From: Catajapyx aquilonaris
Lineage: Eukaryota
DNA length: 64,000 nucleotides
Direction: 5' to 3'
Assembly: GCA_000934665.2 (NCBI GenBank)
Contig: JYFJ02000077.1
Coordinates: 124,001 to 188,000, forward strand
Positions 1-64,000 of this stretch are shown here, in pieces. A program made the translations under genes and the position numbers. How positions within the stretch are numbered: position 1 is the first letter of the stretch; every line of letters begins with the position of its first letter. A model generated the notes under the pieces. That model did no database searches and had not been told where the DNA came from. It saw only the letters and a program-made list of their open reading frames with translations.

Positions 1-2301
1 CATTTTGGACATGTGCATGGGCATCAGCACTCCAAAACTCCAGGTACACAGTCATGTTATATTAGAAGTGCTTATTCAGCAGGATAATCATACATTTATG
101 ACATCATCTGGTAGGTTCCTGAAACTTTGACACCGACTGACCCTACCAAGCGCACCTGGCTCATTCCTCTTTTTGGACTGGAAGGGAATAACCCCTGGTG
201 GACACCACTCATAGCTCCTATTCCAGCACTTTTGGCCACAATCCTTATTTTTATGGATCAACAGATAACTGCGGTCATCGTCAACAGAAAGGAGCACAAA
301 CTAAAGGTAGTGTATTGATATTCCTTCCTATTGTGTGGGTTCTTACTAGCATTCTTGGATTTACAATGAAAACAGAAAGGCTGTGGGTACCACTTGGATC
401 TCTTTATCTTGGCCATCCTGATCGTCATATGCAGCATTATGGGTTTGCCATGGTTTGTAGCAGCTACTGTACTGTCCATAAATCATGTAAATTCCCTCAA
501 GATGGAATCAGAATGTGCAGCTCCAGGTGAAAAACCCCAATTCTTGGGTGTCAGGTAGGAAAATATTTTTGTTATTATTTTCATAACGCTGTTTTGAAAG
601 AGCTGCGCCTAATCATAGAATTCCACCTCCAGGGAACAACGTGCCACACACATCTTAATATTCCTCATGATTGGATTGTCTGTCTTGTTGACACCTCTTC
701 TGAAACACATTCCAATGCCAGTTCTCTTTGGAGTATTCCTGTACATGGGAATTGCTTCTCTAAAGGGACTCCAGTTTTTCGACAGACTCTTGATCATGCT
801 CATGCCTGGCAAGTACCAGCCGGACTTCATGTTTCTGCGGCAGGTAAGGTCTGCCTGAATCGAAGGCCGTCATAAGATCTTATGATCGTAATTATTCTGC
901 AGGTGCCTCTGAGACGAGTCCACTTCTACACTTTAATCCAGCTGACTTGTCTGATAATGCTTTGGGTCATCAAGTCATTCAAGCAAACATCCATCTTGTT
1001 CCCTCTTATGGTTTGTGGTTACTACCTTGTGAATTTCAATCTTATGAAAGAATTAAAGTAATCACATAAGTGTACATCTTTCAGCTGGTGGTCATGATTG
1101 GCCTGAGAAAGTTACTGGATTTTGTTTTCACCCAACGAGAACTAAAAATCTTGGACGACATTATGCCTGAAACGACAAAGCGCTCAAAGGCAGAGGCGGG
1201 AGTAAAGGATGATGGGGATGAGACACCCTTCCCTGGGGTATGACTGATTCTTGAATTGATGTGACAAGTGGGTGAGACATTATGCTAACATTATTGAATG
1301 AACATACAGAACCCGTCTGATAACAATGTGGAAGCAGGAGGAAATCTCAAGATTCCATTAGCAAATGGAACTGTCATGAACATCCCCATAAATATATCTG
1401 AAGAAGTAAACAAATCGGGAGTCTGGCACCAAGTCAATACTGGAAACAAAGAAAACAAAGAGAAAGAGAAAGATAAGGACAAGGAAAAGAAACACTCTAG
1501 GTAAGTCCACATACTTGAAAGTATGAGTGGTGTGTAAATGTGTAAACTGTCTTTCAGTAGCAAGTCTAGAAAACGTGGAAGCAAAAAAGATGCCGTGAGT
1601 GAGGACGAAAATAAAAGGCTATCAACAATGGCAGAGGAAGAAGAAGATGATGGAATTACTATTAAGGTAGCAGAAACGAAGGGGTAGTGCACACACGAGA
1701 GTATTTATTTGAAAGGCACTCGGACAGACTGACCCACTGTATTCTGGTGATGCGATTCTTCCGTGGGTGGATTTCTTTATACATATAACTACTATTTCTG
1801 AATCATTCCTGTACTCGAAAAATGTCATTCTCCTTCAACTAAAAAGAAAACTAAAAAAAAACCAGAAGGTTAACAAGACTCATATACAGACTATGTAGAC
1901 GTGATGACCATATTTATTTTGTATAGGTAACGTGTAGGATTAGTCGTACACTTGAAGCTCAAAGTTTATTATTATGTTACAATACTTGCAAAGGGATAGA
2001 AAAGCACCACTAAACCTCGTCTTCTTCCGAGTCTTGTCAAAACAAAGAAGAGAAAAAAAGTCGGTGCACAGCCAACAGGTCCCATAATGCTTGTCTTTTC
2101 TCGTATGGAAAGGCTCGCATATCCTTTCTTGCCCAACATCAACTACAGACAGAGCAATTGGTACCTTATTTTTAAAATGTTAGCAGGCCTTCAAAAGACA
2201 ACAACTTTTAATTTCAGATTGTTCGAGACACAACGTCAGAAACCAACGACGCTGATGCCAAGAAGAAAGATGGGGTTAACAGTGCAGAAACCTCAGTATA
2301 A
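1..2301 (+). CDS. Ndae1: SLC4 family Na+-coupled bicarbonate transporter / Na+-driven anion exchanger, 3' portion (5' end lies outside the window)
   Basis: Exons <1-43, 115-306, 376-554, 633-843, 903-1010, 1085-1237, 1310-1500, 1558-1666, 2218-2301, all GT..AG and in phase. Translation has SLC4 hallmarks [71 protein letters not shown] and KYQPD, and ends ...AETSV*. Family is certain; the ortholog name is inferred. Confidence 0.93.
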
Positions 2302-5300
2302 AGTTGACCTATTTTTTGCCTAGAGCAGAAGTATATTTTTTTGTTTTTCCGTTTTTTGTAGTAATGTGCTGACAACTCAATTTTTATTTCTTGTAGACAT
2401 GATGGGCAAGAAAGAGCACTGTCATTCTTGTGGCTTCCATATCCGTTAGGTTGTAGGCGTATGTTTATTTCTCCCATTTACGTAGTTCACAAGTTGAAAA
2501 TTTTCACTTCATTAAATTTCGTACAGTTTGGTTGGGAAAAAAGTCAGCCTTCTGACAGTACCGTAGTCCAGTTTAATTTGTGTCGTCACAGTGTTGATTA
2601 CAGTACGTTGCCATAATGTAACGGTCATAGCAGCGCCAAACATGTAGCTCGCATTTAATTTGGGTTTGTGAATATGTACTAAAGAGTAAACCTTGAGTAG
2701 TACTTAATTTTGTACAAGGAAAGTCTAAGATATAAAAGAAATTTACTTTCCCGTATTTAAATTTGGAGTTGCATGTTTGGTGGCATATGTGTAGGGACAA
2801 CCACACATACACGAAAGATATTCTAAGATGCTGACTAAACTTCAAGTTGGATTTGCAAAGGTGCATATACAATCAGTATAATTGCAATGAAGTAATGACA
2901 GGACTATTCGCACAAGTCCTTTCGAGAAATGTCTGGAGTTAGGGATTCCCTGAACGAGGTTACGAAACATGACTATGTATGAGAGTGGTGACTAGCAATC
3001 CGCTAAAGGTGTTGTCATTTATAGTTTAAGATACCGCTCTTTCTTGTACTTCCTTACTAAGGAATTGAGACAAAACCTGTCACATATGGTAGAGATGAGG
3101 TATTACCATGTTCAGTGCCACTGCGGTTCCAAGCATCTATGGAGATAGACTGCCAAAAAAAGCGGAACAAGTGTTATTTATCTTTACAATTGTCTACGTA
3201 TTAATGTTCATTGCATTCGTTGATTCTTCTATCATTTATTTTTTTAGAGTCTCAGAAAACTCAAATGGGATCTGAATGTTTATTTATACGAGGTATCTAC
3301 TAATATAACAATAGTAATTGCGGTACAACCAATTGAAAAGTAGGGTAACAATCTCGGTGGTATTCCTTCACCTTCAGTACGGGCATAGGAAGTGTCACAA
3401 GTACGTTACAATATTCTACTACAAGCAATACTTAGTGTAGGGTCTGTAATGCAGTCCTACATGTCTTGCTGGGCAAATCAGGTATGTAGAGTACTACTGT
3501 AAGTACTGTATGCCTTATAGATCATTGAGTCTGCATTGAAATGTCGTGTGCTTTAAAATGTGTGTCAACAAGGCGTCAAGAGAGTACAGGGAATCATTTC
3601 AGTACACTAGCTAGTGAAACAACTGATGTTGCCAAACAGTTCACGAGTCCAATGTAATGCACGCGGGCGCAGCTAAAGCTCGCTTTTCTTTTACCTGCAC
3701 TTGCAGTTTTTTTTTCCTTTTTTTGGTGTGGGGTAAGCCAAAACGTGATAGTAATACTGTTTTTACCAAAAATGTATTTTTGCAGGATTTCTCTGTGCCA
3801 AGGCGACTGCTTATGGTATTTGTAGCAACCTAAATTGTGATTTTACCCTAGCCAGGTGATATCCTGCACAAATACGTTCCGAAAAGATTGGGTTTTTATT
3901 TCTTCAGGAAAAAAGAGGTGTCCATAGTTATGAAAAACAATCATTCTCCATGTATCAGAAAGCATGTTCCATCTTCAGGTAAATCACACATATGGACAAT
4001 TTGAAATCCATGTGTCAATATTTTATCAGGTGCAAAGCATAATACCATTTAAAAAAAACTACATTTATGAGGTGGCTATCATTTGTCCAGACAAGAAAAC
4101 AGCAAGCCAATACGTTGTACATAATCTTTGAGAAAGCATTGTCAGAGTGACATTTTAATGTTGTGGAAGTACAGCCATCATGCTAGTGCAGCCTATAAGT
4201 CGTTTTGTACAGTGTGCATGTGCGAGTGAATGCGAGAGAGAGGATCAGGCAAATGTGGAGCTATGACAACTATAGCAAATGTTGTTCATGTATGAATGCT
4301 AACCCTCAGCTCTCGAGTATACCTGATGTAGAGAATGTGATGACTGGAATAATAATATTTAAAAAAATAGTTACTTGTTCAAAATGAAAAAAAAAAGTTG
4401 AAAAACAATCCCACGTGAAATGTGTCATGAGGTCAACAACCGACAGTTTTCAGAGAGAATATATTGAAAACCGGAAGAGGGGACAAAATAGAGTAGCTTA
4501 CTCTGTGTTGTCAACCTTGTCTCGTTACACACTCGTCGCTAATCCACAATCCCCGGCAGCAATTAGCAATCCGAAACCATTTCATGTTATCACACCAATC
4601 CTCTGCGATGTAACTATAGGAAATCCGTGGTTTATTTATTAGCTCAAGACGGGAAGAAAATGGTGACGTCGCAAGTCACAATGTCCATAAAGGGAGTGCT
4701 TCCTCTGTTTCTGAGGGTTGGGTCGTAAGTGGATCATTTCCTTTTCAGTCAGCGTATGACTATTCCTTATAACCCCCCGTACCCGTGCCCCATTACTAAT
4801 CCAATACTCCCCATCCCAAACAAGAAGTTGGTTTGTAAGTTCTAATCATTCGCTGGTGGTAGACTAATAAACCTACCATGGTTGAGAAGCTTTTACCTCT
4901 CCAAGACTAGCTGAATCTGCACGCACTTATATTGTGATATAAAGCAGCTTCATGCCAACCATCACGAATGATTACTGAACCATATTTCAGACCCTTCTCT
5001 TGAGGCACTTCCTAAGGCTGCCACCATTGACTGTATTCCACATCTGAACTGTTAGGGTAATCAATAAAAAAGGGAAATATTTCAAGAAGTTATTGTATTC
5101 CTACCCTCTCCTACTTTTTCATACATTGAAAAATCTAGGTCTTCTTGTCCATCACGACGCGACCCGACGGCAGGAAACATCCGGTATATGACAGTAAAGC
5201 TGCTGTATGACACATTACACATGCCATTGGAAGATCATGCATGACTAACACATCGTTTGAAAAAAATCTCAAATCCGATTGCGACTTTATTATAAATCGT

Positions 5301-7061
5301 CCTTACCAATCATTTGGACTGACACGAAAAAATCGGACAATTGGCCCCTGTCCAATCTCTAATCTGCAGCCTACTTTACCATCGACTGACCCCCCAGATT
5401 ATTACTCCAGCAGTGTGTCACTGTGCTGTCTCACTATCACATGCGTGTGACGTCCTTCGTGAAACTACCCACGCCTAATATTGTCCAACATGGTGCAACG
5501 CCATAGAAATATAAGGATCTCACATAATTCTCATGATTGAAAATACATGTGACTAACACACCTGCGGAAGTAAACCACTCATGAATGACCAGCAGACTTC
5601 CCACATTTGGTCAGGTAACCTTACGAACTCCGCATGGTGTATGCCAAGACTTGATGACGTAACGAGGGCAGCAGCAGGCGGAGTGAATGGTCTGCTGGGA
5701 AAAGGAGGGCAGCTCAAGGACAATAATGCAAAACCCGACCTCGAGAGTATGACTCATGCAAGCTGCATACCACGTCGGCAGCGTCTCCTGATCGTAAATT
5801 ATTTACGGTGTCTATTGTGTAATTTCGTTCCGGAGGCGTGGCTGTTAGCGTAAAATCAAGTAGGACCCGGGTCGTTCCCTCCAACATTCGACAGAGGAAA
5901 ATGGGCACATGTTGATTTAAACACGGAACATTTTTTAAATCACACAAAAATATTGAAAGTAATTTGTGACATTCCAAGCATTTAGACCAGACACTAAAAT
6001 AGCAGTTAGTTAGAAAGAGGACTTCCTAATTAAGTCGTTCTGATGCAACGGGAGAAGGACCCGAGGGTTTGAAGTGGCAGACATTCGTAGAATTTACATG
6101 ATTACTGTATGTAATTATTAAGTTTATTACAATCGTTGGCTAAATGGTTACCACGAATCATTTGAAATCAATAAAATTCTGTCAATTCATTGCTTATTTC
6201 TGTGAAAAACACGTTGGTTAAAATGAATAGTATAATCAGGTGAATACTGGATTAATGTCGCCGGTATGGAGGCTTAAATAATAGGAAATCCTGGATGATT
6301 CATGTTTTTGTCCGAATGTCCTCTGTTCATTGCAATAAAATGTCAACTGCCCCCATAACTCTTCCTCCTTCAAAGAGAATGGACCATGTGCATCTCTCGG
6401 CATCGCTACGAGCTATAAATGAACTTTACCATACGGTAAATCGCATCGCATGTCTGTATCTTCGTCCAGTTATAATGGCGGAAAATAATGGGTTGTGTAA
6501 AGACGATACACGTTTATTCTGGACCCAATCCGCAATCAATGGAAGGACACGACGTAGTTCAACGACTCCTCAAGCACTCGCGCATTAAAGACTCCAGACA
6601 GTTCCAGACTAACCTGTTTTTGCCGCCATTATACTGGCGAATAATGGTCCTGGTTCCAGTTTCCCCTATCCTTGAAACTGGTTGCGACTCGGTCCACGAG
6701 ATGCACCTGTTTCGTGGGCTGAAGGTTTTAGCATAATCGTTCCGAAGATAGAAAATAATTGAGGGTATGCTGGGGTGTCTCTCTCCTTGAGCCTTTTACG
6801 GTACATTCTAGACTACATCAATCATTTTACCATTCTCCTACTAGTTAACGTGAGATGCTAAAGACTGTTAATGGTTACATGCTCATGAGTTTCTAGCATC
6901 CTAGGTAGCTGTGTAGTTGATGGAAGATTTGTCAACCCATCCAACAGAATGCTCCTGGTCTCATTTAAGTTACCTGTTGACTAGACGAGATAAAAATAAG
7001 ACATGATTGTGGACTTTTGCATGAAGTCATATATAATTATGTGCGGGTTGCATCACGGGGT

Positions 7062-7103
7062 AAATAAAATAAAATAAAATAAAATAAAAAATAATAATAA
7101 ATA
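7062..7103. repeat. (AAAAT)n/(AAT)n simple repeat
   Basis: Reads taaataaaat aaaataaaat aaaataaaaa ataataataa ata. Confidence 0.8.
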
Positions 7104-9060
7104 ATTTATGTAGTGTACTGTAATGTAAAACATTTTGTGCATGAGTTACATCATGCTCTTATTCTAGCCCATTCATTGATATCAATCAGGAAATAATATA
7201 GACGTCGGAAAAAGACACTGAGGTCCACATACTTCTGCTATAGCACTATAGCTTTAATTCGGTTATTCAACCGGCAACGTCGGTAAAAGCCTGAGCAAAA
7301 AGAAAAGCAGGGCAAACGTCCCTGACCAGATTGCGAAAAAGGAAACTGATGAGGAAACGCGCCTCAGAATATTCAGCTGTCTTGCACGCCATTCATTTGT
7401 CTATTCGTCTTCCTTCTTTTTAACGAGCATCCCAGCCAACTTCTTAAGCCTTTCCGCTTCTAGCTAAGGAATCTTCTCAGTTTTGGATAGTCAAGTTTGT
7501 GCACCCCAAGCCCAGTATACGAAAAGTCCAATTCGGTAGTCAGCGTCTGTGTATTCAACCTTAATGGTTTGATACAACCAGGACCTAAACCGCCACATGA
7601 AGGACATGCCCAAATATTTCTCATTTACAAACTGAAATTGGCACTATAATATGTTGAGGTGTTGCAACCACAGTGTTATTTCGCTGAATTTTTACAATAT
7701 TCACTTGTGTTATTGGACCGGATTGGACAGTCAAAGGAGCCTCAGTAAGAGTGGAAGGACCTTCATTGAAAAAAACACCACGAATGTCATCACGTCCATA
7801 AAAAAGTGCAACGTGGCAAGGTACATTTTCTTCCATCCTCACCGGCTTCTAGAAAGAATCCCCAAACCCCCCCCCCTTCCCCCCACGCCTCCTCTGCTGC
7901 TTACCAACCTTGCAGACAATACCAGCTACCCCATTACCCCACCTCATACAATTCAAGTTCCTCGCAGTCCCCTGTTTCGCAACCCATACGAGTTGGCACT
8001 ACCGGCATTCCTAGCGGAGACGTCACGGTTAATTCTGATCCTCCGCCAGACCAGACCACGGGTGGACCAGTCTCTCTCGAGGAGTCGTCCAGATCGGTTG
8101 TTCGTCCTTGCAGAGCCTACCCCGTGACAGCTGCCAAGATGCGTAAGTACCGGCGTTTGTCGAAAGGTCTAATGGACTTGGGCGTAATTAAGTTATCGGA
8201 TGTTAGGTTGGTGTTAGGCAGATTACTACATACTTCCGGAGATGTATTGCCATCAATGCCATGCCGATCAGAAATTAATAGATGTCTTATATAACAAGTG
8301 ATATCATCTCTACTTTGGTCAAATTGGAGTGACGTTTCCAGCATGTGCTACGTAGTGTACAGTACCGGCATGTGACTCATCAGAACGGAAATGCCTTTTT
8401 TGTATTGTCATAAAAAATGGGGTTCGGCAAGAAGTCCTTGAACAATTTTTTCAACAATCGAGCCGAGTAGTTATTCGTTATAATCTTCCAAGTGTAAAAT
8501 CGCAGCCGCAAGACCAAACGTTGCCCCCTAGACGTGTTGCTAAAATAGGACCCGCCACGAGGGCGTCCCACCCGACTGCGCCCATGATAGCAAAAAAATC
8601 TAAGCAAAAACGAGTAAAACCATCGTTATTTTTGGTATCTCCCATTAAAATGACATCACTGCGAAAATGTCCTAAGGCGAAAGGTGATTCAAGTAGTTGC
8701 GTTGTTAAAACATCGCATAATGAAGTAGGTGGTATTCGGCTTATGAGGATGGGCGTTGAGGCGTGCTTGGAAAACAAAACGTGGGAATGGAATGCGGTTG
8801 ACAGAACCATGGGAACACATTATACAGGGTGTTGGTGGCCGCTGCTGAAATTCCACGCCTAAGCAACAATAGCTACCAGGCCCAATTTTCTCCCATCGCG
8901 GTTACGTCACGATCATAACAAGGTTATTTTTCGACCTGGCACCAATAACTACTTAAGTAGATGGCTAATGAATACTTAGCGGCAATTAAGATTGGATCGT
9001 GTTGACAGCTCGTATCTGGCCAAAGTAAATAGGGGGTCTCAAGTGGAAAAAGAGAAAGCG

Positions 9061-11098
9061 ATGGGTTTGATTATTGCGTTGCAGCGACCGTGACCACCCA
9101 CTGGTGCATCAGTGAAAGGAGGTCACATGACCGGATGCACCTTTACGAGATCAAATACATAATAATGCAATTTGGACATGCTACATGCACCTATTGATTT
9201 GCTTAAAAACTATGTAAGATCCGGATATGGAGTCAGGCCAAGATGCAGTCATGAGTGTTTACAGCTTCCGACGTGGGAATTAGTCGCAGCTGCATGGAAC
9301 AGCCGCGCATGATCCTCAATGATTAGACAACTCGCTTAATAAATTGCAGAGATGCACGACAACGCCTTGATATTGCGCAGATTGAAAGTAAAATGGGAAG
9401 GCTCATGTGTAAATGTGGTAAATTTTTTGCAGATCTCTTCACCGCAGACAGCCAGGAATACACCTTCCATAAGCTGACCTCGACCCGGTTCATGTTCGAG
9501 GTCCGAGCCAAGAGCAATGCCCACTTGGCCCTGTCCTCCACGGCCTCAGAGGGTGAGCCCTTGATCGAGATCTTCCTGGGTGGATGGGACAACTCAAAGT
9601 CTGCCATCCGCCTCAACAAGCAGAAGCCCGACGTGGCCGAGGCTGACTCTCCGGACCTGATGACCGAGGGCGAGTACCGCCGGTTCTGGCTCAGCTGGAA
9701 TAACGAGAGCGTGAGTGGGAATATATACCCCCTATTGCTTGCCCCCATTGTGCCCAAACCGTGGGCGTTGGATTTATTCGGAACATTGTCCATTTTTAGG
9801 GCGCGCTTTGCGTGGGAAGAGACGACAGCACCTCGCCCTTGCTGAGCTGGACCAACCCTGAGCCTTTCGACATCGCGTACGTTGGTTTCCGCACCAGTTG
9901 GGGGGCCGAGGGCGACTGGAGGCTAGATGGTAATCATGCCTTGTCCACATCCACTGTCATTCCAAACTGACAATGTCCTCTTGCAGATGGATTCGAATTC
10001 CACACTGATGACAATACAGAGTACACCTTCCGCCCCGTGCCTGGAGGAGAGCTGGCCTTCAGTGTCGAGTGTGGTCATGATGCTCATCTGGCTTTGACCT
10101 CTGGTCCAATGGAGACTACCCCGATGGTGCAGGTGTTCCTCGGTGGGTGGGAGAACACCAAGTCAGCCATTCGCCTCAACAATGAGAAGCCGGATAAGGC
10201 CGAGGCTGAAACCCCGGATATTCTGTGCGAGGGGGACACCCGTAGCTTCTGGCTGCGATGGGCCAACCAGCTGATCGCAGTGGGCAAGAAGGGCGAATCG
10301 GCCTTCCTGACCTGGAGAAACCCTGAGCCATTTCCCATCACCCATCTGGGTTTCAGGACCACATGGGGATCCTCAGGACAGTGGGAAATTACCGAAGGTA
10401 TAGAGTTGATGGCCTCGCACAATTGTCCCTTTGTCGGTGTTCCCACATCTGGTCATCCTATTGACCTCCTTCCTTTCATAGGTGGTTCCGACAGCGTAGA
10501 TGCTCCCCACAGCATCTCCCATCGGTCTCACGGCACCGGAGCAGGAGTGTGGGTGCAGGGTAGCGGAAGTGACATCCCAGGTGACGCTGTCCAGGGCGGA
10601 GAAGACAGTGGCGAGGCTGTGTTTGTCGGAAGGGCCAACCACGAAGGCGACCTTATCCCAGGCAAGATCGTGCCTTCCCACGGCACCTGTTACGTTCCAT
10701 GGGGCGGCGAGGAGCATGGAAAGGCTGAGTATGAGGTCAGCTGTTCACAACGCCTGTCTCTGAAGGATCGAATTTAACTCCTGTCTTGTTGTAGGTGTTG
10801 GTCAACAGCAGCAATTACGAGTGGGTGCCAGCATCTGGAGTAAACATTCCACCTGGAGCTGTTGAGGGAGGCCGCACCAGTGAAGGCGAACCACTCTTTG
10901 TGGCCCGTGCTAATCACGAGGGCACTGTGGCTTGTGGAAAAGTAAGTTAATTTTGAATCTGGGCCGACACAGACTGGCAGATGCTAATTCTCATTTCCAT
11001 ACATTTCACAGCTGCACCCAAGTCATGGAACCTGCTACGTTCCTTATGGAGGTGGAGAACATGGATATGGTGATTATGAGGTGCTGGTTGCCAAGTAA
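9061..11098 (+). CDS. FAMeT: Farnesoic acid O-methyltransferase-like protein with 2 FAMeT domains and 2 DM9 repeats (~436 aa)
   Basis: Exons 9061-9064 (ATGG|gtttga, tentative), 9433-9710, 9800-9929, 9987-10397, 10482-10735, 10795-10941, 11012-11098; phases are consistent (1311 nt). Two copies of the motif series (N/D)AHLAL..(E/Q)(I/V)FLGGW.N.KSAIRLN..KPD..FWL.W..PEPF.I...GFRT.WG, then two DM9 repeats (WV..SG..IP..AV.GG..GE..FV.RANHEG..GK..PSHGTCYVP.GG.EHG..YEVL). AATAAA at ~11303. Confidence 0.9.
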
Positions 11099-14000
11099 AT
11101 AGTACGCAGAGAACACTATTTTCACGTTATTGTTCACCGCTTTTAGGTGGTATAGCTTCCGCGGAGCATGCCATACTCATGAGAGCATTTCAAAATATTC
11201 CTATACGCTTATATTGCAATTGTATCTGTTTCAATATTGTATACCACACCAACTAGAGTGATAAAATTTGGAGTGGGAATTTTGCCCAAAAGTGGTGTCA
11301 GAAATAAAATGTTTAGTACTGCATTCCTGTCACATTATTACTGATACCATGTCTATACCCATGGCAAAAATAATGATTGGTATGGCTTCAATTTTTGACC
11401 CAGTCTCTTAAAAACTCTTGACATGATGCCTCCTAGTTGCAGTTAGCTTATGTTGCACTGTAACATGTGATTCTCATGGTCATTTTTGTACCCTATAATA
11501 AAATCAGACAAACTGGCATGATTTTTTTCTTTTTTCACTTCATTGTTGAGTATAGTTGCCTATATAGGTAGACGTAATTACTGTAGGCTACATCGGATTA
11601 TAACGTGCTTTGGAAAAAAAAATTGCAGCGGGTGAACTGAGGATTCCCCAAGGAGGTACAGCTGCGACAAGCTTCACTGCTACTTTGGTGGCCTGAATCA
11701 GAGCAAATGGGAAATGTGAAGCAGATTCAAACTACATGCCTCAGAAAGCAGAGTATTTAAGACTGCATTTATTTTACCAGTTATAACGGTAATAAATACT
11801 GCATACTTGAAGTTATCTTGACCCACATTCGCTGCCCCAATAAAATCACGTAAAATAATGTAAAAAACCTGCAACACAATGCGAATAGAGGTCTTAGTTC
11901 AAAATAATGGTTATGTTTATGGTTTACTGATATGAGCACTGATCCCGTCAGCATATAATGTAGTAAATTCAAATTTTACTGCATGACTGCAGTGAAAGTT
12001 AGTGTTATATTGAATACAGGGAAATAGTTCATTAAAGAGGTGTGAGTAGAATGGAAAGTGAATGGGAAACTGAATAATGGAGCATGAATGGAATATTATC
12101 GAATTATGAATTCCAGGCGAACTAAGTGAATGGTACTGTACATTATTGTAACACAGGCCTGTATGCATTTCGATATGCGAAATTTAATAACTGTCTTAAA
12201 TGCCCTTGTCTGCTGCATTCAGAAATATCCGTTATTTCTACCACGACAGGATATTTAAATTCAATGTAATTTAATGATGTTTAATGTAAACTTTTATGCA
12301 AATGATCTTGACAAATACTCTTTACTTTTTGTAAACGCAGTGGGAGCCTAACTGTTAAGGTTGTGAACGATTCCTCGAAAATTTATAGCATATACAACTG
12401 TATACATCGCATAATTATGAAATGTAACAGGAATGTGACAATTCAGACTACTACCATGCTTCCAAAGCTTTTTGTGCATCAAGCAATGATGAAGACTGAA
12501 TCGAGATATTACGGAGAAAAATAAATCGTACACTGCAGTGTACAGCACACATCAGTATAGAGAGGTCATACAGTATGTAAATACCTCCGACCTCATGGTA
12601 TACTGTACTCTGGCATGTTGAAGAGGTCTATTGAAGAAATGAGCACCGAACACAATTTTCTTCTAATGACGAACAATTTGTAACTTCATGGTCAACACCT
12701 ACAGTTTGTCATATAGACATACTGTTACATACGTATATGTTGTAAAATGTGCTTCACATCCAAAATAATGATTCTTTTTACATGTACAGTATTCCACAAG
12801 GTTTGTTATCTTTTAAGATACATTCAATGTTTCTGACAGTCTTTTGCAACTTGTGCATTTACAATCATAATTACAGTACTGTATTATGATAAACCGATAT
12901 ACAGTACTTGTGTCGCTTTTTGACATCGAAATAAAAATCCATTTTGATCCCCAATATTACATAACATCGGAAACTTAACTTTCAAAAAAATGTAGAAGTG
13001 TAAATTACTTTCCAGCGTATCATAATGTAGGCATATACTGCAGAAGATGCCTTATTTGAGTTTTTGTGATCAGAATGGCATTTTTCCAAGTACAGAACAC
13101 CACCCGATTGCCATTTTTCTGATTTGCTGGATCACTGGCCATGGCCTTGGCCAGACGGCGCCTATTGCGAGAAGATTGTCGGAGGTGCCAATGCTCCGTG
13201 CCTGCGAATTGCCTGATGTGTGGCAGCAAATGTGATGACTATATACTGCAGCCATATACTCCAGTGTATCACAATGAAATGCAATCCATATGATGATGGA
13301 CCCGTTAAGCATGCAGTGTTGTTGTCGGTTGTTGCATAAGGTTTGAGCGTAATTCAATATCATGGCAGGCTTCATGACATGTTATAACTCAATGGAGTCG
13401 GTATTTCTCGGGGGAAATATGAATAGTGCTATACTGTATTACCGATTCTGGGTCATCCCCCCCCCCCCACTTCACCCCTGATCCCTCAATTTACCATACG
13501 GCTGTCTTTTAAATTTTCTTTCCCATTTTTAGTAAAATTCTCACTCAAGCTACAATATTTCAGAATGTTGAACTGCATAACAGGGAGCTGGAACTGGGGC
13601 TGGATTCCTTCCCCAGGATAGAAAGCTATACCTTCCTGAGATTGGGAAGGTAAGTTTCTCCAGAAAACATCATACGAGGTGAGTCCTTCCTTCTTCTACT
13701 ACTCTCGGGAATAGGCTCCTTTCGATTTTCTAAGGGCCTGTTGAGTGACCGATGATAAGTCAAGAACAAGTCATTAATCCAATACGAAGCACATGGATCA
13801 ATCATATGTTCTAGGCTTGCCATCGAGCACACAACCGCCCAAGTAGAAATTACCCAATTTGATTTTGGCGCCCTATTACGTAACATCCTGTTCGTTATGC
13901 AAACCCTCAACCATCCCTGTTTACCGGGTCACCATAGCTGACAGGATATTTTCTAACAAGCATATACGGTGGGTGAAGTCGCGTCACGAGAATCGCGGGA

Positions 14001-14962
14001 TGCGGTTACCTCGAATCCTCACACGGACTAAAGAATACGAAGATTAAATTGGTGCTCACACTTACACCAACAGTGCTACACCGCACCCCTTCGATAAGAT
14101 AAACAAAAAGGCTCGTGAATATCTTTTGTGTAAACATAGCAGCACCTGCATGCTCTACAGGAGTGGGTCAAATTACTTGTAAAATTAATCAATATACAGC
14201 GGGCCTGCTCCCGCGAAATCTATAGATCCATCAAGTAAACTATATCTAAATTCTATATGAGACTACAAACATTGGCTCGCAATTATCCGTGACATTGATA
14301 TGGTCCAATAAAAAGCTACACACAAAGGACTGAGAGAGGAGTGAACTCTATTCTAAATTGGATCAGTTATCATCCATCCTTCTCCATCTCATTAGATAGC
14401 ACAATATTGGCAATCCTGTCACCAGTAGTTCAGTGACACCAAACGTTTCGTGATTGTCAACTGCGCAGGCCAGATCTCGATTCCCAATCCTGTTACTCCG
14501 CACGTCATATTTACACTCTCAGATTGTACGTCACAATAGCGACATACACTTTCCCATTTCTTGTCAGAGGTATATTAATCGTATAGTCAGAAATATCCCA
14601 CGAGGGGTGAAGGGGGAAAACAGCTGTATCCTTGAGCCAGTACGCATGAGCAACGTTGCATTTCAGAGGCAGTGGTATTTCCCACCCTGAAGTTGGTCGA
14701 AACCTTCGCGGATGAGACTACTCTCTACACTGCACCAGTCTGACGAACCAGCTCCTTTTATTCACCTGCCAACCTATTATTCCTCCTGATCTTCAGAGAG
14801 TTTGCCCCGATTCTGCACCAAACGAAAGGTATGGTCGCATGTCAATTGAATTTTCTGTATTTGTCGTTGCTGTCACGGTTTATGCTGTAGAGAGAAGGTC
14901 ACCACGATTGTGTGAGGTATGGCCCAGGAGACACCATTTTGAATCCAGCTTTCCTTTCAGGG

Positions 14963-16646
14963 ATGGAGGGAATTTGGGTTCCGGCTTCAAACGGACAGGT
15001 TCCTCCAAACGCTGTTGAAGGGGGTCGAGATGGCAGGGGTGTCATGTACATAGGAAGGGCGTACCATGGAGGTGACCTTTTACCGGGAAAAATCATTCCG
15101 AGCATGGGATTGTGTTTCGTGTGTTGGAACTGCGCTGAACACGCCAAGAGAGACTACGAGGTGAACCATAATAAGTGTTTACATTTCCCGCAATTTCAAA
15201 GCAACGTTTCTGATGGCCGTAAAAATGTATCCAGGAAATAGTATTGCGTAGTGGCAATGTATTTTGCGAGTGAAAAGTAATAAACATATGTCGTTTCCGC
15301 ACACAGGTGTTGACGTTACATCCTTCACGTGCATATGAATGGGTGGAATCATACGACGGAATGGTACCTTTCAACGCTGTGTATGGAGGGCATACGGATT
15401 ACCAAGAAACACTCTACGTAGGCCGAACTCAATTCGACAATACCCTGACACTAGGAAAGGTAAGTTCAATGTGCTTCACGCTAAAATAGAATTCATCTTA
15501 TTCGCAGAACTTGCAAAGTTGAATTGCCTAGTGTCTGAAAATGTAAAAATTAAATTTCAAAAGGTTGAAAGATCCCAGTCCTATACATGGCTAGCTGAAT
15601 GCGGGACAGAGCGTTTCTTGCCAGCTACAAACCCTTGTTTCACAATCGAAGTCCACTGGAAATGATAACTGTATAGATCTGCTGTCATAACTGGTCATAA
15701 CACTCATAAGTAACCTGAGTCTCATGCGATATGTCAGACTTAAATATCGTTCTCAAAAGTTGGTACATGTATAAAAATAACTAAGTGAAAACAAACGTTG
15801 AACACTGCTGACAGATGGACTATAAACACGAGTATCCGTTCCAGGTACACCCAAGTCACAGGGTATGCTACATCCCATTCAACGGGCGAGAGGTCAGCAG
15901 TGAAACCTACGAGGTGCTGGTATTTGCCGGGTATGCAAGTCATTTGAGTCCCATTAGTGCCATGTACCTGCTAATGGACGCACATTTTCCAGAGATCAGC
16001 AACCGAATCCCAGTGTCACCCTTGACGTCGATCAAACCATCATAGGCACTCACACAGACAGCAGTGCCTCCGAAAACGTGGACCCTGGGGAGGCTCTCAA
16101 AATCCACGACCCTGCATTGACCAACGCAGCCAAACAGTTCTTTCAGTGCATTATTTGCTACAGCATCCCGTCACCACCACCTCTGGTATCGAGGTGCTGC
16201 CGCAGCATATTGGGATGTCGCTCGTGTGTCAGGCAATGGCTCAGAGAACAGCGAAATTGTCCAAAATGTCGCTCTTCCCTGGAACCGGGAGCTTTCATGG
16301 AACTGGCAGGATCTAGTGCACTTCTCAATCTCCTGAGACAGTATGCTGGTATGTTTTCACATTTCGCATTTTCAGTTTTAGGAAAAAGGAAAAAGTGGAA
16401 TCAGCACTCGATGCATATCACTGTGCCTTTAAGATGCAATATTACTGACACGAATAACTAAGTTCAAATCGAGATTCAAGTGGTACACAGACTATAGACT
16501 ATAGAATAGAATACTGAGGAAATATAGCACACCACAAGTCCTCCTGTTTTGCCCTAAATTACAGTTACCTGTTCTACTGTATATATATAAGTTAAATTAC
16601 AGTACAAGTTTCTAAAAACTGATTCTTATTTGCAGAAGATGCATGA
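14963..16646 (+). CDS. DM9-repeat lectin-like protein fused to a C-terminal RING finger (~267 aa)
   Basis: Exons 14963-15160, 15307-15459, 15845-15930, 15993-16348, 16636-16646; all GT..AG and phase-consistent (804 nt). Starts MEGIWVPASNGQVPPNAVEGG...YIGRAYHGGDLLPGKIIPS, second repeat YEWV...AVYGG...LYVGR...GKVHPSHRVCYIPFNGRE...YEVLV, a linker, then CIIC-x12-CC-x5-CRSC-x10-CPKCR. An acceptor (ttcctttcag) lies 2 nt before the ATG, so upstream 5'UTR exons are likely. Confidence 0.85.
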
Positions 16647-18535
16647 AGAAACAACGCTCAACATTTACCTTCGTTGGATCTGGATTTTGCGACACCCAAC
16701 AATAAGCTTCCTTTAAATTATAGTCACAACTTGGTTGAACAATCGACGGTCATTCTCCTAACGATTAACCTGCCCTTTTTTATTTCGATCATAGTGTCAT
16801 GTACATTTATTAGTCTGTAAAAGAAACGGCTCTCATGAAGTAATGTAAGTAATTAATTGATAGAATATGAACAAAAAAAATGTTCAGCTATTTTTTATTG
16901 CAGAAGACAAATTGTCATAATTATAACCTAATAATGATTAAGTACTACCTTGAATCAGTACTGACATATGAAAAGTGGTGCATGAAGTATTACAGGGATA
17001 GTGTCACAATAAACAATGTATAACTTAATTCGAGTCGAGGTTAGAACAGGACTCCTGATATATTTTGAAAAATCCAATAAGCTTCAAGTCTCTGCATGCA
17101 ATTACAGTATATTGGTAGAATTCAGCAGCTGTACTGAACTTTGAGCAATGAAAAATAAAGTCATTGGTGACATAACATAGAACATACATTATTATATAAT
17201 AATTTATTCAATGAGTAAACGCTTACCTCTGGTTTTGGAGAAGTATAATGAGGGACAAATGCATGTCAACTTGCTGGGAGACTTTGACCAGTTTTACAAC
17301 ACGCTGGATTAAGCAACAGCACCATTTAAATATTGGCCCATAATCATTCTTTCATGCATTTATAGAGGGCAAATGATGGAAGCGGTAAATTGATGCAGTG
17401 AAAAAATTTTCCCTTCCAATCAAAAGCTTTTCCTAAATTTTTCACTATTTCTTTTTCTTTCTGATTATTATAATTTGTTAAAATTTCAATGGCAACTTTA
17501 CGTTTGCCGTATTCCGAAAAGATGAATGTACAGGGTGACTCTATAAGGTCTGGATACATAGGTAATTCGATTGCATTGTTGGTTTGCAGTTGTGCGAACT
17601 CCCAAGTGCCAACAGTGTGTATACTTTCGAACCCATATATGGTGATTGCCAGATGACAGGGGTGTTCCACCAGCATTCTTATGACGCTGTACTTTTAAAA
17701 AGGCACAGGAAGAGCTTCTTTCTTTTCCATTGTTACTTCATTACTTCATACGCTTACATGCCTCAGACTGCCCTCAGAGTCGCAGTTTCTTCGGCTCCTT
17801 TTTTGGTTCGGTTTGGCTTGTTGGGAAGCCGAGTTCACTAAGACTGAAGAAATGATGGCAGGACAGGTTTTTGGAGGGGGAAAGGAGACGTGAGAACTTT
17901 GCAGGAAATTCTTCCCACATTAGAAAATCCTCCGACCGGATCCGAGCATCGATCTCAGGACCTCAGGGGCCGTGTCTGCACCCTGCCCTTTTTGGTGCTT
18001 CTGGCAAGTATAGGTCTACAGCGGTCAATATTTATTCCTGTGACGAGAAGGTAAGGCGATTCCTGTATGCGATCTTCTGCATCATTTTTAGGCCGGGAGG
18101 AAGCATTTACTATACGTGCAATGGAAATAATCGTTTGATGACGTCCCACAGTGTCCAATACTACTCGTTTAGGCCATTATTATTACCGTATGATGATGAT
18201 TATCATCATCATCATCATCATTACGTAAAGGAGGCAGAATATTTTCTTTTCGTATAAGGTGCTAAGACACGAAAGGTGAAACATCAAAATAATGGGAGGA
18301 CATGTTGCATTTAAAATGTCAGAGCTTTGATGGAGGGGTTAGCAATTTCGAAAAACCGCTGCGCACTTTCATGCAGAAGCCATGAGAAACAGACCCGAAA
18401 CTAATCAGAAACCATCCCGAACCATCAAGAAACACCGTAAAAGACCTGAAACCTACCCGAAAGTTCGGTGAATGTTATACAATAAAAGGCATACAAAACA
18501 GATTGAAGGTACAAAGGAATCTTCTATATTATTAA

Positions 18536-18813
18536 CCCTGGAACCGTGACTTGCCTGAAACTCTGAAAGTTACGTCAACCGTGACGTGGGGTCTTTTCGG
18601 ACCCCCATCCATGTTTTAATTTTTATGAATTATTATTGGCTATTGACTATATACAATCATTCTTTGAACAATGCCTAAAATGATCGCTAATTCAAAATCA
18701 CATGCACTTCCTGTTATAATACTGTAGAAATGGCAAAAGTTCGGTGTAATTATCATTTTAATGCACTCTAATGCCTTTGGGGTCCTAAAAGACCCCACAT
18801 CACGGTTCCAGGG
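18536..18813. mobile_element. Non-autonomous piggyBac-like MITE (~280 bp)
   Basis: TTAA|CCCTGGAACCGTGA at the left and TCACGGTTCCAGGG at the right. The internal repeat AACCGTGAcGTGGGGTCTTTTcGGACCCC (~18577-18605) mirrors GGGGTCCtAAAAGACCCCACaTCACGGTT at the right end, giving the asymmetric TIR plus subterminal layout of piggyBac. The right TTAA is not preserved. Confidence 0.75.
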
Positions 18814-19290
18814 ATGCAGAGCCCACTTTGTAGGCCAGTAAAGGTAATTCCTATTGCTGTTTTGTTGCTTTGATTGTAGCATCCAACGAAATTTTCAGAC
18901 ATATACCACTACGTGCACCAGAAACCGCCCTGACAGCACTCGAATCTGGCATTACGTCAGCAGAAATATGGTTTCAGCCGAACTTATCCGGCACAGCTAT
19001 ATAAACAATGGTTTCAGAATACCAGCAGTGTAAGCGTTCAATGCGCATATGGCTACCCGCTTGGCGTTGATATACATTTTTCTAAGAATAAGTAGGATAT
19101 TAGTTGTACCCGCTTACGGCATCAGTGTCATGCAATGATACACGGTACGTATACTGTACTGTACACAAAAATCGTGATATGCACTAGTATTTGGTCCGTT
19201 TTCATTCAAGAGCCTATATATAGAGAGAGATTCATCGTAATATTTCAAACTTCCGTCGTTCTAAATGATTTCTAAGTTTGAGCATAATAT

Positions 19291-20542
19291 GGGTGATTCT
19301 CCAAAAACTTACCATTTTCAAAGCAAAAATTAATGATAATGAATTTCAAAACTTGTTTTAAAAATGAGGAAAAGTTCACACTTATTCTATATACGAGGTC
19401 ACAAACAAAGAAAAAATAGAGGGGCCTAACTCTCACATTCTAAAGTGGTTGAAACCTTCCAGGATTGATTTTGCAGTTAACCGCAATAATTTCATTGTAC
19501 GTTGTTCCTCATAATATTGGATCAAAAAGTGAAAGTCAGTTTTTAACTATCTGTCCCCCAAGTAGTGAAAACCTGGGCTCAAAACGAGTCGAGAACTTTC
19601 AAAAAAAATGCACTTGAAATGGCTACAGCAGGCAATAAAAGCTGCCGGAATTTTAATACGTAAGTTACTATTAATTTTTCAGACACTATAGTTGATAATA
19701 GCCAGTTTTTTGAGTCACATCATCTTGTACAAAACCGATAATTTTGGTAATATATTTATAAGTTATTATTAAATATTATTTCCAGGAGTTTGAGAGCCAG
19801 AAGAATGACCTTCAGATGCATTAGGATTAATATCACGGTTCAGAACAAAAGTTGACTCTAGAAATTTCTGTGAAGTGATGACATCTCTTCATGCCGCATG
19901 GAATCACAGTTAGCCTATTTCAAAACACTTGAGTTATTACGTGCCATAGAAAAGTGAGCCAGGAGTGTGAGCGCAAAATGTGCTACAATAGCTACATAAC
20001 TGAATTTAAAACTCCTTAATTTTTTTAACCCACTAGGAGACGTGCCTCTTACACAGCAATCTAGTTAAATCAAGCTGTCATGGAGAAGCAAATAACTGAG
20101 TAAAAAATCGATTTGTTTCACTGCAATTAAAAAAAATCCTGATGCACCAGGAGAGTAACATGAAAACTCGGGACACACTTTGGAGTGATGCAGCAAAGTC
20201 ATGTGACATGATTAAATTGTTTTTAAAATGTTGTTCTATACCTTCAAGTATGTATACAAACCGCTTGTCTAATGCTAATGATAAGACATATTGTAAGGAA
20301 AATAATATAGCATGCTTTAAAATAAAATCGGGCCATGCCAGGAGTAGTTATTTTAGGCCCTTAGACATTTTTTGCAGTAAAAAGTAATTTAATATTTTTC
20401 TTTGTTTGCATGGGGATGTCTATAGGTGTCAACTGCATCTATATACATATGTTTAAAAAATCAACTCTCTCAGTCAAGCCATTTTTGAGTTATTATGTCG
20501 GGACATAGCCTATATATATTGTAAGTTTTCGGAGAATAGCCC
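19291..20542. mobile_element. Non-autonomous TIR DNA transposon (~1.25 kb), superfamily uncertain
   Basis: Left end GGGTGATTCTCCAAAAACTTAC; right end GTAAGTTTTCGGAGAATAGCCC (reverse complement GGGCTATTCTCCGAAAACTTAC, 19/22 match). AT-rich non-coding interior. Confidence 0.65.
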
Positions 20543-21774
20543 GCATATACTACACGAGAGAACGTTCATTCCAAACAGTGACATTATATGTTAATTTTTG
20601 CCAAACTTCGATTCGAGGCTTGCTAAATAAAAAGTGCACCCTTCTTTCCTGCACGGTACTGTATACTGTACGTATAGGGGAGCTGATGCATGGGTATCTC
20701 ATTTGTCCCGCAGATTGGCAATATCAGTAACTTACTATTTTTTGCCGAACAATTTTAGACTCCGATCCCCAAACTCGCGTAAGAATCCAATCAGTCAATG
20801 CAAACCACCTGCAATGAATTTGTATACTTATATACGGCTACATACGTAACACAATTTGTATATATGAAACTCTATACCCATATAGTAGCCTACTGTATTC
20901 TCCAGTACCCCATTATTGAACGCGTTACTGCCGTATAATTTCCGACATGTCCGATGCAGGCCGTCAAAAGAGAGGTGCGCATTCTACAATAAGCAGCCAT
21001 GTAACATTCAATAATGAATACAAATTGTTGTAATGTGTTCCGGGTTCATTAGTGCTATAGATCTGCAATTCGATCTTTCTCATTATTGGAAGGTCCCCCT
21101 TTCCCACTTCTGTTAAAAGCCATCCTGATGGTCATCATGCTGGGGGGTCGGAGAAGTGTTTATTTTCACGGTGGTTGGCTGATCATTATTGACAGCAATA
21201 TGACAGGAGAAAGATGGCTTCCTCTGCTGTAGGTTTGTAAAAGGGAAGATTTCCTTTTGAGAGAGAGGATGTACAGAGAGCACACTTTGATGAGCTTCTG
21301 AACAAGAGTGAAGGAGAGTGTATAAGTTATATAGGACTATATCCAAACCTGCAAACTAATATATAGAGTAGTGATATAGTATAAAAGCAGTCGTCAATCA
21401 TTCACACCACAACTTGACCACTTGCGCCCTCCAAACTGTAAACGGTCTGCTATATTATATACTCACTATACGTATACTTACCTTGAGACCATTACGGAGT
21501 GTACCGTAATTACCAGCGTCGGCCATTACGTTACCGTATGTGATTTTGTGGCAAAAGACATCAGAAATCATGATTTGCAGAACGATCAGAGTCACATTTT
21601 GATCACAATAATTGTGTTATAAGCATTGCGTCTTTGATGCGTATATCTTCTAAGGTTCAAGTCCGTTTTCTACCGTATAATGCATCAATTATAATCACTT
21701 CCGGATATATGTATACTCGTATACTCGTATATTCTATAGAATCCGGATATTCAAGGGACAGAGTAAAATCAGTA

Positions 21775-22671
21775 TCTCTATCTCTATAAATAAGGAAGTT
21801 TGTCAGTTTGTTTGTCCCTTATAGAAATCCAGGGGAAAGCCCCTACACCGCCTTAAATTAGCATATCGGGGGTTACATTTTCCAAGGAATCTAACGCCGC
21901 ATGTTTCAGCTTCCGAAAATGAACCTAACTCCCACAACACGCATATTCCCGAATCTTCTCTCTTCTCGGGCCTTAACAATTAACTTACATAAAACTCAAA
22001 TAACAATATATCAATTCACATGCCCATGGAAATGCTCTTGTGCAACTTCAATACCTAGCAAATTAAACCATCGCGATCGCCGGTAAATTCAACGCATGCA
22101 CCAATTACGCTAATAATTGGCCACCTCACGTGAGTTCGTATCGTATGGCCATTCCGGGATTTCGTGGGATTAGAAAGTAGACTTCCAGACAAAAATAAAT
22201 ACAATAAAATAATACAGTATTTACTAATAATACTCCGTGTTGAGAAAATTTCTTCCACCATGCATCTGTACGTCAGTACGTACATTTCTAGAGTTCTTCA
22301 AAGCAAACATATGGAACGAGATGGAGGTGTGAAGTGGGGTTGGGGGGTCAAGGGGTCAAAAATGCAGGGGGAAAAAACACACGGCTGTGCAGTCTTTTCC
22401 TGGGCCAACTCCATCCGCAATCCTCTTTTTACACATCCAATCAGAATATCTGTGTCGACTACACTATAAGACAAGCAGGTAATCTATCACAGAGTGACAA
22501 ACTTTGGCTTATTGCAACTTATAAGGCCTATTTTAAGACATACCGGTATCGAGTTTCGAGTGTATACGGAAGGGAAATTTTTACAAACAAACACTTCCTA
22601 AAATAGTGTATGTGTACCCCTACCTTTACCAGCACCCCAACATACCCGGGCAACGCCGGGTAACCTGCTAG
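21775..22671 (+). mobile_element. Non-autonomous Helitron (~900 bp)
   Basis: 5' end A|TCTCTATCTCTATAAATAAGG followed by (GTTT)n-like repeats. 3' end has a GC-rich hairpin TACCCGG-gcaacg-CCGGGTA (22643-22662) a few nt before CTAG|T. Insertion between A and T without a TSD matches canonical Helitron termini. Confidence 0.8.
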
Positions 22672-23545
22672 TGTTATATAATCGAGGTCTGATATACAGG
22701 ATAACTTACTTAGCTAAATACAGTCACACAGGTCAATGGAAGTATAAGTTTATACGATGCCGGTACCAGCCTTTCGAGTCTGTTATAAACGAGAATCAGT
22801 TATAGCGAGGCTGATGTTATATCCGACGTCAACTCATTCATTATGATTTTTTAAATATAGCAAGAAATATATAGGAATCCCATATAACGTATATAAGAGA
22901 TCGTGAGTGATAATGCACAAACTTAATATCCAGATATCTCGAAATCCTTTCAATGTGACCGCTCTAATCGTTTGGAGTTTCAGGTTCTTTCAGATCTTCA
23001 CTTGTAGAGGTTTACTGTATATACAAGAACCAAGACACGCAGCTGAATATAGAAGGGCCATGAGGTGTATTGTAATGTTGAGGTAATTCCAATAATAAAT
23101 GTTCTAACTATAAGAAAACCCTCGCTATGCTCGCATTTTCCTAGGGCGCTGGCCTACAGTGCCCATCATATTTTCAATCGCTTCGGACTTATTGCCAGTG
23201 ATGATGCCAATCCTATTCAAACCCCCCACCCCCACCCGGTTCCTCCGTGCATTCACATCATATCTGTGATTCCCTATACCCTGCGACCAATCTGCAATCC
23301 CACCTTTGCATTGGCTGGGAAATATGCATTTGCCCACCTTAACATACCCATACCTTTGCAATTTTTAAAAATCCCAATTTATTATTGTATGAACATAAAT
23401 TCACAGCCTCTACCACCTCAACTCGCATGCACTCGCACACATGTATCTAAATCATATGCACACTTTCCGACCACGTTTTTCTGACTGCTCATAACTTCCC
23501 TTTATTATAAACAGCCAATGGAACTTGGCAGTGCCTGTATTAGAT

Positions 23546-23830
23546 CAGTCGTTCCCAACCTGGGGGTCGCGAAGCCTTCTCCGTGGGGGTCGAGGGTGGC
23601 CGCGATTATTTTAATAAATTAAAAAATAACTACAATTAAAAAATAATATTAGATGATCAAAAACTGGTTTCATTCTTCCCGCCACTTTCTTTTGACGTTC
23701 TCGGCCTATCCCCGGGTTCAGTGTTGAATATCGCGGCTAATCCTGCTCACCAACTCTTCCCACTGTGGATGCCAGTAAGGACCTCGTTTAAAAAACCGAA
23801 ATTATTTTACTTTGTTCGTAAACGTCCATG
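23546..23830. mobile_element. hAT-like transposon end fragment
   Basis: Starts CAGTCGTTCCCAACCTGGGGGTCGCG, a hAT-type terminus (CAGTGGTTCCCAACC consensus). No partner TIR was found, so the right boundary is uncertain. Confidence 0.45.
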
Positions 23831-26800
23831 GAATTGTTGGCACCACTGATAAACAACATCCCGACCTTGGCCAATATTCGATTCGGTTTGCCGTTTACGG
23901 CATGTTCCATTTCCCCCTCCCCTCCCCCTCCCCTGTCGTGAGGTCACCGTGAAGACGTGGGTGGAGGAAGGTGGAAGGTTGGAGGTGTCTTCGCGGGAGA
24001 GGAGATGACTGTGTCCTCGTTGACGTCCAGCAAGCGACTGTGGCGTTCTTCCACCCATTGCGCATGCTCGGAACGGGGCCAATTGGAGGCGTCGTGGTAA
24101 CAATGCGTTTATGTAATAATGAACGGGGACCAATGGGGAGGTGGCGGCAACAATACGCGGCGGCGGACCAATCAGAGGGGGCCATAGACCGCAAGGATTT
24201 TAATATTATAGAAAGACATGGAGCCGCTGGCGTGCTCAAATATACCGTATACATTTAACTTCAAATGCCCAAATGTGGTGGAGGGCACTCCCCGTATAGG
24301 ACATGCCCTCCGTCTGTTTTACCGGATAAAAGCTCATATTACTGAAAAAGGCCAGTTACTGCCGTTAGTTTTATTGTCATGCACGGACTATCAGATTCCC
24401 CGCAGTAAAATAACCTCTCGAAATAGTCAATAGAGCTCTGTTAATCTACTCGTATATATTCCTTTCCCGCCTCCACAGAAAAGTGAGTTCAGCATGAGGG
24501 ACTTTGAAACTATTGTACAAAGTGATAAGTATATAGCTAACTCCAGGTTTTGCTTCGTGTTGTGAAATCCTTTTCCCTCGTGTATATTCTGTATAACAGT
24601 ATAAAACTTTTAAAAAGAAAGTGACTCGTCCTTTAGATAAAATCCTTATTTCCTGTCGTAACTTAGCGTATGTAAACACAAATCGCAGAGATGTTCGGCA
24701 GCCGCTGGTGTTTCGCACAAATCACACTATTACCAGGTACTTCTCATGATGTTTGCCCAGGCCAGACCTTGACGCTATACGCCTTCGACTGACTATACTG
24801 ACCTCTGACACATTGATTGCATAACACGTGCAGGACTCGAACGACATCATATTCGCGTCACTTATGACGGTGCCCAGGGGGGACAGTTTTATACGCCCAA
24901 CCTCAGGATCACAGTTTTCTAACCTCCTCCTGATAATGAGTCACGATGGTGATAACCTTTCCCTCTGGCATGAAAAATAATACTTAATGGCTTCCAATAG
25001 CATGCATTATATAGAGGTTCCAACTCACGGTCAGTTCCGTCTTGAAACTGATGATATTGTGTTTGTTCCTTTCATATTGTACGAGTAGCATTGTGAATAC
25101 ATAATATACGGAAAGCGTAAAAGATTGACGTTATTGACATTGTTATTACCAAGCTGGCATTAGTCTGAACGGATGTAGGAAAGTAAACAAACTGTAAAAA
25201 CAGGTATGCAGAGAAGTGTACAGGTGCAGGTGTATGGGTACACGCATTATGCTGTCAATGCTCCTGGCAATAGTACTACGTAGGCCTATACACTGTTACA
25301 CATGCTTGCCTATATATATACAGTACGTCAGTACTCTAACTCAGCCGCAGTCCATTGATTTCAAAATCGCAGCATGCAAATAATACTGGTCTAAAAAGCC
25401 TGACTGCCAGTCAAATAAAATTTCCCAAAAGTTTAACCGTAAAAATAAATTGCCCAGCTGCCAGGTCATCCTGCCCTATTGACTTCCCGCGCGACGTGAA
25501 CGACTGGTTGCATACAAGGTCAGGATGGCCAGAATGTTCCCATCACCTGGCCTAAATCATGGCACCTGCATCACAAAGTGGCATTACAATGATGTTGACA
25601 AACAGAACATATTATTTATGACGTTATTGGAATGGCGAGGCCCCCGCCATTCCAATAACGTCATAATAATATGTTCTACCTCGGGGCTAATGTCGGCAGT
25701 ATACACACGCAGGCCTATGGCATGGAAGTATATGCTATATACTTATACCGTTGCAAATCACATGTGATGGCCTTTCCAGACGTATATAACAAGCCATTAT
25801 CTGCCGCACTTAAGGCCGCCGCCAAAGTACGGATTCTATACGGAAGATAGGCCTATAGAGCCGGTTAAATTTCCATTCCATCGACACTTATGGTCTACCC
25901 AGCTTGGGGGCCATCTCAATTTGTAGCCCATAAACATCCAGTCCTTTAAAGGCCTTAAGTTCTTCCTGATAACCTGAACAGGCTCTTCTCCGCTCTTCTC
26001 TTTCAATGTCTCACTTCTTAGAACGTTCTGCGCTCTGAGAGATTACCGAATAATTGGCTGGTTTTCAGCAGACCTGGCATGTTCCCTTATAGGCAGCTTA
26101 TAGGTGTTGTCATGATTATGGGTCACACACCGATTATGTGGCCGTCACCTGTAGTTCAACCATATGCGGCATGCTCCAGGTGTAAAGCATTTATATACAC
26201 CAGCTAGCCTATATTCAATCTGCTTATACATAGCATCTATAATGTCACTCACGTCAGCATAACAATTATGTTCATAGATCTGTATGAGAGACCTTATTGG
26301 CACTTAATATGCTGCAGGTTTCTGAATCATAATATTTTATGTGCTACTGAAGTGACTGTCATTTTATATTAATTGCTAATATTTTATTAGGAAGCGCGTG
26401 ATTCGGAGTGAGGATGACATACCACAGCGTCTTGGGAACACTATACTCAGCCCAACTCTGTCCAGATGTTAAACCACGCACCAAACTGCTCTTGCTCACA
26501 TTTGGTCAGCCATCATGCAAAAATAGCATTTTACTAGCCATATAGTATCTCATAAAAGTGCCATGTGCAACTGGCCTGAGGCTGTCCCACTTTCAGTTCT
26601 TTCTCCATCAAAGATATTAGATAAGTAAAGATAAGACCCCGCACAAAAATCCAAAAATCCTCCACCTGCCACGACACATGACAATCTGACATTACCATGC
26701 TAATCAAATCAGGTTACCTGCAAGTCGCACTTCAGAAGTTCCCCCCCTGACCTCCAACCAGACAAACCCACAAGAAAAAGCCCTCCTCAGGAGGGAGTAC

Positions 26801-28089
26801 CAGCAAGGCCATAGCATGTGCACCGCATGGCCCAGCCCCCAGCCCCCCTCCCAGAACCAGCTCCATCAAATTCCGTCTGGTTCTTACCGGATGGGCGTGC
26901 ACCTCTGTTCCCGCTCCATTGAACACAACCGTTAGCCCTCGTTTCACCTGGTGACGTCACGAGACCCAAAGTGACATGAATGAATGGGCCAGGAGGAGCG
27001 AATCGGAAGTGGGTGGGTGGGTGGATATGAAAATTAGGCAGGAGGATCTGGCAACATCGCAAAGGGTGAGGGGGACTGTTGTAGGGAGGCCAGCCTCGAA
27101 AACTAAGCGCTGGCGCCTTTTGTTATCTAGGCCAGCATCGGGCACGCCCCACAGCCCACCCCCTGGCCACGGCGGGGGTGGGAGGGATTGAAGGTATAGA
27201 GTTGGGAGGGAGAGGCTTCCAGGGTCGTCTGGTGGGTGGGGGGAGAGATGTTGATGCTGGAGGTGGGACAGCTGTGGAGTTGGGGGAGAGAGAGAGCAAG
27301 GCAGGCAGGGGCACATCTCATCCTAAAGTCCCGTCCCACATCTCTGCGCCGAACTCCTCCCGCGCACCGCCTTTCCTGCCTCTTTCCACCCGGCCTAACC
27401 GATTCCCGCCCTGTCACTGCCACCTGGGAATGGCACTCATTCCAGGCACGTGGTCACCATGTCCAGCCCTAAACCAGTCGGATCAAGTACTCACCCGTGA
27501 TGTGTGACGCTGGCAGGCCTCGAAGAGATGTCCAAGCCGGTCCAAGCAATCCGTGAACACACTGTGACGGGTGTGACAATCCAGATGGCAGTAGTGCGAA
27601 CCTGCAGATGAATATCTGGGATATTTACTTTCTGTATGTTACTGTTAACAATTACGAGCTAAATGATACGATCACACTTGGCAAATCCAGAGGAGGGGGA
27701 GGCAGTCACGTGAACACCTCTTTATGTCACCAACCAAGGAGCTCGCTATGTGCCATCCTCTCCTGCTAGTCAGAAATGGAACGACCCGATGATGCAAAAA
27801 CATCGCCATCAGAACCCCCACTTTCACTTCTTGGCCTGCCAATGCGGACCAGTCGCTTCCAAGGGGTTATTCCAAGGGTTATTCACTTTTTTTTTTCCTT
27901 TTTTTGCGTACATGGACTGCTACAGCGTTATTAGCTCGAGGGTATACAGTCCCGAGTTGAATGCACAAGATAGTATATGTCTTGGTATATCATCAGGTTT
28001 TTCGTCACTAATGTTGTCATTAATAAGTGACAATGCCAATGGCAATACAGGCGTCGACAAATAGGCGTGCCATCGACGAATCCTAATCT

Positions 28090-28250
28090 AGTAGTGGTTA
28101 GCTCCAGAGTTCGAATCCCGGGGCCGACTACCCTTAGTTTTCAGTGTGTTCACCTCAGGCGCTTCCAGGATAATTTCTGGGCGGTTTCCTTTCCAGAATG
28201 GCCACAGCCACTTCCTTCTTTCCCTCCCTTCTCATCTATTGTGTCGTACT
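28090..28250 (+). mobile_element. tRNA-derived SINE fragment
   Basis: A-box-like GTAGTGGTTAG and B-box GTTCGAATCCCGGGGCCG, then a body (cttccagga.aatt...ggccacagccacttccttc) shared with the copy at 46974-47282. Confidence 0.6.
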
Positions 28251-28879
28251 GGCTTAGTTACTGATTCCTATCTACTTCCTTTGTCATGGCGGATTAGGTG
28301 GTGTGGCGGGGAAATCCTCATTCCTATGAAACACATGTATGGCGGTAACCAACTTCTCTGAATTCGGCCCTTAGTGTGCACATGGTGCACATACCCTTTG
28401 GGACATAGGCACATAGCCCTCTCCATTATTATGATTTTTAAAGTAGCCTACTGGCAATGTATGTGTATAACAAGTCTTATGATCCATCCCAGGCTACACC
28501 CACACACTCTCACCTCTGTGCCATATCACTTTTATTCTCATGCGCGGTGACGTCAATGGCAGAGGGCGCCATGGAAACCATTCAAGCTGCATGATTGTGC
28601 TCCACCATTGATAATCAAGTCCCTCATGGCCTCATCCCATATAATCACAGACATACCAGGTATATTCCTTCAGCAACCGCCTGATGGGTAACGTTCACAC
28701 ATGGCATGACCTCATTGCCCATTCACACACAAAAAAGGGGGAAGGAGGGGAGTACAACTACACGCACGTCCCATCAACCACCTGCCGAGAAGGCGTCGTG
28801 AGGTGGGAGTCCCCCACCCACCCACCCAGCGACTCCACCCCCGGGTTCAACATATCATATGGGGCTTGGCGGTCGGGAC

Positions 28880-29648
28880 GGACGCCCCCTTGCCTCCCCA
28901 TGCAAAGAGATATGGCGGGGCGGGGGTGTGTAACCGGCTGGGGTGGAGGGTGGGAGGCGGCCCTGTGCAAATTTAGCCGGCTCCGGCTTGGCCCAGGCCC
29001 CGCCACCTGCCAATCAGCGCGCCCTCCAAGGTCCCCTCCCTTTGCCCTCCCAAATCTACCCCCGTGGTGGTGACGCCGCCGCCGCCGCCGCCCGCCGCCA
29101 TACCACCCCCCCAGCCCTCCCTGCTTACCCTCCTTTCCACCCGCCCTTGACTCTTCCTATTCCCACGCCAGCCTCTTCCATCAGGATCATACGGGTAATG
29201 GACCCCAGCTCGCATGCCGACATGTTTGGTCCTGCACTGCCTACTAGCGTGCGGACCCAAAATGGCGCACGGCGTGACCATACCGCGCAATGCTCGTAGC
29301 AACCCCGCTCCGCCCCATGTTGCCGCCCCTGGTGTCCCCTTCACTTGCTAGGCCGCGAACTGCCCGCAAGCAACCCCTCGATCTGGTGTCCACAGTGACC
29401 CCAGGGCAGAGTGCCACGGTCTAACCCGGGGGCAGACCCAACCCAGCAGCCCCGATCAGTGCCGACGCCCTTCCAAGCCGGCAACCCCGCATCCCCCTCC
29501 CCCTCTCCTTCTGCCCTCCCCCTTTTCCGCCCTTCGCCTGTTGGCCACCGCCCAGATGGACGCGAGTGCTCCCAGTGTGTAGGTCTGCTCTCCCGTCCCA
29601 CCCAGGTCCCTCCCTCCCTGCTCGACCCAGGGGCGCGCTGTGGGCAGC
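28880..29648 (+). promoter_or_regulatory. GC/CpG-rich promoter and 5'UTR region of the Sp gene
   Basis: GC-rich block directly upstream of ATG 29649, with GC boxes (GGGGCGGGG ~28917, CCCCGCCACC ~28998, CTCCGCCCC ~29308), CCAATCAG (~29010), AAAATGGCG (~29260) and an upstream TGACGTCA (~28548). The TSS cannot be placed. Confidence 0.55.
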
Positions 29649-30246
29649 ATGTCAGCAGTGACCACCAAGAAGGAGCCACAGGAGTACATACTGCCACACA
29701 CCTACTCGCAGGTGGGTCTAAAGACACACATACACACATAACATCGGGGAAAGCTGCGGAGGGGATCGGGGTGGGTGGGGGGTGCATAAAAGGAGGACGG
29801 GTGAAAGGGGTAGGCCGGAGGAGGGGGAAGTAGCGTCTCGCGGTGTTGCCGGATCGTGCGCGGTACACGTAGGACCCTCCCTAAGACCGCCTCGAAAAGA
29901 GACACAGGCGTGGTGGTGCAAATGGGGGTGTTTTTGCCCTTCCCTTTTATTGTTCAGCCGAGGGAGGGATGTCACTGGGGGGGGATGTGCCTTGACCTTA
30001 AGTTCACTGCGCTCTTGACCCCACCGTGTAGTGTAGTTGGAGGGTGGTTACATGTAACATGTGTGTGACTGTAATAGAGTGTAGGTAGGATCAGGTGGTA
30101 GAGCACATGACGAGAGGGGGTCGTTGTTTTGTGCCACAGCAGCAGGAGGTGCAGCCGTCCCCACTGGCCCTTCTGGCCGCCACCTGCAGCAAGATTGGAA
30201 GCGGGGCAGAAGGCGCCGTCGAACAACAATCACAACAACAGCAACC

Positions 30247-30286
<40 letters not shown>

Positions 30287-33200
30287 CAACAGCAAGTGGT
30301 CATATCCGCAGCATCCCAGCCGCAGCAGCAGACAGTGACTCTGATCCAGAACCACCACCACCATCACCACCAGCAGCAACAGGCCCAGCAGCAGCAGCAG
30401 TTAGTCCACAGCCTCCTTCAAGGGCAAGTGGTGGCGGCTGCCCAGCAGGCCGGCCCCGGGGTTGCCTCCGGGGCCGAGGTGGTGCAGGTTCAGGGGCAGC
30501 AGCAGCAGCAGCAGGCCCTAGTGAAAGCCTTAGCTGGCCCCACGGTGGTGTCGGTGCCCGCGGGACAGTTCATCCAGGTACTGTAAACCCCCGTTGTGAC
30601 CATCATAGTGACCCCCTCACGTGGTGCATGATAGCTTAGGAGGCCGGGTGTTTCATTATATACGACCATCCTCCAACGCCGTGCTTTCTTCTCTCTCTCT
30701 CTCTCACCCATCACACCGACACATGTAGTACACAAGAGATGGTGTTTTTGCCACCGTGTTATGGGTGGGGATGGGGATGGTGTACCGGTGGTATTAAACC
30801 GCATGATCCGTCGGCAGCTCCGCCCAACTCCTCCTACTTTCCTCCTGCGCTCTGCCCCTCTGGCAATTGCTGGGTGGGGCTTGCTTCATTCATTCCAACT
30901 ACACACACACACACCGTTACCCCTTCCACCCCCCACCCCCTCCAAATCATGGATCTAGGACCACCTTTTTTCGGGTTTTAATTACACGGAGGGGGGGATA
31001 CCGGAGAGGCGGCTGGTCTACCTTGGGTTCGAGAGTAGCGGTGCGGCTGCGTTGCGTGCTTGCGTTTAAATATTTATTAGGCAGTATGTGGTGACCTTCC
31101 CACGACAGGGATAGGTGACGTGTGACGAGGGGTATTGATCCGGCTGAGGAAAAAGTACGTATGTGCGTTGTCACATTGGTTGTGACAAGCACGAGGTCAG
31201 GNGGGGGGGGGGGGGGGGGGGTGGCTGGAGCGTATGCACAAAATGAGGTCAAGGGGCCATCAAGATATCGGTGTGAATCGGTCGAGCCTGGGTGTAGATT
31301 CGGTGCAAAAAATATATATATTCATTTGCATGTAATCTCGCCGACACTTTCATATTATGGTCCGAGTATTGTCCTCGGAGTAAGTGCTAAGGTGGTGAAA
31401 GTTTATCTTATTTCTTACCATGCTCGTTATTACAGGGTCAGCTTTTGTTGAGGATAAGTTAAACAATTGCACAGCTATGGTAATACAATGCCCGTGACAT
31501 GGTTTCTGAAGCTGGCAGATTATCAAAATTGCTGTAATACAGAGTTCTAATAAGCTCTCCTGGGTGTGGCATGAGTGGTTTACAATGTGTTGTATGCATG
31601 AGGGGAATCACTCAGCTGGCCACAATTCGGATGATTACTGATTGGTACCCGATACACCCAATAAGGCTGCATAATGGTCAGATAATGGTCCATAAGATAC
31701 TGTATTGGTTCGAGTTACCGATAATAATGGGACTTCACTTGAGCACTAGTGTTTGGTAGTGTCCAGTGAGCTATTGAGCTTATACGTAATAGAAACCTAA
31801 GTGCATTGACAGTTACTTGGGGTGAGGGAAGGGAGCGGTAATTAACTCCACCAGGGAAGGAAGTAGGGGTTCGGGGGATGGAGAATGAAGTCATTACCGA
31901 ACTGTTGGTTTTGTTTGCCGCATCTGTGTGAGACCTAGTTATACTGCAGCCCATCTGCTTCTGAGTCAAGGTCACTTTTGGGTGGTGCCATGCTGTTGAC
32001 TCCTTGTGCATGTTTGTAAGTCGTAAAGGCTGGTCTAGCACCACACATGTGCGGAAGGTGTTGACTTCTAGCAGACTTGCGGGGGCGGTATAGAGGCATC
32101 GCGGTCAGAGAAACACACTTGACTCACACACAGAGACAGTGGGCTGAAGACACTTGTCAGCGCGCTCCCTCCCGCCAGGGGGTGACATGTGTCGGGGGGC
32201 ACAACGGAAGTTCCGAACTGATACAGTCACACACTACCTGTAGACTATACGAGAAGTGGAGTGAAAATTCAAGGCCTTTCAGTCATTTGCAGATGGTGAT
32301 TTATTCAAGTTAATTTTCACATATTGCTGCCGATTGTTGTCATTAATGGTTTTGCAGACCTGGCATTCATTAAATGTGGATTTCCAGCAGCTACTGTTCT
32401 TGACAGGAATAGCAAAATGTCAAAGACAGGCAGAGAGTCGAGATCAATGCTTTATTATCAGTGCAACTTGTTGACAACCACCTCATCCTGTTAGTCATGG
32501 TAGTGGTATTACACATATTGTATATGTTGGAAGCAAGCTTGCATAATAATTGTGGCATAGATTTTCTTTTCCAGGAAGTTTGCTTTCCTTGTAATGGACA
32601 GGGTTGGTCCCATTATTACTCCTCTGAATATTATTTATTGTGCATTTCGTGTTATTAGAAACACTCGATTGCAAGGCATAGTTTAGTAGGAGGCAAGAAA
32701 ATATTATGAATGCAACTGAGACATTTTGGGTGGAACCATGCTAAGTAATCTGTAAAGGAAAGTCAGGATGGTGGATGACATAAACTACAGAGAGTCTGAC
32801 CAACAAACAATATTGCATGCAGGTTGTAAAATGTGGCAACCTCTTTCACAATATTATTGGCTATTGCTTATCAATTGCTACTCCCTGCTGGCTGGTGCTG
32901 CTGCCCTCTTTAGAGTGGTGGTGTGATGGGAGATGAGAAGACAGTATCATTTGCACCATCAATGTTGAGTGAAGTCACACATTTCTTGCAGCATGCACCT
33001 GGGTGCAGCAGATTAATTCGAATCTTGGGACGTGTACGATTTAGCTGTATCGTAGTCTGAGATGCTTTCACTACCTACTTACAATAATAATGTAGCCATA
33101 ATGGTATGAAATGGCTAAAGGGCCATTGTGTTGATATTGCATTTCAGATCCATGCTTACTTCAAAATTATGGTAATCTGCACGATAATACCATTATCTGA

Positions 33201-36200
33201 CGATCCATGGAATCTCTGAAATTAACTGGAAGATGTTGCTGAAATTGTATGACATACAGAAGTACCTGTTATTGTGCACAGTGAACTCAATATCAAGGCC
33301 TCTTTTATGGTGTAAAACTTGTGTGGGTTAGGATGAGCTCATCCTGAGCTTATCAATGTTCATATCATTTATGTTGAATAAGTATGCTGTAATGTCAATT
33401 GGAAATTCTTCTGTGTGAATAATGGTTAACTTGGGTATTTCCTTCTTCACCATTTCTGAACAGCAGGCTCCACAGCTGATCAGTGCTCAAGGCCAAAACC
33501 TGACCTACAATGTGCTCCCAACACAAATGCAGACCGTCACAGTGGATGGCCAAGAGGCCATCTTCATCCCCGCCATGCCCACTGCAGCTGGCCAGCACCA
33601 GACTGTACAGCAGGCAGTCCAGTTGGCTGCTGCAGGGAATGCCCATCACCAGACCATCATCACTCCTACAGGGCAGGTGATCCGGGCCCAAGGAGTGATG
33701 TCATCCCAGCTGGTTCAGGCAGCCAATGTTGGTGGGCATCAACAAGTAGCTATGGCTGCAGGACAAAACTTGGCCACAGTACGTCCAGGAGCTACTGCTA
33801 CTGCCTCACAGGTGGTTCAGTTCCCAGTGCAGCAGAGTATTCCTGTGTCAGTGCCCATATCCACCGCCAACGGGCAGACAGTGTACCAGACTATCCACCT
33901 GCCAATTCAAGCCATCGCAAATGTCATCCCTAACATTATTCAGACATCAGCAGGGCAAGTGCAAGTCATCCCACAGATTGCACAGGTAGGAAATCCGTGC
34001 ATGACATGTGATGCCTTAGCAGGCTTAGAATCTAAACTGATATTGTCGACAGTGATGAACATAAAGCTGAATAACATTATTAATCATTGAACATCAAATG
34101 TTGGATTATCTAAATCTTGAGGTGATAATTCACTGATAAATAAGTGTAGAAGTGGGCCATTTGCTTCATGGACCAAGACAGCCTGGTGTAGGGGCTTAGT
34201 TTGTCACAAGGTCAGCCCAAGTGTGATCCCAGGAAGAATGGGTATGAAGTTTTAGTTCTGTTCATTAATGGAATTAATGCACTTGGAAAATCACTGGACT
34301 AGATAATTTATGAGATGCATCAAAGTGATGAGTTGTGCATCTAATGTTTAAAGAAATGTGACAGAACAAACAACAACAAAACTTACACTCCAATGCTATT
34401 TTCAACCTAATGGAAGCTGCAAAAATTTTTCCGTTTTTACCACTTGTAAACTGTGACTTCCTTTACAGGTTCCAACGCAGCAGGTAGCACAGCTTCTGAC
34501 ACCATCAGGCCAGATACAGCAAGTGCAGTTGGCCTCAGTGGCACAACTTGCCCAACCTGTTTCAGCAGCTAGCCTGCAGCAGTTGTCCCAAGCTACAGCA
34601 GTCACCTCTGCTGCCCCCACGGCCACATGGGCCAGCTCTGCAGTCACGCAGCCCACCCAGAGTGTGACTGTGCAGGTGTCAGCCACCTCAGGTGGAGAAG
34701 TGACACAGACTCAAGCTGCCCCCACCACTGCAGCCATGGCCACTCAGAATGTGATGGTCAGTGCTTCCCCAGCAGGAGCCCAAGCCCAGCAACCCATCAC
34801 CATGTCTGGCCCCCAGGGCCAACAGATCACTCTGATCTCTGCAGCCAATTTCGCCAACTTGACAGCACAGTCTGCCAACAACCTGGCCACCACGGCAATG
34901 CGGACAGCAGCTGGGGGTGTGATCCAAGTGCCCATGGCCAATTTGAACAACCTTCAAGCCTATCCCATTCAGAACATTCCAGGGCTGGGTAATGTCCAAC
35001 TCATCCCAGCTGGAGCATTACTTGGTCAGGGTGGGACGACAGTGCAAGTAGCAGCAGCACCCAGTGCAACTGCTAGTGCCACTGCCCAACATGCTGCTAC
35101 AACTGCCACAGCACAGCTGTCAACAGTACAGGCTCTTCCTGCTGGAACACAGATTATTGGTGAGCTTTCCTGTTCAAAATGGTAATTGTGCAACCAGTGG
35201 TTTTACAACACACTTCCTGAAACTTTGCCCATAAATGTAGAGGTAGATGTAGGATACAGGGTAAAATCCATCACTAATTGATTCATCACTTTTACTGTGG
35301 CAATGCCAATGTAGTCCTGCTAAATACGTGACAGCTTGGTGACAGCTACGAGCTATAGCTTCAACCAGAGCATGGTAGTGATGACACAATGAGAAATAAT
35401 GGCGTAATGTCATTGATAAAACTTTTAATGACACTTATTTAGTACTGCTGTTTGGTGAAACAGTAGGTCAGTGCAATCATGCTGTCAATTCCATTTTGGC
35501 TGACTGTTGCACTTTGTGGTTTGCAGCAGCAACTGCAGGAGGCCAGCAGCTACAGCAAGATCCTACTGACCCCACCAAATGGCAAGTGGTAACGACATCT
35601 CAGGCCAGTCAACCACAAGTAGTGACAGCACAGCTAGCCACTGCCACTGTGGCAAACCCTCCTGCCTCCTCATCGGCAGATTCAAGCGAGTCCAGCCAAA
35701 AGACTCGCCTCCGACGTGTGGCCTGCACTTGCCCCAACTGCCGGGATGGAGACCGCTCTTCAGACAAGAAGAAGCAACACATCTGCCACATTCCCGGGTG
35801 TAACAAAGTGTACGGGAAGACCTCTCACCTTAGGGCGCACTTAAGGTGGCACACAGGAGAGCGGCCATTTGTGTGCCAGTGGTTGTTCTGTGGAAAGAGG
35901 TTCACACGATCCGATGAACTGCAGAGGCACAAGCGGACACATACAGGCGAGAAGAGGTTTCAGTGCCCAGAGTGCAGTAAAAAGTTCATGAGGAGTGACC
36001 ACCTCTCGAAGCATATCAAGACACATCAGAAGCAGAGGAGCATGGTTAGTATAACTTGTGCATTGGGCTTAAATTTTACCAGGAAAGTTTTTAAATGTGT
36101 GCAAATATTTATGATGCAAAGCTTGCCTTTCTAGGAATTTGGAGCCTCTGAACTGTTGTTACTAATATACTTCTCTCCAACAGGGTCAGAGCACCCCATC

Positions 36201-36330
36201 ACAGCCAGGATCGTCCTCACCGGATGCAAGTTCATCCGCCGATGAAAAGATGATGATTACAATCCAAACAGAGGCTGACCAGTCAGAGTTGGCCATCAGT
36301 GAGGGAATGGAATCATCAATGTCAAATTAA
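29649..36330 (+). CDS. Sp1-4: Sp-family transcription factor, Sp1-4 class (~792 aa)
   Basis: Exons 29649-29711, 30140-30577, 33464-33985, 34469-35159, 35527-36044, 36184-36330 (2379 nt, in phase). Sp box [16 protein letters not shown], long Q-rich activation regions, Btd box [12 protein letters not shown], and three C2H2 fingers ([67 protein letters not shown]). Confidence 0.95.
30224..30295 (+). repeat. Coding CAG/CAA trinucleotide repeat (polyQ) in the Sp gene
   Basis: (CAG)n(CAA)n run encoding [24 protein letters not shown]; further polyH/polyQ runs at ~30352-30400 and ~30498-30513. Confidence 0.9.
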
Positions 36331-36740
36331 GCAGCTGAATCTGAAAGAACACAGTGGTGCCTTCATGCTTCTGAATTCCTACAAATTGTAGACAAGGATT
36401 TGTACAATGAGTGTTTTACCTATACACAAGTATTTTGTACATGTTTGTTTATAGTTACCTGTTTTTAAATGTGGAGGAAGTGTTTTATGATGTTAATAGT
36501 ACAAGGTACTATAATTCACTCCATTATTTTTATATGCACCTTGATCAACATGCCATAATATATACAGAGCTCATCAGGAGGCAAAGAAAACGAGAACTCC
36601 AAGCCTAGTTTTTTATTATTATTCAGGTATTCCTATATCCCACTTGATATACAGAAAAGTAACAAAAAAAAACGGGGCATTTCTGGAATGAGGAAGGGCA
36701 GGTGAGGTGATGTATTTAAATTTTGTTGCTGTTGGATCAT

Positions 36741-38144
36741 TCAAGAGCGGGTGTACTTTCCCCAGATGTGCAGCATGAACACAGAAGCAATAAAGAGGAG
36801 GGACATAACCAAGACTGGTACTGGTCCCACACGGATGCCAGGAGAATCGTCAGTGTAGAATCGCCACATGCCACCAGTGCTGGTCCCACCTCGCATGCGA
36901 CTGGGAGCAGCAGCGGCTGTTTTCCTAATTGACAAACATTGTTATTCTGGAGCAATTCTAATGGAATAGGATAAATATTGAAGTGCCAGAAAGAATCAAA
37001 AATGTTGCAGCACATAATGAACTCTTTCACTGCAACTACCAAAAATATGCAGTATTTCCTTTCAGATCATGATGGAAATGATTTAAATGTTTGTTCCTGG
37101 ACTTGTTTGTGCTTACAGTTCAGTGGCTCTCTTTCATATGCATGGACATGGTACATGTAGAACTAACATACTTATTATTGGTTCTAAGAGTAGATAAGAT
37201 AGTGGTATTATCCAGTCCCTGGCAATGACATAACAAACACCAATATTTTCAAGTACGAGTTCATATTTTGTTGCACTACACCAGAACTTTCACTAAATTA
37301 TTGTACAATAAAAGCCTGTGTACAGCAGAAAAAGTATAGTTACCTCTGACGGACAACACCACCACTAGAGCTACGAGAAGCAACGGCTTTTGTTGGGGAC
37401 CTCCCTCCGGAGCCCACTGAAGTTGAGCTTGGCGCTGCTGGCTGTAAATAACAACATGTTTCGTTGAAATGTACACTATACATATTGAAATTATAATTTT
37501 TGCTCTCAACGAAGCAGTAAAGCTTTCTTATTCATTTTTTATTCTTTACAATTCACCAGGATGTAACAAAATAATCACAGATACTCTTGGACAGAAAACT
37601 CGGCTGTGTGACCTGAACCCTAGGATCCTTCTATGTGCAGATTAAATTTTCACACTGTGACACAATTGTTAATTTCACATCTTTTCCACATAAGTTTTGC
37701 GCCTTGTAGGTTCCTAATATTCTGCTATGGGTTATTCTGAGACTGCAGTGAAAAGTTACGCATTGAGGGGTACCTGTGACTATTACAGCCAACCAGGAAG
37801 GGGTAACCTTATGCTGCATAGCTACTTCACTACAACATAAGATACCAGCTGGCAGCTGCTATTACAAACCCAGGCTCCAAACCACTGGGCTCCACGATTC
37901 TATAGGGTTATTCACATCTCACATGCCCAATAAATGAGTCAAGTCTCAAGTGCTGAGAAATTTGTCCTGATTTTACGTGACATTAAACTCCTGTCCAAAT
38001 GGATGGTAACATTTCATACGGACATGGTGTGGTGTATGGTGGTGGTGGTGGGTCATACGGACATGTGGTGTAAATATTATGTTGTAGTGCAGTTGCAGGG
38101 ATTCAAACCTTGCTCCCACCTGTGCAAGACCGCATGCTTACCAT
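36741..38144 (-). CDS. Sec61beta: Protein transport protein Sec61 subunit beta (94 aa)
   Basis: Minus-strand exons 38144-38142 (ATG|gtaagc), 37441-37344, 36924-36741. Translation [36 protein letters not shown]...[50 protein letters not shown] on the minus strand at ~36612-36617. Confidence 0.96.
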
Positions 38145-40195
38145 GATTGCGCTTGGCTATGTGATTGTCAGACGACTGTGGTTGTTGGTGGGTCACGGTG
38201 CGACCTGTCCGACGGCGTGTGCCTGCCTGCGTGTGGACTGGAGGGACAACGGGGCACGTCCTGGTCGAGAGTTGCCTTTCCCCCCTGAAGAACCCGAGCC
38301 AAGTCAGCTCCACGTCCGCATTCGGCGACTGCCTGGTGGAGACCTCCACCGGCCGGGGAAGGAAGTCTCACTCGAATCCTGTTGGCAACTCTGATCCATC
38401 TGGCAACCCTGATCAATTCCCTCCACACTCTTGAATATGTGGGTCAAGATACTCGTGCACCTGCCTGACCCAGTTGTGGTCGGTCGGTTGGACAAGTGTC
38501 GATCAAGAAAGAGGACGAAACCTTGCGTGACATAAAAGGTTGGGGAAACCAACAGCAATTCAGAACGGAAAATTGGTGAATTGTCCATCAAATATTGCAC
38601 AATACACTTACATCAGTATTTTCAACCCCCTCTCACAGATGGACAAGTAACAAGTTAGTGATGTGCACTCATGTATAATCGAAAAACTTCCTCCCAGGTG
38701 AGAAGCCCCTTTCCTGTCTACACAATTTATGAATACCCATACGGCTGAACTTTAGTGTGATCTCGTGTGTAGTCGTATTAGAGTAGAATAATGATTTTGA
38801 TTCAGTTTGGTATAGAAGAGTGGACAAAGTCAAACTGGCTGCACTGGAGCCATGAGGTCTGGTTGCACTATGGCACTTTTTTTGCGGGGGACATCTTACA
38901 TGGGTTGTTGTAACTTAATACTGTACGGTATATTCTAATAAACAATATTCTGAGCCTGTATAACAGTTGTGCGACATGCGTGTATACAGTAGCTTATTTG
39001 ATTTGTACCTGTACGTTATCAGGGTCACTTAATATTGGCAGATTGTTCTGAGTAAGCAGACACATGCAGCACTCTCGCTGACTTCAACACGAATTACCTG
39101 GTCACTTTCAACTACCCAACAACATTATCAAAGTGTTACACACATATTACATAATTATTATGGTTACTGCAGATTACATGTGGAATAATTGCAGCTGTTA
39201 TGGCATGACTAACAGTGCGGTAAGTTGTATATTTGAATGAAAGCATTTCCCATGACACAAAGAGAGGCCTTGAAGATCTTGCCAGATTGCAGGAAAAAAA
39301 GCAAAACCTATACATTATAATATTATCTAAGCATACCTCGTACACTACCATTGCTGGAACATAACAGGATATTCCACGTTTTTTGTTGGATAAAACAGAA
39401 CCTGTTTCATGTGTAATGCCGAAGTGGAGAACATATTTTTACATGCATCATGCAGTAACAAGATTGGGGTTTTGCCAATCAATGTTAGTGCCACAGAATA
39501 TCTAGTCAGATAGGTGTTGATGCTTTTTATATAACTTATGCCAATCTGGATTTCATCTGGGTGAGATTGCACCATATGACCTGGCAATTCCATTCAAATT
39601 ACTCACTAGAGGTCACAAATTCCTGAATATGGACAATAAGCTTTCATGATTGATGTGACTCATAGACTCATGCAGACTACAATCATCCTATGCAACAGAA
39701 GTATGTTTATTACAAAAAAAAAACTCCTAAAAACACATTATGAAGCAATTTGTTAAATGTAGATATTGCTGCATAATCCAATCCAGAAAAAGGTTCAGGT
39801 TGTGTCAATGCAAAATATTGAGGAAATATCTGAAATAATGTTTGGTTATTACACTGTATGTACATTGTGAATACATATAAGCTTACATACTGTATATATT
39901 GGAGATGTAGTGGATATTTTCTGATTTGTTTCGATACAACTGGCTATTAATCAATATTTTGCTATTACTAACATTTGCCAATCACAGAAAAATAATATTG
40001 TTAACAGCCACATTTTAAAAGGCCTTCAAATGCTTTTCTAAATACCGTAGCACACAATTGTTGCTTTGAAGTTTAAACTATTCCAAATAGATAGGTCTGG
40101 CAGGGCAAACCACTAAACTCTTCACTTTTACTTTGTGTAAGAATATCTGGAACAAATAAAGCAAATATCAGGTGTACGAAGCTTACTAGTGGGTA

Positions 40196-42612
40196 TCAAG
40201 ATTTAACCAAGACTTTCCAGTCTTCCTTGATAAGATCAGAACCCTTCTCACCAATCATAGTTGTAGCTGCTGCAGTATTTCCGGAGGGAATAAATGGCAT
40301 GACTGAGGCATCCACCACTCTCAACCCTATCACGCCTTTGACCCTGAGCCTGGAGTCAACCACTGCAGTGCTGTCACTACTAGGTCCCATTTTGCAGGTT
40401 CCACTAAAATGGTGTTCGGTCAGAGTGTACTCCCTCAGTTGGCATTCCCAGTATGGGTCGGAGAAAAACTCCAGATGGCGGCAGGCAGGAAATGGCAAGG
40501 GCCAATAGGTGGAGTTGAGCCTCTGAAATGGGCTTGTTTGGCTCATCTTTATGGAAAGTTTTATCCCATCGATCAAGACCTGGATATCGTCAGGGTGGGC
40601 CAAGTAGTTGGCATGTATGAGTGGTAGAGCACGTGGATCAGCACTTGCAAGGGTGATATTCCCAACACTTTTTGGATGCAAGATCATGGGCAACACACTC
40701 CAGGTTTCAAATTTTCTCAAAGGTTTAAACACACTATTGAACAGATCCTCTGATATTCCATGAGCCCTGTAGAGGTGGCCAAAGTCCGAAGCAATGGATC
40801 CAGATGCAAAATGAAACTGAAGATCTGGAGGTCCAGATCGGTTGGCCAGAGATGAATGTACCCAAGCAATTCCTTCCACACCACCAGGGAGAGTGAATGC
40901 ACCTGAACGTGACTGAAGCCATTCAACAAGGTCAGACATTCCATAGCGGTTCACATTCCAAGACATGGGGTTGTTGATCACAAAGTTGACCCCTCCACTT
41001 GATATGTGGTCCTGAAGATATCAAAAAAATAATTCAATTGGTCAGGTTTTTCATCCTTCTACTGACTCGTGCGCTGTACATGTTACAACATCAGGGTAGG
41101 TTAGTTGAATATGGAGCTACACCTACTGATTTATAGCCTCGTACATGATTACCATGCATCAAACATTTTTCTAGTTTTCCACAATCTGCCCTACGAGACC
41201 TTTCTCTATGTATTTTTCTGCACTCCTAATACCTCATTTCCCAGAGAAATGCCAACTTCTTGTACAAGTTTATCAAGTGTCATCAGCCACATTTTCTTTT
41301 CTTTTCTTTTTGAAGCTTACCTGCAGGTTCTGTCCAACCCCTGGAGAGTGATGCACCAGACCAATACCAACCCTCTTGAGTTGTTCCTTGTCACCAATCC
41401 CTGAGAGCATCAACAACTTTGGTGACATCAATGCTCCAGCACACAGTATCACCTCCATCCTGGCCCTGACAGTTCTCACCACCCCACCCTTCTTGAGCCT
41501 GACCCCTCTAGCCACAAGCCCTTTGAACAACACTTGTTGAACTTCAGCCTTCTTGGTCACATGGAGGTTGGGCCTGAAGCGGACTGGACGCAAAAACGCC
41601 TTGCTGTTGCTCCATCGTTCACCATTCTTTACAGTGGTCTGAGGCTTCATGAACCCAGCTTGTGACTCTCCATTTCCATCCACAATTTCATAGCCCATTT
41701 CTGACGCCGACTCCCTGAATGCCGATGCCAATGGAGTCTCCCATTTTGTTTGTTGCACAGGGAGAGGGCCACCTCTTGAGTGGTATGGTGTTGCGGCAAA
41801 AGTAGCATCCAAATTATTCTCTGATTTTAGGAAGTAAGGAAGAACTGAGTTGTAGTCCCAGCCAGGATTGCCCAGGGAAGCCCATCCATCATAATCATGC
41901 TTGTTGCCACGCACATACAACATGTAGTTCAGCAGCGTGCCACCTCCCATGCCTTTCCCTGAAACATATGATTTTTCTGTTTAGTACCTTAAATACAAAT
42001 ATCTATATTGGCTTGATTAGTGTCCACCTTTTTTTTCTGCACTGAAACCTTGTTCTCCTGTACTTTTAGTTATCTAAGAGAGACAGTTTTCAAAAACAGT
42101 ACAGTTGTAGGATACACATATTTTTAGAATACAAAATATGAATGTGTGTTATACAACTTCTAATTTATGTTATGGTTTTCCCAACAAATGTGACAAAAAT
42201 CCTCATTGAATAATCACTTCACCAAAATATCACCAATACCTTGTATCCAGTGGCACCTATTTCTGGCCATTCCCCTGCAGTAATTCTTGTTTGGCTCTAT
42301 CCTTAGCTGCCAATCATAATTGGTGTTTGCTAGAAGCGATGGCAGAACTGGCACCTCTGACACCATGGACTCCTCTGAGCCTGCTTCAATCAGCAGAACA
42401 TTCCAATTTTTTATCTCGGTCAGTCTCCTTGCCAAAACACAACCAGCAGCACCTGCACCCACTATCACAAAGTCGTACTCGGGAAGCAGGAATATGCGGT
42501 CAACTGTGTACCCAGTTGAGTCATCAGGATTAAGTCTCTGGAAGAAGATATTCAATCCAAGAACAGCAAAGGACAGGAGATGCCCAACGGATAGTCCTTG
42601 CATCTGTGGCAT
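40196..42612 (-). CDS. GMC oxidoreductase, glucose dehydrogenase [FAD]-like (~608 aa)
   Basis: Minus-strand exons 42612-42240, 41958-41321, 41011-40196 (1827 nt). FAD-binding YDFVIVGAGAAGCVLARRLTE, GKGMGGGTLLNYMLYVRGN, EVILCAGALMSPKLLMLSGIG, VGQNLQDH, HHFSGTCKMG and LRVVDASVMP..PSGNT; hydrophobic N-terminus. Confidence 0.93.
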
Positions 42613-43303
42613 GTTCACCGAAAGTGAAGCAAACGAATGGTGTTACTGTTGTTACTGCAAGAGTGTCCTAATCAAGATAATCCTCCACAAAAAATACTCA
42701 CATAATGCAGTAAAGGTCACATCTTTCACTCCCCCTCCAACTGCTTCTTCTTTTTTTATCACCACGCAATTTTTTTTGCCTACCCTCACTTCCTTTTGTC
42801 AGCGCAAGTACATCACTTTTCATCTTTCAAAGAAAAATATCTGCCTTGCATAACGCCACTACTCCATCACACATGCCAATAAAGAGATCTGTCATTTTGC
42901 AAGAAAATGTTGAGCAAAAAGTTCCATGTCAAGGTACAATTTCTACCCAGTTGACCACACATTTTTTTTTGATATTCCATTGTAAACTTCTTTAAACCCC
43001 TGAATTTTGCAGGCCTTATAATTATTACTTATGCAAGTGGTAATCTTTGATCCAAGGCAATATCTGAGTACCTGAAGGGTGTGGCCTTTTTACAGGAAGT
43101 AGCAGAGCAATATTACATAAGCATTTTAATTATTGTCTGGTGGGAAGTAGTGATAAAATCCCGTGAGTGCAATTTTCACATTTATTTTTTCTGGGGCTGC
43201 ATTTTTATGATACAGGCAGGAAACTGTACAGAGCAAACCAAACCAACTACAGTTTGACATGCCTTTTTATTAATCTACACTTGACTTAACAAGTAATTTG
43301 TAT

Positions 43304-46300
43304 CTATCCCACAACAATCATTGAGTCATCAGGAAACTCATAAGGTGGGATCTCCAGGTTGAGTGGAGCAGGACCCCTACGGATTCTTCCTGAAGCATCA
43401 TAGTGAGACCCATGGCAAGGGCAGTAATAGCCTCCAAAATCACCTGCAGAGAAGAAGAGTGACCTGACATAATGATTTAAGTGGGAGCAAGTAACAACTA
43501 GTTGCTAGAATTCATGTTGCTGACTTAGGGTTGATTGTATTATTGCAACTTAAAAAGAAAATTTCAATTATGCATTCAAATATTGTGTGCAACTGAATAT
43601 TTTCCTTTGTGTTGACACAACCAGGCCTAAAAATAGTTTAATACATTATCCAGATCTAGTTCATTTTTACATGTAATAAGCTATGTAGCATAACATAAAT
43701 TTCACACTGTAGCACCTCTCTGTTACCCATAATTTTATGTTCTAAAGTACCCCATTAAATAGTGTAGCCCCTCAGAATTTTCCCATGTAAATGTTTCTAA
43801 TCATTCTGTAATTATCTAGGACAGGGGCATTCAAGTAGTTTATGACAAGGTCCAGTATTTACCTTTCCTGGGCCATTGAAGGTTCAGACCCCCCCCCCCC
43901 CCCNATTTTATATGATACCACAGGGTTCATATGCAAAAATAGAAACATGTGCAGCAAGGGTAGAAGGGCCTATCAAGACAGGGCATATTAAGACATTTTT
44001 GCCCTTCATGATGTCCTGTACAGGCGCGTAGGCAGAAGAATTTCGGAGGAGGGGGGGGGCATTTCGTAAGCACAAGGTGAACAAGTCGTAAAGGGCGGGA
44101 ACGAGCCCGCCGCAGCCGAAATTTTTGTGGGTGTTCAAGGTCACACGAGCTTAGGTTAATGTGGGAGATTTAAATGGGTGTGTATTTGATGAAATTGGTA
44201 GCACTTTCCCCCCCCAAAAAAGCATGAATTAGTCATTTCAAATGCTATTTCAAATGCTATTTCAAACTGTCCTGTATATTGTCGCGGTCCGGACAAAATT
44301 GCGTCACGGTCCGCCAGTTGAATAGCCCTGATCTCGGAGCTTGTGTCTCCCTACAAGGGCTCTGCCCTACCACAGGGTATGTAATATAAACAGATCTAAC
44401 AGCTGTAGTATAAGATTCTTGGCAATATGGGCTTAACAGCTTTCTCCATAAACAGCAATTTCCATGACCAAAAATTTGCTTAGATATTCAGTATCTTTTT
44501 AAAAGAAACTTGTTTCTTAAGTGATTAGTCATGGGCAGTAAATCTGAATGGGAAGACAGGCTGCAGGTAAGATTTTGGTCTTCCTCTATTTAGACATGGG
44601 ATAAAGTCGTTTTGATGTGTTTTTGCACAACTCATAAAACACTAGCAGATGGTATGCCAAATGGCCTCCATCACCTTGGCTTCCTCATTAAGCCAAACCT
44701 TGCAGATGACAAGTATCCCAGCAGCCAAGCTCAAGGTTAAACTTGTTTGGTTTAAAAGGACATAAAAATAGTCATACACAAACAGTTGTAGCCCTAGGCC
44801 TCAATGTTGAATGTGGGAAATGAGCACATGTATTCTCTCAGTTTAACCATCCGATAGCCTAATCATGCAGATTGTACAGGGTGATTCTCTCGAATGGAAA
44901 CCCGAATATTCCTCAATAATTTTTTAACTATGGTATGGTTCCCGATGAAAATTATTATATACTTACCTTGTATCATGCCAAACAAGAATATACCAAAAGT
45001 GGTCCCCTCCAGCATCCAAGAATTTTTAAATGCGAGTCTGCATATTGCCGAAGACTCTTGCAGATTGGCAGTGGGAATGCCATTCATCTCCCGCCACCGC
45101 GAGCCGTAGGGGGGTTCACACTAGCTGACGGTAGCATATGAAATGAACGAAACGGAATAGTGGACCAATCAGAGCCCAAAAGTGAAAGTGAAAGTCACTT
45201 TTAGTCATCCTCATGTGGGCTCTGATTGGTCCACTATTCCGTTTCGCTCGGTTCGTATGCCACCTTCAGATAGTGACAGTAGCTGACGGCGTGCGGTGGC
45301 GGGAGATTGATGTCATCCCCGCTGCCACATCTGTGGGCGTCTTCGGCAATATGCAGACTTGCATTAAAAAATTCTTGGATGCTGGAAGGGAGCACTTTTG
45401 GTATATTCTTTAGTCAGACCTTGTTTGGCATGGTACTATGGGCGCCAAAAGAATTGACCGGTGTTGATGGGTATATGTCGCTATATACCCATCAACTCCG
45501 GTCAATTCTTTTGGCGCCCATATTACAAGGTAAGTATATGTTAATTTTCATCGGGAACCATACCATAGTTAAAAAGTTATTGAGGAATGTTTGGGTTTCC
45601 ATTCGAGAGAATAACCCTGTAATTGGAGTATTTTAAAAATGTAATGAATGTAATGAAGATAATGAATACATTAAATAAAAACTGAATTCAAATGTTTCTT
45701 CGTGGTATTAATGGACCATTTGCAATATCACATTTCATTGCTTTTTCCGACAGGCATTTGTTAATTTTGTAATTTTTGCTGCATCTCTCTTCTGTTCCTC
45801 TTCTTGCAATGATCTACTCATTCTGTCAAGATTTTAAAATAGTGAAAATTGCAAAATGTGAAATGATAATATTTGCAATACCAGAATAGGCAGAACAAAA
45901 AAAAAAAACACCATAGTTACATTTTTCCATCCTACATTATTACGAACAACTTTCACTAAAAATTGTGGTGGCTGGGATCATGTAAGATTCATGCCCTTGG
46001 GACATTGCAGTTGGGAGCCACCACAAGGCATACTTATCCTTCTTGTTCTGTGGCCCACATTGACTGGTGGATTCCAACTACAATATAACCCAAAGACAGA
46101 CACAACACAACCCACGTTTTTGTTGAACCTTATAGGAATGGGCAAAACTGGAATCCAACACACCAGCTTCTATCCTGTTTCCATAGTTTTGAATTTCTCC
46201 ATTCAACAATTAGACCACATATAGCAGTCAGAGACGGTGGGATCCACGTTAATGGAGGCAAGACAAGCGCTGGTGGACTTGGTCCGAACGGTGACTCATC

Positions 46301-49300
46301 ATCAACATGTATGTAGTACTACTTTTCCCCGAAGTATGGCAGTAGGGTGCTGAGGAGAGCCTATGGCCAACTGGGTGGAGGAGGGGGTGGGGAGGGGAGC
46401 AGGGTTGCCAAAATTTGGCAACAGGTCTGCTTATAGTGTTGTAGAATGTACATATGAGGTCATGCAGAGGAATGGCATGTCTGCCAGGTCATTTCATACA
46501 GTGTGTTTGAAGATCATTACCTTAGTAACCTAGATAATGTACCTAGACTTCAATTGATTGTCTAGAACCCTTCAACAATCCCCCGAAGTGATGGTACATT
46601 AAATTTCTGCACCATGTCTAATTTTGTTGTGCCCATGAAAATGTTTCTGCCTAAGTATCTGGAGGTGAATTGAATAATGCATGAAAATAAGGTGTGTGAT
46701 GCAAGTCGATCATGATTTGTTCATATTCCCATGGCAACTTATTACAATGTGATTTAATAACCAGTTGTGCTGGCTGTTGCACCATGGCTGCACCTCCTCA
46801 AGAGGAGATACAACAAGATCTCAATCCCTTTCCATTCCAAATCTAGCAGTATTTTTTCAGGCAGGAGGGGATGATAAGCCAAAATGTAAACNCCCCCCCC
46901 CCCCCAAATTTTCTGAATGACCTTCTCCTGCAATAATACAGTAGCACTCCTATTATCTGACTCCTCTACTGAAGCAGTTTGGAGGAAGGGATATGGTGTC
47001 AGACTGCTAATCGGGAGGTCCTAGGATCAAATCCCGGGGCCGGCAACTCTGACCGTGGTTTTCTGTGGTTTCCCACTGTCCTTCCAGGAAAATTCGTGAG
47101 TTGCTTCCATAATTATTAGACCACAGCCGCTTCCTTCCGTCCCTATCCTTATCCCAAAGAGCACAGTAAAATAAAAGCAAGGAGTTCCAAGCAAAACAAA
47201 CTTCCCCCCTAAAGAGCCAATGGCTGATAACGGGGTATGAATTATTATTATTATTACTATTATTATTATTATTATTATTATCATCTGACTCCTCAGTTAA
47301 TCCGATCGTCCGGCTCCAGCAATAAATCTGTTTTCTCATCAAAGACGGTAATGCAGGCATACTAAGCATTTGTTTTGTATTGCATTCGTTACATTTTAAA
47401 CAGCAGAATGTGTACGTAAAAGATAAATACAAGGGGTGTTAGGAAAGTCTTTACACTTTATTTTTTGCCACAAATACAGGGCCCTTGCAGGTTGACAGAC
47501 AGACACACATTATCAATAGAATCCTCCTGGAGAACGAACGCACAGGAATCGCGGGTGTGGTCCAGACCCCCAGGAACCACTTTTTGGTGGTGCATCGCAG
47601 CTTCTGCTGGACAACTGCTTATAGTCAACAACGTTCTCGAAATGGTGTAGGCAAAGGGATTTTTTCATGGATCTGGGTTTGGGTGCTTCCACACCCGCCG
47701 TACTCCCCTGGCCTGGCTCCCAGTGACTTTCACCTAGTCAGAGCCATTAAAAAACCCATTCGCAGACGTCATTTCGAGGACATAGCAGAGCAGGAAGCAG
47801 TTGTCCAGGATGGGGTGCGCTACCCCTCCAAAATGTGGTTCCAGGAGGGCCTGAATATGCTGCCACACCCATGGTGCCAGTGCATTCGGCTCCAAGAGGG
47901 TTCTATCCATAATGTGTGCCTATCTATCAACCTGCATTTGCCATGTATTTGTAGCAAAAAAATAAAGTGGAAAGACTTAATTCCTAACACCTCTCGTACG
48001 CCACTATTTCTTATAAAACCGTAATATTTTACATTATTTCATGATTTTATATGTTTTTTGTTTTGTTTCGTTAAAGTTTCCTTTCCTCCTCGGATTATTA
48101 TCAGACCTTTTCTGTTATCCGACCATGCCTGGTCCCGTGCGTGACAGATAATTGGGGTTCTACTGTATTGTTATCTCTGGGCACCCAGCATGCCCCAGTA
48201 TGTTGCAACTCTTCTTGAATCAAAAAACCTCATTGTTTGAAATGCACCATGCAAGTTGTTTGAATCATAGATACACACATCACGCATCTTTGCATGCATT
48301 ATTATATTCACCCCTGGTCTCCTTCGCATGATCTTATTGTTACCCTGAATGAGCATCTGAAAAAATAATTCTCACCAGCATTAGCAATGGGTACACAGCC
48401 CAAATGTGTGCAGACACCAATCAGCACAAGCCATTCTGGCTTCTGGGTCCTCTCACTATCATGCTGGGGATCCCTGAGGGTAGACAGATCCACACCAGCC
48501 TCAGTCTGGATCTCATCACCTGTGCGGTGACGAATGAAAAGAGGCTTCCCTCTCCACTTGAATGTGGTGCTCTTTCCTTCAGGAATATCTGCCAGCTTGA
48601 TTTCAATCTTGGCCAGGGCAAGCACATCTGCTGAGGCTGACATGCTGCTCACAAACTCCGAAACCACTGTCTTAGCTGCATATGTACCAGCCAGAGTTCC
48701 ACCTAGAATATTGGGCCATTATTAGTAGGTCATGGTAGGTCAGTGAACCCTGTCCCTAAGAGATCCTGGATAGAATAGAAACTTGTCAATTGAGGAATTT
48801 CTGATTGGCTCAGATTCAGAATTTTCAACTCATTTCTGTCACATATGACAAGCAAAAAAATTATGGCAGAATGAAAAAACTATTCTGTAGGCAGGTTTCA
48901 TACACTGTATAAAGGCCAAAACACAAAAAGATTTTGCGTCAAAACGCCTGCCCCGCCAATTATCATTAATTGTTGGCAATAATAAATAGAAATAATAAAT
49001 ATGCCGCAACGCGCGCCGTTTGCCGCGCGTTTTTTTTTGTGTGAAATGGCCTTAAAACGACAGTTTGCATGACAATTTAGCACTGCTGTCATTCCCAGAC
49101 GGTTTAGGTAGATGATTCCTGAACAAACCCAAACAGTCCTTTCCACTCCAGCTGCCCAAACCACCTTGGGGACCACGATGCAATAGCAGAACCAAATTCG
49201 AGCGGGTAGAGAGCTACTAAGTTCACACAAAAGTGGGGAAGCCTGCATTGTGCATTCATATCTGTATTTCATTAATTAGCGGCAATGACAGACATCATCA

Positions 49301-50198
49301 CACCATTTATCTACTAATGAAATTGCATTACCTATTCATCACCATCTTCTAAACATGGCTGCTGCATTCAGAACTGACACTCATCGAAAAGTCTGTCTGA
49401 AATGCTATTTTCCCTTTGTTTTCTGTCACAGGATTGCCCAAGGGATTGCCTTTCCAATATACTCATGTCTTAGGACTACACTAGTAATTTCCTAGTAAAA
49501 TGCATGGATTTTTGGTAATCACAGGTGAACAAGAGTAGACATCGATCTATGCCACACGGACAAAATGCAAATTAAAGTTGCAGTTGCTCTTGTGCTGTTC
49601 CACTTTATAACTTGAAACGCAGTTATGGCCATGCAGTATCAACTTTTGACCATAAAGGATCACCAGTTGTTACTACACACCACTGTAACTGACTTGCTAG
49701 CCTCGAGTGCTTGTGGCCTTCTGGTGTAAATATATTGGCAATATAATCAAATGCAGTTGTTTCATCTGTGCAGGTACAACCAATGGTAATTGACGGAACA
49801 TGTAACATTGCCATGAACATTGGAAGTATGTGTGAACTGCCTGCCTCACCTCCGATCATCATGTAGGTGAAGCTCTTCCTTCCCTCTGCGCTCTCCTTGT
49901 TGACTGATGTGGGTTCTTTGGTGGCAGACCTCCTGTATGCGGAGAAATCAGGCACCTCGATGTCTGTGTGTGCAAAGCGGACGGATCCTCCTGAGCAAGC
50001 CACGGCCTTGGCAGTGGCAGGGACGTCCAGCGCCCTCTGCATGGCCCCCTGCGTAAGGATGGCCGGGACCCTGTCCAGCACCGGCGCCTTGGTCGGGGGC
50101 AGGCCAGGGGCCAGGGGCTTCGTGGCCCCAGCCACCACCTGGGTGACCGCCTTGGAGTAGAGGGAGAGGTTCCCCCCTCGGCCCAGGTAGCTCAGCAT
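43304..50198 (-). CDS. UQCRFS1: Cytochrome b-c1 complex Rieske iron-sulfur subunit, mitochondrial (271 aa)
   Basis: Minus-strand exons 50198-49850, 48702-48376, 43443-43304 (816 nt). [45 protein letters not shown], Rieske boxes CTHLGC and CPCHGSHY, ending [14 protein letters not shown]...VVG*. AATAAA on the minus strand at ~43266-43271. Confidence 0.97.
43822..44330. mobile_element. hAT-family MITE in UQCRFS1 intron 2
   Basis: Ends CAGGGGCATTCAAGT and AGTTGAATAGCCCTG (imperfect TIR), flanked by an 8-bp TSD ATCTAGGA / ATCTCGGA (7/8 match). Confidence 0.8.
44877..45619. mobile_element. Fold-back Tc1/mariner-type MITE (nearly fully palindromic) with a nested 86-bp palindrome
   Basis: TA|CAGGGTGATTCTCTCGAATGGAAACCC ... 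GGGTTTCCATTCGAGAGAATAACCCTG|TA. The arms stay reverse-complementary for ~300 bp towards a centre near 45195. An extra hairpin at 45437-45522 is present only in the right arm. Confidence 0.88.
46974..47282 (+). mobile_element. tRNA-derived SINE with (ATT)n tail
   Basis: tRNA-like head (GACTGCTAAT..., GGATCAAATCCCGGGGCCGG as a degenerate B-box), body ggttttctgtggtttccc...cttccaggaaaatt...gaccacagccgcttccttcc shared with the 28090 copy, and an (ATT)n tail at ~47240-47282. Confidence 0.7.
47430..47996 (+). mobile_element. Internally deleted mariner element
   Basis: TA|CAAGGGGTGTTAGGAAAGTCTTTACACTTTATTTTTTGC and GCAAAAAAATAAAGTGGAAAGACTTAATTCCTAACACCTCTCG|TA TIRs. Residual transposase C-terminus [17 protein letters not shown]...[16 protein letters not shown]. 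Confidence 0.88.
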
Positions 50199-52439
50199 CC
50201 TGTCTTCAAGCCTCTATCCTCCTTTGGTTTGGTTCCACGGGCGATTTGGGCCCCCGTGTCCTTCTTCTCTTCCCAGCAAAGCAGTCCTACAGCTGGAGTT
50301 CCACCAGGGGCAGGGAGGGGGCGCAGCAGCTCGAGACGGAAGGGGGCGCGGGGGGAGCAAGGGGCTGAAACAACGTAGCAGTTTAAATTTGCTAAAAATG
50401 TAACTGCGATTCCATGCAGTGCGATTGGAAGCGCACTTGAGGGATATTCAATTGCGGAAATAGGCGACTATGGGAAGAAGGGTGTGCTCTGCCGTCCTAC
50501 AGAAAAAAGCCGTAAGTTCCCTGTGCCAGGTGATTTCAGGGCGAATGGCGCCCTGGTTTAAACTGGGTTCCACACGGTTCCATTTTAGCCAGGTCACTGC
50601 GAAGGCTTTCTTACGTGTGACACCATTTCGACATGGGAAACAATATTTTGTAACAGGATATACCACAAACCAAAGTGTAATCATCTGTAATATCTAGAAG
50701 TGTGCAAGAATCGTCAGTTTACACATACGAGTAATTGCATGTAATCGCGGGTAATCACATATGTGAACATGCAATACACACACGCATATACATAAGCATA
50801 CGACGCAATGACCACTAATATTGCTGCCTTGCTGGTGATTACTCCCATCGGCAAGTGGACACTACAAAGTAGGGCTGCCAGCTTATCGCTTATGGACACT
50901 AGACCTATTAAGTTATACTGTACTGTGCAGTCGTAGCCTATACGGTAGGTCACTTTTTCGGGAAATAATGCCAATCTGCAGTGCAGGGATCGAAACTGAA
51001 TTCGTGAGAAATGGACGTAGACTAATGGCGTGTTTAAGTTTGTCTTTTCTTACCAATATAATGATAAGTAATATCCGTCTGGTTAGACTATTCGATTACA
51101 AGTGAGTTGAGGGAGATAATAATAACCAGCAGAACGTTCTAGCTGCAATCACACGTGTGAAAGCACAACAAATAACAGGCAATCGGAATCGCAAAATAAA
51201 CAGGAGAAATCGGCTTCGATAATATTAAATAACCTCGGAAATAACATATTCGAAGAGGATGGGCACACCGTTTTAATTACCTTCCAGGCTATACGTTATA
51301 TTACGATTACATGCATGCTATCTGTCCAAAAGGGTATCTACTATCTGCCAATGAATGCTATAGTATACAGAAGGCTACAGCCATACTGAACCATGTTTTT
51401 ATTTTCGATATAGACTTGACCTTAGGAAAACTATTATTATACATACCTGGGCAGCCCTAGTGGCCTACTGCCATCACCTAACGTTTGGCCTTTTAAAATT
51501 ATTATTCAGTTTTAAGAGATAGCACTATAGGATACAGTTGCAAATTCAACCACATCGGTCATATACCTTGTAATATTGCATGATTTTCAGATCCCCACCA
51601 TAAGAACAATAATAAGTGGATGCAATTTTTTTATTGATGGTCAACATCGCCAAAGGAAACAGCCTTGAGAACAGTCTGAAACATGACCCTTTAGGTATTT
51701 AGGAGAACATGTAGGCTATTCAAGCCCGATACATATAGGCTACAGACTACAGTGTACCTACAATACTCAATAGTGCATTAGAATTATGCCAGGCAGCGAT
51801 ATTCTTTATAGGCGACAGGCCGACAGTTCACAAAGAGTACTCCAGACCAAATCCAGGCACTTCATTCCTGCATACAAAAAAAAACACACATTGTAGGCCT
51901 ATACTTGTGTTACCAAGAGCTCTTGGTGTTAGTCGTGTTACTTGTTGTAGTAGCATATGTAATGCGCGCGATAAAAACTCGCCTTATCTGAATGTTGCAC
52001 TTCAAAGTTACACAAAGTCCAAGTTTGCATGTAGTCGTATACTCCGTGTCATTGGAATCAATACTCGCATTACAGCTTATTTCTTTATTTACTCACATCG
52101 CAGTCATGTCAAAAATAATCCCACCTAATAAAATGTTTCACTGCTGACCACTAAGCAGTTATCACAAATTCACGCCGCCATAGTTACAACGCGAATAATA
52201 ATAAATCCAACACCAGCACCGTTGCCAGGCTTCCCAATATTGGCCCAGTACTGCCACCCTGAATTGCACTATTAATTAACGCGACCCCGAATTACATCTG
52301 ATCAATCGCAACAAAAAAAAGGGGGGACCGCACATACAGTCCGACATCAATGATTGGCGGTCTCAGAGCAAGGGCAACCGGAGCCCATGAAAGAATTAGA
52401 GCAGCCACACCGTGCAATTATCGCTTAATAAATTAACGC

Positions 52440-53620
52440 AAATCGCCCTGCCCCTACGCCGAATCCGGTGCAGCACCCATTTAATCGGGGCCACCCTGCG
52501 CGCCCTCCAGCAGCCGCCTCTCCCAATTGGCCCCCGTCCGCCCTTCCACCTTTCCAGTCCGCCTACCGCGCCTCTCCGCGCCTCCACCCGCCGTGCCCCG
52601 CGTAAATATTGCCAATCAGCCCCACAATGGCAAGTGACGTCACTCGCAATTCCGCCATGTTTACTCCGCGCCACTATGAGAATCGCTGCGGGCCAAACGT
52701 CACCGAAGGTCACCACATAGTGCTGCCAGGTTGACCTCTCCCGAATCTTCCGCCCTCCGTCTCGCCCGATTCCAGGTCAGTGTGTTGCCATCCCGCCCTT
52801 TGCCAAGCCTTCCCCGAACGGACATGCAAGCGTGGTGCCAGCAACGGGGCGATTCCGCCCGCTCCGATCGGCCGTACCCCAGGCTTCCGGTACACGGCAC
52901 AGAATGGAATTCGGGTGGTGAAAAGAGGGAGGAGGAGGCGGCAAGGGCAGGCAGGCAGGCAGGCAACGGGGGGGCTGGCTGGCAGGGCAGGCAGGTGCGA
53001 GAGGCGGAGGAGGAGGAACAGAGGGAGAGAGAGTGTGTGTGTGCGGTGTGTGCGAGAGAGAGAGCCAGAGGAGAGGGGGAGCCCCTGTCTAATCCCCTGG
53101 GCCAGCGCTAAATATCCGTAAGTTTGCCCGCCTTTCACCCTACCACTCTCGAACGTGTCAATAAAAATGGCGGGAGGGTGAGAGAGAGAGAGAGAGAGAG
53201 AGGCGGACGGGAGGGGAGGGGGAGTCGACGATGGAGGCGGCGGTGGTAGTAATGCCGTCGCGTATATCATTATCCGAGGCCTAGTCAGTAAGGATCGCCC
53301 CTTCAAGCGTGGTAGTAGTAGTAAGCACTGTGTGTGTAGTAAATGGGTGAGAGAGAGAGCTAGAGAGGGAGGGAGGTTGATTCTGATTGGTGGTGACGTC
53401 ACACAGCCTGCAGTTCTGCAGCTCTGCAGGGGCTGGAGAAGCGTGGGCCTGGAGAGAGTGGCTGTGATATCAATGCTTGCAATGTGTACTTTTTGTGGAG
53501 CCGGTGTATGATGCATGCGGTTGCGCTCTGACTTACGGCACGTCAAGGTTAACATGTGCTTTGAGAGAATGATAGGATTGCTTAGCATCTATCAATGGTA
53601 ACAAGCGCATGTGAGTACCT
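52440..53620 (+). promoter_or_regulatory. GC/CpG-rich promoter and probable non-coding first exon(s) of the BTB gene
   Basis: CCAATCAG (~52612), TGACGTCA (~52636 and ~53394), CCGCCATGTT (~52652), AAAATGGCGG (~53164), (GA)n tracts, and splice donors gtaagt (~53118) and gtgagt (53611). The next acceptor (57884) precedes the ATG at 57903. Confidence 0.5.
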
Positions 53621-55274
53621 GGCCCTTGATTAAGGCTGGTGTAGCGGCAGGGATCAGTGACAACTGCAATGCGATCATTAAGCACCCTCTGTGTAGCAAA
53701 CTAGCTGGGCATGTAGAGTTTAGGTCATGAGTGGATTGTTTGTTTATTGCTGCCCGGTGATGGCAGTGTGCATGAGTACACAGTAATTCTCTGCAACTAT
53801 GAAGAAGCTGATTAGGTTTGGGTCAAGGTCATTCACATAGCTTGCTTTTCATTACATGTAGAGGTGTCAGCCTGGATTATTGATAAATGATATTGACTTC
53901 TTGTGTCACTTGCACATATTCCTGCAAAGTGTTGCAGGTGCTATAATTATGTTAATGTATTTTATGTCATAACTTGTGTATAGTGCACTTTCTCATTAAT
54001 GTGAAATGATTTTTTTCTGATGGTAAATTCAGATGGATGACTTGCAGAGGCTACTGAATGTAGCTGCCATGTTTTGTAGGTTATTCATCTCTTTTGAACA
54101 CTCAGTGTGATAAGCCTTTCTTAGATCTTGTTTATAATTATTATAAAACGAGTGGAGCAATGCAGTAGTTTTATTTTTCATTTTATTTAGTGAACCCTGT
54201 TGCAGTAGTTTCTGATAAATTTAAATTTTGCGTTCATTGATGGCCGAGATAGTGATGCCTGTGCCTAATAGATTATTTTATGGTGAAAGCTTTATAACTT
54301 TGTTTTGTCAATATACAGTATAGACAAAAGTTAGTCTACCTCTTGTCAATAGTAATTTCTGAATCAAGTTGTTGCAGTGCCCTGAGCTGTATGATTTTCA
54401 AACTATCAGAAAGAAAAGTAATTGTGTCAATTTGTGGCACCCATGTAGCAGAATTGTTTAGTTCTGCAAACATTTTTCATAATAAACAAGTGCGTTGTGT
54501 AGGGCAATACCAAAATAGGGGCTAGCATTTAAGGTGCACATTATCATACCTCCAAACTGGTGCTCCAGAGTCTGTAATTTGACATAATTTCAATATTTGC
54601 TGTTTTTTGGTTGTCCAAGTATAGTGAATAGGATTAGGGGACAGAAGTGGCAAACAAACAATTTTGGACAGACTGGGAGATTTTTGAGAAGGAAAGTGAG
54701 GACTAGGGAGTGTATGACCTTCGTCTTCTACCAAGTCTTCTACTCAAGTATACAGTATAATGACAAAAGCGTCATCTTCCATGACTACTGTAGCTTCCTC
54801 ATTCTGGCAGTGACCTTCATTCTACAAATATTATCAAGTCATGTGTTGTTTCAATGTGAATTTGTGACCTGCTGCTACCTTCACACCTGTGGGGGTGATC
54901 TTACATTGCCTGTGCACTGCTTCTGCCCATTTTGTTTCACTTGCATTTTGGTGAATTTGTGAAATTGTCTTAATGCACTGTGCAGGAGCTTTTCTTAATC
55001 CTTTTCCAGTACTTGGGTTTCTGTTTTTGAAACAATTTGTGACAGCCTACAAAGGTTAATAAAAGTAGTATTTATTTACAATGGCATTGATATTATCAGT
55101 CTTCTTTTCTCTATCTGGTTAATATTTTCACTATTATTTTTAAGCATCTCATCTGGAATGACTTGATATGTTTACCAATTGCATGTCAGGTGGTAATGAC
55201 CTCAATATGATGCAGAAATTTAAAGCATAAGTGTTGAATACCCGTTGTGTTATATTTATGAGTTATAACGAATA

Positions 55275-56447
55275 CAGGAAGCACCTGTTTTACGCCAGTA
55301 ATAGGTTCCAGCAACATGGCAGTGTTAAATGAATCGGTGTAAAACAAGACATAATTATTATGTAAGGAAATGAGTTAGATTCCAAATTTCCCCATAGACG
55401 GTACTAATATTTCTATTTTTAATGCTGAATATTTGAAACCTTTATTACACGCATTTAATGGGAGGTTCCAGGTTGAGGGTCATCAGGTTCAGAGGGTTCC
55501 TTTCCCTTCATTGGCAAGAACTGCAGTACATGTAGTGCATTGTAACAACGGGTGGAGCACTTCTGGGAGGGCAGAGACCAATAACTCAGTACTGTATATA
55601 CAGGGTGAAGGGAAACTTGCGTCCAGTCGCCAGGTAGACTGATAGTACTTGCAAATCTAATATAGGGATGTGCAATTAGTTTCGGACACCATAGTGTAGT
55701 TAATGCATACGGCACCTTCAAAGTTTCATGACGTCACATCCGCGCCGCCAGTTTCAAAGAAGCAAAAGCCAGCTCAAGGGCCTCTGAATAATCCGGCCTT
55801 GGTCCCCTAACGCATCGTCCATGTGCAATAGGTGATCAAAACCCGCCAGCGTAAGAATCTGGGGCGACACCCGTGCACTTTGTTGACGTTACCTCATATT
55901 TTACCATCCGGCCCTCTACACTTTAAAGGCGCCGTACGCAGTAACTACCCACCAGCTCCCAAAACTAATTGCACTTCCCTATATTAGTTTTGCGAGTACT
56001 ATCAGGCTACCTGGCGATTGGGCGCGAGTTTCCCTTCACCCTGAATGTTACCAGCCATGTGTGCAATGCAGGCATTCTGTAGAATGCCTAGCTTTTATAG
56101 GCAAAGTACGAAGTGTCTGTGTTATTATATTACTACTGCTATAGAATGAAGCACATGGTTAGGGGCACAACGAGATGCAAAAAAATAACTGCTATCGGGT
56201 GATGTCAGTTATCAAAAAGTCACCCGCGAATCTGGAACACCCTGGCATATAGCTATAAACCCTGCTACAATGCACAACCAAAAATAAAATAAGTGCCTGC
56301 ACTGTAGTGTGTTTGTACTCATTAGTGCTGCAGCAATGTGTTTCTGTGCAGATTGTTTTGTTATTTTGACATTTTAAAACGGGAATATAAAACCGCCATT
56401 AATGTGAAATGGCATAAAATGAAGTGGTATAAAACGGGTACTTCCTG
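55275..56447. mobile_element. pogo/Tigger-like MITE hosting a nested MITE
   Basis: TA|CAGGAAGCACCTGTTTTA ... TAAAACGGGTACTTCCTG|TA terminal inverted repeats with TA flanks. Confidence 0.7.
55601..56043. mobile_element. Tc1/mariner-type MITE with ~125-bp TIRs, nested in 55275-56447
   Basis: TA|CAGGGTGAAGGGAAACTTGCGTCCAGTCGCCAGGTAG...; the right end ...CTACCTGGCGATTGGGCGCGAGTTTCCCTTCACCCTG is its reverse complement. Confidence 0.85.
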
Positions 56448-57902
56448 TATATGTTAGGGTGCTTACATGATGTTTGCACGTATCACTTGGGGCATGTTTG
56501 GATGAAGGTGGCAATGTGAGATGTTCCAACAGGAATAATAATTGATGTAGTGATTCGCAACGTTCCCTTCTGGAGGCTACTAGGATACTCGCAGGAGGAC
56601 AAATGTTTCATAATTTTCTGGCCAAAAGGTGAATGATATGTAGGCTGTTTTATTATGACCAGTGATTTTCACATGTAATGTGCAGTTATTTGCCAACTGT
56701 ATGTCATTTCTGATTTGGAAACTAATACTCATGTATGGTCCACTCACATATACCTTGTGAAAAGGAACAAAATATGTTTGTGGCAATACAGTATATCACT
56801 GTGTCAATAGCAGTACCAAGAAGCATGAAAGTCATTACATGGTCGAAATTGGTGAAGCAAATGCCAACATGACATGACAAACTCATCCCAACCCAATAAT
56901 TTGTTGGAGTGAGCAGATTTTAGAAATCTTCCCCAGATGTGAAACACTCTCCAGCTAAAATCCAGATTTCCAGCTGAACATTATATGCAATGTATACATG
57001 ATTTGATGTGTGTGCCCACTTGCTAAGGAGTCTTTGTGTAAAAAGACAGAATTTGGGCTGGTGAGGGGACCCCTTTGAAATTGAATCATTTCAATAAACA
57101 TCTCTCACACTGTTCCTCCTCCTGTATTAAAGCATGATGATTGGGAAAAATCTCTCATTTATGCCCCTATTTACAAAAAATATTTCTGATACTAGAGCCA
57201 AATACCAAACTTGAAGGCGATTCCACAGTGCAAATGTCAACAAAATTTTCACTGATATGAATATAAGCCCAGTTCTGAAGCACATGATATGAGTATCCTC
57301 AAAGTACTTATAAACTTGTGTATAATTTTTATTCATGTATTGATATAAAGGAAAGTATTACAACATATGAAAAGAAACATAGAGGATTGCAAAATAAGTT
57401 TCTCAGAATTGCGTACATGGCAGTCCAATTGGGTAACATGTAACAGCAAGATGACAATTTTTTGCAAGCAGGAGCACAAACATGGAAGAGAACTTTGCCT
57501 CCTAAAGTTGAATAGGACATTCAACTATCCACAAATCATGCTTGAAGTGTCATTGATTCAAAATTGCACCATGGTTTTGTGCTATAACGTTGCATTTTGA
57601 TTGAAACTGCATTTGCCATACACTATCTCGTTGTGCTTGGGGAAAAAAAAAGTATGTGTTGGGCACAAGGTTTCTCAAGCCAGACGTGATAAGATAAAAA
57701 AATCCGCCACTGCACATAGGCTGTGGCGTTGCTTATGACCACAGTGGTATCTGGCCCGTAGTAGTAGGTCAGGGCAGGGTATTTGCCTCTGGATTGCAAT
57801 GTGCGTGTGCATGCGCTGTATTTTATTTGCACGTGTCTAGTGATCCCTGCCGTTTATAACTCATCCTCCATTTTTTTTAAACAGTAATTCAATGCTTCAA
57901 AA

Positions 57903-60900
57903 ATGGGATCTAAACAACAATTTCGATTGAAGTGGAACAGCTATGGAAATAATTTGGCATCGGCATTTGGGAAGCTGTATGAGTCGGAAAGCCTCTCAGA
58001 TGTTACCCTCTTCTGTGAAGGTGAGATACACCATTTTTTCTAGAGTTACTGTAGTGATATACCTTTTAAATAATTCACCCACAGAATTTCTAGACAGTTT
58101 TATGTAACTCATGAAGGCTAATGAGCCCTAGATGTATGCCTGATACTACAATTCTTGACTTGTGTGGCAGGTGAAATATACAAGGCTCACAAGGTGGTCT
58201 TGGCAGCCTGCAGCAAACACTTCCAAGACCTTTTTGAGCGTTCACCTGTATCACAGAATATGGTTCTCATTCTGGATGGAACAGCCTCAGCAAATCTCAG
58301 GGCACTTTTACAATTTATGTACAAAGGGGAGGTCTATGTAGAGGAGAGCAACTTGAGCAGTTTCCTGCGTGTGGCAGAAACACTACAGGTTAGTTTATGG
58401 CCATTGCCAACTTTTTTCTGTTTTATTTATTTTTGTGCTGGATTAATGTCATTGTGTCAGAAATGCATGGCAGCAATGCAAAGATACTTGTACAAGAAAA
58501 AGAAAGAAAGAGAAAGAAATGTCACCAAGTTACATAATACATTAAATGAGCAGAGGACAAAATTATTAGCTACACAGTTGTGCAAGTATTTTTGTTTGTG
58601 CTGAGTATTTGTTACACAATCAAGATAAAATTTGGGTATATTTTTGCATTGCCAGGACCTGTTTGAAAGTTGCACTGTAATTTCACGCTATGATACATTT
58701 ATATTAGTAGGCTTCAAGGCACTCAGATAAGCACACTGATAAAATGAAGGACTACGAAATTCAGGCTGAATTTTTTGTTCACCAAATGAGGCAACCCATT
58801 TTTTTTGCAGGTGGAAAAAACAGGTATTCTGACTTCATTACTTTGAACAGGAGTGCAAGGTCAAGCCTATGCAATGTAACGCAGCTGCTGTGGCAAATTC
58901 TACCAACCCAAGAAAACAAAAAAAAATATATAGATTTTTTTCCCCCCCTCCAGTTAGCTGTAGATGCAAGGTCAATAGTGTATGAGCTGAAAAACTTGTT
59001 TGGTATCCTTTTGCAACAAAAATGTGAAGTATAAGAGTCACACAAAAAAAGAAAGATTTTAGCTTGAGGTGCATCATCATTCAATAAAGCAGAATCAGCA
59101 GTTGAATGAACTCAATATTGCATTTCCAATTGAGAATTACATGATTTATTGTGCAATTTGCATTGCCTTGGGCTTAAAATTGACATTATTTAAAAAACTA
59201 CTGGCAGGACCACCTACACTGCAAAGTCTTCAAGGGATAGGAGGTAGACAAAAAGAGAGAATACTACCTTTTCTGTCTTTTTAAAATCTCCATTTGTCTG
59301 TATCTATCTGCATATCTTCACATGGCCAGGGATGCACAGTTTCTTTGGGTCCTTCCAATTCAAACAAGTAATATTAATCAGGATAAAAAGTAAAGGAAAT
59401 ATGAAAAGCAGGTGGCACAGGCTGCCTGATGGAAAGTAAAAAAAATAGAAGTACAGTACGTAATTGCAAGAAAATACTCTATTACCATGTTCAGTATGGA
59501 TGATGATAGTGATAAGTGAAATCAAGACATTGCAAATAGGTCACATATTAAACTACCACTCGCCTTATCCTACTCACCTGGAAACCAGTAATTGAATATA
59601 TATTTCAGTCATGAGCTCGTTTCATGAGAGGTCTTTTAGGGTGGAATTTAGTAAGAGTCTGCTGTGTCGTACGCAACTGAATAAGAGTTAGGGTGGTATT
59701 TTCGTCCCTACTAGCTACTGCTAATTTAGCGGTACCAATACACTACACTGGTACTGCTAAGTTTGCAGTACCTAGCAGTGGAAGGAAAATTCCATACTTA
59801 ATCTTGATCACTAACTGACTTGACAGTAATTTTTGACCAGGAAAATGATAATTATTCTGAGTAATTAGTATCATGCTATGCTGTTGACTTTGGCACAACC
59901 TTTCCCTGGATCGTAAGCATATGAGGGCTGCCCAAAAAGTACCCGACCTTTATATTTTTCACTGAAACAAATGAAGTACAAGAGTGTCCTCTTGTAGGTG
60001 TGGAGTACCTTCCTGAGTATTTGTGAATTTTTTCCTGCCCCCTGAGAGAGTCAGTTGCTGGCAGTCATCCTTTGAGTGATCGAGGGTACTAGGCTATCAT
60101 CAGATTTTCATTTTCCCGCGAAAATGACGGAACAACATGAACAGCGGTATGACCCATGACTCATCACCAGTCATCACCGTGTTCAAGAAGTCGGGGTCAC
60201 TATTTGGGAGTCCAGAATGTCCTGCGAGACTTCCAGACGGAGTTGCTTCTACTCTGGCAGTCTGAAGACTCTGGACAAATTTCTCGGACACACTCCTCAA
60301 GGCCAAATTATCCCTCAAAATCAAATGCAACAGAACTAATGCTTATGTCCACCTCGTCCTCAAGTTCTTGGACTATGACACAACAGTCCTGCATGACCGA
60401 AGTCAGCACTTGGTCAATGACCTCGTCATTTTTGGCTTGTTGTGGACCTGTCGAAATGTGAGTCGCTTTCCACTGATTTTCGGCTATCTTTGAAATGGTT
60501 GTACCACTTCTGAATATGTGTGATGCCCATGGAATCATCTCCGAAAGCCTGCTGAATCTTCCGAATGGTTTCCACTTGGGTATTGCCAGGGATTAATGCA
60601 AAATTTGATGAAGCACCTCTGTCCAAGTTATGTTCCGTCATTTTCAGGGGGAAATGAAAATCCGACGGTTGCCTAATACCCTAGGTCACTCAAAGGCTGA
60701 CGGCCAGTGACTGACTCTCCTGGGGACGAGGGAAAATTTACGAATACTCAGGAAGGTACTCCACACCTGTCCACCAGAGGACACCTTCCATGCTTCATTT
60801 ATTTCCTCGAAAAAAATTACAGTCAGATACTTTTTGGACAGCCGTTGTATGTATAATGGTAATACCTTAGTGCAATTAGCCTTAGAAATTTGGCACATGG

Positions 60901-63900
60901 TTTATGTAACTAAAGGTTTCTGCAATGTCAACTTAATCCAGCTGCTTTTACCCCATCTTAGTAAGAATATTTGGATAGATATGCAAAAGTCATGGGCAGT
61001 AATAATAATATGTTTTATTGCAGGTGAAAGGCCTATCAGTGGCAGACAGCAGTATTCATGATGCGGGAAGTAGTGCATCAGAAGATAGCTATGAGAAAGA
61101 CAAGTCGTCTGGTGGCCAGTCAGTCAGTACAGAAGCAGCAGTAGCAGCAGCAGCTGCAGCTGCTGTGGCTCTGCACAAGAAGCAGCAGCAGCAACTAGCA
61201 CCTGTGTCTGGTTATTCACTCTCAGAGCCACCTGATGCAGCAGCTGCCTACTCCTTGGCTGCAGCTCAGATGACCCTGTCCCGGGCCTCCTCTGCTTCCT
61301 CATATGCCAATAATGCCCTGGTGCACAATCCGCAGTACCTGCCTCCGCAGTACAGGTCCAGTGGGGCTAACAGTGGTGGTGGTAGTAGTGGTGGTGGAGG
61401 GGGAGGGGGAGGGGGAACAGGCGGAGGAGGTGGGGCTGGAGCAGGGACAAATCCAGGGACAGCACAGGCAGCTGCCAATTACTTGTCTGCACTCAGTGAG
61501 AGGGGAAGGAAGAGACACATGGTGGCCACTGGAGGTGGCCCAACTCCGCCATTGCCTCCAGGTAATTAAATTACTTCATTTCAAGACAATTTTGTCTCTT
61601 CTGTCTAGATAAGTGTAATGTTGAGAATACACAATTTTCATAGGGTAGTAGGAAAATGTGGTTCTCCTAACTGTCCTAAGACCTGAAGTAAAGAAAATTA
61701 CGAGGGTTGTTCAATAAATTTTGCCTCCTGGTGGAATAGCCAGCAGTCACAGGGGGCTAGGTCTGGACAGTAGGGTGGGTGAGGCAGAACTGCTTCTTCT
61801 CCAATGCGGCGGTTGTCTCCCGACTTTTGTGAGGTTGAGCGTTGTCATGTTGAATGATGGCATTTCCCCCCGGACAAACTCTCAGCAGACGTGCACGCAA
61901 GTGATTCAGTGTGCACATGTGCACATGCACTTGCGTGCATGTCTGCGTAGAGTTCGTCGGGGGGAAAATTCCATCATTCAACATGACAACGCTCGACCTC
62001 ACAAAAGTCGGGAGACAACCGCCGCGTTGGAGACGAAGCAGTTCCGCGATGTTTTGCCTGACCCACCCTACAGTCCAGACCTAGCCCCCTGTGACTTCTG
62101 GCTATTCCTGAAGATGAAGGAACATCTGAAGGGCAAGAGTTTTGCGTCCGACGAAGAGGTCGCCAATGCAGTGCTTTGTTGGTGTCGTAAACAGCCAGCC
62201 TCGTTCTTCTCTGACGGCATGCAAAAACTAGTGCGTCGAAGGCGGAAGTGCATCGCCGTCGGTGGAGATGTCGAAAAATGAATTGCTCCTCGGAAAGTGG
62301 GCATTTCAAACTTTTATTTTGAATGTGACATCTTTCATGGTCATCCATTAATAAATAAGTTACAGACCAGGGGGCAAAATTTATTGAACAACCCTCGTAT
62401 GTATAGTACAGAACCTTTTATTACGAATGTTACGACTCTATATGGACAAAAAGGTTATTCTGTTTCCAACCCCTGGGTTACCAGCATGTTTTTATGGATC
62501 CTGAGGAAGGCTGGAAAAAGGCAATTAAAATCAAGAAAAAAAGAGGAAAAAAACAAGGGGAAGTAAGAAAATTTAAGGGGGGAAATTCATCTCAAATCTA
62601 CTTAAAGGGACACTCCACTCAAAATGCAAGTTGGACTCTAAAAATCGGGCAAGAAATCCTGATTCCGAGTGTATAAGCAGTTTTTCTGAGAGACGAACGG
62701 TAAGGCCAGGGCGAGCCGTCAAAGTTAGGCAATTCGAATCTGCCGCAAAACAGCAGCGCCTCTCCCGGGACTGGGCAGACATTGGCATATTCCTGCGCCA
62801 TCTTGATCCACGCCATGGTCCGCGCCATCTTTGGTCCGTCCCACAGGTTTATCCCGCCACCTCTTGACCCGACCCGACTTTCAGTATTTAAACACTTTCG
62901 CCTAGCGCCCAGTGGCGGCGCTCACGGCGGTGGCGGACTGGGCTGGCGGGGCAGCTCATTAGCAGACGACGCAAATTATGAGTCTTTAACGCCTCGTCCT
63001 GGCTTTTCTGTTCCGCGTAGAAAAAAACCGATTGCACCTTCGGAATCAGGATTTTTTGCCCGATTTTTAGAGCCCAACTTGCATTTTGAGTGGAGTGTCC
63101 CTTTAAGCATTGTACCAGGTTGAACATTTTGGTAATGAAAATTTTCGGAAAAAGTCGGGATGGGGTCATACGGGTTCCCCAGAGGTCGAGGACAAGATGT
63201 CCATAAGGTTGCGATGAAATCCGTTTGGGAATAATGTTGGATAGTCAGGATAAACATGTCGTCCATAGAGTCGTACATCATTCTTTATGAACGGGACTGT
63301 ACATATGTGTCTAACCCATAAGTCTTGAGCAGTTACCATGACCACATTAATATGTTATTGCAGGTTTGTCATTCTACAGAAATTAAGTTCAGGTACAAAC
63401 CTCAGGCACATTAATCAATGCTTGAAAAAAATTAATTGTGACCTGTTACTTATACAGTGAAACCTGTCTATAATGGACCCTTGATGCAGGGGAACTCGGG
63501 TAACAGAATTTGGTTTTGGCCTGGTGGAGGATGTTCAATACATTTTTGTCATATAAAGGGCAACCTGCATGTTTCATAAAATATTTGCTGTATGGAATGC
63601 TATAGGCTGCATTCAGTACTCTTTCAACTGCCCTTTTAAGACTTTTTGAAATTAGATATTGCCCAAATTAGTCCACTCTGCAAGACTAATTTCTGGTAAA
63701 GTGAATCAGGAGCATAATTATATTGATGGACTTTCTTCTGCAGGTGTGCACTTGGCAACCCTTCCCCCACCACCTCCGCCACAGCACCGTGTGTCACCTC
63801 ACCACTCACCAATGGATGAGGAGAAGAAGCGTGGAATGGAGTCGGAACTCATGCAAAGACTCACAACTGCAGCAGCTACTGCTGCATATGAGTCTGATGG

Positions 63901-64000
63901 GGCTGCCTTCCATGGTGGGGATGGAGGAGACAGGAAGGGGGGCAGTGGTGGTTCAGGAGGGGGCAGTGGTGGAGGAGGAGGTGGAAGTGGGAGTGCAGCG
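57903..64000 (+). CDS. chinmo: BTB/POZ (tramtrack-group) transcription factor, chinmo-like; 3' end lies outside the window
   Basis: Exons 57903-58020, 58171-58388, 61024-61561, 63744->64000, in phase. BTB domain MGSKQQFRLKWNSYGNNLASAFGKLYESESLSDVTLFCEGEIYKAHKVVLAACSKHFQDLFE...ILDGT..NLRALLQFMYKGEV...ETLQVKGLS. The LKWNS..NLA, DVTLFCEG and LAACSKHF signature is closest to Chinmo as I recall it. Zinc fingers are not in the window, so the symbol is tentative. Confidence 0.8.
59922..60847 (-). mobile_element. Rearranged mariner remnant with ~210-bp inverted ends
   Basis: TA-flanked TIRs (TGAGGGCTGCCCAAAAAGTA / TACTTTTTGGACAGCCGTTG). Frameshifted minus-strand transposase N-half: ETIRKIQQAFGDDSMGITHIQKWYNHFKDSRKSVESD, IVQELEDEVDISISSV, FLNTVMTGDESWV. 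Confidence 0.88.
61701..62397 (+). mobile_element. Mariner derivative with an internal inverted duplication of the catalytic segment
   Basis: TA|CGAGGGTTGTTCAATAAATTTTGCC ... GGCAAAATTTATTGAACAACCCTCG|TA. Transposase C-half IIQHDNARPH...PPYSPDLAPCDFWLFLKMKEHLKGKSFASDEEV...GMQKLVRRRRKCIAVGGDVEK; 61733-~61915 is an inverted copy of ~61915-62108. Confidence 0.92.
62606..63102. mobile_element. Kolobok/T2-like MITE (~500 bp)
   Basis: TTAA|AGGGACACTCCACTCAAAATGCAAGTTGG...AATCCTGATTCCGA and TCGGAATCAGGATT...CCAACTTGCATTTTGAGTGGAGTGTCCCT|TTAA: a ~60-bp near-perfect TIR with TTAA on both sides and an AGG terminus. Confidence 0.85.

Follow-up and report, generated by a model that had tools for sequence, protein, structure and literature searches.

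A transcribed gene of Catajapyx aquilonaris joins two DM9 repeats to a RING finger: a candidate lectin-type ubiquitin ligase

Can a single animal polypeptide combine a sugar-binding module with a ubiquitin ligase domain? This question is raised by a locus of Catajapyx aquilonaris that lies in a 64,000-nucleotide stretch of contig JYFJ02000077.1 (assembly GCA_000934665.2, positions 124,001 to 188,000 of the forward strand), referred to below as the window. An initial annotation of the window had read at this locus two DM9 repeats, a linker and a RING finger, encoded by five exons in one frame. Its description of DM9 as a mannose-binding module is documented, and several DM9 proteins are cytoplasmic (PMC4932603, PMC5712788, PMC12379375, PMC8106982, PMC2902509).

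The gene consists of five coding exons at 14963-16646 on the + strand. We rebuilt the joined coding sequence as 804 nt, encoding 267 amino acids plus a stop codon, with canonical splice sites. This agrees with the stop-free frame proposed before, the coordinates of which were all correct on recheck. The features of the gene are:

14700..14828, + strand: 5'UTR exon, from at least 14700, where contig 1 of run X1 begins
14961..15160, + strand: exon 1, with the ATG at 14963; DM9 repeat 1, 66 codons, phase 0
15307..15459, + strand: exon 2, 51 codons; segment between the repeats, then the initial two thirds of DM9 repeat 2
15845..15930, + strand: exon 3, 28 codons plus 2 nt; final third of DM9 repeat 2
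15931..15992, + strand: intron between the DM9 module and the RING exon, 62 nt, phase 2, GT..AG
15993..16348, + strand: exon 4; linker, RING finger and post-RING segment
15993..16143, + strand: acidic polar linker in the 5' part of exon 4, about 50 aa, pI 4.2
16144..16272, + strand: RING finger in exon 4; zf-RING_2 match at residues 51-93 of the exon 4 translation
16273..16348, + strand: post-RING segment in the 3' part of exon 4; L-x-G-...-L-...-L, conserved in RING family alignment A1
16636..17182, + strand: exon 5; last 3 codons, TGA at 16644-16646, 3'UTR with AATAAA at 17154-17159

All introns, as read from the window sequence, have GT..AG borders and pyrimidine-rich acceptors, and the intron upstream of the RING exon has the phase 2 borders ascribed to it (GG/gtatgc ... 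ttccag/A). The statement that its retention would end the frame at 16045 was reproduced from the reading frames. In the spliced leader, an in-frame stop is found 90 nt upstream of the ATG, and the 5'UTR exon contains an upstream open reading frame (uORF) of 25 codons (14712-14789). Since the translation of exon 4 has no methionine ahead of the RING, the RING can only be translated via the fusion. The linker (15993..16143) has no Pfam match. Neither a second RING copy nor Rfam families or tRNAs were detected within the window, and direct or inverted repeats are absent around the RING exon, which thus shows no transposon signature.

Expression of the gene is documented by three spliced contigs of a single public run, X1, which contained 0.37 of the sampled words and has no recorded library type. 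The contigs match the window with 0 mismatches and 0 gaps, and they carry four joints (14828/14961, 15459/15845, 15930/15993 and 16348/16636), which are all canonical and in frame. Contig 1 connects the leader exon to exon 1 via GT..AG borders; the joint was reported as 14826/14959, which when shifted by +2 corresponds to 14828/14961. The stretch of exon 1 that is covered by an RNA contig extends over 14959-15147. Contig 2 (15368-16130, depth 5.5) joins exons 2, 3 and 4, covering 15368-15457 of exon 2 spliced onto exon 3. It skips intron 15931-15992 and spans the joint 15930/15993 with at least 87 letters on each side. Contig 3 carries the joint 16348/16636 and extends to 17182. The joint between exons 1 and 2 (15160/15307), which falls between contigs, was not seen among the X1 contigs. 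The DM9 exons are therefore joined to the RING exon as had been claimed, and since this is the case in RNA-derived contigs, the main objection that the initial annotation had raised against its own model, a RING exon that is never joined to the DM9 exons, does not apply. Thus, the locus is a real, transcribed, protein-coding animal gene.

Its product is a soluble protein of 29.5 kDa that consists of a DM9 pair, an acidic linker and a C-terminal RING with a short conserved segment behind it. The protein starts directly with the DM9 repeat, and its Kyte-Doolittle mean over 19 residues peaks at 1.25. This crude hydropathy test therefore suggests that both a signal peptide and a transmembrane segment are absent. 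This is in line with the earlier reading, and a secretion signal is not obvious.

The Pfam DM9 profile (PF11901, cutoff 26.2 bits) matches exon 1 (5.3e-18, 65.5 bits), exon 2 (7.4e-13, 48.9 bits) and, slightly below the cutoff, exon 3, which was scored as a 28-aa piece (9.7e-6, 25.9 bits). The match in exon 1 covers profile positions 6-45 and is continued by positions 52-96 in exon 2. Exon 1 forms repeat 1 and exons 2 and 3 form repeat 2 of a tandem pair, and each repeat aligns to both halves of the lectin CGL1, also termed CgDM9CP-1, from the oyster Crassostrea gigas. Among PDB entries, CGL1/CgDM9CP-1 chains are the top four of the 18 matches listed for exon 1 (E<=1), of which the best, deposited as 'Natterin-3', has an E-value of 1.7e-12 and the others outside CGL1 have E-values of at least 0.04; for exons 2 and 3 they are the sole matches, all these alignments being of short exon pieces with moderate E-values. 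In CGL1, the two DM9 repeats combine into a single lectin domain of pseudo-twofold symmetry, which has two mannose pockets where the repeats meet. Mannose is bound by Asp22, Lys43 and Glu59 in site A and by Lys114, Tyr123, Phe126 and Glu130 in site B, with Tyr123 and Phe126 stacking on the sugar and the other five forming hydrogen bonds (PMC4932603), and the D22A and K43A variants of CgDM9CP-1 lose mannose binding (PMC5712788). In exon 1 the three site A residues are aligned to D, K and E, and those of site B are aligned to K, Y, F and E. The counterpart of Lys114 is the K at the end of exon 2, and exon 3, which aligns to CGL1 residues 115-139, keeps Tyr123, Phe126 and Glu130. The Asp of repeat 2 is offset by one residue in the ungapped alignment, and site B of CGL1 likewise lacks an Asp. 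Repeat 1 departs from CGL1 in its sugar loop, where His52 is replaced by F, Pro54 by C, Phe55 by W, Ala56 by N and Gly57 by C, which yields a C-x2-C-x2-C motif. According to these alignments, the Asp/Lys/Glu side chains of the CGL1 mannose sites are retained in the DM9 pair. To our knowledge, not every DM9 protein is an established lectin.

The RING finger of exon 4 has the pattern C-x2-C-x12-CC-x5-C-x2-C-x10-C-x2-C, with eight cysteines. It exceeds the Pfam cutoffs by narrow margins for zf-RING_2 (2e-6, 28.4 bits, cutoff 27.3) and zf-C3HC4 (21.6 bits, cutoff 21), and scores below them for zf-C3HC4_3 and zf-C3HC4_2. The closest solved RING is that of TRIM37 (3lrq, 5.5e-5), and the RNF8 RING is also among the best PDB matches; in the TRIM37 alignment, just one of the two adjacent cysteines falls on a TRIM37 cysteine. 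Cross-brace RINGs of the C3HC4 or C3H2C3 type have the spacing C-x2-C-x9-39-C-x1-3-H-x2-3-C-x2-C-x4-48-C-x2-C. The RING studied here has no histidine, its candidate zinc ligands 3 and 4 are adjacent cysteines, and a gap of 5 residues leads to ligand 5.

This eight-cysteine motif is common to 127 of the 150 best relatives of the RING. The eight cysteines are invariant in the RING family alignment, partly as a result of selecting its members by the motif. The motif-bearing relatives have a hydrophobic residue at C1+2 (119/127), a Trp between C6 and C7 (117/127), a Pro following C7 (114/127) and an Arg or Lys following C8 (98/127), and at these positions the protein has I, W, P and R, respectively. 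From the structures of c-Cbl/UbcH7 and RNF4, we take the I, W and P positions to be E2 contacts and the R after C8 to be the linchpin. In alignment A1 the columns 65, 67, 72 and 75 are the conserved ones of the post-RING segment, which is probably a helix, and the protein keeps all family-conserved RING positions as well as this segment. The relatives thus share with it the arrangement C-x2-C...CC-x5-C-x2-C...C-P-x-C-R followed by L-x-G-...-L, but a DM9 domain was found in 0 of the 150 best. They are mostly short, with the RING near the C-terminus and no Pfam domains upstream of it, and those that have names are all called 'uncharacterized' or 'hypothetical'. Members occur in a sponge (XP_062511056.1, Corticium candelabrum), a hydrozoan (XP_057292813.1, Hydractinia) and several teleosts (e.g., XP_059183660.1, Centropristis striata). 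Judged by its sequence, the RING is a member of an uncharacterised, atypical metazoan eight-cysteine subfamily.

Where could the DM9 exons have come from? One further gene in the window bears on this:

9327..11098, + strand: FAMeT-like gene; two Methyltransf_FA domains (PF12248; 1.5e-24 and 3.8e-37) and a DM9 pair (2.2e-18)

We know of no role assigned to the DM9 pair of FAMeT-like proteins. Their architecture, two Methyltransf_FA and two DM9 domains, is a known type of insect DM9 fusion (PMC5712788). The FAMeT-like gene is located 3.6 kb upstream of the DM9+RING gene on the same strand. Its three DM9 exons have intron positions and phases that are identical to those of exons 1-3, and 66 of 143 residues (46%) are identical between the two DM9 modules. 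In contrast to FAMeT-like genes, the DM9+RING gene lacks Methyltransf_FA domains, and at the point where their last DM9 exon ends in a stop codon it has a donor site that leads to the RING exon. The shared intron positions, together with the 46% identity, suggest that the gene originated by an old partial duplication of FAMeT-like DM9 exons, followed by capture of the RING exon. We rejected the idea that FAMeT-like exons are spliced onto exon 1, as joining the phase-0 donor 10735 to the acceptor 14961 causes a frameshift and an early stop.

The identity of the two DM9 modules at codon positions 1, 2 and 3 is 59, 66 and 36%, respectively. The comparison of dN and dS that the initial annotation had called for gives a dN of 0.54 and a saturated dS of about 3; the resulting ratio of approximately 0.18 averages both lineages and presumes that the modules are paralogs. 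In neutral simulations the DM9 module stayed stop-free in just 0.3-2.9% of the runs. The codon-position pattern and this low stop-free fraction speak for purifying selection on this module.

The initial annotation knew of no DM9+RING architecture, and our searches of the literature and of proteins, which are partial and do not extend to arthropod genomes, likewise found neither a protein nor a paper describing one. The literature search on DM9 with RING covered texts without supplementary tables (e.g., Table S3 of PMC5712788, which lists 477 DM9 proteins). Word-index searches against longer proteins gave no match among 163 candidates for the RING exon, and for DM9 exon 1 they gave 3 matches among 19 candidates, all of them four-DM9 proteins without a RING. 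The RING family profile, run against proteins of 334-2000 aa, a range that lies above the 267-aa class, matched a single protein (P0165, without Pfam domains). Of 308 pattern matches obtained in a metagenome scan with the RING exon, 0 were confirmed. In a protein atlas of clusters with at least 50 members, the RING query retrieved generic RING clusters, and a RING was present in 0 of the 30 nearest named DM9 clusters. Finally, no ortholog of the gene was found in searches that did not include arthropod genomes.

Since neither an ortholog nor a second DM9+RING protein was found, the fusion may be of recent, lineage-specific origin. It is conceivable, if unlikely, that the gene is an exon-shuffled chimera of this kind, which is transcribed and spliced but either has no selected lectin-E3 function or is decaying. 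Besides the lack of relatives with this architecture, the result of a search in a library of 1.84 billion representatives would fit: the gene's own protein is absent, and the best identity to its RING is 38%. The substitutions in repeat 1, which affect DM9 loop positions that are usually conserved, and the uORF in the transcript leader point in the same direction. However, the missing orthologs are weak evidence because arthropod genomes were outside the searches. Moreover, the frame of 267 codons and every splice site are intact, the RING positions conserved in the family have all been kept, as has the post-RING segment, and the signs of purifying selection on the DM9 module speak against a gene without function.

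We give about even chances to a functional reading, in which the soluble, transcribed fusion protein acts as a lectin-E3 whose DM9 pair recognises glycans and whose RING ubiquitinates. Such a protein may combine in one chain the detection of sugar-coated targets in the cytosol and their tagging. Target recognition would be the task of its DM9 domain, which would bind glycans of mannose type or of microbial origin once they reach the cytosol, be it on invading microbes, on ruptured vesicles or on retro-translocated glycoproteins. The RING would then recruit a charged E2 and ubiquitinate the bound target, its neighbour or the DM9+RING protein itself. Sugar binding, E2 recruitment, substrates and cellular role are what we infer from the domains, and the same applies to a role in immunity.

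The DM9 pair might instead serve as a protein-protein module rather than as a lectin, in which case its partners, the FAMeT-like protein or other DM9 proteins, would be ubiquitinated by the RING. The proximity of the FAMeT-like gene (3.6 kb, same strand, identical DM9 intron positions) would suit such a partnership, as would the facts that CGL1 is a homodimer (PMC4932603), that FgDM9-1 is prone to oligomerise (PMC8106982) and that CgDM9CP-6 binds 14-3-3 (PMC12379375). We nevertheless consider this improbable, as the sugar-site side chains, which a pure adaptor would not require, have been kept, and as the residues at the CGL1 dimer interface are described as not strongly conserved (PMC4932603). 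Least probable is a main product that consists of the DM9 module alone, translated from RNA that retains intron 3 (stop at 16045); the DM9-RING RNA would then be a minor read-through or chimeric species, or the contigs would be misleading. In favour of this reading, the usual DM9 protein has two repeats and about 145 aa, X1 is a single run not on record as RNA, and contigs give no isoform proportions and omit rare variants. Against it, the sole contig across intron 15931-15992 is the spliced one, each of the four joints seen is canonical and preserves the frame, the RING exon lacks a start codon, and the X1 contigs have no loose ends.

CGL1 (PDB 5id8, 5mh1 and others) has two DM9 repeats and no leader, as does the gene described here, but it is a DM9-only protein of 143 aa, whereas our gene adds the linker and the RING and has altered loop residues in repeat 1. 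Other proteins with two DM9 repeats and no leader have an intracellular role, among them PRS1 of Anopheles and FgDM9-1 of Fasciola, both described as cytoplasmic (AgPRS1, PMC2902509; PMC8106982), and the oyster protein CgDM9CP-6, described as an intracellular pattern-recognition receptor (PMC12379375). These proteins move to vesicles upon infection or stress, or signal via 14-3-3 to NF-kB (PMC2902509, PMC8106982, PMC12379375). While PRS1, FgDM9-1 and CgDM9CP-6 lack an effector domain of their own, in the protein studied here the RING is covalently attached.

On the ligase side, the proposed logic resembles that of SCF-Fbs1/2/3 (FBXO2, FBXO6 and FBXO27) and of plant F-box-Nictaba proteins, a likeness that is a functional analogy only. 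In SCF-Fbs ligases, a cytosolic lectin module steers ubiquitination to glycans that are misplaced in the cytosol (PMC6389600). Fbs and F-box-Nictaba proteins are F-box adaptors, dependent on SKP1-CUL1-RBX1 and equipped with an unrelated sugar domain, whereas our gene encodes a lectin-like domain and a RING in one chain. A Pfam scan of the four exon translations (E<=1) detected DM9 and RING families only, and hence neither an F-box nor an FBA domain. Galectin-3 and TRIM16 couple the lectin detection of damaged endomembranes to a RING ligase (PMC6389600). However, they form a non-covalent pair of a galectin fold and a TRIM protein, in contrast to the single polypeptide described here with its DM9 repeats and non-TRIM RING: in TRIM proteins a B-box and a coiled coil come after the RING, whereas this RING is C-terminal, and no B-box match was found with Pfam.

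A more specific version of the lectin-E3 reading, which we put forward tentatively and regard as possible rather than probable, is that of a single-polypeptide cytosolic pattern-recognition ubiquitin ligase, in which DM9 docks on mannose-rich or microbial glycans and the RING builds ubiquitin on site. The docking sites would be invading microbes, ruptured phagosomes or lysosomes, or ERAD glycoproteins. The cytosolic sugar-reading ligases known so far are described as F-box adaptors or as two-protein pairs of a lectin and an E3 (PMC6389600). DM9 proteins, in turn, are emerging as intracellular microbe sensors, whose links to downstream effectors are described as largely unknown (PMC12379375, PMC2902509). 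A DM9 module wired to a RING predicts ubiquitination downstream of DM9 recognition. Within the bounds of one gene in one genome, the locus would also exemplify how a partial tandem duplication can give rise to a new gene, with a splice donor taking the place of a stop codon. If the pattern-recognition reading is true, the protein would be an arthropod counterpart of SCF-Fbs3 or of galectin/TRIM16, exon-shuffled from FAMeT-like DM9 exons and an orphan RING family. It would then be the first lectin-RING fusion of its type, and would provide a first functional handle on a widespread but unnamed eight-cysteine RING subfamily.

The DM9-RING gene (window 14963-16646, +) is real and transcribed. We checked its model by reading the window from 14400 to 17400 and then joining the exons by script. 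The five exons of the initial annotation rejoin into an open frame of 804 nt, that is 267 codons followed by TGA, and all four introns start with GT, end with AG and carry a pyrimidine-rich tract before the acceptor.

Exons of the DM9-RING gene, from sequence reading and scripted joining
14963-15160, +, exon 1, coding, ATG at 14963
15307-15459, +, exon 2, coding
15845-15930, +, exon 3, coding
15993-16348, +, exon 4, coding, carries the RING
16636-16646, +, exon 5, coding end, TGA

Sequence reading places the intron between the DM9 and RING parts (15931-15992) in phase 2, and frame translation gives a stop at 16045 upon its retention, both as originally annotated. Since the translation of exon 4 has no Met before the RING, the RING can be produced solely as part of the fusion. 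None of the runs recorded as RNA contains the region. Evidence for splicing comes from a single public sequencing run of unrecorded library type (X1), in which a fraction of 0.37 of the sampled words was present, approximately what the exons make up of the stretch that was queried. The three spliced contigs of X1 match the window with 0 mismatches and 0 gaps yet skip GT..AG introns, and the data are therefore RNA-derived. Contig 1 splices a 5'UTR exon (14700-14828) onto exon 1, and in the spliced leader an in-frame stop lies 90 nt 5' of the ATG. The same 5'UTR exon holds a uORF of 25 codons (14712-14789, +), whose frame differs from that of the main ORF. Contig 2 (15368-16130) links exons 2, 3 and 4 and thus crosses the DM9-RING junction 15930/15993, so that the RING exon is indeed joined to the DM9 exons. 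Contig 3 splices exon 4 to exon 5 and extends to 17182, 23 nt beyond an AATAAA at 17154-17159. The joint of exons 1 and 2 falls between contigs; it fits because the matched DM9 profile positions are consecutive (6-45 in exon 1, 52-96 in exon 2).

In Pfam, exons 1, 2 and 3 match DM9 (PF11901) at 5.3e-18, 7.4e-13 and 9.7e-6, respectively. Against the PDB, the top four matches of exon 1 are chains of CGL1/CgDM9CP-1, a two-DM9 mannose lectin of the oyster Crassostrea gigas deposited as 'Natterin-3', with the other 14 listed at E-values of at least 0.04; the same lectin is the sole match of exons 2 and 3. Its site A is described as Asp22, Lys43, Glu59, His52, Phe126 and the Ala127 backbone, and its site B as Lys114, Glu130, Phe55, Tyr123 and the Ala56 backbone (PMC4932603). 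The mutations D22A and K43A are reported to abolish mannose and PAMP binding of CgDM9CP-1 (PMC5712788). In our alignment Asp22, Lys43 and Glu59 correspond to D, K and E in exon 1, Lys114 to the K that closes exon 2, and Tyr123, Phe126 and Glu130 to Y, F and E in exon 3. Repeat 1 differs from CGL1 at His52 (F here), Pro54 (C), Phe55 (W), Ala56 (N) and Gly57 (C), and in repeat 2 an Asp is shifted by one position in the ungapped alignment; comparable loop variation is seen in other retrieved DM9 proteins. The altered loop of repeat 1 reads C-x2-C-x2-C (residues 51-57, window 15113-15133), at a place usually taken by P and GG in DM9 proteins. This may be no more than normal loop variation, or it may mark a new metal or redox site. 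As initially proposed, there is no hydrophobic leader or transmembrane stretch (peak 19-residue hydropathy 1.25), and several DM9 proteins are reported to be cytoplasmic or to act intracellularly (PMC12379375, PMC8106982, PMC2902509).

Exon 4 matches zf-RING_2 (2e-6) and zf-C3HC4 (2e-4) in Pfam, each only slightly over its curated cutoff, and the nearest solved RINGs are those of TRIM37 (5.5e-5) and RNF8. A phmmer search of 1.84 billion representatives returned 607 matches at E<=1e-3, with a top identity of 38%. The pattern C-x2-C-x9-16-CC-x5-C-x2-C-x6-14-C-x2-C occurs in 127 of the best 150. Among these 127 the RING ends at most 45 residues from the C-terminus in 93, position C1+2 is hydrophobic in 119, Trp precedes C7 in 117, Pro follows C7 in 114 and Arg/Lys follows C8 in 98. 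The window RING keeps all four of these residue features; it has no His, and two of its Cys are adjacent. After the RING the relatives share a conserved L-x-G-...-L-...-L segment. Seven of ten relative clusters looked up bear names (one sponge, five teleosts, one hydrozoan), all 'uncharacterized', 'hypothetical' or 'RING-type domain-containing', and ten further clusters have none. The 150 best relatives of window 16144-16348 form a distinct, unnamed and wholly uncharacterised metazoan RING subfamily (eight Cys, CC-x5-C core, post-RING L-x-G-...-L), which is often multi-copy (one Hydractinia cluster counts 10 members) and to which no Pfam family is specific. Two of them (P0069, P0132) carry TAZ and KIX domains (CBP/p300-like) ahead of their C-terminal RING, which is of this subfamily too; this is an unusual architecture or else the result of fused gene models.

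Because both halves keep residues needed by characterised relatives, action as a putative lectin-E3 ubiquitin ligase is the best-supported mechanism, a reading to which we give about even confidence. A neighbour in the same orientation, 3.6 kb upstream, bears on the origin of the gene:

9327-11098, +, FAMeT-like gene, two Methyltransf_FA and a DM9 pair (Pfam), span without defined start codon or 5' exons

DM9 exons end at identical codon positions in this gene and in exons 1-3 (between ...YE and V, after ...GK, then (L/V)HPSH...YEVLV). Its terminal exon has GCC AAG TAA where exon 3 has GCC GG before the intronic gt; the stop was therefore replaced by a donor site. The two DM9 modules are identical at 66 of 143 residues and at 59/66/36% of codon positions 1/2/3, with a dN of 0.54 and a saturated dS of ~3, and in neutral simulations the frame stayed open in just 0.3-2.9% of runs. 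These values, which assume paralogy and average two lineages, fit a partial duplication that is old and has been maintained under constraint. Neither a repeat nor a transposon signature was found around the RING exon, nor a second RING copy within the 64-kb window, and neither self nor a near-ortholog of exon 4 is among the 607 phmmer matches. A young chimera without selected function seems unlikely. Less likely still is that the DM9 pair serves as a protein adaptor towards other DM9 proteins, for example the product of the FAMeT-like neighbour; the Asp, Lys and Glu side chains of the CGL1 sugar sites have counterparts here. That the gene makes mainly a DM9-only protein, with DM9-RING as a minor isoform, is very improbable; the contigs give no isoform ratios, but the one leaving exon 3 enters the RING exon. 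The source is probably an arthropod: the window combines a FAMeT-like gene with DM9, a GMC oxidoreductase and a BTB exon, FAMeT+DM9 fusions are reported in insects (PMC5712788), and the nearest DM9 clusters of the protein atlas are commonest in Arthropoda.

Other features of the window
33419-36134, +, Sp-like C2H2 zinc-finger factor, Q-rich exons
40196-42642, -, GMC oxidoreductase
48308-50213, -, Rieske/UCR_TM subunit
58125-58604, +, BTB-domain exon
61718-62281, +, DDE_3 transposase remnant

A GC-rich island at 28000-31000 (up to 58% GC vs ~40% elsewhere) holds long poly-Q/poly-A-coding repeats, and one of the three N positions in the window, 31202, lies just past it.

The initial annotation knew of no described DM9+RING architecture. 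DM9 is found at E<=1e-5 in none of the 150 best RING relatives, a RING is absent from all three longer DM9 relatives found, and among named DM9 clusters of the protein atlas, the nearest 30 are all without a listed RING family. No DM9+RING protein was found in a metagenome scan, and no paper on the combination in the literature search; a survey of 477 DM9 proteins names in its text ETX/MTX2 and FAMeT fusions only (PMC5712788). Among ubiquitin ligases that recognise sugars, a review covers F-box proteins only, plus the galectin-3/TRIM16 pair (PMC6389600). This negative result applies to the proteins, atlas, metagenomes and literature covered; these searches were partial, with arthropod genomes and InterPro outside their scope and one protein search missing the 267-aa class, and non-detection does not equal absence. 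Judged from its sequence, the DM9-RING protein would be classed as a RING E3 whose recognition module is new and, at the same time, as a new type of DM9 fusion.
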